A DNA stretch of 62,935 nucleotides, the filler included, from Craspedostauros australis (taxonomy: Eukaryota): NCBI GenBank assembly GCA_030167865.1. It is 12 parts of 12 records of this genome, joined end to end, with 100 filler letters (N's around TTAATTAATTAA, not from the genome) between each part and the next. Parts side by side here need not be neighbours in the genome. Positions count along the whole stretch, not along the records: positions 1 to 5,056 come from JALAGF010002734.1; 11 more parts are not named here. The stretch is one strand, 5' to 3'. Position numbers and translations under genes: made by a program. Shown piece by piece: positions 1 through 62,935 of this stretch (positions are counted from its first letter, which is position 1; each line of letters starts with the position of its first letter). The notes beneath the pieces are model-generated. The model saw nothing but the letters and a program-made list of their open reading frames with translations, did no database searches and was not told where the DNA came from.

Positions 1-1020
1 GCTTCAATCTGTTTTGTAGATTCAGTCTCCGACTATGAGTCGGTACGCGAGATGCTCTCTCGCTCCTTTCTGTATTCTCTCTCTGTCGCGACATGGGTTA
101 TAAGCGTTAATTTCTTGTGTTCATGCAGGGCGTGGACTGGCTCCGTGGTTCGATTCCGCAGCGCGCTATTTTAACATGGTAGCGTGGCCTAAGGTTCGAT
201 TCCGTCGGCTGGTACCCACCCCTGCTACNANAAACACACAGAAACACCCGAAACTTGCCGACTGCCTACAGCGGCAGTATAAAGATAGAGTGTGGGGGGT
301 CCTCATGATAGGGGGGCTCAAGGGCATGAATCCAAGAATTAGGGAGGGTGTCGCGATATGGGTTATAAGCGTTAATTTCTTGTGTTCATGCAGGGCGTGG
401 ACTGGCTCCGTGGTTCGATTCCGCAGCGCGCTATTTTAACATCTCTCTCAACACCGTGTGCTCGTGCTACACGATACTCCGTGTTCGATGCGTACTCCGT
501 ATTCGACACTCCGTTCGTTCAGTACTGGCTCCTACTCCATGAGTACTCGCCATTTGAAGTTCACCTTCAGTATTCATGATGCTGATGCCCTCTTCGGTCA
601 TCGGATCTTCGCCTCCTGTTCTGACTTGGAGACAGATGTCCACGTGGTGACATGATGGCATCCTGTCGACGTCAGTAGGTGTCCTTCTGCTCTCCAGATG
701 TCACGTTCCATTGGTGATGCAGTAGTCTGTCAGATGATATCGTCATCTGAGGTTTAGTTGGGAAGTACCTCGAGATTCTCTTGGTATCATTGATGGATGG
801 ACGGACGATCTTCCAATTCTCTCAGAAATCGTCATTTGCAAATTTCCTTCAGAAATCTTGCTCCTTTTCGTGTGTTCCGTCTCCCCTGTAATTCTGACGA
901 ATCACAGCATATTATCGAAACGAATGTAGTTATACCGTCCAAGTGCGTATGAGAGAATAACAGGTGAACGATGCACATATACACGTACATCTCGACATGT
1001 ACTCCCATGTACATCTCGAC
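1..1020. repeat. ~700-bp interspersed repeat, copy A (interrupted by the TRIM, cut by the window start)
   Basis: 1-83 plus 442-1020 align by eye with ~1435-2068 (e.g. CTATGAGTCGGTAC, GTAGGTGTCCTTCTGCTCTCCAGATGTCA, GTGAACGATGCAC). Confidence 0.85.
84..441 (+). mobile_element. TRIM (terminal-repeat retrotransposon in miniature), 358 bp, non-autonomous
   Basis: Two 93-bp direct repeats (84-176 and 349-441, one mismatch) with TG...CA ends. PBS-like TGGTAGCGTGG directly after the 5' LTR (177-187), polypurine tract AGGGAGGG (341-348) directly before the 3' LTR, TCTCTC on both flanks, no coding capacity. Confidence 0.9.
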
Positions 1021-1344
1021 ATATGGGTGTGAGTGTGACACAGTCTTTATGCGTCGGATGACTCAACTTGTTGGTTGCTTGATTCAGGCGCCTCACAGTC
1101 CTCTCAACAACTGAGAATCGACAATTGCAGCTACATGTACGACCTGAGGCCATACGCTGGCGCTGACAAAAGAGGATATTGATATGCGCAAAATACAGCA
1201 TGCGCAGCACATGCTTTGTGTTTTCGAAGAGCGTACATCTGGGATGGAGACAGTGCAATTGGTGATGACATTGGCAATGACATACGCCTGACCAGCGGTT
1301 GTTGGCAAGTTCCGTGATTGGAAGCCTACGATCGTGGAAGACGG

Positions 1345-2068
1345 TGTTGTTGATAGTCGATCTGTTTGCTATTTCATTACGTTAATACTTCAATCCTCTC
1401 GGTGTCTGTTCTCTTGCCCGACGCTCTCGGCGCGTTTATCTGTTTCGCAAATAGGGTCTCCGGCTATGAGTCGGTACATGAGATGCTCTCTCGCTGCTAT
1501 TCGTATTCTCTCTCTCTCAGTATCGTGTGCTCGTGCTGCACGACACTCCGTTCATTCACTACTGGTTCCTACTCCATGAGTACTTACCATTTGAACTTCT
1601 CCTCACGTATCCAAGATCTCGATGATCTTCGGTCATCGAATCTTCACCTTCTGCTTCTGACATGGAGACAGATGTCGACGTGGTGACACAATGACATCCT
1701 GTTGACATCAGTAGGTGTCCTTCTGCTCTCCAGATGTCATGTTCCATTGGTGATGCGATGGTCTCTCAGATGATATCGTCATCTGGAGTTTAGTTGAGAG
1801 GTACCTCGAGTTTCGCTCGATACCATGCGTTTCCATTGATGGATGGACGGACGATGTTCCTGATTCTCTCAGAAATCACTGATTGCAAATTTCCTCCAGA
1901 AATTCCGCTCATTTTCGTGTGTTCCATTTCTGTTGTGATTCTGACGAATCACATTATACTATCGACACGAATGTAGTTGTTCCGTCCAAACATGTATGAG
2001 AGAATAGCGGGTGAACGATGCACGTATACACGTACATCTTGACATATACACGCATGTACATCTCGACA
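1345..2068. repeat. ~700-bp interspersed repeat, copy B (same orientation as A)
   Basis: Collinear with copy A and with the reverse complement of 2917-3680. Left boundary is approximate. Confidence 0.8.
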
Positions 2069-2916
2069 ATACTGTTGTTCTTGTCCATGCTTGTGCAAAG
2101 TCATACCTATACCCGCATCTCTTTCTCTCTTCGCTGCTTGGTTGGTTGTGTGTTGTCGTTGCTGTTCGTGTAGTTATCATTTCATTCTTCAATATCTTGG
2201 ACATGGAATCCATCAAGAGTAGTTCATATCTCGCCCAACTTATTGGCAACACCAATGGTGCCCTTGGTGTATTTGAATTTGACACCATGATCTTCCTTTT
2301 TCTCGTATTGATTGCGACGACTATCGAGTGCCGCCATCGTGCCAGGCAAGAATTCTGACTCATGAACTGGTTAAGAAATGAATGGCGATCTCCTCCTGGA
2401 TGCACGGTATGCCTGGTTTGTCTCCCTTTGGATTCGTTTTCATTCCAATTTGAGACTCCTTGAACTCCTTGGGGAGCTTCTCCTTTCTACATGTCTCACA
2501 GGATGAACTCTTCTTTCCAACGGAACGTGCACAAGCTTGTCGTATGCCCTGTTCTTGTTGTGTTGGACCTTGAACATGTTGGTGTTGGATCCCTTCAAGT
2601 AGTATGTGGCATGAATAAAGATAGTTTGCAGTGTTTGATCCTCCAGCTCTGGCTTGTCTGCATTCTACCTTGCACCAATGAAGGACACAATTCCATCTGC
2701 CAGATTTTCTTTGCCTTTGGACACGGTTCCGAAGGCTGGGGCGAAGTGCTCTGCTTTGGAATTCTTGTTGCGTCTCATTGGGGCAAGTGCATGCACCAAG
2801 TCGATGTCCATGATAACCATCTCTTTGTTCTTGTATGACGCTACTGTGGCATCGATGTCATTGCCACGTTTACCAAGATCGGCGAGAGCTTCGAGAATCC
2901 TGTTCTTGCCATTGCC

Positions 2917-3680
2917 TGTCAGAATGTGCGTATGTGTATGTGCATCGCTCACCCGTCATTCTCGTATACTCTTTGCACAAATAGTGCAAATACATTCATG
3001 TCAATAGTGATCTGTGATTGTCGAAATCACATCACGAATTCGGACACACGAAAGCAATCGGAATCTTGGAAGGAAATTCGTGAACAAACATTTCTGAGAA
3101 CATCAGGAATCCTGCCTGTCCATCAACCAACAGAAAACAGTTGACATCGAAGAAGAATCGATGCAATTCCCAACTAAACCTCAAATGACAATATCCTCAC
3201 CAGACCATTGCATCATCAATGGAATTTGGAATCTGAAGAAGTATGGAACATGACAGCTGATGTTGACAGGATGTCATCATGTCACCACATGGACAGCTGT
3301 CTCCACATCAGACCAAGAAGGCGAAGATTTGATGACCGAGTGACATCAAGATTGCGGATATGCAAGGAGGAGTTTGGACGAGACATTGGTGATTACTCGT
3401 GGAGTAGTGGGCCAATAGAGGATGAGATGATGGAATGTGTATCGAATATGGAGTACATGTCGAGTCCGGAATATTGCATGGTACGAACACACAATATTGA
3501 GAGAGCGAGAGAGAATACAAGTAACAGCAAGAGAGGATCTTGTGTGCCGACTCATAGTGAGGTGGACCAACGGAAGACACCAAGAGCATCGGACTTACAG
3601 CAGAGACTCCAAGGTAGAATCAGACTAGCAACATAATGAAATAGCAGAAGAAACCATAGCAACCAGCACCACCACTAACA
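2917..3680. repeat. ~760-bp interspersed repeat, copy C (inverted, more diverged), possibly an old solo LTR
   Basis: Reverse complement shares blocks such as TGCTATTTCATTA, CTATGAGTCGG and CGATGCAC with copy B. Ends read TGTCAG...CTAACA. No TSD found. Confidence 0.65.
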
Positions 3681-5056
3681 CTGTTGTATGAAATCACAAG
3701 AGTATCCATGAGTGGAACTTGCCTATAGGCAAGTCATCCTGATCAAGGTGGAGGCAAAGGCAGGCATAGATGAAGTTCTGGCTGCCTCTTTCCACATTGT
3801 GGTTTGGATCATTGTCTTGCTGGCTTCTGTAGTCTAGACATTTGCTCTTTGTTGGCTGATCATGATTGGCTCTCAAATGTGTTTGTAGGTGTTGATAGGC
3901 AGACTTTTTCTCTGTTTGATGGATAGATGTGTGTGTATGACAGGTATTGTCCTGAAGAAATTGCTGTTGGAGATGCGACAGAGCTGCAATTAATTTGTTT
4001 CTGCTGGGAGGGAAGGGAATGTTGCTATTTTCAGTCTCCAGACACCTGGATGACCATGGGCAACTCCAAGTGTAAGTGCCAATAAGAGAATGCATGGAGA
4101 GGCCATCCAGATATTGGGTGGGGGAGTAGAGTCGTTGAAGACTTCATCATTTCCTTCAGTTGGTGCTCTTGGGTTGTCTTGGGTTTCCTTGCACTTGGGC
4201 ATTTGATGTGTGCTCCTGAGCATGTTTGGGTGATTGTGTTGATGTTGATGTTGCGCTTGCGAGCGTGTGTCGTTGGATGCGGTGATGTGTGTGTTAATCG
4301 TCAATTGTTAACATGAACGTTCACAACATGATTCAGTCGGACGCGTCGATGCAAAATACTACTCGTTCCCATTCAGTGATGCAGGTGATTGTGCTCGTCA
4401 TATTTGGACAACAAGACAACAGTTGGCAAACAATCCAGATCGAGTATACACAGAAAAGCAACATCATGCAGAGTAGAATAGTAGAGTGTGAGTAGAGCAT
4501 GCAGTGCATATGATGTTGTGATGAATGTAGAGGAGTATGACGCAAGGTCACTAAGCAGAACCGCGCGTTGCAAAACGGGAATGAAAGCGAGCATCGAACT
4601 GGCGCAAAAGGATCGCATGAGCAACGCCAGACTCTCCGCCATGTTGTGTGGCGACACGCGATGCAAAACGCAAATGCAGTTGATTTCATTTCCATCGCAC
4701 GACGAGCGTCCCAAATGCACATTCGAAACGGATTGGCAAACCTGCTTCTGCGACCCAAAACAAACGTGAGAATCAGTATCGATCTGGACCAGCTGGGATG
4801 AAAACATCCAATAAAACGTCTGTCCAACCACTCGTGGGCTTGACGACGTCACTCAACATGGAACATGCGACATCACATCGCACTTAACGACAAGAAGAAA
4901 CAAGTCATCACAGCTTCGACTGAAATTAACGTCCGTAACGTCCAAATCAGCACGTGATTTTGTTCCAAATCAAGGGTCCCACCAAGCAAAACACAAAGAA
5001 ATCGAAAACCAGACAGAAATGGGTTCCACGTGTCGTGACAAGAGCCCCTCAAAAAG

Positions 5057-5156
5057 NNNNNNNNNNNNNNNNNNNNNNNNNNNNNNNNNNNNNNNNNNNN
5101 TTAATTAATTAANNNNNNNNNNNNNNNNNNNNNNNNNNNNNNNNNNNNNNNNNNNN
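5057..5156. other. Artificial contig linker (first of 11; others at 8688, 19908, 21277, 22662, 24538, 26530, 52814, 55673, 58320, 59802)
   Basis: 44 N + TTAATTAATTAA (stops in all six frames) + 44 N, identical each time. Confidence 0.98.
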
Positions 5157-5372
5157 CTAGGACCTCATTCTTCGTGGCCAGATCCTTTGGAGTGTGTTGT
5201 AAGTGCGCGCCGGGTTGTATTTGATTGTGATTGACGTTTTATATGCACATTTTGACAATCTACTGTACAGTATGGTGCGTAGCTCATAGTACCGTCACCC
5301 ACACGACATGATATCTAGATTCTCAGATATGGATGCCTTCCAGATGGACTGGAGACCTCATACTTCGTGGCT
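5157..5372. repeat. ~193-bp tandem-unit repeat, also present at 22762-22990
   Basis: GACCTCAT.CTTCGTG recurs at 5161 and 5354. ATTCTCAGATATGGATGCCTTCCAGATGG and TTTTATATGCACATTTTGACAATCTACTG are shared with 22762-22990. Confidence 0.8.
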
Positions 5373-7055
5373 GTACTCGCTGAGGTGTTCTCAGAGTGGT
5401 GGAGTTGTTTTAATCAAGTATGCTCGACATTTGGTATGCACATATGACCAACATAGTACACACAGTGACCGAACGGTATCATGAGAACTGGCTATATGAG
5501 ATTTATCACTCGTTGCAGCTGGATCTGGACCGTCCCAAGGTAGGTACATGCCCATGACCGATATCAGTATGCAATATAGTTGGTTTAACCCTCTCCTCGT
5601 CTTCCGCAGAACAGGATTCATCAACACCATCAAAAACTGGAGTACTCTACACTACTAGACAGGGACACGGTTGATGTGTTTACTTCACGGCTAAATTAAT
5701 ATTTTCGATGTTGTCGTAGAGACACGCCGGCCATTTCAGTCATCCAATCATCGTGTCGGGCACCAAAACGACCTGGTTAGTGGACTTTGGCCTCCAAAAC
5801 GACCTGGTTAGTGAATTTTCTCCATTTATAATTGTGTGTGACCAAGGGTTGCTGCTTCCTGAATCGTCGCTGTTTCGGACGTATTTGTGGTTTCGTCCTT
5901 TCGCTTCCATTTCTTTCGTGACGTGGTTCTTCATGACTCGACTCGTGAATCGATATTTGTCGTGTGACCCATTCAAGGTTCGCAAGTATCTTTCTGCGGA
6001 TTTGACCTAGAAAAACGTGATATGACTAGACAAGATACGGCGTGTTGTCCATTAGGGCTGGACATATCTAGTTAGATTCTACTCTAGAATGACAATAGAT
6101 GAAAACAAGGAGACAAAGACGGTATCTTCGTTTGTTGAGGCGTTAGTTGGGGCGCTGGCAGTGATTACGTACGCAGTAGCAAAGGCCACGGTGTCTTGTT
6201 CCCATGATGTTCTTAGTTTCCTCCCATTCCACGGCTTTCCCCATCGGGACAAGTTGCAGATGTTCGCGATGAAAGGGCCATGTTCACTCGAACTGATCAT
6301 GAGCTACTCCGGGTGATACCGAGAGACACATGTCCCGGTTTGCCAATATCGTGTTTTGTGGGGGCGACGGTACGAGATGACCCCCAAATACGAGGAATAC
6401 AATTGCTCCTGTCATGACAAAGGCTTCAAGAGTTGAGGATGCTGCTGCGGAGCGGCGAAAACCCCCATTTCAATGGACCAAGCCGTGGCTGGGTGGTGCA
6501 AGTGCATGGGCCGTCTTTCTTGCGAGGAAAGTGGCAAAGACCATCAGCCAACACAGAGAGACCACAAGCGACGCGCTCGGCACGCAGTTCCCGGGGGGTA
6601 CCGATCCACGTAGGCCTCAGTTCGTTGTCGGGCATTTGGTATTCTTGGCGTGATGGATAGTAGCAGTAGTGCTCTATTGTTACGAAAAGGGGGAGTGGGT
6701 CCAGCCACCTGACTGTGATCGATTCACTCGAGTGGATACCGTAGGTAGTCCCAAAATCCAAGGGGATCCTGAGAGTTCCATCTGCATCACTGCCTGCATA
6801 TCGAGTCCAGTCCCGATTCATCTTCATATAGCAAATGCTATCTTGCAAGAAGCTTATCCATTTGGATATGGGGTGCCCGAAGCAAAGTGCTCGCGACCTG
6901 GGTCGCTGCCACATCCCAAAGTGACGTACGTCACTCAGCCTCTCACTTGATCCTGCAATGCCGATATTCCGAGAACCGCTTGTCGGTTGAGTGCCGAAAT
7001 CCTTCCCCCTCCGGGTCCCAGCTGCTTTCCCTTCTTCGTTCGGACGCCAATCCGA

Positions 7056-8612
7056 TCAAAGGGCAGCGGAATATCGTAGCAGGGACGGCAGCATCTGCAT
7101 GACGTCCCCGTAATGTTGTTGCATCTGCAACCTCGGCTGCCTCCCAGCCGCTGCCTCAAATCGACGCCATCTGTTGTTCAGGTCAACGTCGCGCTCATCT
7201 ACCTTCTGGTTGATGGCCTGTGTGTTGGAGCCTCTGCGAAAGCTCCGTCCCACTGCGTACTCCTCAGTGACATCGAGATGCAATGGTATGAGATCTGGTC
7301 TGTCATCCTGGATCTCCAAGAGGACTTCATGGATCTTGGGTTGAAGTTTGACCGGCTTGATTCGATCTCCCATCGAGGATCGAAAGACAGGTCCATCGAT
7401 CACTGTTCGCTTCTCGTACCAGACCAGCATTCGATCCACCCATGCCGCTGGTTTCAAGCCGGAGCGAGATTCCAGCGCTATTGGCATCAAATGGTATTTC
7501 TCTCCAGTCTCCGTCTTGAATCGCCCCAGCAAGGCGATGACCGTGTGTCTCAAGGTTGGGTCCCTGTGGTTCGTGCCCATGTTGTGGTGCTTCCGCATTC
7601 CCACGAGATCGCACAGCACCACTTCTTCTGCTCTGAGTCCACCCATGAAAGCGAGCACCGCAAAGAGTGCCGGGAACAAGATGTGCTCCATGTCCGAGTC
7701 CGACCACCCGTTCGCGATGCCTTCACACCATCTGTTCTCAAACCGAGCCATGAGCTCGAGCATTACTCCGATCGAAATAGCCAGGTCAGGGCAGGTTTTG
7801 TCTCCCATACGGCTGTGCATTCCCCTGGTGAAGCGCTCAAACCATACCCTGCTGGAGGGACTGGTCGTCATCTCGAACTTCTGGGCTTTGCGTACCGCTA
7901 CTGTCTGTGCATCTGCACTGTTGGCAGAGGCCTGCCAAAGGTTGAAGTAGGATGATCTCATCTTCCGAACCGTGTTGAACTGGACCGTTGGCTCGTTCTT
8001 TCCTGTGTCGAGCGATCTGTAGAGTAGATTCACCGCAAGAAACATGCCGATCTCGTCTTCCACTTTCGTTGGGCCCAGAGGTGGGAGATTGTATGTTGGT
8101 GACAATCCCAGTGCACTGGACTGCATGACCATCCGGTGTAGGTGAGACCAGTTCCGTGCCACGGTGGAGCTCTCTCGACTCCAGAACGCATCGAGGTTCG
8201 CTCGCTTGATGAACTTCATGAGAGCGGAGTCCTTTCCGCTTCCCACCACTGGATCCCTCTGTTGCAAGTTGCGGAAGTGACACAGCTCGCACTGGAAGCT
8301 GAGCATAAGGTGGTCCCCAAGGCGGGCGTGCTGGAAGCGGCGTTCGTCCAGCTTGAACTGCATGACATTGCCATCTTCGTCCACTGGTCTGCGGATCGGG
8401 AACGTGTCGTCGCCAAGGAGATGGTAGCAGTTACCGCACCATGTCCCACGACACTCGCTGTCGAAGCCTCGCTTGTGACAGTAGTTCGCGTAGAACAGCC
8501 CTGCTCCCTTCCGCACCTGTCTCCCACACTGCTTGCAACTCCCGCTTAGCTCGTGAAATGGTGGGTGAGTTTTTGTATTTCCAAGGGGAAGTTTTGCTGA
8601 GAGGAAGAACAA
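7056..8612 (-). CDS. Tyrosine recombinase of a DIRS/Ngaro-like (YR) retrotransposon, with a Cys-rich N-terminus
   Basis: 518-codon ORF with YR catalytic motifs in order: GGLRAEE (Arg), RFKTE (Lys), GRSFRRGS (HxxR variant), NNRW, QQHY (Tyr). N-terminal CKQC...YCH...CRGTWCGNC and FQCELCH. True start codon uncertain. Confidence 0.85.
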   Translation of the reverse strand: MFFLSAKLPLGNTKTHPPFHELSGSCKQCGRQVRKGAGLFYANYCHKRGFDSECRGTWCGNCYHLLGDDTFPIRRPVDEDGNVMQFKLDERRFQHARLGDHLMLSFQCELCHFRNLQQRDPVVGSGKDSALMKFIKRANLDAFWSRESSTVARNWSHLHRMVMQSSALGLSPTYNLPPLGPTKVEDEIGMFLAVNLLYRSLDTGKNEPTVQFNTVRKMRSSYFNLWQASANSADAQTVAVRKAQKFEMTTSPSSRVWFERFTRGMHSRMGDKTCPDLAISIGVMLELMARFENRWCEGIANGWSDSDMEHILFPALFAVLAFMGGLRAEEVVLCDLVGMRKHHNMGTNHRDPTLRHTVIALLGRFKTETGEKYHLMPIALESRSGLKPAAWVDRMLVWYEKRTVIDGPVFRSSMGDRIKPVKLQPKIHEVLLEIQDDRPDLIPLHLDVTEEYAVGRSFRRGSNTQAINQKVDERDVDLNNRWRRFEAAAGRQPRLQMQQHYGDVMQMLPSLLRYSAAL

Positions 8613-8687
8613 GGAAGAGTGTGAGGGGTTCGAGTTGTACAGTATCCCACCAGCTGGCCATTCCTGCCTTCACCATCATGTCGAAAT
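8431..8687 (-). CDS. C-terminal fragment of the upstream pol-like ORF of the YR element (cut by the contig end), overlapping the YR ORF
   Basis: Frame open from the contig edge. W-x4-EPL...P...PW...L..VW...LR.L pattern resembles, from memory, the tail of RT/RNaseH ORFs preceding YR in diatom elements. Overlaps the YR ORF by ~180 nt in another frame. Confidence 0.6.
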
Positions 8688-8787
8688 NNNNNNNNNNNNN
8701 NNNNNNNNNNNNNNNNNNNNNNNNNNNNNNNTTAATTAATTAANNNNNNNNNNNNNNNNNNNNNNNNNNNNNNNNNNNNNNNNNNNN

Positions 8788-9313
8788 CTATCATTCCCAG
8801 GTACTGAGCGTGACTCTCAATGACTCAACGGACAAATACAGCCTGGGGGATGCGGGTAACCACTAATAGATTGGCGAATCAGTCAGCACCGCGTCCGATC
8901 GTCACGATCATGCAGCGGTCAACCTCACCAGCGGAAGAACAACCATGAAGATGTCTGCTACCGGGCCCTCCTCAACTCGAGCACCATCAAACGTGCATCA
9001 TCGGTCAGGCCAATCCACGTTCGGGATAGACTACCGTTGTTTGAATAGTCAGACATGAACATACACGTACAGTTTTCAGAAGTATTACCTCAACTCTTCA
9101 CGTCTAGCAACAATGTCAATGAGCGCAAATGAAGATGTTACCAATCTATCTTGCAGTCTGTGTGGTTGCATACATGTGCTATCGCATGTCTAGCTTGGTG
9201 TCTCAAAGCCATGTGTCTCGAAGATAGGAAAACTGGCAGGAGCGAAAGCAGTGACTGGGTGTCTCTTGCGAAGCAGTACTTCGAACACAACCATTGCACT
9301 CTGCGCATCTCTT
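8788..9313. repeat. 526-bp segment duplicated in reverse complement at 20008-20533 and 21377-21902 (contig overlap)
   Basis: Apparently identical sequence lying at contig ends; the same 71-72 aa ORF appears three times in the ORF track. Confidence 0.95.
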
Positions 9314-11921
9314 CGAACACCCAACACGAAACAAGTGATCCTGGAGGAGGGGCTATGTTGAGGTGAACTGTTCCGCGCGAGGGAAGAGAGCCCCTCGTTT
9401 CCGACATGTCGCTCACATTGCGCACCACAAAGAAGAAGATGACGCAATCATGCCTGATAATCAATGATCACGAGTTCAACTCGTCTCGCATGGCACATAG
9501 CCGCGGCTCAATGCTTCTGTGGACGACGAATGCCGGCAGCTTCCTGTGCTCGTTCGGTCCAGATGATGTGCCGACGTTTCCCAACCAGGCTGAGCGCAAA
9601 GAGAACTTCTCCCCATTCGTGCGAGTCAGACTCGAGATGACAAGTGATCGGGCGACGTGCGGGAATGACCTGCTCCCACATCAGTGACTGCGAAAGCAAC
9701 GTGAAGGCCGATGCGATCTGCATCATCGTTCGCGCTGGTGGACGCTCACTGTGTCATTTCGAGTCATGTGACGCCACTAACCTTGCGTGTTATCTGCGTA
9801 GTCAAACAATTAATCGCATGGATCGTGGTGTGGACTCACATGACGACTCCTCATGCATTGTGACGTCACAGAAGGCATAGTTGTTCCACCATCTCCTGTT
9901 GCTGTAGGACAAAACACTCGTTCTCATCAAGATGAAGAAATCGCTTTCGGACATTTGGACAGCCAAGCCGCCCCGTGTATCAATCATCGTACTGGCGAAT
10001 ACCGCTTCGAAGTTCACGCCAACTCCATCCACCTTCTCTTCCTATCGCCCTTGCCTCAGTTTGCAAACGGAGCATGTCATGTCGCATTCGGCGAGCGGGA
10101 TGTGTCTGCTCGCGCAGGCTATTCTGGTCAGGACAGACGTGCTTCCTGTACCACAGAGTACGCGCGAGGCTTTGCCCTCTACCTGCGTTCGGGGTTGCGC
10201 TCACTGTTTCCGCTGTTGAAGCAAGACTGCACAACGAAGATCAAGCCCAGAAAACGCGTACCTGGGCGATTGGCCTCGACACCGATGGTGGCAACATGTC
10301 CAAAGACACCCAGCCAAAAATTGATGGCGCAGACGCTGGCTAAGCCCCGTCGAGCTGTCCTGCACTGGGCAATCAATGGCAACAGAAGTAGCTCCTAGTG
10401 TTGATAGCCTCGCCCACGGGACGTCGATCACACGTCTACAGTAGTACCTTTGTGTTTTGTGATGCCAAGCGCACGGACTAAATGGACTACTAAGGCAGTC
10501 CCATTGGAAAACGACGCCAAAAACGTATTTACCGCGGTTCCCAAGGAATCTTGCACGCATCAACGTGGTGTTCTCATCGTGACACCTGGCGTCACGAAAT
10601 GTCCGTCGTCACGTCACATGAGTACCGCATGCGTAGACCTCGTGCGTGCAGCAAATTCTCCATGCTTGAAGAACATCGCGTCAACTTCTTCGGCCTTCGC
10701 CAACATGTATGTTGCCGCGCTCCATCTGCGTTGATCAACGCCAAACACAGAACAACAATCCCACGGTCAACACGATCCCCCGCGCGACACAGCATCCCTG
10801 TGGCCTGTTCTGTTCTGTTTTGTTCTGTCCACTCGCAGTCGATTGGCTCTCGCCTTGGTTCTGCGAATGTCGGCGGCAGCATCAAGAAGAAGGAGCAATC
10901 AAGAAGGAGCAATCAAGAAGAGAGAGGAACTGAGAGTGCAACAACACCAACAGCGGTGGCATCCACATCAACAACGAGAACCTGACTGCCGACCACGCGA
11001 CCTGGACATCCATGCCCAACCATCCGCAACTCCAACAGCATCCATCAACTGTGTGTACTCGCGGAATCGAACACAGCACACAGTTTGGTTGATAGCTCGC
11101 TTGTTGGTGGGTCAGTCGGTTGGTTCTTTGGTTTGTTGGTTCGTTGGTTGGTTCAGTCCACATGCTCTCTGGACAGACAAGTGCAAAGGTCGCGCCATAC
11201 CACACGATTGCACCCACGCTATCATACGACTACTCATCCCACACGTTTGGCCAAGTTCGCACTTGTGCCCATCGATACATCACATCAGAAATCAAACATC
11301 ACGACGTCCACGTCTCCGTCCGCAGTCCAGGCCGTCTGTGTGCGCGCTTCTTTCTGCCGGAGACATCGTGTCAACTCCTGCTGTCAAAGGTGTTGACAAC
11401 TTGTGTCAGCACACAAACACGGACCATAACCGCGATCTCGTCCACCATCATCCATCCATCACAGCGCCAATACGACTCCATTCCACACAACGTTCCGTCA
11501 CGCAGCACCATACGATACATTACGATTCATTACATTGCGACTGCGAGTGACCGACCGATCGATCTGCTACCCTGGTTCTGTGACCTGCCACCGGAGTCAT
11601 CAAGCGACGATCATTCTTCACGGATTGGCTGATTGATTCAGTGAGTGATTGACCGGTGCGTCATTCTTCTCCTCCAGGCCCACACTCAGACTCATACTCA
11701 GACGCGTACGCATACATGGACATTGCTACCTCGGGGACATCACAAGGAGACACAACATCACCTCGCCATCATAGAACACAAGAACCCACGCATTGCAGCA
11801 TTGCAGCACATCGCTATCGAACATAACACAACAACAACGACGACAAGGACGACAACAACGACAATCCAAGCTATTATCCTCTACCAAACTACACGCATAA
11901 AGACGCTACAAGACCAGAACC

Positions 11922-12824
11922 ATGCCCAAGGCTGCAATAATCGCACGAAGACGATGGGGCGCTGCTCCGGTGTCCGTACCGGCCGCGCCTCCACGAATGG
12001 TGTCCTTCGAAGACGGCCATGACGTGCCCACCTCGGATACCCCGGCCAATACGCCCGGTGACTCCGCTGCAGCTAGCACGCGGATAGAAGCCAAGTTGGG
12101 ACTGTCGCGCAGGCCAACGAGCAAGTGTCTCAGCAGCATGGCGCTCGAACCCACAGGCGCGTCGCATTGCGGCGAGTCTCCCACCACGAAGATCGACATC
12201 ACGACGAGTGCGCACGCGATGTACATCCCGTACCCGCTCACAGGCGCGCAGGCGACGAGGAGTGAGACGAAGGGAAGGCATGTCAGCAAGCAACGAGAGT
12301 CTAGGCGTGGATGCAGCAGTCTCGACAGCAATGGCGACAACTGGGGACACTTTGTCAACATCGTATCGGACCTGGACGGACATCCGATGGCGCAAAGTGC
12401 CAACAAACCGCGTCGTCGCAGACATCCTGCACGCAACGACGAGGACCGATGTTTGCACCCTCGTCGATTGCGGGATTCCACCAACCGCCATCTGGAACGC
12501 AGGCTGCGATGTCGCGCGTCTCCTTACTCGGTCTTTGCCAATCATCTGAGGCACGCCAAGCGTCTCTGTCCCACCATCTCGACGCGCCGGCTCGATCGGC
12601 TCGTCGATCGCAATCTGCACCAGCCTATGAGAACACTGCCGTCATCACCCGTCATCGACGCGCCGACGGTGTCGCGAACATGCCATCCTCCACCACTCAG
12701 TGTCTCCTGTGCAACGATACGATGCGCCTCGTCACTGGACCCGTTGGCGGATGCAAGCAATCTCATCACGGCGGTGCAGAAACTGCATGTCACGGACGAG
12801 GCTCGCACTCGGCCAGCAACATGA
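11922..12824 (+). CDS. Hypothetical protein (300 aa), Ser/Arg-rich, with a WGHFV motif
   Basis: ATG-started ORF after a CAA-rich leader and before an AT-richer 3' region. WGHFV[DN] is a motif I recall in diatom orphan proteins. No recognisable domain. Confidence 0.6.
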   Translation: MPKAAIIARRRWGAAPVSVPAAPPRMVSFEDGHDVPTSDTPANTPGDSAAASTRIEAKLGLSRRPTSKCLSSMALEPTGASHCGESPTTKIDITTSAHAMYIPYPLTGAQATRSETKGRHVSKQRESRRGCSSLDSNGDNWGHFVNIVSDLDGHPMAQSANKPRRRRHPARNDEDRCLHPRRLRDSTNRHLERRLRCRASPYSVFANHLRHAKRLCPTISTRRLDRLVDRNLHQPMRTLPSSPVIDAPTVSRTCHPPPLSVSCATIRCASSLDPLADASNLITAVQKLHVTDEARTRPAT

Positions 12825-13550
12825 GACCTCCAGCACGAGCGCGGACATAAAGTACGTGCTCTCTGCAGAATGTAGCATACTCTATACGCTTATCGGACTT
12901 ACAACTCACACCAATTTTAATTCTAAAACAGAATAACATCTCAGAACTGTGCATGCACTCAATAACTTCACCCATATCGACAAAGTGTATTCTGACCTCA
13001 TTGCTGTATCTGTACAATGATACGTTGCCCGCAAGTTGGTTGTTCGTCATGCAAAGACGCACATTGCGAGACTACAGCAACGGTTCCTCTGCGCAGTCCC
13101 AACACGATCGTGAATACAGTGCTGTCGTCCGGCTCCTTGTTTGGCAAACATCCCCTCACGATCAGTTCGGACAATCCGAGAGAACCGACACAAGCTCCCA
13201 AACCACCGCGCTGCTACATGTGCATTGGAGCAGCGATGGGGCGAACTGGCAAAGGTACCGTCTCAGCACCTGCAAAGAGCGAAGCACGCCTGCAACCGTT
13301 TTCCATGTAACATAGAATATCATATTCTACAGTCGTATTCTATGTAATGGCATTACTCTATCGAGTGTCGTTGTTCCTGTATTGGTATGTTACTTGATGT
13401 AGATAGTTTGCGGGAGCGCTTGTTGGTTGTGGCCATGGAGCAGGAGCGGTCTTGTAAAAATGTTAAATTGATGGGTCATCGTACCTATTATATGCAATAG
13501 TCGAGCATAGAGTTCGTGGAGTACTCGATGTGCTGTTGTGGCAAGGTTGG

Positions 13551-14192
13551 TTACTGCGGGCATGGTCCGTTCGATCGGTGCCCGTCCATATCCGTGCCAT
13601 GGCCAGCGACAGTGACAGTGTCAGGGCGCGGCATGCTTCCTGCCTCCTCAGTGCCATCTGCTTCGAAGTCATCCACCATGATATTCACAATGTCATCGGC
13701 AACCAACGAGAGTACATCGTCAATGATACCGATCATCATGGCACTGGACATCTGCGTGTCGACATGCGGCGGATGAAACTGATCATGGCAGGCACGTTGC
13801 GCATGTCCTGGCGTGAATCCCAACATCATCTCTCTGCTCCCTGCATGCCCAGAGGTGATGGCTGCGTTCTCCGAAAACGCGACTGTTGCAGCATGGGTGC
13901 GATCGTAAGGTAGGCGACCTGGAATGGCGCGGATGTGATCGTGCGTCCAACTGGTGTGACGAGAAGTGGCGTGACTCGCATCATTGATGAGTGCAGTCAT
14001 CATGTGAGCGGTGTCATCGTGCAGGCTGTGCTGATCCATGTGCTGCGGATGTGCACGGACGGTGGAGAGCAGTGTTATGGGTGATTGCGACGTTGGTGTA
14101 CGATGCTGCCAGATCCAGGAGGGTGAAGCAGCAGTGGCAAATGATGATGGACCGTTGCAGTCGTTGTTGTTGTTGTTGTTGTTGTTCCTCAT
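13551..14192 (-). CDS. Hypothetical protein (~213 aa, poly-Asn N-terminus)
   Basis: ATG at 14192 inside a 321-codon open frame, preceded by an ATCA/CAA-rich leader. No domain recognised. Confidence 0.4.
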   Translation of the reverse strand: MRNNNNNNNNDCNGPSSFATAASPSWIWQHRTPTSQSPITLLSTVRAHPQHMDQHSLHDDTAHMMTALINDASHATSRHTSWTHDHIRAIPGRLPYDRTHAATVAFSENAAITSGHAGSREMMLGFTPGHAQRACHDQFHPPHVDTQMSSAMMIGIIDDVLSLVADDIVNIMVDDFEADGTEEAGSMPRPDTVTVAGHGTDMDGHRSNGPCPQ

Positions 14193-16213
14193 GGTGCGTT
14201 TGTGTTGAAAGTTGCGACTGGGTGGCTTGATTGATGGATCGATTGATTGACTGATTGCTTGGTGATTGGTGATTGGAGTGGATGATTGACGAAGTGATTC
14301 AAATGTTGCTGATGTTTCTGATGTTGCTGATGTTATGAGCAGATGTGAGCAGGCATCAGCAACTCGGCAATCTCCGACAGCCTCGATACGGGCGTGCACT
14401 GCACATACCGGCCATACTGTGGGATGGTGATGGATTGAAACTGAGAGTGTGAGTCGCTGCTGCAACTTGACGACGGAGAAAAATGATGACACCGGCTCAC
14501 CTTGTGCCATCCCCAACAGTGGGCGAATTCGATTCCGCGAGTCATCGAACTAAGACGATCGCAGGAGTTGTCTTTTCGTATCGTTTCTCGAGATTCACGG
14601 CTTTGCGCCGAGTATGCGGAATAGACCAGAGTAGTACTGTACAGTGCTCACACACACCCCACACATGTCTGCTTCCTCGATTGAGAGTCAAATTCGCGGA
14701 AGTTCATGACACAAGCCTGCCTGTTGTGGAAAAAGTGAACACAGATTCACCACATTCGAGGGAACCAGAATTCACGACAGGCGCTTCCACTGTTGCACAT
14801 TTCACTAGTGGTCTGGCGTGATTCTCGATGTCCTCTGCCCCCTACACCTACCAAAACGACCAACAAAATCCAGAATCAACACGTTTCTCGCATATGATTG
14901 GTATAAAATTGCCTACGTTGACAATGCACAATTGTGGAAGCGCCTACGTTTGCAGCAGAGGATCATGTCGCGAAGTTCTCCTCTGCCACAAGACGAGGCA
15001 CAGAAGCAGCGAAGAATGCGATGATTCGCGATGTCATTACCGCTTCCAACCCGCTGTGCACCATCCCAAGCAAAAGTGAACAATCCCACGAACGACGGGG
15101 AGAAGTCGGACGAGCAAACAATCGAGTAATTTAAGCCACAGATAGCAAAGAGGTATGACATGCACCACCATGACATTGACATCCACTCTGCAGAAGAAGT
15201 TAGCATGTCTCCTGCCCACCATACATCGATTGCAATCATGGGAACGCTCCCATTGATGCAAGTGAGCGAGACGCTGCACGTGCATGGTTTTAGAGGCGCA
15301 AAGGTAAAGATCTTTATATGATGCCACAAACAAAACCGAGTGGCGGATGCGGAGCAGCCGCATATGCGCCGCACTACAGATACGAGCACTGCCATCTTGA
15401 TCGTAGCGCTGAGAACTGCCGAACTTGCAAACGGAGGCAGGCGACATGACGGATACTCCATCATTCAGGAGAAACGGGAGGGGAGAACATGACCAACTTA
15501 TCCATGAGTTCGCTGGGCAGTACAGATTGGCTATGGTACAGTCTTCTGCATACTCTTGCATGCTTCTGTTCCGTCTCTGGACTATTTACGGGCTACGATT
15601 GGAGAGCATGTATGATGGATTGCCCACGTATCGCAATCTCTCTTTGTTCTGTTTGACGAGGATGAAGATCAGCGATGTCTTTACATGCACAAGCAAATGG
15701 ATCCCCATGTGAGCATCGACTTCGCTTGATGCTGCGTGAGAATTGATCCTCGACACTCACTCGAATCTCGCATGCATCCTTGTGGACTTCGGTATGGCAC
15801 GATTCTTCTCTTTGCTTTGCTCTGTATTCGTAAGTTTTCATCGGTCGCATGCCACGAGGCAAGTTGCTCACGTGGTCAACCACATCAGAGCGCTTTGTGT
15901 TGACCACACACATGAGTGCCAATGCGACAGCTTACTTGTTTGGGTCTGCACTTTACGGCATTGCACTTGACTCCGTGGCATTGGACTTTCCAGCATTGCA
16001 CTTTCCAGCATTGCACGTTGCTGCCTCGATGAGCACGAACATTCCTATGTATGGTATTCTACAGGTATGGTACGACTACTCTACGTGTGCGGCTACGCGT
16101 GCGTGCTCTACTCCACGTACATCTAATAGCTCGACCAAGTTCAAAAATTGCGGGTGCCGTTCCCCTCCATCAGCAGGAACTTCGGAAGTGACCCCGCGAG
16201 TTACTCGGAAGGC

Positions 16214-18139
16214 TCAAGCTGCCCAGTAGTCATCACTGGTCGACGCCTTCTGCTCATCTTCGTGCCATTGCATCCCCTTGATCATGGTGGACGAAAGGAA
16301 GGCAAACAACGTCGTCCAGCTCTGCTGGACGGGCGGCGTCCAAGCATCACCGAGCCCCATTTCCAACGTCTTCAGCATCGCCTGTCCGACGATGGGGAAA
16401 TGCTGCGGCTTGGCGCCGTACTGGGCGTGCCGCTTGCCGAGATCTAGCAAAAGCTCAACGACGGGCTCCAGATCGAGGCCGATGATATTGGTGACAGCAT
16501 CCACCATCCGGACCACGCTGCGCGCGTGCACCATGAAGACCGGATCCGCAAAGATGGCGGCGTGATCAGTTTCCTGGCCGCTGGCGTGGTGCGCACCCGG
16601 GAACATCTGCTCGATGCCGGGGGCGAGATCGAAGATGTTCTGGAAGAGGATCTGGGCGACGAGGTTCTCGTGGTCGGGGATCTTCTTGACCTGACTCCAG
16701 GTTGCGTGGATATCTTGGAGGATATTGGACGAGGAGAGCAGGGCCCCGGCCTCCGGACCGGCAACATGAAAGGCCAGCTCCTCCTCCGATGTTGATAGGT
16801 ACGTGGATGCGGAGGTCGAGCTGACGCTGTGGTACGATGCCATGCTGGATCGTCTGCTGAGCTGTTTGTCCTGAGAATCGTGAGTGGCAGCGCTTTCACG
16901 ATGGATGGAGTCGCGGGTCGATGATCGGTGATGGTGCGACTGCGACTTCGATGACATCGCCGACGACTCTCCAGAAAGACGGGGGCGGCTCTGCCGGCTG
17001 CTGTTGCTACCCATGCTGGAGATGCTACGTCTGCCACGCATTTTTGGCTTGGACGATCCCGATGGGCGCGTCTGACTTTTGCGTTCCTGCTGCTGCTGTC
17101 GATTTCTTTGCTGGAGTTCTTGCGCACCTTCCATCATGGTGGTCGAAACGACCGCAAAAACTGCCTTCCATGCGTGCTCCATCTCCGCAGTCCATTCCTC
17201 CACTCCCAACGCCCCCTCCAGCGTCTCCAGCAATGCCTGACCGACGACATCGTAATGAGCCGGTTGGAGATCGTACGCCGCATGACGACCCCCCAGCTGC
17301 TTCAGCGTGGCCGTGAGTAGGTCCAGGTCCGTTGCCAGCAGATCAATCGCCGCGCCCAAGGTCGAAACGACGCCCGTGGAGTGCTTGATGAAGGCCTTGG
17401 AATGACGGTACATGGCATCCGGGATGGAGTGCTCGTACGTGCTGGAAGAAGAAGAGGGGTACATGAAGAGCTCGCCGCCAAAGCCAAACATCTGTACTGC
17501 ATCTGGTGCGATGGCAAAGATTCTGTATCACAACATATAGCAGAGGGAGCAGTATCAAACCATTTCGAAGAGCAAAAGACCGATAGCTGTGGGGTTAGAA
17601 TGGATGGACGAATGGAACGAAGCCACGAGAGTTTCCCGCGATACGAAATGAAGTCAAGGAGCTGGGGCGTCAAAGACCGTCAACCTGATGGCGCAGAGTT
17701 TCGTTGTTTCTCCCTTCCCGTTCAATGACCTTTGGTTGCCCACCCAGGCTTGCGACTCCTCAGCGCCTCCTGTCCCGTTGGTCACATCGCAGGCACAGAA
17801 CAGATGAAGCAAAGTACGGAACGTATCATGACTCCGAGACCACTATCCGCCGTGGTCATTTCGGTCATCATCGACAACACAGCGCGATGCATGAAGGACG
17901 TACCTGCGGAAGAGGAGTTCACCTGCCACCTTCTCGTGGTTTGGGATCTTCCTGATCTGATCCCAAGACTTGCGCACTGCCGCGACAACCGAGCGTGGGA
18001 TTGCGACATCGTCATCTTTGCTGCTGCTGCTGCTGGATGTCGCATTCACCGGGGCTGCGCTTGTTGTTGTGTTTGTGGAGAATGCAGTGCTTTGCGATGC
18101 CAGCTGTTGCGAGACTGGTGAAAGCATGGCTGATGACAT
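16214..18139 (-). CDS. Two-domain (tandem) neuroglobin-like globin, 514 aa; exons 18139-17904 and 17522-16214
   Basis: Intron 17903-17523 (GTACGT...ACAG) joins KSWDQIRKIPNHEKVAGELLFRR to IFAIAPDAVQMF in frame. Both domains have A-helix Trp, CD1 Phe, distal His (FIKH, FMVH), proximal His (LGGRH, LGKRH) and VGQA/H-helix W motifs. A Ser/Arg-rich linker separates them. Confidence 0.92.
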
Positions 18140-19513
18140 GGTGGGTGGCGTGATGAGCTTGTCCGTCGTCTGTCGTCTGTTGTATGCGTGTCGTCGTAGC
18201 CTTGTTTGAGTTGGAAAGGGTGGATCTGGCTGTCTCTTGTGATGGATGAGCAGATCTGCGATGTTGTGGACGCAATGATGAATGGAGGAACCGACAGGGC
18301 GGCTGCTTGCGTTGGTTGCGTTGGCTGTGATGGTATGTGACAACTTGGACAACTTGTGACAACTTGGACAACTTGTGAAAGCGTTTGGCAACAGAGTGGA
18401 AGACGAAATCAATTGCGTGGTTCTATTGGGAGAGAGCTTTCGTTGTGGCCGTCTCGAATGCCTCTTCGTTGCCCTGTCTGCTGCTCTGCGTCCTCTCTCC
18501 TCTCGGTGCCTCGCTTTGCGTCGTATTGCATGACTTGTGCGTCTAATGCGTGCGCAGCCACCTGTGGCGTTCCGCCGCTCGGTTCCGTCCGCTTCTGCTC
18601 TTCGATGTGGCATTTTGTGACGGGCTTGGTTTCATGACTTCCGCCACCACTTCGTCGTCATGAAGCAGTCCTCTTCTTCGTCAAACGCCGAACGCGAACA
18701 AAAAGCTCCAGAACAATAATAAAAAGTCATGTTTTAACCCCCATGCCTTTGTTGCGCTGAAGAAAGGGAAAATGACCATCCAGAATCTGTCGCTCAAAGG
18801 CACAACGATTGATGATGGTCTTAGTTTCAATACTTATACTGTGCCTGTGTTACCAAGAATCGCTTCACGTGGTACTTCACGACCTACATCATCGCCTCGT
18901 TGTACTTATGCAAAAGCGCAGTATATTCAATACTTTTAGCGATATTTATTGTATCAATTGTGGAAACGTTCGGTGAAGAGGAAGGCGTTGAAAATATCCA
19001 GACACGGCTATCAACTCTTGTGCCTTTGGGTCACGAAACAAAGAAACAAATGACCCTCGCGGGAGTGTTTCGCCATCGGTCATCCTGTGTGTTCATTGCG
19101 ACCTGCACAGCTTTCTTGACGTTAGAGAGTTATCGCATGTAACTTTAAGCCATCCCCTGAAACTGTCGATGTGACGCGATTTGGGACGCCTCCCCCAAAG
19201 GTTCGCTGTGACATTGAATCTTGGAAGGACTGAAGTAAATCAAAGTAATCATACGATGACGTCATCAAGGTTGTCTAGCCTTATCCATGTTTTCAAGTAG
19301 CCTGCCTTGTCGCGAGATTCTCACAAGAGGAAGTTCGTTCCTCTCCACTCGTCCTTTCCGTTCACAACGAACAAAAAATAATGTTCAGCGCTTCCACCTG
19401 CATGTTCGTGCTTGTTCGTATCTTTGCCTCCTCTTCCCTTTCAGTGTCTCTGCCATGTTGGTCATATGCACCACTTGCCTCGCATGTGTTCCCACAATGG
19501 ACTTCTCCGAAAG

Positions 19514-19907
19514 ATGTCTCAACGCGTGTGGAATTGCTTGCCCGAGCGCGAGGCCTGCGCAGAGGCAAGGGCCAGATTCGTGCATGCCGCTACATGGCTA
19601 GCTCAGCTTCCAATAGACAATCTTGACGATGACGACATGGAGGATCTCCTTCTGCACTTCCGCGATGTGCTTGCCCTTGGTGTGCACACGCTGCGACTGT
19701 AGCATCAATACCTTCTTCCACTGGATCCTCCCCGGATTCATAGCAATCGCGGCGTCACAATTCGTCAGCTGTCAGAGAGGGATGCTCTGAAACACTTCCG
19801 GTTTTGGAAGGACCACCTGCGTCGAATCCTCGTCGCGCTTTGGCCCAAATTCAACGCTGTGTCTGGTGAGGCCGATCCCAGATCTATACAGGTCAAGAAT
19901 CGTTTGG
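19514..19907 (+). pseudogene. PIF/Harbinger-like transposase N-terminal fragment with an in-frame stop, cut by the contig end
   Basis: Reading through TAG at 19700 gives TIRQLSERDALKHFRFWKDHLRRILVALWP...KNR, resembling the 'FRF' helix region at the N-terminus of Harbinger transposases. The catalytic domain is not in the window. Confidence 0.5.
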
Positions 19908-20007
19908 NNNNNNNNNNNNNNNNNNNNNNNNNNNNNNNNNNNNNNNNNNNNTTAATTAATTAANNNNNNNNNNNNNNNNNNNNNNNNNNNNNNNNNNNNN
20001 NNNNNNN

Positions 20008-22661
20008 AAGAGATGCGCAGAGTGCAATGGTTGTGTTCGAAGTACTGCTTCGCAAGAGACACCCAGTCACTGCTTTCGCTCCTGCCAGTTTTCCTATCTT
20101 CGAGACACATGGCTTTGAGACACCAAGCTAGACATGCGATAGCACATGTATGCAACCACACAGACTGCAAGATAGATTGGTAACATCTTCATTTGCGCTC
20201 ATTGACATTGTTGCTAGACGTGAAGAGTTGAGGTAATACTTCTGAAAACTGTACGTGTATGTTCATGTCTGACTATTCAAACAACGGTAGTCTATCCCGA
20301 ACGTGGATTGGCCTGACCGATGATGCACGTTTGATGGTGCTCGAGTTGAGGAGGGCCCGGTAGCAGACATCTTCATGGTTGTTCTTCCGCTGGTGAGGTT
20401 GACCGCTGCATGATCGTGACGATCGGACGCGGTGCTGACTGATTCGCCAATCTATTAGTGGTTACCCGCATCCCCCAGGCTGTATTTGTCCGTTGAGTCA
20501 TTGAGAGTCACGCTCAGTACCTGGGAATGATAGNGCGTTCTTCGTCTCNGATTTCCAGCGAACACGAGCGCTTTCGGCACATGTGAGTATCATGATACTA
20601 TGCCCCAACACAGATGAGGAGCGGTGAAACTACAGTGACCGACGTGGCGAACGCACCNGCACNTCGAAGAGGGAGGGGCAATACATGGGGGAGAACACGC
20701 TCCAGTGTCCAAGCCCCGTCGGATCGGTGTTCTTCCGAAGTTTCGCACTCGCGAACGTGCATTGGCACTCGCGTAACCGTCACTGAGTATGTTAAGCGGC
20801 ATGCGTTGGTAGTGACATGGTCACGACACAGGACCGACATGAGATCCCTATGAACACGCCTTGGACACGACACAGACGTGCGACAAGCACGACATGAACA
20901 TGCGACAGACACGACAGAGGACCGGATCGACGAGCAAGGGGACGCGCAAGTGACGAGCAAGGGGACGNNNNNNNNNNNNNNNNNNNNNNNNNNNNNNNNN
21001 NNNNNNNNNNNNNNNNNNNNNNNNNNNNNNNNNNNNNNNNNNNNNNNNNNNNNNNNNNNNNNNNNNNNNNNNNNNNNNNNNNNNNNNNNNNNNNNNNNNN
21101 NNNNNNNNNNNNNNNNNNNNNNNNNNNNNNNNNTAGCACACGTATTTGATCTTGATTGCAACATCATTCTGAAACACAGTTGACAACAGAGTTTTGCATC
21201 GCAGCGTCTCCAGACTGATCACCTACGATACTGTGACATCTCTCTATAAGTAAAGTGCGGTAAGGGACATGTCGATNNNNNNNNNNNNNNNNNNNNNNNN
21301 NNNNNNNNNNNNNNNNNNNNTTAATTAATTAANNNNNNNNNNNNNNNNNNNNNNNNNNNNNNNNNNNNNNNNNNNNAAGAGATGCGCAGAGTGCAATGGT
21401 TGTGTTCGAAGTACTGCTTCGCAAGAGACACCCAGTCACTGCTTTCGCTCCTGCCAGTTTTCCTATCTTCGAGACACATGGCTTTGAGACACCAAGCTAG
21501 ACATGCGATAGCACATGTATGCAACCACACAGACTGCAAGATAGATTGGTAACATCTTCATTTGCGCTCATTGACATTGTTGCTAGACGTGAAGAGTTGA
21601 GGTAATACTTCTGAAAACTGTACGTGTATGTTCATGTCTGACTATTCAAACAACGGTAGTCTATCCCGAACGTGGATTGGCCTGACCGATGATGCACGTT
21701 TGATGGTGCTCGAGTTGAGGAGGGCCCGGTAGCAGACATCTTCATGGTTGTTCTTCCGCTGGTGAGGTTGACCGCTGCATGATCGTGACGATCGGACGCG
21801 GTGCTGACTGATTCGCCAATCTATTAGTGGTTACCCGCATCCCCCAGGCTGTATTTGTCCGTTGAGTCATTGAGAGTCACGCTCAGTACCTGGGAATGAT
21901 AGNNNNNNNNNNNNNNNNGATTTCCAGCGAACACGAGCGCTTTCGGCACATGTGAGTATCATGATACTATGCCCCAACACAGATGAGGAGCGGTGAAACT
22001 ACAGTGACCGACGTGACGAACGCACCCGCACATCGAAGAGGGAGGGGCAATACATGGGGGAGAACACCCTCCAGTGTCCAAGCCCCGTCGGATCGGTGTT
22101 CTTCCGAAGTTTCGCACTCGTGAACGCGCATTGGCACTCGCGTAACCGTCACTGAGTTTGTTAAGCGGCATGCGTTGGTAGTGACATGGTCACGACACAG
22201 GATCGACATGGGATCCCTATGAACACGCCTTGGACACGACACGGACGTGCGACAAGCACGACATGAACATGCGACAGACACGACAGAGGACCGGATCGAC
22301 GAGCAAGGGGACGCGCAAGTGACGAGCAAGGGGACGNNCAAGTGACNACCAAATTTCTCGCAATTACCGTGGTTTTGTCNNTGTGACATGNNGCGAAANN
22401 AGNCCATACTACGNTGTCTAATCTAGTTGTATTTTAAAGGGCGGCAGAGTGCACTTTTCAAAAATAGACTGCATGAATGTAAGCGTACTATCCATATCAT
22501 GCTAGCAAACGTGTTTGATCTTGATCGCAACATTATTCTGAAACACAATCGATAACAGAGTTTTGCATCGCGGCGTTTCCAGACTGATCACCTACGATAC
22601 TGTGACATCTCTCTATAAGTAAAGTGCGGTAAGGGACATGTCGATTTTTCAGGAATCGACG
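20008..22661. other. Two allelic or alternative contigs of one locus (20008-21276 and 21377-22661)
   Basis: Both start at the same base, are identical for 526 bp, then collinear with scattered SNPs up to GTAAGGGACATGTCGAT. Confidence 0.9.
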
Positions 22662-22761
22662 NNNNNNNNNNNNNNNNNNNNNNNNNNNNNNNNNNNNNNN
22701 NNNNNTTAATTAATTAANNNNNNNNNNNNNNNNNNNNNNNNNNNNNNNNNNNNNNNNNNNN

Positions 22762-22990
22762 ATTCTCAGATATGGATGCCTTCCAGATGGCCTGGAGACC
22801 TCATACTTCGTGACCAGACACTTTTGGGCGTGTTGTAAGTGCCCGTCAGGTTGGATTCGATTGTGATTGACATTTTATATGCACATTTTGACAATCTACT
22901 GCACAGTATTGTGCGTAGGTCACAGTACTACCACCCACAGCACTCGATATCCACAAACTCAGATTTGAATACCTTCCAGAAGGATCCTGG
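22762..22990. repeat. ~193-bp tandem-unit repeat downstream of the MULE transposase
   Basis: Circularly permuted match to 5157-5372; CTCAGAT.TG.AT.CCTTCCAGA.GG occurs twice about 192 bp apart. Confidence 0.75.
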
Positions 22991-23228
22991 TCCTGGTTAG
23001 CTGGGAGTGTACCCAGTCGAACGCCCTTGATGCACTGCAAGTGTTCAAATGCCATCAGCTTGGGCCTTCTAATGTACACCGTGCCAATGCATGACACACT
23101 GTAGACAGCATGAGACACTTCTAGAGCCATGATGATTCAACAGACTACTATACATCATCATTGTATTGTAGAGTGTTATCTACAGGGAATGTAATGGCAA
23201 ACTATACCATTGTGCTATGATGGTTAGT

Positions 23229-24537
23229 CTATTCTTCATCCTGCACGCTGCCTCCCAGTTGTTCCATCACTTGGGGCAGGATCTTGTCGACTTGTTTCTT
23301 TTTGCTCTTCACAAGGGTGGATGGAATTGGTTTTGGGCAACTGTGAAGGAAGTGGCCGAGCTCGCCGCATCCTGGGCACAGTCGCACTCCTCTGGTAGCT
23401 GATGGATTGTCGCTATTGGTAGTTTTCCGCTTCCGACCCGACTTCGCGGAAATCATCATGGGCACCACATTCTCTGCCACCAATTGTCTTCGTTCCACCC
23501 TTGCTCGTTGAATGGGCACCACCTTTTTTCCGTGTTGCTCCAACCATGTGGCAGTATGCCATTCCTTGCTGTACCAACCAACGTTCTTGTAGTGAAAGAC
23601 GCCTGGCGGTGCATTCCTGGGCCTAGCAGCGTCTGCGCGGAACACTGCCAGGATGTGGAGACAGGGCCTCTTGTACTCCAATGGAGCACCACAGGTGCAG
23701 GTCATTGCAAAGTCCGATCTGAGAGTCACTTCCTCAGAAATGGTAGGGCTGTCATACCACATGACACTCGCTTTGATCTCGGAGTCATGTACACTGTCCA
23801 CGAGCACGTTTAGTTTCCCGGATTTTTTGTTCAGCATGTCCATGTCAGACATGCAACGAGGAGTCAAGACATTTCCAGTGTTCCAGTGTTCTTCTGCCTT
23901 CATGGCTTTCTCCATGCGCTTGTCAGCCATGTACTTGATAACACCTGCCACCAGTGTGCAAAGGGGCTTGTCTCTGATGTGTTCGAGGGCTGCATTGACC
24001 TGTTCGGAAGAATTAGACGTGACGATACCAAAGCGATGTTGATTGGGTTTGCGAAGCAACAAATGTGTCAGGCATTTATGTTGGCGTTGAATAAACCATT
24101 CGTGGAGTTTTGGATTCTGTGCCTGGACTTGGCTCAACTTCTGATCTGCATAATTCTCATTGCAGGCATACACAGCTGACTTGAGGAGCTTGTGCTGTCT
24201 TGAGGTCATTGTCAGCTGCTTGTTGGATGAAACATTCTTGTCCAAGATGTGGTACATGCAACGCGTGTGAGTGACGCCCCATCCTGCCAACATCATTTGC
24301 ACTTCGCCACTCTCAAGGCCCTTCGCACCATCGCTCATGAGCAGGCGCACCTTTGGAAAGCTGTNCCTCACATGATCGAGGAACCATTTCCAGTTGCTTG
24401 CTGTTTCAACAGGGAGAATGCCAAATGCAAGAATGACGAGTTGGCGTGATGCATCATAAGCGGTCAGGAGGCACATGTAACCCTTCACTGCAGATCGAAG
24501 GTGAGTGGCATCCACGCACACCATACCATCGAAATGA
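23229..24537 (-). CDS. Mutator-like (MULE) DDE transposase, 5'-truncated
   Basis: CVDATH, LAFGI...ET...W.WFL, MSDGAKGL, RCMYH, TSNSSEQVN (catalytic D, D, E and CxxH), SWIM finger CTCGAPLEYKRPCLH and zinc knuckle CPGCGELGHFLHSC. Confidence 0.92.
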
Positions 24538-24638
24538 NNNNNNNNNNNNNNNNNNNNNNNNNNNNNNNNNNNNNNNNNNNNTTAATTAATTAANNNNNNN
24601 NNNNNNNNNNNNNNNNNNNNNNNNNNNNNNNNNNNNNC

Positions 24639-25007
24639 CAGCTCGATGAGGTGTACATTGGCACCCCAGAGGAACGTGCCGCCGGCATGAAGCCAGACCA
24701 CCAGAGCAACCGCAACCTGCACCTCGGAACCAACGTGCTGACTGGAGAAGCCGGTGCCACCGCCGTTCCACGCGAGTACCTCGAGATGCAGAAGGCCTTG
24801 GCCGCCCAGCCAGAATCCTTCTCTTCCCGCCGTGCCACCATCCTGTCCAACATCAAGAGCCTCCGCGAGGAGGTCGATGGTTGCGAGAGCAAGGCCGACG
24901 CCGCCGTCTTTGAGGCCTCCATCCGCAAGGAGATGCAGGCACTGAACAGACTGAACCAGGAGGAAGAGAGCGACATGACCGATGTCGCCCTTGAGATGGA
25001 TGCCTAA
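24639..25007 (+). CDS. SIT: Silicon transporter, C-terminal fragment with coiled-coil tail
   Basis: QLDEVYIGTPEERAA matches the conserved post-TM motif of diatom SITs (FQxDEVY[IV]GT[AP]EERAA). It is followed by RRATILSNIKSLREEV...FEASIRKEMQALNRLNQEE, like the coiled coil of pennate SITs. Confidence 0.85.
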   Translation, partial: QLDEVYIGTPEERAAGMKPDHQSNRNLHLGTNVLTGEAGATAVPREYLEMQKALAAQPESFSSRRATILSNIKSLREEVDGCESKADAAVFEASIRKEMQALNRLNQEEESDMTDVALEMDA

Positions 25008-26505
25008 ACCGATCAATCAATCGATCAACCAATCGATCGATCGATGCTGAGCCACATCAAGCGAACACATGCTGAGGACTGTCGCAGCATGAACATGAGT
25101 ATGCACAGTTGCATATTTTTCCGATGCAATCCAACTGCAAATACAAATGCGGATGCAAATCAAGATGGCCCTCAGTGCGTTGGCATGAAGACACGAATTC
25201 AGGAACCAGACAATCATGTCCTGATCTAATTCGTGATCTCGCCGGACGAGAGCAGGCGCAGCACACACACACACTGAACACTAATGAGATACATAAACCA
25301 AAGTTAACCAAACAACAGCAAAACAATAACGAAATGAAATGAAATGAAACGAGGACAAGTACACAATCGTGCGAACAAATTGGCTCCACCAATCAAAGTT
25401 TGTCTGTTTGCATTTTCTCGGAAGTGTAAGTTCGCCGTGTCTGTTTGTGATGAATCACGAAACGGACGCTTCAATTTTCGTGGCTGTCGACAAACTGCCA
25501 CCTCCCTCGAATCCTGCATGAGACATTTTCGACGTTTTGCAGACAGACAGAGGCTCCAACAACAGACTGATTCGGTTATAGCCTCTCTAGGTTCAGGAAC
25601 GCCAGTACAAAGCATAATCATTCGGCTCATTCTGAGGTGTTCGCAACAAATCGTATCATGCCACATCACAACATGTTCTTCTCTCTTCACTTGCGCTCGC
25701 CTGCCCGCCTGGGTGCATCGGCATGGTACCGTACACTCATGCGGTGCGATTTGGCTGTGGGAAGATACGAACAAGGTACTCGTACTTGTCCTCGGACACT
25801 GTCACAGTGATTGCATTTCACGTTACATGCACTCGTGCGGTATCTCGCCTCGCGCATGAGTGTTGCGAAGGAAGACACATGACACATGGCACATGACCGG
25901 AAGAGACAGGACAAAGGGAGGAAACTTGTGGTGTACGTTGCGATGAAGTGTTTGGCGGAATGACAGTTTGGCTCGTTCTTGTTCTCACATCCCGTCACTA
26001 TTAGCGACAGAGCGACAGAGCGGCAGAAACAGCACGAACAGCAGGGCAACAGCGGGCGACGAGTTCCGTCTCTGTGATACTCTCTGGGGTCTCCTTCCAT
26101 CAACTGCTCTGCGTCACGGTGTCTTGCATTTCTCATTGTGCGTTAGGTGTAGTCGTGTTCTGATCTTGACGCCGGTGTCGGTGTTGCGGTCATGTCACCT
26201 GTTCCATGTTGTGACGACGCGACGCCCATTTCGGCAAGAGCTGGTTTCTGTCCGCACATGCGACAGACGTCCACGGCAGTGTGATGGCTGTGGCAGAAAG
26301 AGGAAAAACAACCTGTCTGTACCGTGCTTTATTGGTGCCGCTCCACCTCGATCCGAGCAAGGAACGCAACGAACGCTCGCGGAGATTGTCATGTTTGCAA
26401 CTACTGTCACTCATCCACACAACACAGGCCAAAACGAAGCAGGCACATCAACAGAAACGGAGGATATACATTATAATAGGTCGTAGAGAGGAGTTCTGTG
26501 AACTG

Positions 26506-26529
26506 CTCTCTCTCTCTCTCTCTCTCTCT
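26506..26529. repeat. (CT)n microsatellite at the contig end
   Basis: Pure CT dinucleotide run up to the gap. Confidence 0.9.
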
Positions 26530-28277
26530 NNNNNNNNNNNNNNNNNNNNNNNNNNNNNNNNNNNNNNNNNNNNTTAATTAATTAANNNNNNNNNNNNNNN
26601 NNNNNNNNNNNNNNNNNNNNNNNNNNNNNGTGTCACACAAAGACCCAGAATCTCACTCACAACTGTGTTCACAAAGTCACAGCCGACGACATGATACCAA
26701 AACGGATACTACCAACAGAAGTATCTCAACAGCCAACTGCTGTGTCGCCGTTCACATCAAAGGAACACTTCTGTCCTTGTTTTGTTGGGATTTTGTAGAA
26801 AACAATTTTGTCAATTTTGNGTATGTCNTGGTACTATTNNNGTANTACTAGNANTAANCGNCAACAATACTGAGCATANNATAGTACCATCNNAACNNTA
26901 TCATGAACGTNTCGGTCGGAATCGTCGTTCNGTTACGACAATGAAGTTTGTCNCNTNGAGATACTCAAACGGAGATACTGCACGTAAATAATTACAGTTT
27001 ATTTGCTCAATACGTGATTTCTGAGAAAGTGTCAAAGTTCCACAATTCCTCGTGCGAAACCGACCACGCAATCCCACCGCCTCTGTCAGCGTTCACAACG
27101 AGAATCGATCAGACAGGGAACAGATCGTCTGCGTCACACGGTTCCAAATGAGAACCCCAAGCGCAACAAAGCTGGGGAAAATTGACCCAAACTCCCCTCA
27201 ATTCACCCTTCAATGGGATGGCTTGCTCGTAACAATGATAAAGTCTAAGCCATTTGATTGGCTGGGGTCGCCGGCCATGCCAAAAAATAGCCACTCGAAC
27301 CCCTCTATTTATTGTGGTGGAGCGCGAACACAAAAAGAGAGAGGACGATTTGATGCGCTGTTGTTGGACGGAATGACTGGCGACAGCTGCGCCGATACTT
27401 CACGAGTTGTGTGCAAAGACATGGCGCCATGATCGACACCATCACCGACGGTCGTCACGCTGTTGTGATTGACAGGACATCCGAGAAAACGAAGCGGAGT
27501 TATTCGGAGATGGCACAACCGAGAGACAGTAACAAGAAAGGACGACAGCAACAGCCAAGGGAGGCGGCAACAGAGTGGAAGCATCGGTCTGAACCCCCCA
27601 TTCCATATAATCGATTGCATTGCGTTGCATCACAGATCGCAAAACAAGAAGGAGATTGGCAACACCGCCAACGACTCTGATTCGCAGTGGAGTGAAAGTT
27701 GTTGGACGAAGCGAATCGGCACTGGCGCAACGCCGTTTGGATCGACATCTGTGCCGCAGACGGACAACGAGAGTGTCACCGTGATCCATCACCGGCGCAC
27801 GCGGAGGCTCTTCCCAAACGTACGCAACCTTGCGCGGGGCAATCTGGGACGCGGGTCTCCCTCCAAGCCAAGGAGGATTTCGCACGTCCTGTTGCGTCCT
27901 CTCTCACAAGCAGCACCAAACAAAGAGGAAGAAAGAGGGTGTTGCCGTCTTTGGTGCTGGAGAAGAGCATAGTTGTACAATCCACTGGTATTGTACAGGA
28001 CACACAACCACACAAGCACGTGCGAGAACGAGCAGACAGCTCGACATCTCTGACGACTTCGTCGAGAACATTCCGCATACGCTTCCAATCCACTTTGCTT
28101 CATCGTCAGCATCATCCGCAACATCCGCATCGTCAGGAAGAACTGGAACAACAACGGCACCAATCAAGAGTGTGGGCGGGTGAAACTCCATCCCTTCATC
28201 GTCTCCATCTCCAACAATCGCAAGATCTATTGGCAATAGCAACAGCAGCACAATTCCAATTGTAACACTATTGCTCA

Positions 28278-31200
28278 ATGGGACAGACAATGTCCATATG
28301 TCCGCCGACTCCATCAGCTCAAAGCGCAACGATGTCCAACATGGTGGCTTCCGAATCTCCTCCTGCTGCTGCTTCCACATCTGCCAAGTCTATGGCTACT
28401 TCTGAGAGAGGAGAGGCAAAGCAACAGCCTCCATCCCATGATGGCAAGGATGTAACAGCACCTCTCAACGACACAACCACAGCTAAATATACTCCCAATC
28501 AGCAGCAACAGCAGCAGCAGCAGCAACAGGAGTCAGCTCCCATCGACCAGACAGCCATCTCGCCTCTGCGCCTGGACTTCCTTCACAAATTTCGGGCAGC
28601 TGCGTGCGGCCCGACCTTACCGCCAGCCATCACCATTACTGCCCCCAACAGCGCTGCTTCTTTGTATTGTGATCAGCCGCATTCTGCCGATTCCATGGAT
28701 GATGAATCAGAGCATGAGCATCATGATGAATCAGAACATGACGATGCCCAACATATCCATCGCTATCCGCAACAGCAGCATGTTTGCGATCATCCCAACA
28801 GCCAGCACACCAATCTAAGTGGGGACACGTACTCCTACGACGAAACGACGGATGCAAGCCACACCACCTACGCATCCGAAGCCATCACGCTCAGCGAACG
28901 ATCGGGAGGGCATGGTTCTAAGCTCATGCTGGAATCCATGTCCACCAATAGCAGTGCCAACAGCAACATCCTGGCAGGCATTCCGAATCTTGCAGCGCTG
29001 CGGAGCGGACAGCGCAACTCCACCTTTGCGGAAATGCCCAACAGGGTGCGCAGGAACGTCAGCACGGGGTCCGCACCCACCAACCTTCCCTTCCCAATGG
29101 CAGCGACGCAGCAGTCACCATCTCCGCAGCATTCCGGCATTCTCAAGCATACCGCGAGTCCACCACAGGAGGACGCGCAGCATCTGCAGGCCATGCTGCA
29201 GGGATACCAGACGCGCATCAAGTACCTCGAGCAGAAGGAGATCCTCACCAAGCTTCAGCTCAAGGGATACGAATGCTCCATCGACGACTACAAGTGCAAG
29301 ATGCAGACCATGCAGGCGCAGCTGCAGAAGCAGGAGGCCATCATCGCCAGGTACGAGGATCGTCTGCACCGCGGCAACGGACTCCTCACGGCCAACCAGT
29401 CCATGCACAGCGTCAACTCCATGGCCTCCATCTCGTCGTCAGCGTCGCAGCATCTGCAAACCGCCACGAACACGTCCTACATGAACCTCTCCAATCTGCA
29501 GCAGTGGCTCTTCGATGAGGGCACCAAATCGAACAAGGTGCAGCCCTGGATGATCCAGTACTGCCAGAAACTCAGAGATTACAACATACCCATCGACCGT
29601 CTCTTCATCACCAACGTCATTCCCCACGATCCCACCTTCTACATGTACGGCTGGGTCTGGGAGTACAACGAACCATTCACGCAGTTCAAGTACACCAAGC
29701 AACAGTTCGATGCCAAGCTCCACACAGCGCCGCAGGACGAATGCTTCCATCTTCTCTACACCAATCGCAAGAAACGGGCCAATCAGAAACGAAAGAACAC
29801 GAAGAACCTCGACAGCGTCCTGCCCGGCAACCATTGGACGCAGGAGCAAGATCTCAAGCAGCGAGTTGGGTATAATACACAGCAGCGACGACACATGAGA
29901 CGATCTTCCTTGGGTGACGTGCAACGACAGCAGTACACGCACTACTTCAGTCTGCCCATTTACCAAAATGACAAATTCATGGGCTCCATTTCCTGGGTCA
30001 CCAAGAACATCACGGGATTCTCCAAGTACCATCTCCAATTCTTCCAGCAATCCATGGCCGGTCTGGCCCTCATCGTGCGCTACCAAACCAATGAGGCCAA
30101 CCAGGAGACCCTCATGAAGCGCATGGAGGACACCGTCCATCAGCGCACGCAGGAGCTGGCGGCCGCCAACGCCAAACTGCAAAATGCCAACCGCCACATC
30201 CAGCAGCAATCGCAGGCGCAGCTGCGGCATTTCGCCATGATGAGCCACGAGATCCGCACGCCGTTGAACTGCATCATTGGTCTGTCCGGACTCCTCGTCA
30301 AGGATGCCTCGTTGACGCAGGACCAGCAGGAGGCACTCAAGATGATCACGACGTCCGGCGATCTCCTGCTGCACGTCGTCGACGATGTCCTCAACTTTTC
30401 CAAATTGGCCGTCGGTGAGGTCGTCTTCCACATGGCGCCCATCTCGCTGCGCGATACCTTGCGCACTGTCTTTCACAACATCCAGCAGCAGCAACAGCAC
30501 GTGCGTCTGCGCGTCTCGACGCCGCAACCCTTGCCATGCCGCATCGTCATGGACACGCGGCGGCTGCAGCAGGTGCTGTACAATCTGCTGGGCAACGCCG
30601 TCAAGTTCGGTCGCGACGGCAAGTACGTGGATTGCACCATCACACAGGTCGGCATCATGATGGATGAAGCCTCCGATGAGCAGTCGGCCAATGTTCGGCG
30701 CGAGATGCAGATGCTGCAATTCGACATTCAGGATTACGGCGTCGGCATCCATCCCGATCATATGGCCAACATCTTCCAGCCCTTCCGACAGTTGTCTGTT
30801 GATACGGAACGCGAGTACGGCGGCACGGGGCTAGGTCTGGCGATCACGTCGAACCTGGTCAAGGCCATGGGCGGTCGCATCGACGTGCAGTCGGAGTGCG
30901 GCAAGTGGTGCAAATTCACGGTCCAGATGCCGTTGACGTTGCCGGATGAAGATATGGAAGGCAGCATGCAGATGGAAGATGTCGCGCCAGCATCCGCGCT
31001 GCGTCAGGATCGGTTCCAACTTTCCAACAACTTTTTGGAAATTCACGAGTTGTCCAAGATCGTTCAAATGGAAACAGACAAAGAGGAGTTGCCACCTCCT
31101 CCGCGCAGCACTCCCAACATGGTGGAACGCACGTCGTTGATAAGTTTGCCGCCACCCAACCATGAGCAGCTTTTGCAGGATTTGGATAAGATGCTGCAAG

Positions 31201-31964
31201 AACAGCAGGATGGTTCGTCGTCGTACACTGAAACCACCGCGCGGTTCGCACGTCCCGACGCAACAGCCACGCCCAAATCGCAAGCGCTGAACCACGAGCA
31301 GCTCATGAATTATTTAGATCGCATCGGCAAGCAGCAATCGCAACGTAGTTTGATTCCGGAGACGGCAAAGAACGAGGTGACGCCCGCGAGCGATGCAGAG
31401 AGCATGCCGAAGGAAGATGCGCCGACGGCAAAACCTCCGCCTGTTATCGTCACGTCCTCAAAGCCGATCAAATCGACACGACCCAAGATGGCGGCCGCCG
31501 ACCAGCCCGTTCCGAAGAAGGCGCGTGCAGGCGACGGTGCGTCATCACCATGGAAGGCGCTGAAGGTTCTCGTTGCCGAAGACAACAAGGTGAATCAGAA
31601 GGTGTGCAAGCGCATTCTGACTCGCATCGGCATCACCGACATTGATATCATGGACAACGGGCAAAAGGCGGTCGACCAGGAGCAGAAGAAGGCGTACGAT
31701 TTGGTGCTGATGGATTTGGAAATGCCGGTCATGAACGGGCTGGATGCCACGAAGCACATCATCCGACGACGCAATGAACTGGCGGCGCCATTGCCTCGCG
31801 TGCTGTTCTTGAGCGCGCACGCGTTGGAGGAGTACAAGACACAGGCCCGCGAGGCTGGTGCCGATGGATTCCTGTCGAAGCCGTTTCGGATTGAAGCCAT
31901 CGAGACGTCGTTGAAGGAATTGAAGTTCGATGGCACGCAGGCGATGTGGACAACGGGCACGTGA
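28278..31964 (+). CDS. Hybrid sensor histidine kinase (GAF-like + HisKA + HATPase + receiver), 1228 aa, soluble
   Basis: H box SHEIRTPLN, N box QQVLYNLLGNAVKF, G1 DYGVG, F box IFQPF, G2 GGTGLGL. Receiver VAEDN...LMDLEMP...LSA...SKP. Single intronless ORF. Confidence 0.95.
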   Translation: MGQTMSICPPTPSAQSATMSNMVASESPPAAASTSAKSMATSERGEAKQQPPSHDGKDVTAPLNDTTTAKYTPNQQQQQQQQQQESAPIDQTAISPLRLDFLHKFRAAACGPTLPPAITITAPNSAASLYCDQPHSADSMDDESEHEHHDESEHDDAQHIHRYPQQQHVCDHPNSQHTNLSGDTYSYDETTDASHTTYASEAITLSERSGGHGSKLMLESMSTNSSANSNILAGIPNLAALRSGQRNSTFAEMPNRVRRNVSTGSAPTNLPFPMAATQQSPSPQHSGILKHTASPPQEDAQHLQAMLQGYQTRIKYLEQKEILTKLQLKGYECSIDDYKCKMQTMQAQLQKQEAIIARYEDRLHRGNGLLTANQSMHSVNSMASISSSASQHLQTATNTSYMNLSNLQQWLFDEGTKSNKVQPWMIQYCQKLRDYNIPIDRLFITNVIPHDPTFYMYGWVWEYNEPFTQFKYTKQQFDAKLHTAPQDECFHLLYTNRKKRANQKRKNTKNLDSVLPGNHWTQEQDLKQRVGYNTQQRRHMRRSSLGDVQRQQYTHYFSLPIYQNDKFMGSISWVTKNITGFSKYHLQFFQQSMAGLALIVRYQTNEANQETLMKRMEDTVHQRTQELAAANAKLQNANRHIQQQSQAQLRHFAMMSHEIRTPLNCIIGLSGLLVKDASLTQDQQEALKMITTSGDLLLHVVDDVLNFSKLAVGEVVFHMAPISLRDTLRTVFHNIQQQQQHVRLRVSTPQPLPCRIVMDTRRLQQVLYNLLGNAVKFGRDGKYVDCTITQVGIMMDEASDEQSANVRREMQMLQFDIQDYGVGIHPDHMANIFQPFRQLSVDTEREYGGTGLGLAITSNLVKAMGGRIDVQSECGKWCKFTVQMPLTLPDEDMEGSMQMEDVAPASALRQDRFQLSNNFLEIHELSKIVQMETDKEELPPPPRSTPNMVERTSLISLPPPNHEQLLQDLDKMLQEQQDGSSSYTETTARFARPDATATPKSQALNHEQLMNYLDRIGKQQSQRSLIPETAKNEVTPASDAESMPKEDAPTAKPPPVIVTSSKPIKSTRPKMAAADQPVPKKARAGDGASSPWKALKVLVAEDNKVNQKVCKRILTRIGITDIDIMDNGQKAVDQEQKKAYDLVLMDLEMPVMNGLDATKHIIRRRNELAAPLPRVLFLSAHALEEYKTQAREAGADGFLSKPFRIEAIETSLKELKFDGTQAMWTTGT

Positions 31965-33149
31965 GTGTTGTGGATCGTCCGACAACAACAAGGGGCGAAT
32001 AGAAAGGGGGAGATAGGGAGAGACAGAGTAGGGAGCGGTTTCTTTTTCATCTCTTGATCTCCACTTGTCTTGTCTTTGGCTTGCCATGCTTTGCTTTCGA
32101 GATGCTGTGTTTGCACGAGCCAAGTCGCTGCATCCTCTCATTATTGCACGATCCTCGTGATAACCAGCGACGTTGACCGTCTTTGCGTTCCCACCATACG
32201 CGCACGCGAGTATTGTATTGGCGCGACCATCCGCTGCACCGCTCTGACTGGTACCACCAGTCGGATCGTCATTCAGCCATGGTGGCATGTGGCATTTGGT
32301 GTTTGGCATGACTGAGGTTCTCTCCCACAGATGGTATGGCACGACCCATGATACGCGGTAACCCCTTCCTCGACTTCAGCTCGCGCTCCATCCTGTTCCC
32401 ATTCCCTTCTTCCTTGTGGACAGGACACGGATACTGCGACTCCCTGGTCACCACTTGCTTTCTCTTGGCAGTCTCATCTTTCCTGTCGTGCATAATTCGC
32501 GTTGTTGCCTTTCCCACTCGCATCGCGCACTCTTGGTACGCGGATAGCACAAGTCGTGGATCGTGACAAAAATAGGCACTGATACAGTACTTTACAGGCG
32601 ACTGATTTGAATTTGGCATCCCAACCGTTCGTGAGCGATGCGGAAACTGTTCCCACGATTGTTTGTTGTTCGTGCGCGTTCTGGTTTCTGCGTGAGACAG
32701 TGCCAACATCACTGGTGCTTGCGCACGATCACAATTTGTTGGCAAGGACATTCGCAGGTACGCTTCGGTGATGATGGCGATGATCGCTGCTACGGCGATG
32801 ATGACGATGGTGGTGGTTTGTTCGTGTGGAGATGACCGTTGATGCTTGAGCAGGGAGGGAGTGAGCTGGGCGCATGGTTGATGCGTTGACTGATGCGTTG
32901 ATGGATTGGTGACCTCTTTGTTCCTTTGTGATGTGCATCACACGAGTCCCACTGTGCGAGCCTCACCTCACGCGTCCATGCCTGCTTCATCTGCTCATAC
33001 TTCTCACGCTCGCCCACTCGCTCACTCATTCGTAATTGCTCACATTAGAACACAACGGTCCGTTTGCACCATCACTCCAAGCCCATACATCAGCTCGTTG
33101 ACCCCACAATCGCAACACAGTGTAACCACACTTTCCACAACCTGCAATC

Positions 33150-34787
33150 ATGGGATGCGCACGATCCATCCCCGTTCAACCAGGCGGCCACCACCCAACA
33201 GCGTCGCAACAACCATCCACGAATCAATGTGGCGATGGATTGGAAGGATTCCACAACGGCTACTCGCACACCAACAGCAACGCCAATGACGGCGTCGACT
33301 GCAAAGAAGCCAAACATGGGCGCCGTGGTGTCTGGTCCAAGCTGCGTCGTTTCAACAAACGCAACAAGCATGTCAAGAGCAATGGCCGTGATGATAGCAA
33401 CGGTGGCCTGCTCCAACACCAATATTCTCCAGCAGGCTCGTCAATGACGCAAGAACAGCAGCAGCAGTTGCGCCGTCATCAACACCTCCTTGCCTCGCGT
33501 GGAAACGGCAAGCGTCCAACGTTGGCAACGGCGTACTCTGGGTCGATGGAGTACAGCAATACATCGCAAAAGTCTCTCTACAGCTACGCAACATCGACGG
33601 TCGCCGGAAGCCAAACCATCAGCAGCAGCATGTACAGCCTTGGCCAGCAGACCTACCTGCGCCAGCAACAGCAGCAGTACAACGCGTCGCGCCCTCGGAT
33701 GTACTCGCATGGCGCACAAGGCGAGAATGAGAGTCTGTTCAATTTCAGCCTTGACGGCTACACGGCCAACAACGATGACACAACCACCTTCACCGATTTC
33801 TCGTACGACGATACGAGCAGCCGCCTTCGTCCACACGACAGAAACAGCAATGTCAACAGCAACAATGATGGTGACGATGGTGATGACGACCAGTTCATCT
33901 TCAATAAGACACAGAAGCATCACCCCGATCCCGCTGCGGATGGCGGCCACCAAGAGTCGCAACCCTTCGGAGAGATTTCGTACGAAGAAAGCACGGACTG
34001 CGATGACCAGGTGAGCTTTCTCGGCCTGCCAACGGGTAGCACAATCGGGACCACCTCCCCGATGGTGGGAGGGTTCGATCTCGGCATGACCACACCGGAA
34101 GATCAAGCTGGCGTGCAGCTCCAGCTCCCCACGAATCTCATGAAGATGCCGACGCTGCTGAATGAAGGTCATATCATGAAGGGGCGTCGCTCCACCACGT
34201 CGCCGACGCAGCGCACTGACGATGAACCGCGAGACCCACCTCCTGCACCCGTGCACAACGATCACCATGTGTTGCGTGACCCTGCAGGATTCAAAGCTGC
34301 CGCCGCGACATCCAAGCCGTTCGATCGACGCAAGGGTTTCGAATCCGAATTCTCCAGCATCTGGGCGTCCAAGTCCCATGCAACGTCCACCGGAGCATGG
34401 TCGGCGCAGCCAGAACAATCGACCAACATCCTTGTGAGCACACGTGGCATCCTGGAATCGTTGGAGCAGCGGTACTTTGAACGCAAAGTCGAGGCACCAG
34501 CTGGTGAACTGGGCATCGCGTGTCGTCGCAAGGTGAAGAAGCAAGGTCTGCTGCCGGAAGAACAATGCATCGTCGTGGATGCCATGGACGAGGACAGCCC
34601 ACTCAGCGGTGCTGTGCGACCAGGCGACGTCATCCTCGAGCTCAATGGCAAAGCCACAAGCGGCATGTCAGCAGTACAGTTCAGCCGTCTGCTGTTGGAG
34701 TCTCGAGAACGACCGCGAAGCCTGCTCGTGCAGACCGACACCATCAAGTCTCAAGCCTACGACTATTCGCTTCGTGCTGGTGAATGA
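33150..34787 (+). CDS. PDZ-domain protein with a long disordered N-terminus
   Basis: 545-aa ORF. C-terminal APAGELGI...DSPLSGAVRPGDVILELNGKATSGMS is a PDZ pattern. Starts MGCARS. Confidence 0.85.
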   Translation: MGCARSIPVQPGGHHPTASQQPSTNQCGDGLEGFHNGYSHTNSNANDGVDCKEAKHGRRGVWSKLRRFNKRNKHVKSNGRDDSNGGLLQHQYSPAGSSMTQEQQQQLRRHQHLLASRGNGKRPTLATAYSGSMEYSNTSQKSLYSYATSTVAGSQTISSSMYSLGQQTYLRQQQQQYNASRPRMYSHGAQGENESLFNFSLDGYTANNDDTTTFTDFSYDDTSSRLRPHDRNSNVNSNNDGDDGDDDQFIFNKTQKHHPDPAADGGHQESQPFGEISYEESTDCDDQVSFLGLPTGSTIGTTSPMVGGFDLGMTTPEDQAGVQLQLPTNLMKMPTLLNEGHIMKGRRSTTSPTQRTDDEPRDPPPAPVHNDHHVLRDPAGFKAAAATSKPFDRRKGFESEFSSIWASKSHATSTGAWSAQPEQSTNILVSTRGILESLEQRYFERKVEAPAGELGIACRRKVKKQGLLPEEQCIVVDAMDEDSPLSGAVRPGDVILELNGKATSGMSAVQFSRLLLESRERPRSLLVQTDTIKSQAYDYSLRAGE

Positions 34788-37700
34788 ACGCGGTGAACGA
34801 CGGGCGAACGATTGAATGGTGCTCTGTCTCCATGATCGCCCCTTCAAGCTGTTTTCGTTTGGCGGGGACATACCTTTGCCTCCCGCTGCATGGCTCCTGC
34901 GCAACAGCATCGCTTTGTCAGAAGCTCAATGAGCTGTCACTTGCAAGAGAGTGACATTGACAGCGATGACGAACGTGGCTATCTCAATGCTCTTTGTGTG
35001 CCAGCACCATTATGATAGATTGTGCGCCTTACCTGCGAGTAATCCAATAGTGAACCTCTCTGTTTCTGTGTGAAGGACTCTTGCGTCTTTTGGGTGGCAG
35101 AGACCTCTCTGTTCTGCTCTGTGTTCTGACGAGCAGCGACATCCTTTGGTTTCGTCCGTGTGGCTTGTTCCTGTGAGACATGCGGTTGCCGTCGCTGTGG
35201 TACCGTGCTGTGAACAGTGATAGAGGGTGCGTTGCCAGGTCGGTATAGCAATGCGATCGCCACAAACATCGCACAGACAGACTTCAAATGCAAGGAAGAG
35301 TCCGACCAGGCAATACAAGATGAGACTCCAACACGCATGTGCGTGCGTGGCAACGGCCAGGAAAGCTGATCTCTGCGCCTCTCCTCCAGAAAACAGCTTC
35401 CACATCCCAGAAACGTTGGATACTTTGTCATTTCTCTGACTCAAGGGAGCCATCGCAGTTGTGGATCCAATTTTGATAGAACAGAGAGACAACGCTAGCA
35501 GAGTGTCTCTGCTTCTCTGGGTGAAGGGTACATCCGCCTTCCCGTTTCTTTCTTGAACCTTGCGGAGCTCTGTGCCGAAATCCTGTCTCGAAGGCCTGAT
35601 TGTCCGCACCGTAGTACCGGCAACGCACAACTACGACAAAAATGCCGCCACAGAGCGTTCTCCTTCGTTCTCTACGCGCATGACCACGTGACAGATTGTT
35701 GTTCAAGTCGTTCGCATTTGTGACCGCGAGGCATGTTTCTTGGAGAAGTCAATCACGTCACGACACTCTGTGCTGGGTCGCACCTTAAAACCGATCAAGT
35801 TGAAGGCGGACTGTTCACAAAGCGCGTTTGTTGAGTTCTTGGCACACCAAAGCAACACGAAGGCAGCAGCGGTCTGTGGTTGCGTGGAAGAATCTCGATA
35901 CACGTCACGGCCACAAGATCCCCTCGGGTTATGTCTATGTCTGATGGGTCGGCTAATCGGTCAGGCAGTCGGTTCTCTCTTGATGTCTGCGAGCCGCGAA
36001 TGGCTCCAGTGCACACAGACCAGAGTACACACGAAAGCAGAGAGAACAACGAAGCACGAGGCGGATGAAGCCAAGAGGTCAACGAGTATCAACCAAACAG
36101 AAAGAAAGAGGGCCAACAGAGTGCACAGAGCAGTACAGTAGCACAGCATAGCGCAAAGCGAACTGCAATGTCGCGCATTCTTCGCGTTCTTGCTCTTGAG
36201 GCAGCACGACAAGAAAAGATAGGATGAGATAGTTGCTGTCATCTCGTCTGTGATGGACGACCTGTAAGAGCAACCAAGATCTACACTGGATGCGGCTGAT
36301 CTGAGAGAGCGATCCGTGAGCAGGGCGCTTGGAAGCTGCCTCTCCCTCCCTCCCTCCGTCCCTCTCTTTATCTAACAGCTATCTCGCTACCAATCTATCA
36401 TAGCTATGCTCTGCTCTGCTCTGCTCTGTGTGTGCGTAACAGTCTTGAAGATTTTGGCAAGAGTTCGTGGCTTGGCGTGGCACTTCGGTTGCTATCGGTC
36501 TTGCCAGAGAACAAGTTTCTCCTCTTTCTGCCTATTCCAGTCCGTCGTTTCTTCCTTCTCAATTCCCGGACGACTCTCAACACGATGGACATGAGCGCGT
36601 GTGACATCCTTCTCCATCGACCAAGTTACCTCTCGCTGTCGTCGCCTGTGCTGGTGAGTTTGTGCGAGCTGCGAGCAGGTCCCGCAGCATTCCTCCCCTC
36701 CCCTTTCGGGATCTCTTTTCTCGCTCCTCTGGGCAGCCATGGGATCCTTCGCTCATTCGAATTTCCGTTCCTCGGAAAGAGGCGACTGCGGTTAGCTCCT
36801 CGATTCACAAAAGCCCAACACCATCCTTCGTCGTTGTCGACATGCTCTGCATCGCGTGGTGCGAGTTCGTCAAGCAGGGCGCTCTGTGTGCTCTGCGAGT
36901 ACGGGCAGCGGGTGGTGAAGGACCCGGCGGGGATGTTCTTCGGCAAGGCCGAAACCCAACGATGATTTCGCCTCCCAGGATCGGATTATGTCCGTTAGTG
37001 ATCGTTGGGGGATCCCATTGTGATCTGTTTCTGTCCACATGTGATGTCATCGTGAAGTATGTTTCCGCTTTTGTTGCCGAGTCCGAAGCTCAATCGAGGT
37101 TTACGGGCGGTGCCACTAATGAAAGTGCGCCTCTGTTTCGTTACCGTGCGCGTACCTGCGTGACAAGATGCAGAGAGAGGACACACATCCACAAGCTATT
37201 GGCGGTTTGCGTGGCTTCAACTGTACACGTACCCACCATGTTCCACGCAAGGCTCGTACTCCACGAGATCGTACTCCGTTGATGCTATCACCCACGCCCG
37301 CCAAACAGCGCGAAAGTGTGAGTGTCTGGGGGAGGAAAGCTCGCGCAGTTTGCTGTACAAGACCGTGCAGCCTCCCTTCCGCCGTGGTGTTCGGCGTTGT
37401 TGGGAAGGGAATGTTCTGCCGAGCCTTTCCACCAAATATTTGGTCCGTTTGACTGGTGTTCTCATTGCAACTTCAACTCCTTTGGGGAGGCTGGCAGTGC
37501 CCTGTGCTCCCCAAACAGAACGTGGCAACGTGGGCGTGAGTGCGCGAAAAGGCATGGTGCTGGTGAAGCCAAGCGGGGAGGAATGGACCACAACGAGTTT
37601 GCGGCAACGGAGTGCTGGCACGCTACCAGTACACGTACGAGGATGCGTGGAGAAGAGGGAGGTGGTGTTGTCTGTGTCCACCTCCTCCTCACAAAAAACA

Positions 37701-37802
37701 AACTGCGCAAAAGCAAAAGCAATCAAAGCATCTACCACATTCACACGCACAGACACGCAAACCCAAACACGCTCACAACAACAACAACAACAACATTCAA
37801 CA

Positions 37803-38678
37803 ATGACAACAGTAAACGCCACATACGAAAACACCATCGCGACCTTCCAGCCAGTGCTGGACGCCGCCAACAGAGGCGCCGAAGGGTTGGTAATGGGACG
37901 GCACAGCGACGCAAGCCGATGCCTGTCCTGGGCACTCAGCACCGTGAAGCAGCAGCTGAAGGATGTGCGACAGAAGTCGCACCTGACACAGCTCAACAAG
38001 CAGGCACCTGAATGCGGTGATGCCACGAGCATGGAGACGGAGATGGACACGAGCATGGACGAAGCCACCACCGACGGAGCCATCCACCTATCGTGCATCG
38101 ACATCCCAGTGACCGCACTGCCAGCGCAAGACTACGTCCTGTACAACCAAGCGCTGACAGTCTCGTCCAGCAGCCCCGCCGCTGCCCATCCCCAGGAACA
38201 CCAGATGGAGGAGACTGCCGTCCAGGCCCTCTCTTTCGTGCTGCTTCACAACCTGGCCTTGCTGCACCACTTCCAAGCGCTGCAGACGAGAGAATGCGAA
38301 ACCGCCAGACGACAGGCTCTGCTGTCCAGAGCAAAGACCCTGTACGAGAACACTATCCGACTTTGGTCGTCATCGTACATCCAGCCACCGGCACAGGACG
38401 CCGACAGCAGCCACACTGTCACACAGTACGCAGGCATCTGGAACAACCTCGCTCACGTTTGCCTGCTCCTGGGAGAGCACGAGCTCGCGGATCGGTGCTG
38501 GGAGGAGATCCTCCGAGTTGCCAGAGAGGACAGGAGCCAGTCGCAGCATGCCTCGGCTGGCACTTCCGCAGGAAGCAACGCGAACAGCCAGGGCCTGGGA
38601 CATGGTTCATACGGCATCTTCCTGGAGAACATCGTCCACATGATGTGCAAGAGTCATGAGGCAGCTGCCGCAGCGTAG
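37803..38678 (+). CDS. TPR-like helical orphan protein (diatom-type family), ~291 aa
   Basis: ATG at 37803 after a (CAA)n leader. Motifs LHNLALLHH, A..LYE, WNNLAHVCLLLG...A..C and C-terminal AAAAA, shared with 41602-42636. Confidence 0.8.
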   Translation: MTTVNATYENTIATFQPVLDAANRGAEGLVMGRHSDASRCLSWALSTVKQQLKDVRQKSHLTQLNKQAPECGDATSMETEMDTSMDEATTDGAIHLSCIDIPVTALPAQDYVLYNQALTVSSSSPAAAHPQEHQMEETAVQALSFVLLHNLALLHHFQALQTRECETARRQALLSRAKTLYENTIRLWSSSYIQPPAQDADSSHTVTQYAGIWNNLAHVCLLLGEHELADRCWEEILRVAREDRSQSQHASAGTSAGSNANSQGLGHGSYGIFLENIVHMMCKSHEAAAAA

Positions 38679-41526
38679 ATCGCGCTGGTACCTGCTCTCT
38701 TCTGCTGCAACCACTAATGATGTATACATACCAATTAGCATACTAGCTTCACTACTCTATCAGTGCCAAACACAACTAGACTACCTGCTGTCCACGCCAT
38801 TTGGTGAAGTGTAGTGCGCTCTGATCCATCTACTCCGTCCTGTTCCGTGTATCAGAAAAGCTCGCGCGGAACGATGTGGCACCCGCTCTTTCTGTCCACG
38901 AGCACCAGTACGGTACGAGGTAGGAGTCGCATCACCTGGATCTGATTCATCCCAATGTGCCATCCATCTGTATCTGTCTCCTGCGCAAATGGCTGTTTGA
39001 GCTAAGTCTCCTGCCGGCTGCGGCGGCTGTCGCCACTCCATGGACCATACTCTGCACACTTGCACCCATGGCCTGTACTACAACTATAATAGTATGGTAC
39101 TCAGCCTTGCACTGATATTCAGGTCCGCGGCTCATGCCCACGCTCGTGTCATCGACCATCTGCCAATTCACGCATCCACTCGCGCACCCCCGTGCATACT
39201 CCAGAGGGAGTACAAACTAGGATAGGATGCGAACAAGGATCCTCCTCCCGACCAAGTAGGTACGAAAGGATCGCAAGGTCTTGTCTTCCTCGGTGTCTGC
39301 GAGGTTCCCAGAGCCTTTTCCCGCCTACACTGCCGCTTTCAGCTCCCCGAGGATGACGAACGAGACAATCGAGTGTTCGGATGATGGCGAGGAGCATCCG
39401 CGCTCCGCACAACTTCGGACCCAACCGACGGTACTGGTCTGAGATACGCGTGTGGGTGGCCAACGAGGCAGCCGAACTTGCATGTTCGAATGAGAAGCAT
39501 ATGAAAGCTAGATCCTCCTACATACTTGTACGTACCCGTACTTGCACTCGCGCTGCGTGCAACAAGGAAACCTCTCACGCAACGCTTCCAGTTACTCCTT
39601 CTCCTCGACCCGTGGGAATCTCCGACAGGTTCTTCTGAGCCGCCATCGAGCAACTCGCGAGTGTCACGGAGCCGCTTCTTTGTCTTGCTACTCGCCTTGG
39701 CTGAGGGGGATGGGCTGGTCTGCGCGGCCGGGACAGGGTGCTGCTTCCAAAGAGAGAGAGAGAGAGGGCAGACGAGGGCATTGAGTGATGCGTCCAAGTT
39801 TGCGATAGCGTGTTCGTCCTTTGTCAATGCAGTCGTCGATGCAGTCAGTGAAGGTCAACGCGCTTGGCAAAACTTATCACAGTTCGTTATGACAAAATCG
39901 GCTTCTGTCGCCCGCGTTGATCGCTCTGCACACCCTTCGTTTCTCCTAAAACAGCGACTTAACACAGAAGGCCCCATGCTCGCGACCATCCTTGCACATT
40001 CACTAGTATTAGTACCAATGGGAAGTCTTTGTGTTGTGGCCGCGAAGGTTGAAACTGCTCCATGTCTGCTGCGGCGAATGGAAGTATCACGCGAGAGGCC
40101 ATTTGCTTTGGAAGAAGAGGAGGGGAGCCCAAAGCGCTATGTCCACACCCAAGACACGCATTTCCATCCAATCTGTGCCCGGTTGTTGGTCCCAAGTCGA
40201 CTGGCCTCCCCAGACACGACAACTGGTTGCGTCTCTAGAAATGGTTGCAAATGGTGGGTATTAGGTTGCCACACATAATAGTCTTCTGCTCACACGTGCG
40301 CGAACAATTCCATACCAAGCAACACATCCAAGGATCGTAATAGCACAATAACATGACAGAGCGTGGTGACAGAACAGAGCAATCTACTCCGGCCGATCCC
40401 GAACTTCCTTCTCCGCAGCAGAGCCCGATACTTCTGGACTCCCCGCAGAAGCCACGAAGGCGTAAAGAGACAGTTCTACCCGCACATCCACGTTAGTAGA
40501 AGTTGTTTCTTCCTTCCAACCTCAATCATCTCCGACCAAGCGCACCATATATAGATCGTACGAGCAATCAGCACCCACCAACACCACCCAGAGGCGGATT
40601 GCGCAATAGTAGTACGTTCTATTTTCTGCAGAGCCTGTACTCAGCAATGCTCCAATTGCTCGTGGAATGTGAGCTTACAAGCTTATGGCAGCCCCATGCA
40701 AACTAACTCAAAGAAAGGTCGAATTGCGCTCTTCGCTTGGCTCTCTCGACGTGTGAGTTGTCCTTCGTCGTCCCTTGATCATTCGGCCGGCACCTTGTGA
40801 CTGATTCTCCCTGCACAAAAGACCCTTCCGCAAACCAAATTCGCGGAGGCCGGTTGTGCGATCTGCTGGCGTAGCTGTTGTCCTGGTCCTTCTGGTGGGC
40901 AACCGATACAAAGACACATTGTGCATCAAGACGATGCATGTATTGCACGAGCTATGGTACGGAGCGGAGCGGATGACAATTTGGACGCACCGACATACCT
41001 ACTTGTAGTGTGGCCGCGCTTCCAACACGGAGATCAACTTCCACCTCTCCACAAGTATCACAAGATCGTCGTCAACCCTTTCGCGCGCTTGCGAGTAGAT
41101 GGTGGACCGGAGTAATGGAGCTTTTCTGGCATCGTGTGTTCTTCTTCCTTGGTGGATCTCTTCGTTCGTTGGTGCTCGACACACCAGGCGCGGGCCATGA
41201 CGACAACAGAACTGAGAAGAGGACTCTACTCTCAGTCGTACTCTACTTTCAGTCGTACTCTACTATCAGTCGTACTCTGCTCGATCTGACACCATGTCCC
41301 ATGACACAGGCGGTCGAGTCGACGAAGTCCCGTGCGCAGCTGATTCTCCACAAGTCGAGGCCGTCCAACTGCCCTCACCACACAAACATGTATCTATTGT
41401 GTAGGTCGTGCTTTACGTAGAAGATGTACCACACATGTACATACACAGCACAGCAACAAAGATGAGGGCGGCAGTATCCACCATCTTCTCGTACATCCCA
41501 TCCCATCCCATCCCATCACGAACACA

Positions 41527-41557
<31 letters not shown>

Positions 41558-41601
41558 CAACAACAAAAGTAAAGCCATCAACACTTCTCTCTACTTCATG
41601 C

Positions 41602-42636
41602 ATGCTGCATAGTGGACGAAGAGCAACACCAGCACCAACACCAACACCAACATCGATAGAAGCAGCAGAAATCAGGCTCAACATCAGCATGATGAACCCA
41701 GCGTCCCTGATCAAGCACATCAACGACGGTGGTCAGCAGCTCAGCGACGGCGATCTCATGGGTGCGCACGCCACGTACCATTCCACGTTGGCAACGATCG
41801 GAGATCTCCTGGACGAGCTGGCGAACTCACCACAGCGGCGCACCCGCGCTTACAGTCCAACGCCATCGGCCGATCAGAACGCATGCCCCTCCGGTCAGGA
41901 CGTGATGGACGCGCTGCATTGCACGTACCTGCCAAACCATGATCTGCGGCCACGACGGCTATGCGTGAACATCTTCACGATTCATCCTTCGTACAGCGCA
42001 AGCCTCACGGCATGGTCGCCGTGGGAAGAGATGGTGTTTCTGAAGACCTTGTTTCAGATCATAATGTTCAACATCGCACTACTGCACCACGTACAAGCCG
42101 CGCAGATACTTCACGATTACGCTGCACAGCAGTGTACATCCAAGCAGACGACGAAAGGGGCGCAAGAGGAGAGCTGGGATGCGCCTGGCACAGATTTGTA
42201 CGAGGCCGAACAAGACGTGGACCCCAATCCGGTTTGCATCCAACTGCTGCAACAGTCGATCGATCTGTATCGTGGCGCGTTGGCGCTTTCCGTGGCAACA
42301 CCATCGCGGGGCGACTGCCAGCCAGAATGGCAAACCTTGAGCGGACCTGGTCCATCCCATCCGAACGCAACGCCCCTGATCACATCCTCACTCAACAATC
42401 TCATGGATATAAATCTAATGCTGGGCCGACGGAACGAGGCACATTGTTGCCTGGAGAAGCTGTTCATCGCGGTCCTTCACTTCGAGAAATTGAACACTGG
42501 TGTGCCATCGGCCTCGTCGTCAATACAAGCTGAGCACGTCGTTTGTGACCGATGCGACAACGTCCATGAACTGTTCTGGTGCAACATCAGCGAACTGCTT
42601 TGGGAGCACAAGCCATGCACGGCTCCTTGCGCGTAG
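41602..42636 (+). CDS. TPR-like helical orphan protein (diatom-type family), up to 344 aa
   Basis: Motifs MFNIALLHH, SIDLY, LNNLMDINLMLG...A.CC and C-terminal TAPCA. Preceded by a (CATCC)n/(CAG)n/(CAA)n leader. The start could be 41689. Confidence 0.78.
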   Translation: MLHSGRRATPAPTPTPTSIEAAEIRLNISMMNPASLIKHINDGGQQLSDGDLMGAHATYHSTLATIGDLLDELANSPQRRTRAYSPTPSADQNACPSGQDVMDALHCTYLPNHDLRPRRLCVNIFTIHPSYSASLTAWSPWEEMVFLKTLFQIIMFNIALLHHVQAAQILHDYAAQQCTSKQTTKGAQEESWDAPGTDLYEAEQDVDPNPVCIQLLQQSIDLYRGALALSVATPSRGDCQPEWQTLSGPGPSHPNATPLITSSLNNLMDINLMLGRRNEAHCCLEKLFIAVLHFEKLNTGVPSASSSIQAEHVVCDRCDNVHELFWCNISELLWEHKPCTAPCA

Positions 42637-43895
42637 CCTTGGGTCCTGTTGGTTTGGACTGAAAGCAACCAGGAGCAGGAGACGACATTGGGAGGGGACA
42701 TTCCAATACTCCAATAGACGCAACCTCATGTATTTACTTAGAAGAATGCAAGACGAGACAGACTCAATCGATTCCGTCCGAGTAAATGAGAGAGCAGAGA
42801 GTAGAAAAGAGTCCTCTATTTGTATTTCCCACAGGTGGTCGTATTTTGTATGTGCTCTCCAGTGGTAGTGGTTTGATGAGGAACGATCTGGGGGGAGAGT
42901 CTGCATTGGTATGTACAATCTATGGTACCCCTACACGTATGTACGCGCATGAACACGCTCCACTTGCGTGGAACAATGCTCCGCGGAGTACGATCGACCA
43001 CCAATGGCACATGTAGCTCGTACGCCAAACTCGCGCATCTGTTCTCTTCTTGATATGATCTATCTTTGATTCGTAGATTGACGTTGATGACGTCACCAAC
43101 GACAACCAGAACCTGATGCAGTTGAATGCGACAAATCATGACGTCATCAAGAACATTCATCCATCCAATGACATCCCTCGTGCTGTACGCTTGTCTGTGA
43201 ACTTGGGAGACTGCCGATACGGAACGAAGTTCGGTGGCGTCAAGACGTGTCTGCGGTCGTGTCCGAAACACTCGACAGAGAAACAAACAAGGAAAAAACG
43301 GTTGGAGATTACACGGGCGAACGAACACACGAGGCAAACCCGAAGTCGCCAGACGCGGGACATCAAGCCAAGGCGGAGGGAAGGAGATAGAGAGGGTCGC
43401 CATCTTGTTGTCTCTGGACGGAGGAGAAACACATCGCACACAACCATCACAACAAAACCACAATCCGCTCAGAACCAAAGTGAAGCGAAGCAACCCAAAG
43501 AAACCAAAGAAAGGGAAGACAAGAGCCAAAGGAAGCAAGGAAGAGGTGAACTATCATCATCATTATCATCAGCAACAACTGCAACAACCGCAACAGTGCC
43601 AACAGAGAGACAGAGAAAGAAAGAAGCATCCGCAATCAATCAAGCAGAAGATCGCCGTCAATCGCTGTGACTCGCACACACACGCACACACAAACAGGCA
43701 AGACCAGAGGATCCCATTTCGCGAAACACAATTCCGAGCACAAAACCCCAAAAAGCACGACACAACCACAGCCGCTCACGACACTTCGCAGAAACCAACA
43801 CAAACGCAAACACGATCGACGGTTGCCAGGCCTGACTCCCTCCAAGCGACAAGCCGCAAACGACAGACACAAACGACAGCAACCACAATAACAAC

Positions 43896-46191
43896 ATGTC
43901 CGGATCCGCTGCAATGGCGTCTGATGACGAAGAAGAGTACGAGTACGAATACTCGGATGACGAAGACAATGACTACGAGTACACAGACGACGATGATGTC
44001 GTCATGGGGAACTCCAGCAACCATCGCTCCAGCAAGGCGGCCAGCTACCTCTCCTCCCCAGACATGGATTGGAGCGCGACGAACAGCGGCGGCAACCCAA
44101 ACGCGCCGCCCGTTTCAGGAGGTGCGTATCAATGTATGCTTGTGGAATGCTTGTGGAGGATAGCATGCAGAGCAACTAGAGAAAGCAGAGCTATTCCCTG
44201 CTCTGTGGTCATGGTCGCACTCATTGATCGGCGAAGCTGCGTACGCAGTTCTCCATCTGTCTGCGTTCAATTGAGTTGCTTTGCTTTGTGCGCCAGTGTT
44301 GCAATCCATGTGATCAGCCAACACAAGACCACACGTTGTGCATATACCTTTGTCCATGGTCAAGCATACTTCGTATCACAGCTCGTCGCTCACATTCCAA
44401 TTCCGCATCCATTCCTCTTCCATGTTCTCCGTGTTGCGATTACTTCGCCACATTTTTGCATCGTATCTCACATGTGCGACCTGCTCACTCCATCATCACT
44501 GCATACCCTACATACTGTACGACCATACACACTGATGCACACCGCATTGAAACAATCAACCGATCAACCGATTAAACAACAGCCCAAAAGTCAGGCATCC
44601 GCATGTTGCCATCGGAGGAGTTGGTGCCAGAGATGCGCCGGCGGTTGAAGGACGTCATGGAGGTTCTGGACATCCCATCAGCCGCGGCCATGGTCCTTCT
44701 GCGGAAACACAAATGGTCCAAGGAGGCGCTGCTGGAAGTCTTCTACTCATCCGACAAACTCCTCAAGGAATGCGGCGTGCACAACCGATGCAGCCCAAAG
44801 CCACAACCCAAACCAGGCAGCTCCCTCGGCTCATGCGGAATCTGCTACGATGACATGACGACCGAATCATCGCTGACCATGCCGTGCGGCCACACATTCT
44901 GTCTCCTGTGCTGGAAGGATTTTTGCGCCAATGCCATCAACGAGGGACCAGCGTGCGTGGAAACCACCACCTGTCCGCAGGCCTCGTGCAACGAGCTGGT
45001 GACGGAGGTCGAGATGGAGGCAAGCCTCAAGTCGGGAGCAACGCCCTCGACGCAAGCCAGGACCGACAAGCTCCTGCAAAAGTACTCCACCTACCAGCTG
45101 CGATCCTTCGTCGAATCCAACAGACTCACCCGGTGGTGCCCTGGAAAGGGATGCGAATTCGTTGCCTGCGCCTCGTCGCAAGCCTGCTTGGAGACCATCC
45201 AGGATCGGACCACCCAGTGCCACTCCTGCACGACCGCCTTCTGCGTTGTTTGCGGAGAGGAGCCGCACGCACCATGCGCATGCAAGGACGTCACGCGGTG
45301 GAAGGACAAATGCCGCAACGAATCCGAGACCGCCAACTGGATCCTCGCCAATACCAAATCATGCCCCAAGTGCGTTTCCAGAATCGAGAAGAATCAGGGC
45401 TGCAACCACATGACCTGCGGACGCTGCAAGCACGAGTTCTGCTGGATCTGCATGGGCGACTGGAACAACCACGGTGCCAACACCGGCGGCTACTACAAAT
45501 GCAACAAGTTCGATTCCAAGACCGGCGGCGGCGTCGAGGATCAGTCGGAAGCAGCGCGCGCCAAGCGAGAGCTCGATCGGTACCTGCACTACTACAAGCG
45601 CTATCATGCACATGACGAAGCCGAGAAATTTGCGCGCAAGCAGCTCCAGGAGACGGAGGCCAGGATGGTCATCCTCCAGGAATCGTCCAGCAACTCCAAG
45701 TGGGCCGACGTGGAATTCTTGAAAGCGGCCAACGAACAGCTTGTGGAATGCCGCCACGTGCTCAAGTACACGTACGTCTACGCCTACTACTTTGGCGCAT
45801 CGCCCAGCATGCAGAAGGAACGATTCGAATATCACCAGGAAATGTTGGAGCGATTCACGGAAACCCTGTCAGAGCTGTCGGAGAAGCCAGTGGCTGCGAT
45901 GGACCGAACCGAGGTCGTCAACACGGTACGTCGTGGTGGTAGTGTTGATCGTGTTGACCGTGTGTGTGCAGTGTGTGGAGTACGGTATTGGCTACAAGCT
46001 CATTTTCGCAACACATTGCAGAGACTGAGAATCAGATTCTCATCATTCTCACCAATTCGCCCTTCCTCAACTCGGCTCGGCTCTGTTTCACTTCCTTCTT
46101 GACTAAAACAACACACACACAGACACGCGTCGTTGATCGTTTCATGCGCAATATCCTCAAATACGTGGAGGAGGGCATGGAAGAGGCATGA
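43896..46191 (+). CDS. ARI: Ariadne-family RBR E3 ubiquitin ligase; exons 43896-44121, 44583-45925, 46123-46191
   Basis: Acidic N-terminus, RING1 (CGIC...CGHTFCLLC), IBR (WCPGKGC...FCVVCGEEPHAPC), RING2 (CPKC...IEKNQGCNHMTC...FCWIC), Ariadne domain (RYLHYYKRY, LKYTYVYAYY). Two GT-AG introns keep the frame; an alternative in-frame acceptor exists at 44594. Confidence 0.93.
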
Positions 46192-46585
46192 GCAGGCAAC
46201 CGCTTGCGCGCTCTGTTATGCCAACAGCAACAACAATAATTCAAACTACATGCGGCACTGCCTTCTGCCAATGAAGAGGTGTGCCTTCATACCTTCAATC
46301 CGAACAAAAATCGATATAGTATAGAATACCATACCATACCACAGAACCATTTTGGCCTCTGGTGATCGCAACATGTCCATTCGCGTTGAGTATGTATGGT
46401 TCGGTGCTTACTTCGTTTGCGAGCTGCCGAGCAAGTTATCGTCTGGGAAGATAGGTACTGGCGTTTGCGGCGCACTTCTTTCTTTTTCCGAAACAGCACC
46501 ACACAACAACGTGGACGGACAAATCGTGTTTCAAGTAAATAGTGAGTATAAACAATTCGAGTCATGGATACGACAACACGAACTA

Positions 46586-46657
46586 GTCTCCTTGGTCTAG
46601 AGGTATGATTTCTGCTTTGGGTGCAGAAGGTCCCGGGTTCGATTCCCGGAGGGGACC
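46586..46657 (+). tRNA. tRNA-Pro (anticodon UGG)
   Basis: 72-nt cloverleaf: acceptor GTCTCCT/AGGGGAC, anticodon arm TCTGC-TTTGGGT-GCAGA, T arm CCGGG-TTCGATT-CCCGG; TTTT just downstream. Confidence 0.97.
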
Positions 46658-47435
46658 CCCTTTTGCCAATCTTCACACTTTTACCTACAAGCTCAGCAAG
46701 TCACAAAATGCGTGGTGGCTGCTCGATAGATAGTCCCGCTCACACCTCTTCACCAACGCTCTGCTCACAAAAGCAGACGATCGAGTCGGAAGTACCAGAG
46801 AGACTGGGATCTGGCACGTGGTTTGGGTATCCGTCTCAGGAGCGAAGAATGTGAAAACGCAGCTTTGGAAGAGGAATGGGCGACTCCTTCGGCGACGCTG
46901 CGTGATTTCATTTGGTGAAGGCGCTGTGTCGTGATGGTGGAGATTCCCCGCTGGACCTGGCGACCCCATGGCAACTGGGGTGTGCAGTTGCTGCGAGTCA
47001 CTCAGCCGTTCTGTTGGGCGCGTTGGCGCTTGTTCTTGTTGAATTGAAACCCAATCACCCTCTCGGACGATCGTGCTACACTGGACGCACGCCTGGTCGC
47101 AGATCGCGCTGTTCCCATCGAAAGGACACGAAGTCTGCCTTGCGACGCAGTCGCCTCACGAGCTTGGCGATCAACTTCGAGTTCCTGTCATCGTCCTCAT
47201 GGCAATTGGGCAGACCTCGCATACGATTATGAAATGCAGAGATGCGAGATCATCGTACAACTAACCTATTCCATCCGCCACCATTGGCGTTGGTGATATC
47301 CATGACATCGGATGGCGAGGCGACGCATTTCCTTCCTGACAAACAAGAGATAAGCTGGCATTGATCTCAATTCATACCTTCAACAAACAAAACATATTAT
47401 AAAACACCATTTCTTCCCCACAGAAACAACGGACT

Positions 47436-47507
47436 GTCTCCTTGGTCTAGAGGTATGATTTCTGCTTTGGGTGCAGAAGGTCCCGGGTTCGATTCCCGGA
47501 GGGGACC
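47436..47507 (+). tRNA. tRNA-Pro (anticodon UGG), identical second copy
   Basis: Same 72-nt sequence as 46586-46657, followed by TTTT. Confidence 0.97.
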
Positions 47508-47764
47508 CTATTTTACTGGTTTTGCAAATCCCACCGAGGAATGCGTATTCAATGAGAAGAGCAATCTGTTCTGCGATTGCTCTGCGCTTCTTCGAATGAT
47601 TGCAAGCAGCTCCGTGTCGTTCTATACATTATATAATATTATGTATTGCTATATTCTCGCATTGACCATACACAATGCTCTCTCACTCTGTAATTCAATT
47701 TGATCCCTTTTGACCAAGATAACCCCGACGCAATTCCTCGAAGTCAACGGTTGCCTGGTCGCTC

Positions 47765-50050
47765 TCAAATCTCAAAGTCCTTCAATTTTCTCCCAAAAGT
47801 CTCCATGATGCCCAGATGCTGGCTCAGACCGGAACCGAGGTTGGAATTGCCCGAGGACAGCGAGTCCCCCACCCGAAGCAACGGCGCGCCCCCGATCCTT
47901 CCGTCTGTCGTTGCAGACATTGGAACAACGACGTCGTTGTAGATGTACGGCGTGAATGTGTATAGAGATGACACTGGGTGCGTCATCCCGGAATGGCTGG
48001 CAAAGAACACCACCGTGTAGGCCATGTTGTTCTTCTTGAATGCCTCCTTGGTCACCATGAATGTTAATGGGAGGCCCCGGACGGGTTCGGCCTTGCTGTT
48101 CAGCTCGTGGTAGATGTAGGCCATGAGGTCAAACTGATCGGCAGTCAGCGCGATCATCGCACTCATGGTCGAGACGTATGGCCAGGTGGTCTTTATTGCC
48201 TCGAAAATGTCGGGACGGTACCCGATGGAAGAGTCCCATCCAAAGGCGAGTGCGCAGTAATCATCGCAGAGGAAATCTTCAACGATGCCGCAAACATCTT
48301 CACCACAGAGAGGGTGGTCGGACTGCATGACGTCCCTCATGTGATTCTGCCACCCATCGAACATACCGCGAACGCGTCTCGAATATCTGAAATTGACGAA
48401 TTCCATCGTGCGCAGTCGGAAGGAATGGCCTTGCGGGGTGACGGGATACATGATGGTGCCTTGCGCCGTCGTCTGAGTGGCGACCTTCGCCAGGAAGTTG
48501 CGATCTCTGAGGACTGGATAATCTTTCTTCTCCATGAAAAACCACGGGTAACGCTGAGCTTTGTCGACGACGCTCAGGTCCGGTGACCAATCCGACACGG
48601 TGACCGACTGGCTCTCGCTGCTGAAACTTGGCATGCGATCGAAGAATGAAGAGGTGGACGACGCGGCCGTCTTTCCGGTTCTCTCCATCTTCTCGAGTCG
48701 ATGGCCTGACGCATCAAAGACGACGAGGTTGGGGACCTGCCCGAGAAGATGCCGGTGCGTCTTGATGTTCTCGTAGATGAACTTGACACCCAAATTGCGG
48801 TTCGAAATGAGCAACAGCGTCTCAATCATCATGAGCGGGAGGTTCACCTTGCGGCGCGCCGAGTCATGAAAGATGTCGAACTCTTCGTCATAGTTGCGGA
48901 CCTTCGTCGCGTTGTTCTTGCGCGGCTTCTCGTCATCTCGAACGATGATCTGATCAAAGAATTCGACAACGCGTGGATCGCCCCTTCGGAATGCATCGAA
49001 CGATATGTGCGTGCACCAGTCTCTCGAGTACTCCTTCTTGCGACCCGGGTGATCGACTCGCTTCTCGAACATGAGGATGCGAATGGAATCTCTCGTCTTG
49101 AGATGGTTGAGGATGTTTGCGAGCTGCAATCCGACTGGCCCAGCGCCGATGATGACAATGTTCAATGTGTCATCTGTAAAATGCTGCTGAATCACTTGTT
49201 CCACCGTGTACTGTCGGACCGGCTCTGCCGGAGGCGCCGTTGATTCAGCTTCGTTGGTGCCAACCCAGTCGTCGGCGATATCCAGTGGGATCTTCTCGGA
49301 CCGCTTTCCATCCGGCGGACCATTGCAAACGTAACGCGAATCCAGTCGCACCGTGCAACGAGGTCCTTCGATGAGTTCTATGATCGTTCCCCAACATTGG
49401 TGCATGAAATTGGAATCCTTGACTGCATGGATGGATCGTGAGCACCTCTCATTGATGATTTGGAAGTACCTGTTGATGGACTCCTCCTTATCCCATATCA
49501 CCGGCTCCATCGGCAGATCTCTTTTCGTCACGTTCCTCGCCATCATCTCGGCGTAGTCGCTGAGCTGATGCAGGTACGGAAACCGTTCGAACATGCGATC
49601 GCCCTCCTGCTGCATCGCAACCTCGTCATCGGTTCTCACGTCCATGTCAGTCGCAATGATCCGATTCCACGACTGCGTGTGAATGTGGATCGATGGTGCT
49701 GCGGATTGGCGGTACAGCTTGACGAAATCATCGATGATCTTGGGCCAGTCCTTGCCTGGTGTGTTTCCGAAGATCCTTGGAACATCGGCTGTCTTCGTTG
49801 CATGCTGCTTTGGATCGCGAATGCCGTGTCGTTGTATTCTCGCATCGTCTCTCGTTTGGATCAACTCTGCATCAGCTGTCGCCGAGGACCTCACGGAAGA
49901 GTACTGGGCAAGCTCGGTGGCCTGCTGAGCAGCAGAGTAGGAAGTAATCAGAACGCGCACTGCTCCCATCGCGACCATGAATATCACCCACTTCATCCAC
50001 CAACGTCGCTGCTTCCGTCGGCCAGAGCGCCTCTCGAAAGAAGCCTTCAT
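47765..50050 (-). CDS. Membrane-anchored FAD-dependent oxidoreductase/monooxygenase-like protein, ~761 aa
   Basis: Basic N-terminus plus one hydrophobic helix (WVIFMVAMGAVRVLI), Rossmann motif IVIIGAGPVGL...LMFEKR, VFDASG (DG-like) and C-terminal LLRVGDS...GSGL (GD motif). ATG at 50050 chosen within the 853-codon frame. Confidence 0.8.
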   Translation of the reverse strand: MKASFERRSGRRKQRRWWMKWVIFMVAMGAVRVLITSYSAAQQATELAQYSSVRSSATADAELIQTRDDARIQRHGIRDPKQHATKTADVPRIFGNTPGKDWPKIIDDFVKLYRQSAAPSIHIHTQSWNRIIATDMDVRTDDEVAMQQEGDRMFERFPYLHQLSDYAEMMARNVTKRDLPMEPVIWDKEESINRYFQIINERCSRSIHAVKDSNFMHQCWGTIIELIEGPRCTVRLDSRYVCNGPPDGKRSEKIPLDIADDWVGTNEAESTAPPAEPVRQYTVEQVIQQHFTDDTLNIVIIGAGPVGLQLANILNHLKTRDSIRILMFEKRVDHPGRKKEYSRDWCTHISFDAFRRGDPRVVEFFDQIIVRDDEKPRKNNATKVRNYDEEFDIFHDSARRKVNLPLMMIETLLLISNRNLGVKFIYENIKTHRHLLGQVPNLVVFDASGHRLEKMERTGKTAASSTSSFFDRMPSFSSESQSVTVSDWSPDLSVVDKAQRYPWFFMEKKDYPVLRDRNFLAKVATQTTAQGTIMYPVTPQGHSFRLRTMEFVNFRYSRRVRGMFDGWQNHMRDVMQSDHPLCGEDVCGIVEDFLCDDYCALAFGWDSSIGYRPDIFEAIKTTWPYVSTMSAMIALTADQFDLMAYIYHELNSKAEPVRGLPLTFMVTKEAFKKNNMAYTVVFFASHSGMTHPVSSLYTFTPYIYNDVVVPMSATTDGRIGGAPLLRVGDSLSSGNSNLGSGLSQHLGIMETFGRKLKDFEI

Positions 50051-52609
50051 CGTCAGATGCGAAGTGGTCGAGAGCGTGTGATTGAGGATGGAAGAGATGC
50101 TCGCAGCAGTGATGGCGCTGTTGGTGATCAGATGCACGAGGAGTAGTGGCGGAGTCCGCTGGGGTAGCGCTTGTGTCATGTTATTGGAGCCGACCCAGAT
50201 CGCGCAATCGCGTGATGTGGCCGGTTCTTCAAAAACAGAGAGAAGATGCCCGTTGGAATAGAGTGAGCTCTTTTGCCAATCCAGATTGTCCATTTGGACC
50301 CCCAAATTAGCGTAGTTCTTCACCAACTTTAACGCGATTTTTGTTAGCTCTTGCCCCAGTATGGTCTAGCGAGGCTCTAGAGAAAGAGGAGACTTCGTTG
50401 ATGGCTCGTTTCGTCAGATTGCTGGAGGCTACACATGGTCAACATCTCTACTCCACTCTGCTCTCGCCTAATACCTCTTCCGACAAGCGGTCTATCGCCC
50501 ACGGCCTGCCTCCAAGTCTTTCTTCCTCTGTCGGTCCAGAGAGAATGGAGCATCACGAAAACTTGTCAGTCTCGCAAGTTGGTGCGTCAATGCAGCACCT
50601 CGCACATACTGCAATGGTCCATAGCAATATAGAATATTACATAATGCAATAGAGATTTGATGATTCGGACTCCACTTCTCGCTCTGGAGAGCTATCGCAC
50701 ATGCGCGGCATACTGTAGTGCCAGGGGATGCGTCACATTGATTGCCCGCCATACGCTCAGGCAGTGGTTCGGCGTGTTTGTGTCCACTGGATGACCACAT
50801 GTGCAACAAGATGCAAAGCAGGCGCACCAATGGTCGCAGAATGCAGATGTGGCCTCTTTCTGGGGAGCACGGAATGCCTTGAAATATAAGTTGGGTAGAG
50901 TCTGTTCGTGCTGCTGCTTTCGCTGCCATCTTCATGGATACCAAGGAGAAGGCCATCACCATGAAGGACGCGGTCGTCAAAAAGAGTGGAGCAAAGTCAA
51001 AGCTTCCATTGGCGCACCATCTCGCAACAGAACCGGCCAAGGAGTGGGGACTGCACATGCCAGTTGGTTGTCCGGATACTGCCCAACCCGGTGTGTGTTT
51101 CGGAACTGGGCCTGTTTGTGGTAGTCAGCAACACGAATTTGTTCTTCGAGGTGACACAGTCGGCGCCGTTCAGCCGTCCGAACATCGAGGAGTTGGTTGG
51201 CGGTCTCTCGTGGGCTTGCTTGAACTACTACCCAGCTTGCGATCAGATGTGCTGAACAGCACTGAATTGAAGACATGGGTGGGCCCCAGACGTTGCATGC
51301 CGATGCGCGGGTATTTGGATCCTGATGCCGCAACGGATGGATTGAACAAGATGCAGGTGTGCACAATGCAGTTGACTAAGTGCTCCTGCATCCGTAGGTT
51401 GCATGTGTGCCATAGAATATTAGCACATAGACGACGGGATGTATGAATGAACAGACTGCCGGATGAGGCAGCGTAGGAATGACGCAATGGGACGACGACG
51501 TAACAAATGAAGTACCATAAGAAACAATAACAGATATAGAGCATAGCACAATATAACAGTACGGATTATGCAATGTGTGGATTGGATTACCGTGCCGATA
51601 CTCAGATGCCTGCGAAAAGCGTGACGTCTCCAAACAAAGAGAGAAAGAAAGAAGAAGATGTCTAGGTCGTATTCGGCTAGACGGACCACAGTATCGAATG
51701 GTCTCAGCAACTGCAAGAAACACGCAATTACCGCAACTCCGTGTATCCTCTTCTTTCCCGTCACCATGTTGTTTCGTTTGAGAATCCTCGGTCCCGACCA
51801 GACACACATTGAAGTGTTCGGCAGGTACCCGCGATCAAGATGGTGTGGTGATCTCCGATGCGCAGCGAAGTGCGTCTCTAACGACGCATCGAGACTCTCA
51901 TGGGACAAGGGCAAGATCAAAAGCAAGATCAAAGTCAAGTGCAAAGGCATAGAGAGGGGCATGGGCTGGGGTGGGCCAATGTCATTTTTGATTGGGTGAA
52001 GGTCCAGCAGTACCATGGGCAATGTTGCAAACGATCAAAACGTGATGTGGATGTATCCATCCTGCATCCTGCATGCAGAGGGCAGTCGGTGGTTTCCGAT
52101 GCTTCATTTCCAACTCGGAGATACGAACAGACATCAATCGCAGTCGAGATTGCGAGCATTTCAAGACTGTGCGAAGCATGGTGTTCCAAATACCATACGA
52201 CTACACATGCTCCCTCTTCAGCCACAGGTTCATTCTACTTGATACTCTCATCAGTTGGCAATCGCATTCACACGTCGTTTCTGAGTAAAGACGAGCTGAA
52301 AGAAACAAGGGATGAAAGAGGGATCCATCACTTGACGGAATGGCACGAACCAGGCAGAACCACGAACGGCACCAAACATGGGCTGCACCACTTCAACAGA
52401 CGAGGCCTTGCTCTTTGGCATCGTTTGGAGGCAACACTGGAGGCAACACTGGAGGCAACGCTGGAGGCAAAAGGATTGTTACCACTGCTCTTTCCCACAA
52501 AATCAACACACTCCAATTCGAATAGGAAAGAAAAGCAACAACAACATCACCACCAACAGCAACAACAATCTCCATCACTCAATCACAGAAGCACAACACG
52601 AACATCAAG

Positions 52610-52813
52610 ATGATCGACACCAAGACAATCATCATCACCACTCTCCTTGTCGCCTTCATGACAATAGCAGAAGCGCGCCTCTCTGGAGATGACACTGCAG
52701 ACACAGTCGGTGAGATGCACCTGGCGTTGCAAGCTACTCGCACCCTCAAGGCTGCTTTCGGCGCCGGCAACAACAAGGGAGCCAAAACAAACAAGAACGG
52801 CTTCTTGGAACCC
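52610..52813 (+). CDS. N-terminus of a putative secreted protein (cut by the contig end)
   Basis: MIDTKTIIITTLLVAFMTIAEA-R looks like a signal peptide; CAA-rich leader upstream; frame open to the gap. Confidence 0.55.
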
Positions 52814-53667
52814 NNNNNNNNNNNNNNNNNNNNNNNNNNNNNNNNNNNNNNNNNNNNTTAATTAATTAANNNNNNNNNNNNNNNNNNNNNNNNNNNNNNN
52901 NNNNNNNNNNNNNGTGGTTGCCATGATCACACAGCTGTCCATTGATGAAGGCTTCTTCCAGCCTTTCCAAGTCAGTTACTAGAGAGACAGACTAAGCAAG
53001 TAGAGCAGAGCAGAGTAATTGGTTGTACACGTATGAACAATGCATCGCGCAGGAGACCCATTTTGCCTGTCGTTGTTGTCATTTTTTGTTTGTGTGGTTG
53101 CCAATTCGAATGAATCCCGTTGGGTCTTTGTTTTTAGACCTGAGGGAAATTATCTATATTACCATGGCTCCAGGTGGCGCCAAACAACGAATTTCGGTTG
53201 TTGTGCTTCTTTTACCATCGACATCTCACATGCACGACTCACAGATCGTAGGTACGATTGGTTGCACGCAGTCTGGACATCACACGATGAGAACAGTGTG
53301 CGATTGTCCGCCCTCAATTTTGGCTTCTCTTGTGTGTGACAAAAACGACCACGAACGGCCAAAACGACATCGTTGGTGGTGGTGACGATGATGACGGAGG
53401 GAGCAATGACCCTCCGTATCGCACAAACCACCACGACAAACGTGTTCTGTGTTCTGTGGTTGTGAGAAAACGGATCCACCAACAACAGCGAGAGCACGAC
53501 GCACACGCACACGCACACGCACGCTGGATCTGTCCTCACCCAACACCACCCAAACCAATCAAGCGATCAAGCAATCAAATCGACAGCAACACCAAACAGC
53601 ACACAAAAACAAACTTGGCATTCCCAAATCCTCTTCACGACCGTCAACGAATCCTTTTCTTGCAATC

Positions 53668-55115
53668 ATGGAGCGCACATGTGAGTGAGATTGGAGCTCT
53701 TCCTCTGTCTCCGGGCACATCTCATCCAGATGAGGCTGTGAGCGACGACTCGACGAAGATCGTCGTGAATTCGGCATCGCGTTGTTTGGAGCCTGTGATG
53801 TGTACCATGATAGAGCAGTATAATATAACACCATAATACTTTGGTATCGCACAATTGGCAATTGACTGGAGTACTGCATGTTTACTCACACCGTCTTCAT
53901 TCTTCGTTGTCTTCCTCGTTCTCTGTCTCTCTCTCGTATTGGTACTTCGTTCCGCCACCTGCCACAATTCGGCGATCTGCTGTTCCAACCATGATCTTTT
54001 GCATTGGCAGACATCATGGTGAGTTGTTCGGCGAGTGATCGGGTGGCTGGTTGTCTATTATATTATATTATATTATAGAATATGATTTTTGATGAGCGCA
54101 TCTGGAGGACACAGCGAGAGACAGAGATGGAGAAAGAGCAGAGCAAGCAACTGTTGCGGCGCACGGACAGGTGGCCAAGCACAGGCAACTGCCACGGAAG
54201 ACCGATGTTCCGCCACAAGTCAGCATCGAGCGTCTCCATCAAACAGTCGGCCACAACGGGGAGTCAGAATGTTGTCCCACTTCTCGGAAGCGTCCATTCC
54301 CATCAAAGTCGGTGGTCGGGAGAGGTCCATGTCCAACTCTTTTCTTGACCTTGCGGATGGAGCTGTTGTCGCGAGACACCGAATGGCCCCCACCATACCA
54401 ACCGTTCGTATGCATCGACACAACCTGCCCGAGGTTTGAGACGCGCAACGTACAGATACTGTACACAAGTCTCTTTCTCTCTTGGAGATGCATCCAGGCG
54501 CTGCATCGGCATGCTGAGGCCATGCAATTGCATATCACTCGGGCACGACGAGCGCACTTTACTCGTACCAACCTCTCCTCCGTTTTCTTCCTCCATTGTC
54601 ATTGTGCCCCACCCATGCAAAAATGCACAACATCTGCATTCACCCCAATGTTCATACTACTCGCACGTACTACATGAACCAACTCACAGATCAAGCCAGA
54701 CGGCGTCCAGCGTGGAATCGTCGGAGAAATCATCAAAAGATTCGAGCAGAAGGGATACAAGCTCGTCGCCATGAAGCTCACCACCCCAACCAAGGAGCAC
54801 ATGGAGACACACTACGAGGACCTCAAGACCAAGAAGTTCTTCCCAGGTCTCATCTCTTACATGACCTCCGGACCTGTCGTCGCCATGGTCTGGGAGGGCA
54901 AGAACGCCTGCGCTGAGGGCCGCAAGATGCTCGGTGCCACCATGCCATCGGATTCCGCCATGGGAACCATCCGCGGAGACTTCTGCATCGAGGTCGGACG
55001 CAACATCTGCCACGGAAGCGACTCCGTCGACTCCGCCAACAAGGAGATCGCGCACTGGTTCCCAGAGGGTCTCTGCGAGTGGGACAGCTGCGAGTCCAAG
55101 TGGATCTACGAGTAA
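53668..55115 (+). CDS. NDK: Nucleoside diphosphate kinase, 148 aa; coding exons 53668-53680, 54011-54018, 54690-55115
   Basis: Splicing at GTGAGT...CAG twice gives [16 protein letters not shown]...[11 protein letters not shown]...GTIRGDF...[10 protein letters not shown], the canonical NDK with its catalytic His. Confidence 0.95.
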
Positions 55116-55388
55116 GCACAGACTGCGCTTGTGGACCAGTCTGTACAAAGCGTATTGGTAGAGTAGAGTACTCACGGCGATACTCTACTCTGACGTAGGT
55201 CGTATAATACAATGCAGCAAGTTGGATACTCGTAGAGAGCTCCGTAAACATGTGCTTGTGCCTTGCATTGGTCTGCGATTGTGGAGAGAATTGTATGATA
55301 GTAGAGGCCTATCGCATTTCACATTGGGAGTCCCACGGTACAAAATAACCTGATAATGACATTTTTAGAGGGGCAACATGCGAACTTC

Positions 55389-55672
55389 TGTTGGAAATCC
55401 GGGGTTATAGTAGTAGACTAATCTGTTATCAGTCTGTACCGTTTTAGAACTGTGAGCACAACATGCTCATCTCCTTTCGATTCCAGTTTCACAACAAGCA
55501 TGATCTGCAGTAGCCACTCGAGGTCTCACCCTTTAGCTTGGCTTCTTTCGTCTGCATCTTCATCTTGCTTTCATCGTGGTTCATCGCATGTTTAGCTGAG
55601 AGTTGGAGAGTACCTACATTCGTCAAGTTCATACTCGTAGACCTGTAGGTACCTCTCCTTCGGTCTCCTGTC
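55389..55672. mobile_element. LTR-like family copy (diverged, cut by the contig end)
   Basis: Begins TGTTGGAAATCCGGGGTTA and shares GTAC..T.T.AGAACTGTGAGC with the 59493 copy and the reverse complement of the 61505 end. Confidence 0.75.
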
Positions 55673-55795
55673 NNNNNNNNNNNNNNNNNNNNNNNNNNNN
55701 NNNNNNNNNNNNNNNNTTAATTAATTAANNNNNNNNNNNNNNNNNNNNNNNNNNNNNNNNNNNNNNNNNNNNACTCCATGAAGGAAACTCTCCCA

Positions 55796-55912
55796 TGGTA
55801 CTGGAGCTACGCAAACCCTACGCCCGTTTTCTGACAGCAACCCAACAAAAGGGCCCCCTCCTGTGGTACTTGGGCTACGCAAACCCTACGACCTTTTTCC
55901 AGGGCAACCCAC
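55796..55912 (+). repeat. Two imperfect direct repeats, ~68-bp period
   Basis: TGGTACT.G.GCTACGCAAACCCTACG...GCAACCCA at 55796 and 55864. Confidence 0.8.
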
Positions 55913-57810
55913 ACAGGGTGTCACACCAACAAGAATAATTGCACTAATCTCATAATCCGCACGTTTCTTCACCATCTACCAGTATTCTCAATTGACTACT
56001 TGTGGAACAGAAGACTCTCGTCCGGATCGCTTGCCAGTCAAGCCTCTGCCTACAGCTAAAGAACAGCCAACAAGACAACAGCCATTACGTTTGGGCTCTA
56101 TTAAAGTGTCCATGGTTGCTGCTGCGTTGTTCACAAGCGGCCGCTGTGACATGCGTGATGCAAGCATGACAGTTGTACTTCCTTCGCGCGACCACAAATA
56201 CAGAGATTTTTCCGAAGTGGTGAACACAACACACACACAACACACCGCAACCATTGCCCATCTTCTCTGCCGATCAACCACGACGCAGACAATCAGGCAT
56301 GGAACGCAGGGACGACGACAGAATTCGCTATCGCACACAAATTGCTTGCAACTTTTGTATTCTTATAGTACTGCACTATTGTACGGTGATAATCGCCTCT
56401 GCTCCACTGTACTTCACTCTACTATTTTGGCTCCATTCTCAAGCTGGCAGCTCGCGACGATCCTCAGCCTATCCCTCTCACTGATTGTATTCCGTGTGGA
56501 AGGCAAGGATTGCAACACTCGAGCAAAACTGTCACATTCAACGCGCCCACCCCACAGATCAACAGATGCAAGAAACGTCCAGCGTACCACCCAATGTGAT
56601 CGCGGCGGCCAAAAAGCTGTTGCGGCTAGCAGTTGTCCGCCCCTGACTTTACCTCCTGTGCAAAAGTAGGCACGAAACCCTGCGACTGATTTGCGCCAGC
56701 ACTGGTCGTTCGAGTCTCGGCGGAATGGCTTGGCAGTGGAACCCATTCTCGTGTTGTTTGTCTCTACTCGATCCCTCAAAATGACAAATTCAACGTCTGT
56801 CCCACCACCAGGCTCGGAATCTAGAAAACGTGCTCTGACGCCAGATCATGCAAACGGAACCAAGGAATTGGAAAAAATGTGGTCATTTGGTTCCTTCTTC
56901 CTGCCAAAATTGTGTTGCGATTTGCACAATGATGGCTGCCACAACAGGAAAGGTCAAAATCAACCGACAACGACACAAAACACAACAAAGGAAACAACAC
57001 TGCTGCCACCAGTCTCTTTCCGCATCGTGCCATCAGCTCAGCAGATGAACATGACATCCCATGTTGAAGGGGAGCAACGCAGGTTGCGCAGGACTTTGTC
57101 GAACATTCACAAACTAAGCCAAGTATTATTTAGTATTGTATTTTGTTGTGCATAGCAAAGGATAAGTCACTGCCCTCCAATACATTACATAATATTATGT
57201 TGTGTGGTATTTGCAAGTGTTGTTGTTGCAGCTGATGCGCAGGGAGGCTGCCGACGCTGTGCTGTTTGGCACGACACGCCCAAAGGAGGAAACCCCAAAC
57301 CGAGCCAAATCACCAACAACGCGAGGAATCAACACAACACCGAATTTGCCACAACGTCACCATCCACCCCCTTGGATGTCATCGCCGTCCGAAATCGACC
57401 GTCAAAAACGTCATCATTTCCGTCCACGCTGAAGACAAGTCGGCCAGGCATTTATATCGTAGAAGCTAGCTAGATTTATCTAACCCTAATGTACAAGACG
57501 AAAAATCATGTTCTAAAAATATCACGTTTCAATATCTCAAATCCGCAGGATACTACACGACTTCGCTGAATGGGGTCTTAAGGTAACTGGATTGAGGAGT
57601 CCACTTACGAAAACGCCCACACAAAAAATTCCTTACGGATATGCAGCAATCTACCCACAGGATGGGTAAGTATGCGACGCGGACGATGGACTTGTTGCGG
57701 ATGCACTTTCCGAATGAGCGGAAGGGGAATACGCGACATCAACGCAGATTTTGCACTCACTGCCATGTCCCGCTCATCTCGAGCAGAGCTGGTGAAGTGC
57801 GCACCGGGGT

Positions 57811-58319
57811 TGTTGGAAATCCGGGGTACCCCAGTCTCTAGTTATAGTCTCTGGTTACCTATTCCTGTTGTTGCATTGTTGGAACTGTGAGTACAACATC
57901 TTCATCACTTTCAATTCCATTTGCCAAAGCATACATANNNNNNNNNNNNNNNNNNNNNNNNNNNNNNNNNNNNNNNNNNNNNNNNNNNNTTCATCATGTC
58001 ATGCAGCATGTACTCCATGTACATCTCATCTTGCAGTATTGGTTCATCTCATCATGCATCTCATCATGCATCTCATCATACATCTCAGATATTCCATCTC
58101 CTGCCCTCTACCAATAGTTTCGTTAGCGTAGACATCACTGAGTCGTAGGCATCACACAAATCGGCTCATTCGATCAGATCAGGGTTTCCCATTCGTCACG
58201 GGAACACCTTGGTTGGGAGCTCATTCAGCTCCTCGACCATCCCACATCTCCGATCGACTCCGATCGTTTCTCTCCAATCGTTTCTCTCCGATCGTTTCTC
58301 TCCAATCGTTTCTCTCCGA
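57811..58319. mobile_element. LTR-like family copy (diverged, cut by the contig end) with a 14-bp tandem repeat
   Basis: Begins TGTTGGAAATCCGGGGT, contains GAACTGTGAG and CATGCATCTCATCAT like the other copies, and ends in (ATCGTTTCTCTCCR)4. Confidence 0.65.
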
Positions 58320-58419
58320 NNNNNNNNNNNNNNNNNNNNNNNNNNNNNNNNNNNNNNNNNNNNTTAATTAATTAANNNNNNNNNNNNNNNNNNNNNNNNN
58401 NNNNNNNNNNNNNNNNNNN

Positions 58420-59492
58420 CATAGTTTCGAATGACCTCTTTCGCAAGATTGGGACAGTACCTTGCTTCATCAATGGCAAACACTATCCGAATCCTGTCGT
58501 CCTCCACCTTCGGGTCTTCTTCGTTTCCAGTCGTGTTGCCTTTATCGTCTCTCAGGCGTTGCTTCTTCGCATCGAGTGCACGCAACCGCTGCTGCACCGT
58601 GTTTACGATCGTTGATAGCACCTCGCCGTTCTTTTTGAAGAAGTGATCATCCATACATTTCTTCAAATAAGCCCGGCTCTGATTCGTCCGAGCTTCGCTT
58701 GCTTGCGCCGTCGCTACGTCATTCTCTGCGACGTACATCAGAGTGATGACAGCATCTCTTGACTCTGCACTTGTGGCCAAATCGACTGTCTTGCCTGTGC
58801 CGCTGCCGGAAAAGAAGACACGGACAATGCTGGATGCTGCCGGTTCCCTATATTGGGTGAGATGCACTCTTTGGGGGATTCCATGTTTGTCGCCCATATG
58901 TCGGAAATTGCATTCGCCGACGTAGTATGCTACTTTTGTGGCAGTGCCATATTTCATGCGGCGAAGAAAATGCGTTGTGCCTTCCCGTACAGCGGTGAAG
59001 AGCCTCTCGAGGCTCTCCAGTACCGATTCGCGGAGATCCACTTTTGGGTTATCGAGTCCACCGAGACCCTTGATCGACTTCCATGCGAATAGTGCGTTGC
59101 CCTCATTGCCATCGTTGTAGATCCATTGGGCGAGGAGGTTGTCTTTTTGAGACTCGGCGATGCCCCAACCGGCCGAGTTTACTCCCTCCTCCTTTTTGCC
59201 CTTCGTTTCCACCATTTCGATGATCTTCTTTCGGAAGTCCACCGTTCTGTTGAGCCATTTAAGCTCCCATGCGCTCATCTTTTCGTCATTTGAACCTGTT
59301 ACATTCATTTTGTTGATTGCGTCCTTGATGACGCTTTCGTCGGGCTTCGGCAACGTCTTCAGCATCTTGATGACATCGCCATCATCCTTGATGGTCCAGA
59401 AGTCGAAGGTCTTGAAGACAGAATCGTAGCTGGTCACATTGAGCGGCGCGTAACCACCGGTGGAGTCGGCCTCATCGGTGGAGGGTGCGGCC
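58420..59492 (-). CDS. Crinkler/RHS-like P-loop NTPase gene, upstream part (overlaps the next contig)
   Basis: Frame open from the LTR edge (59491) to the gap; Walker A-like SGSGTGKT and Walker B IVFAIDEA. 58420-59087 is the reverse complement of 59902-60569. Confidence 0.75.
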
Positions 59493-59801
59493 TGTTGGAA
59501 ATCCGGGGTTAGTGTTAGTAAGACCTAATTCGTTGTTAGACCGTACTATTCAGAACTGTGAGCTTATTCTCTTCAGCTCCTTTGCCTTTCGTTTCTCATG
59601 TAGCATCTCCTGCAGCAGCATCGAGTTAGACTGTTGTATTCATGCATCTCATCATCATGACTCAACGCTTGCATGCATGAGATCTCATCCGCAGGCATCC
59701 TTGTCATGCACATCGTTGTGCATATCCGTAGGCATTCTTGCCATGCACCTCGTCGTGCATATCCTTATTCTACATTCCCTGCGGTACGATTCCACAGTCT
59801 T
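59493..59801. mobile_element. LTR-like family copy abutting the NTPase ORF (cut by the contig end)
   Basis: Close but not identical to the reverse complement of ~61197-61505. Confidence 0.85.
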
Positions 59802-59901
59802 NNNNNNNNNNNNNNNNNNNNNNNNNNNNNNNNNNNNNNNNNNNNTTAATTAATTAANNNNNNNNNNNNNNNNNNNNNNNNNNNNNNNNNNNNNNNNNNN
59901 N

Positions 59902-62900
59902 CGCATGGAAGTCGATCAAGGGTCTCGGTGGACTCGATAACCCAAAAGTGGATCTCCGCGAATCGGTACTGGAGAGCCTCGAGAGGCTCTTCACCGCTGT
60001 ACGGGAAGGCACAACGCATTTTCTTCGCCGCATGAAATATGGCACTGCCACAAAAGTAGCATACTACGTCGGCGAATGCAATTTCCGACATATGGGCGAC
60101 AAACATGGAATCCCCCAAAGAGTGCATCTCACCCAATATAGGGAACCGGCAGCATCCAGCATTGTCCGTGTCTTCTTTTCCGGCAGCGGCACAGGCAAGA
60201 CAGTCGATTTGGCCACAAGTGCAGAGTCAAGAGATGCTGTCATCACTCTGATGTACGTCGCAGAGAATGACGTAGCGACGGCGCAAGCAAGCGAAGCTCG
60301 GACGAATCAGAGCCGGGCTTATTTGAAGAAATGTATGGATGATCACTTCTTCAAAAAGAACGGCGAGGTGCTATCAACGATCGTAAACACGGTGCAGCAG
60401 CGGTTGCGTGCACTCGATGCGAAGAAGCAACGCCTGAGAGACGATAAAGGCAACACGACTGGAAACGAAGAAGACCCGAAGGTGGAGGACGACAGGATTC
60501 GGATAGTGTTTGCCATTGATGAAGCAAGGTACTGTCCCAATCTTGCGAAAGAGGTCATTCGAAACTATGAAGACCTTGGAAGAGATCTCGGTCACTACAT
60601 CATGAACAAGGCCATTGGAAACGTGCAGAACGGAAACAGCACGGATGATGGCGGGCTCCCAGAATTCGACACCCTGTCAGCCATCGAGGTGGTCTTCTCC
60701 ATCGCAGGTACCGGAATGTACGGTGGGGCTGTCGGTTCTCTTAGCGACAACTTCGTCTGTCTTGAACCCAGTGCCAAAAAGGATCCCAAGGAAGTGTACG
60801 AAGCCCTTTGCAATGGATACGACTGTCAGGAATCGAGGGTACGACTCTGTCGGAAAGATACCCATGATTGCCGCAACTCCCAACATTGTTTGTCACACCT
60901 TTGGATATTATTCGTCACACCTTTGAATATTACACATTCCACCCACGATACGAATCACACGGGAATGACCTCAATCTTACCAAGAAAACAAGCCTGTCCT
61001 CTGTGAACCAAGAAAAGGCCGCGATATCTAAATCAGGTGAAGGAAGATGATGACCGACACATTGATGATCACCCCATCTGGAGATCATGGCACGTGTCAG
61101 CCAGGGACTAGAACAACTCAGAAAGGGCATCATCCATGACACCAATCATGACACCAATTGTAAAGTTCGGTGTCAGGAGATCAAGAGCGAAACGCAAGAC
61201 TGTGGAATCGTACCGCAGGGAATGTAGAATAAGGATATGCATGACGAGGTGCATGGAAAGAATACCTACGGATATGCACGACAATGTGCATGACAAAGGA
61301 TGCCTGCGGATACGATCTCACGTACGCAAGCGATGATTCATGATGATGAGATGCATGAACGCAACAGTATAACGCNATGCTGCTGTAGGAGATGCTACAT
61401 GAGAAACGAAAGGCAAAGGAGCTGAAGAGAATGAGCTCACAGTTCTGAATAGTACGGTCTAACAACGAATTAGGTCTTACTAACACTAACCCCGGATTTC
61501 CAACATACGACGGAAACCTAAAGAAACAGTCGAGGCTTCCCACCTACGACAAGATTATGGAGACGCCATTCCTGAGCATCATCGCATCACACAATGCAAG
61601 GATGACCTCGATCTTGGTCAACCAGCTGACAGAGACGCTGTTGAAGTTCGGCGAGCTGGGCGATGAGATGAGGTTGGTGTCGTTGGTGTTTGATAAATTC
61701 GCGAAAAGCAATGGCTTGGCGGATCTGTGGGGAGATAGGNACTTTGAAGAGAAAGGTAGCGACCGATCTCTGCGAGCGGCACAGGCACTTGCGATTCTTC
61801 TGTATCAAACAAACTTCACCGTGCCCATGGACATCGAAAGAGCAAGGCAACATGCGATGGATCTCGACTATGGAATCAACTTTGAGGACTTTGGAATGGA
61901 TAACAAGCAGATCATGTACTATCTCGTCACGAAGTATGGACTGGTGACACCCGAGCCGTTCACGATATTCGACAACATTGTTTTGGATACAAACAACAAC
62001 ACCGTGATCAATGAAACCTTCAACGGTCAACCGACACTGGAGAAGCCATTCATCGTGGATGAGGCAATTCAACTCTTCAGTGTGTGGCTGTTGGAGAGGG
62101 GGAGGAGTCTAAACGGTGAAGATGGCTTTCTCGGAACAACACCATTTGCCTACGAGGCGTTGTCAACGCAGATCATTGGTGCTGCCATCACTGCAGCCAC
62201 GACCGTCTCATTGGATAACAGGACATGCATCCAATCCATCGTCGAGGATACCCTTGGAATGAAGCTCAAATCGTCCACAACAGGCACTGCCGGCAAGCCA
62301 GACCCCGTGAAAGAGGCATGGGACGCGCTGAAAGGTGTGAAACCTGTTGCTGTTTGGTCTGATCTCGCGATGAATGGAATGTACCATCAGCGGTCTGAAA
62401 TGAACCTCATCCAACCGACCGAACGAAAACAGCCCAAGAACTTTGACCCCAACACCACGGGTGAGGTCACAGCGTGGATAGACAAGGAAGAGGAGAGACG
62501 TGAAGACGCCCGTGACGATCGCATCAAGCTGAAGCGTTGGGAGAACTTGACAACCAATGTAGTCGATGCAGACTTTGGTCTCGAGCGTCATCAACTGGTC
62601 TCGAAATTGAACGCACTCGACAGCTTCGATGCTTCAAAGTGGGAGACCCTGGTGAAGACGTTGTACATAGACAATGCGCTGATAGAAGCTCTTCTCAAGA
62701 TGAGGGAGGCATGCGCCGATCTTGAGGAAACGATCAACAAGACAAAATCGCTCCAACCCAATCCAACCAATCAGAAATTCTGCCCATCACTCACAACTGT
62801 GGCGGAGGGATCGAGCAATCTCGCAGATGGATACGTTTCCACTGTTGGCGTGAGGAAGATCACAGACAACGCAGGTAATTTCTCGAGATGGGAAGTGGAA

Positions 62901-62935
62901 CTCTTCACGGCCTGCGTCCAAGCCAAAGATTATTT
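59902..62935 (+). CDS. Crinkler-like NTPase + PD-(D/E)xK nuclease gene, interrupted by a 682-bp insertion, incomplete at both ends
   Basis: Removing 60824-61511 joins ...ALCNGYD to GNLKKQSRLPTYDK..., and the frame stays open to the window end (~470 codons, missing from the ORF track because it has no stop). Motifs SGSGTGKT, IDEA, IAGTG, NARM, SNGL, FAYE and terminal LADGYV...CVQAKDY. Confidence 0.75.
60824..61505. mobile_element. Complete 682-bp solo-LTR-like insertion with a 6-bp TSD (TACGAC)
   Basis: TG...CA ends with imperfect inverted termini (TGTCAGGAATC / GATTTCCAACA). TACGAC at 60818-60823 and 61506-61511. The host ORF is restored exactly on excision. Confidence 0.9.

Follow-up and report, generated by a model that had tools for sequence, protein, structure and literature searches.

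A young miniature LTR retrotransposon in the diatom Craspedostauros australis, probably of the Helenus type, with a tRNA-like module in its LTRs

Anatomy and copies of the element

The window, that is, the whole stretch of Craspedostauros australis DNA that was analyzed (62,935 nucleotides), carries at positions 84-441 a 358-bp non-coding LTR retrotransposon in miniature (TRIM), in which the LTR pair, the PBS, the polypurine tract (PPT) and the target duplication are all present. These features, together with a paralogous empty site, are as follows.

80-83, + strand: 5' target-site duplication TCTC, equal to 442-445
84-176, + strand: 5' LTR, 93 bp, TG..CA; direct repeat family D3, 99% identical to 349-441
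177-348, + strand: internal region, 172 bp, too short for a protein, with all T runs shorter than 3
177-188, + strand: PBS TGGTAGCGTGGC, directly 3' of the 5' LTR, read from the sequence
341-348, + strand: polypurine tract AGGGAGGG, adjoining the 3' LTR, read from the sequence
349-441, + strand: 3' LTR, 93 bp, with the same module as the 5' LTR (B box 412-422, TTTT 434-437)
442-445, + strand: 3' target-site duplication TCTC, equal to 80-83
1438-1551, + strand: paralogous empty site inside a ~1-kb duplicated segment (families D5 and D7), located by alignment

The two LTRs were identical at 92 of 93 positions, with C92 versus T357 as the sole difference; the repeat tool reported a length of 94 nt instead of the true 93 bp because one flanking T is common to both LTRs by chance. 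In the alignment with the empty paralogous site, the CT run was 11 nt long there versus 7+8 = 15 nt around the element, and therefore a 4-bp target duplication fits; a 5-bp duplication was inconsistent with the borders of the element. A preliminary description of this DNA had called the element a TRIM, and this is borne out by the short TG..CA LTRs, the PBS and PPT in their places, the target duplication, the empty paralogous site, the absence of coding sequence and the length below 1 kb. Its coordinates of the LTR, TTATAA, GGTTCGATTCC, A168, TTTT and the PBS (core TGGTAGCGTG at 177-186) were likewise all correct. Among 60 ORFs of the window that were scanned (8 + 52, the latter out of 87 stop-to-stop ORFs of at least 150 aa, from which mainly ORFs overlapping those already scanned were omitted), none had a reverse transcriptase, integrase or gag domain. 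Reverse transcriptase and integrase would be supplied by an unseen autonomous LTR element.

By blastn at word size 7, the window contained neither a second copy nor a solo LTR. For the genome at large, positions 1-228 were compared with an independent sequencing run, X1, in which contigs across the element had depths of 147 and 140 and a contig with a different 5' flank, representing a second insertion site, had a depth of 13. The element stood at an approximately ten-fold depth in this run, and variant letters were absent over 84-228. Positions 1-80 were without cover in X1, and two further runs, X2 and X3, gave no alignments, from which no conclusion is drawn. Thus, the element is present as several near-identical copies. 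In the window copy, ambiguous letters N are located at 229 and 231, inside the element.

The tRNA-like module and its possible transcription

Each LTR contains a TATA-like box, a tRNA-like stretch and a T run in this order. The features are listed below for the 5' LTR, along with a further box in the internal region.

98-103, + strand: TTATAA, TATA-like box, ~30 nt upstream of 129, read from the sequence
129-168, + strand: tRNA-like module ("mini-tRNA"), presumed R/U5, ~40 nt, in each LTR
129-134, 145-159, 156-167 and 168, + strand: parts of the module, namely 5' strand, T arm, 3' strand and discriminator A168
138-148, + strand: A-box-like TGGCTCCGTGG, adjoining the B box, with one mismatch to TRGCNNAGTGG
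147-157, + strand: B box/T-arm motif GGTTCGATTCC, exact, identical to the T arm of the two tRNA-Pro genes of the window
169-172, + strand: TTTT, Pol III terminator-like, directly after discriminator A168, read from the sequence
193-203, + strand: second GGTTCGATTCC box, internal region

The second box, as had been described before, matched GGTTCGATTCC exactly, and the 12-mer at 193-204 was identical to the LTR 12-mer at 412-423. The whole window contained five exact copies of GGTTCGATTCC versus 0.07 expected, with 0 of 100 shuffles reaching five; three of them lie in the element (147-157, 193-203 and 412-422), and the other two are the T arms of the two tRNA-Pro genes. Furthermore, the 3' strand at 156-167 keeps the canonical 5+7 register of a tRNA, and T runs of 4 on the + strand within 129-441 occurred only at 169 and 434, with none of at least 4 between the two LTR T4s. 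In arrangement, the terminal 48 bases of each LTR correspond to the 3' part of a tRNA gene, joined to an acceptor-like 5' strand and to a motif resembling an A box. In the two tRNA-Pro genes, TATAAA stands at about -39 to -33 and a T4 follows the discriminator at a distance of three bases, and the comparison supports that the TATA/tRNA-like/TTTT unit of the LTR is laid out like these host genes.

The module lacks the cloverleaf with D and anticodon arms, recognized by the tools, that marks a functional tRNA gene. In the whole window, the sole tRNAs called by ARAGORN at default settings were those of the two tRNA-Pro genes, with no call in the LTR, and its calls at relaxed thresholds (89-99 nt) were mutually inconsistent and were discarded. 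The tRNA matches of Rfam at the gathering threshold were likewise confined to the tRNA-Pro genes, with none in the LTR; when E values up to 10 were admitted, a partial match to cyanobacterial tmRNA reached 16.7 bits versus a gathering score of 70, and neither this nor a weak sR24 match in that search indicates membership. The silence of the tRNA finders, along with unremarkable fold energies, is what would be expected if this were an ordinary TRIM that looks tRNA-like by coincidence, but the exact 11-mer occurs twice independently versus 0.07 expected per 63-kb window, and the 5+7 register, the discriminator A and the T4 add further weight, so that such a coincidence can hardly be believed. 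It may rather be that the module is a descendant of a tRNA gene or a tRNA-derived SINE that has lost roughly positions 20-53, and that its present role is that of R-U5.

The TATA, the A and B boxes and the T4 may also act as a putative Pol III unit, which we propose tentatively, as a reading that comes close to being probable. If Pol III transcribes the element, R would be 129-172, and the genomic RNA, of ~309 nt, would be the fraction that reads past the 5' T4 and ends at the T4 of the 3' LTR. The T4 of the 5' LTR is located 40 nt past the presumed start, and most Pol III transcripts would therefore end before the PBS. The A-box-like motif is only suggestive here because its match occurs at chance frequency (19 one-mismatch matches found in the window versus 21 expected). 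It starts 9 nt before the B box, versus ~44 nt in a tRNA gene, and this non-tRNA spacing, together with the chance-frequency match, makes canonical use of TFIIIC doubtful.

Searches of contig collections gave no relatives and no diverged copies. The exact 26-mer at 147-172 had 0 matches in viral_contigs and 0 in metagenome_contigs. Generalized B box/T run/PBS patterns matched 1 and 6 loci in viral_contigs, all within phage tRNA arrays, and the 20-mer at 138-157 had one match in genome_contigs, approximately the chance expectation, in a Verrucomicrobiae MAG at a place with no tRNA.

Folding of the leader and priming at the PBS

The preliminary description had folded the module as an acceptor-like stem with two G-U pairs plus a T arm. 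This fold can be drawn as described, with an acceptor-like stem of 6 bp (129-134:162-167, two G-U pairs) and a T stem of 4 bp (145-148:156-159, one G-U), and has an energy of -10.1 kcal/mol versus -11.3 for the MFE. It is no better than chance (z = +0.95, with 167 of 200 shuffles giving an equal or lower energy), and both minihelix junction pairs, 135:161 and 144:160, are mismatched. In the RNA of 129-228, the probabilities of the mini-tRNA helices were ~0, and those of the pairs between U5 and the PBS were 0.75-0.99, the latter representing the following hairpin.

162-170 with 178-186, + strand: U5:PBS hairpin, 9 bp, 3 G-U pairs, 7-nt loop; MFE of 141-190

A hairpin of U5 and the PBS had been offered earlier as one part of a plainer alternative, and this part is upheld by the pair probabilities in the leader-length RNA. 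In the genomic RNA, the U5 bases resembling a tRNA 3' end would thus pair with the PBS over 9 bp. In the leader fold, the second GGTTCGATTCC box lies opposite the LTR box, and the + strand folds at -32.7 kcal/mol versus -23.3 for its complement; none of the folds was significantly better than shuffles (z -1.19 to +1.45).

These folds bear on a rival explanation, according to which the element is an ordinary Pol II TRIM, with the TATA driving Pol II from ~129 and the tRNA-like stretch being the fossil of a tRNA or SINE insertion that has no Pol III role and is retained only as R-U5 RNA structure, namely the U5:PBS hairpin and a long leader hairpin. A TATA box 30 nt upstream of R is the standard layout of an LTR promoter, and this is the layout found here. 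The predominance of the U5:PBS helix over the tRNA-like helices in the leader RNA is also in line with a Pol II origin, as are the non-canonical spacing of the A and B boxes, the chance frequency of the A-box match and the position of the T4 40 nt into the transcript. This explanation leaves unaccounted for, however, the exact B box that occurs twice, independently, in 265 unique bases and the T4 placed right behind the discriminator in tRNA register; moreover, no polyadenylation signal could be named in the 48-nt R-U5, and published Helenus families, in the part of the data set compared, share the layout with conserved boxes (PMC10886601). We consider Pol II transcription of a fossil module to be possible, if rather less than probable.

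As for the primer, a tRNA inferred from the PBS would end ...CCACGCUA(CCA), and a tRNA-iMet ending ...GCCACGCUA would match the PBS perfectly over 12 nt. The host initiator-type tRNA-Met would thus be the candidate that primes on the PBS, a reading that rests on the PBS motif and general knowledge. A search pattern built from the acceptor strands deduced from the PBS and an anticodon-stem motif of initiator tRNAs had 0 matches in viral_contigs and matched five loci in metagenome_contigs, none of which is a diatom gene: three are tRNA-Met(CAT) genes on low-GC contigs, of which those at L002 and L005 encode CCA and look archaeal and that at L004 has no CCA following the gene, and two are not tRNAs.

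The 3' end of the module, if CCA were added, would form 10 contiguous bp with the PBS, one of them a G-U (-17.8 kcal/mol), in agreement with the pairing noticed at the outset, and the templated pairs among them are 7 only (162-168 with 180-186). Compared with the 3' end of the PBS-inferred tRNA, 161-168 had 6/8 identities in exact register, with a p of ~0.004 by our own binomial arithmetic, so that a match in register by chance is unlikely; between the acceptor strands and the PBS-inferred primer tRNA, 6/7 bases agreed on the 5' side and 6/8 on the 3' side. The complementarity between the module 3' end and the PBS is, thus, real but modest.

It had been suggested from this complementarity that the element may encode its own tRNA-mimic primer. 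According to this explanation, a ~40-nt Pol III RNA of the LTR, provided with CCA, would prime on the element's own PBS; in a variant route, trimming of the genomic RNA behind A168 would yield the 3' end, with CCA added as on a tRNA minihelix. The exact register with 7 templated bp plus CCA:TGG, the 6/8 identities to the inferred primer end and the 3' strand in 5+7 minihelix register with the discriminator A speak for it, and the feature is unusual because no Helenus family has such complementarity according to Kojima (PMC10886601). The suggestion was not supported, however, given that the PBS fits a perfect 12-nt partner better (-24.0 versus -17.8 kcal/mol), that the U5:PBS hairpin replaces the mini-tRNA helices in the leader and that T185 is kept. 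In replication of the retroviral type, the plus-strand copy of the PBS is templated by the primer, and repeated self-priming should therefore convert T185, the G-U position, to C; both the window copy and the depth-147 contig of run X1 retain the T, which is weak evidence because contigs hide minority variants. The bases past the PBS are, furthermore, not complementary to the mini-tRNA, and the shuffle comparison and the mismatched junction pairs given above also count against the suggestion. We regard self-made priming as very unlikely, and it is just as improbable that the module is a working tRNA minihelix mimic, CCA-tailed, which either primes on the element's own PBS or competes with the host initiator tRNA. 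If such a mimic were true, the element would be the first LTR retroelement carrying its own tRNA-like primer or decoy.

In self-priming of the Tf1 type, the transcript folds its 5' end back onto the PBS. The present element likewise has a stretch of its own RNA complementary to the PBS, but its presumed 5' end is not that stretch: 129-137 is in PBS sense, being identical to 181-189 at 7/9 positions, and the complementary bases 162-168 lie at the 3' end of U5, where priming would need a new 3' end and CCA.

The other part of the plainer alternative held that the two GGTTCGATTCC boxes, as in Ty1, anneal to the T arm of the host initiator tRNA; they would thereby lengthen the contact that the primer makes at the PBS. 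In common with Ty1 and retroviral U5-PBS stems, the PBS lies in a local U5 hairpin with conserved short boxes nearby, one of them 16 nt past the PBS start, and the T-loop UCGA core is palindromic, so that partial pairing with a T arm would be possible; T-arm-like motifs were also seen by eye in three published Helenus internal regions in the part of DataS1 compared. Unlike the sites of Ty1, however, both boxes are in T-arm sense, identical to the host tRNA-Pro T arm and not to its complement. The LTR box, moreover, is located upstream of the PBS in a stretch that keeps the tRNA register and is followed by T4, which points to tRNA-gene ancestry. Annealing of the boxes to the T arm is doubtful, and a Ty1-like role for both of them appears improbable. 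Two related ideas were rejected. One was that the PBS continues, through the second box, into pairing with the primer's T arm, but the reverse complement of 177-203 breaks the tRNA register, with the T loop one base off and the T stem unpaired. The other was that read-through into the primer tRNA gave rise to the sense tRNA-like stretch; it does not explain this stretch, because it would put an antisense tRNA downstream of the PBS and not a sense tRNA upstream of it.

Relation to known TRIMs

The preliminary description had compared the element with Cassandra. The comparison is apt, and a closer published class, which it did not name, is Helenus (TRIMp3) (PMC10886601). Helenus elements are TRIMs of <1000 bp with tRNA-derived sequence in their LTRs, for which a Pol III promoter role has been proposed and is unvalidated (Kojima, 2024; PMC10886601); their sizes range from 311 to 1263 bp and their target duplications are of 4 or 5 bp (PMC10886601), and their hosts are fungi, animals and Selaginella (Table 1, PMC10886601). 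We compared the element by eye with the consensus sequences in part 1 of 10 of DataS1 plus excerpts, in which the LTR consensus has the tRNA-like part in its 3' portion, then a T run, a short tail to CA and the internal part (PMC10886601). Within this material, the present element follows the same order of tRNA-like part, T run, tail ending in CA and PBS, and its PBS opens with TGGTAGCG; several Helenus internal parts open with TGGTAGCG or TGGTATC (starts read as tggtagcg or tggtatc). Both are short non-coding TRIMs with a GGTTC-type B box, the length being 358 bp and the target duplication 4 bp here. The tRNA-derived sequence that defines the class is represented by the exact GGTTCGATTCC, the 4-bp T stem, the 7-nt acceptor 3' strand, the A and the T4.

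There are also differences. The tRNA-like part of Helenus, in the consensus sequences compared, is a full-length one of ~72 nt in which box A (TRGCY ... YGG) lies at a tRNA-like distance from box B, whereas it is ~40 nt here with the A-like box adjoining the B box, and no resemblance beyond the boxes was evident by eye in that material. For Helenus, Kojima reports that the tRNA-like part and the PBS are not complementary (PMC10886601); in the present element, 7 bp are templated, and their register is exact. Finally, the present element resides in a diatom, and the reported hosts of Helenus do not include diatoms. Taken together, we interpret 84-441, with moderate confidence, as a diatom representative of the Helenus/TRIMp3 type, namely a young LTR retrotransposon in miniature that codes for no protein.

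Cassandra and Ajax are TRIMs whose LTRs contain a Pol III unit derived from 5S rRNA, and in ferns the PBS lies 8 nt from the 5S part, according to the portions consulted of the sources (PMC7215508, PMC10886601). As far as those portions go, they share with the present element a small-RNA-gene module with promoter and terminator in both LTRs and an initiator-type PBS just downstream, but their module is 5S and the one here is tRNA-like; Rfam gave no 5S rRNA match at the gathering threshold in the whole window or at E up to 10 in 1-600.

The Helenus-type design was previously known from fungi, animals and one plant (2024) and is not reported from diatoms. The text of Kojima (2024) contains no mention of a diatom, stramenopile or protist, its readable supplement contains neither Bacillariophyta nor Stramenopiles (PMC10886601), and our literature search brought up no description of such a tRNA-like TRIM from a diatom. 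If the present assignment is confirmed, the range of LTR elements with small-RNA-gene modules (Cassandra, Helenus and Ajax) would extend to diatoms, and so to stramenopiles, and the module could shrink to ~44 bases with fused A and B boxes, which would help to define the minimum size at which Pol III factors may still be recruited. The register-exact match between module and PBS, absent from published Helenus, makes the element a handy case for asking whether LTR retrotransposition is influenced by U5-PBS pairing or even by self-priming. Genome annotation also calls for caution, as such elements can be the source of exact B boxes and tRNA-like 3' ends that lie dispersed in diatom genomes. Among earlier surveys, the part of Maumus et al (2009) consulted does not mention tRNA primers, the single "PBS" in it being a buffer, and that of Rastogi et al (2018) gives 27 "putative TRIM/LARD" in Phaeodactylum, without detail.

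Structure and insertion site of the element

The element, a TRIM of 358 bp (84-441), lay wholly within the first contig of the window (1-5056). A repeat search indicated a direct repeat of 94 nt with one mismatch (84-177 and 349-442), the last base of which (T) was a chance identity of the flanks, and the true LTRs were 93 bp each (84-176 and 349-441), with TG..CA ends and C92 vs T357. The features referred to below are as follows, the module being the tRNA-like segment of each LTR (129-168 in the 5' LTR).

Features of the element
Directly 3' of the 5' LTR, + strand: PBS TGGTAGCGTGGC, read from the sequence
Directly 5' of the 3' LTR, + strand: polypurine tract AGGGAGGG, read from the sequence
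Both ends of the element, + strand: flanking TCTC, read from the sequence
147-157 and 412-422, + strand: B box GGTTCGATTCC, exact match in both LTRs
193-203, + strand: second box GGTTCGATTCC, exact match in the internal region
138-148, + strand: A-box-like TGGCTCCGTGG, one mismatch to TRGCNNAGTGG
26-31 nt upstream of 129, + strand: TTATAA in the LTR, read from the sequence
Directly 3' of the module discriminator, + strand: T4, read from the sequence

Window 1-2100 contained a segment duplicated over about 1.04 kb, in pieces 82-96% identical (families D1, D2, D4, D5 and D7), with the TRIM in its first copy only. The second copy, as defined by repeat families and alignment, represented an empty site, in which the CT run was 11 nt compared with 7+8 = 15 nt flanking the element. 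This difference is consistent with a target duplication of 4 bp, whereas one of 5 bp was incompatible with these borders. The internal region, at 172 bp, was too small for protein coding, retroelement protein domains were found in none of the 60 ORFs scanned in the window, and blastn (word size 7) detected no second copy elsewhere in it. The element is a real TRIM, as the preliminary description had proposed, with an LTR pair, a PBS, a purine tract, a target duplication and an empty paralogous site all present.

Contigs of the public sequencing run X1 were compared with window 1-228 only. A 200-nt contig (depth 147) spanned 84-228 and continued into the internal region, a 67-nt contig (depth 140) spanned the junction between the internal-region end and the LTR start, and a 640-nt contig (depth 13) joined the LTR start to another 5' flank, indicating at least one further insertion site. 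No variant letters were present over 84-228, and all three contigs had C at place 92, so that T357 is private to the window copy. Because depth was equal across the continuous U3-PBS stretch and at the junction of the internal region with the 3' LTR, we read X1 as DNA. The depth of the element was roughly ten-fold that of a flank, a copy number that is approximate because the record labels X1 "RNA?", merely as a guess. Exact and generalised pattern scans of viral, metagenome and genome contig collections found no diverged copies or relatives.

The tRNA-like module and its predicted folding

The sequence GGTTCGATTCC occurred in five exact copies in 62.9 kb vs 0.07 expected, and outside the element it was present only in two tRNA-Pro(TGG) genes, as their T arm. 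In the LTR, the strand 156-167 corresponded in length to the 5 nt of a canonical T-stem 3' strand and the 7 nt of a canonical acceptor 3' strand combined, and was followed by A168 at the discriminator position and TTTT. The T-stem partner strand (145-148) gave 4 bp with one G-U, the acceptor partner strand (129-134) gave 6 bp with two G-U, and the junction pairs 144:160 and 135:161 were mismatches. The final GG of TGGCTCCGTGG is the initial GG of the B box. It was scored against the A-box consensus TRGCNNAGTGG; one-mismatch matches numbered 19 in the window vs 21 expected, and TGGCTCCGTGG is therefore only suggestive. Taken as a whole, the module resembles a tRNA gene lacking positions of roughly 20-53. 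Against a complete tRNA, none was called in the LTR by ARAGORN (default settings) or Rfam (gathering threshold), and Rfam at E up to 10 gave just a 16.7-bit partial match to the tmRNA model, consisting of the T arm and the next hairpin.

The tRNA-Pro genes (46586-46657 and 47436-47507) were located 850 bp apart. In both, TATAAA was situated between about -39 and -33, and T4 followed three bases past the discriminator, which hints that tRNA gene transcription in this diatom may rely on a TATA box upstream of the gene and a short terminator.

The boxes, TATA, TTTT and PBS complementarity were confirmed as previously described. The helices of the proposed mini-tRNA could also be drawn. In the isolated 40-mer, this fold had an energy of -10.1 kcal/mol vs an MFE of -11.3, the 40-mer folded no better than shuffles (z +0.95), and the acceptor-like helix and T arm had probabilities of about 0 in RNA 129-228. 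In that RNA, 162-170 was predicted to pair with PBS 178-186 (9 bp, three G-U; probabilities 0.75-0.99), in agreement with the U5-PBS hairpin offered earlier as the alternative. A single extended, imperfect hairpin (132-219) was also possible for the whole leader and would bring the two boxes face to face, with an energy that was not significant (z -0.9). The leader folded better as the + strand (-32.7 kcal/mol) than as its complement (-23.3 kcal/mol), as expected if G-U pairs matter, and this asymmetry is weak evidence.

Primer-binding site and relation to known TRIM classes

The primer end implied by the PBS is the reverse complement of 177-188. LTR 161-168 agreed with the last eight templated bases of this end at six positions, exactly in register, and 129-135 shared six of the seven bases of the implied 5' acceptor strand; thus, the acceptor stem of the module resembles that of the primer tRNA. 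The last two bases of the module, T167 and A168, correspond to a U72/A73 end, as is characteristic of initiator tRNA in eukaryotes. The stem may derive by descent from a primer-type tRNA gene or may be a U5 shaped for PBS pairing, and the T loop, being of elongator type, is an argument against straightforward descent from initiator tRNA.

The preliminary description had further suggested that the mini-tRNA end, with CCA added, may prime on the element's own PBS. Such a duplex was calculated at -17.8 kcal/mol, compared with -24.0 for a perfect 12-mer, and the bases 3' of the PBS were not complementary to the module. Furthermore, the primer in retroviral-type replication templates the plus-strand PBS copy, so that self-priming over many rounds would be expected to replace T185 with C. 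The window copy and the X1 contig both retain T185; this is weak evidence, as minority variants are masked in contigs. Self-made priming appears highly improbable.

A pattern search of viral and metagenome contigs found no host initiator tRNA, but only archaeal-type tRNA-Met and two non-tRNA matches. The tRNA-Met(CAT) genes, at places 1501-1579 of three low-GC metagenome contigs (L002, L004 and L005), had an acceptor stem matching the element PBS exactly, with CCA encoded in L002 and L005 and absent in L004; they look archaeal and unrelated to the host.

We lean somewhat toward the element being a Helenus-type diatom TRIM, in which the module would serve as R-U5 and be a minimal, internally deleted tRNA-gene derivative. 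The element would be mobilised in trans and primed on the PBS by a host initiator-type tRNA, with the U5 end of its RNA pairing with the PBS. Within this Helenus-type reading, Pol III drive appears about as probable as ordinary Pol II transcription from the TATA box.

Helenus comprises TRIMs of <1000 bp with tRNA-derived sequence in the LTRs, with rust and agaric fungi, six animal phyla and Selaginella as hosts, and "TRIMp3" was proposed to unite Helenus, Cassandra and Ajax as Pol III-promoter TRIMs, Pol III transcription of Helenus being a proposal not validated there (Kojima 2024, PMC10886601). Helenus consensus sequences were compared by eye in DataS1 part 1 of 10 and in searched passages. 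In these, the LTR has its tRNA-like part in the 3' portion, a T run and a short CA-terminated tail come after it, and several internal parts start with tggtagcg (tggtatc in Selaginella). The diatom element has exactly the same layout of tRNA-like part, T run, CA and PBS. The T-arm-like gggttcaat(t)ccc was also seen in DataS1 part 1 in internal regions of the fungal Helenus-2_PGr, Helenus-3_PSt and LTR-1_PTrit, so that the second box (193-203) has a parallel; the main sections of PMC10886601 carry no comment on such motifs. In contrast, the published modules examined are full-length tRNA-like, whereas the diatom module appears internally deleted. Its 3' end is complementary to the PBS, while PMC10886601 states that in Helenus the tRNA-like part and the PBS are not complementary; diatoms and stramenopiles are absent from the hosts given there. 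Each LTR of Cassandra contains a 5S unit, including promoter and terminator, and the PBS is of initiator type; in ferns, it lies 8 nt from the 5S part (PMC7215508). In the literature searched, tRNA-like TRIMs were not reported from diatoms; in Phaeodactylum, 27 "putative TRIM/LARD" are annotated without detail (PMC5859163).

Other sequences in the window

Eleven identical spacers, N44-TTAATTAATTAA-N44, chain the contigs of the window.

Spacers
First six: 5057-5156, 8688-8787, 19908-20007, 21277-21376, 22662-22761, 24538-24637
Last five: 26530-26629, 52814-52913, 55673-55772, 58320-58419, 59802-59901

These are six-frame-stop linkers of the type used for chaining draft contigs, and genes separated by such a linker are therefore not true neighbours. 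An ORF on the - strand (23229-24524), adjoining contig linkers, had MULE transposase and SWIM zinc-finger domains and is a Mutator-type DNA transposon. ORF 44603-46102 encoded an Ariadne-type RBR ligase, for which, among 120 matches listed, the best were in diatoms (top unnamed match 80% identical) and the named ones, at 57-68%, included Nitzschia, Pseudo-nitzschia multistriata, Cylindrotheca, Mayamaea, Epithemia and Thalassiosira. These matches identify the host as a diatom, probably pennate, whose own proteins were absent from the database searched. Long intron-free ORFs corresponded to a protein with two globin-domain matches (16214-17491), a hybrid histidine kinase carrying a receiver domain (28278-31964) and a PDZ protein (33150-34787).
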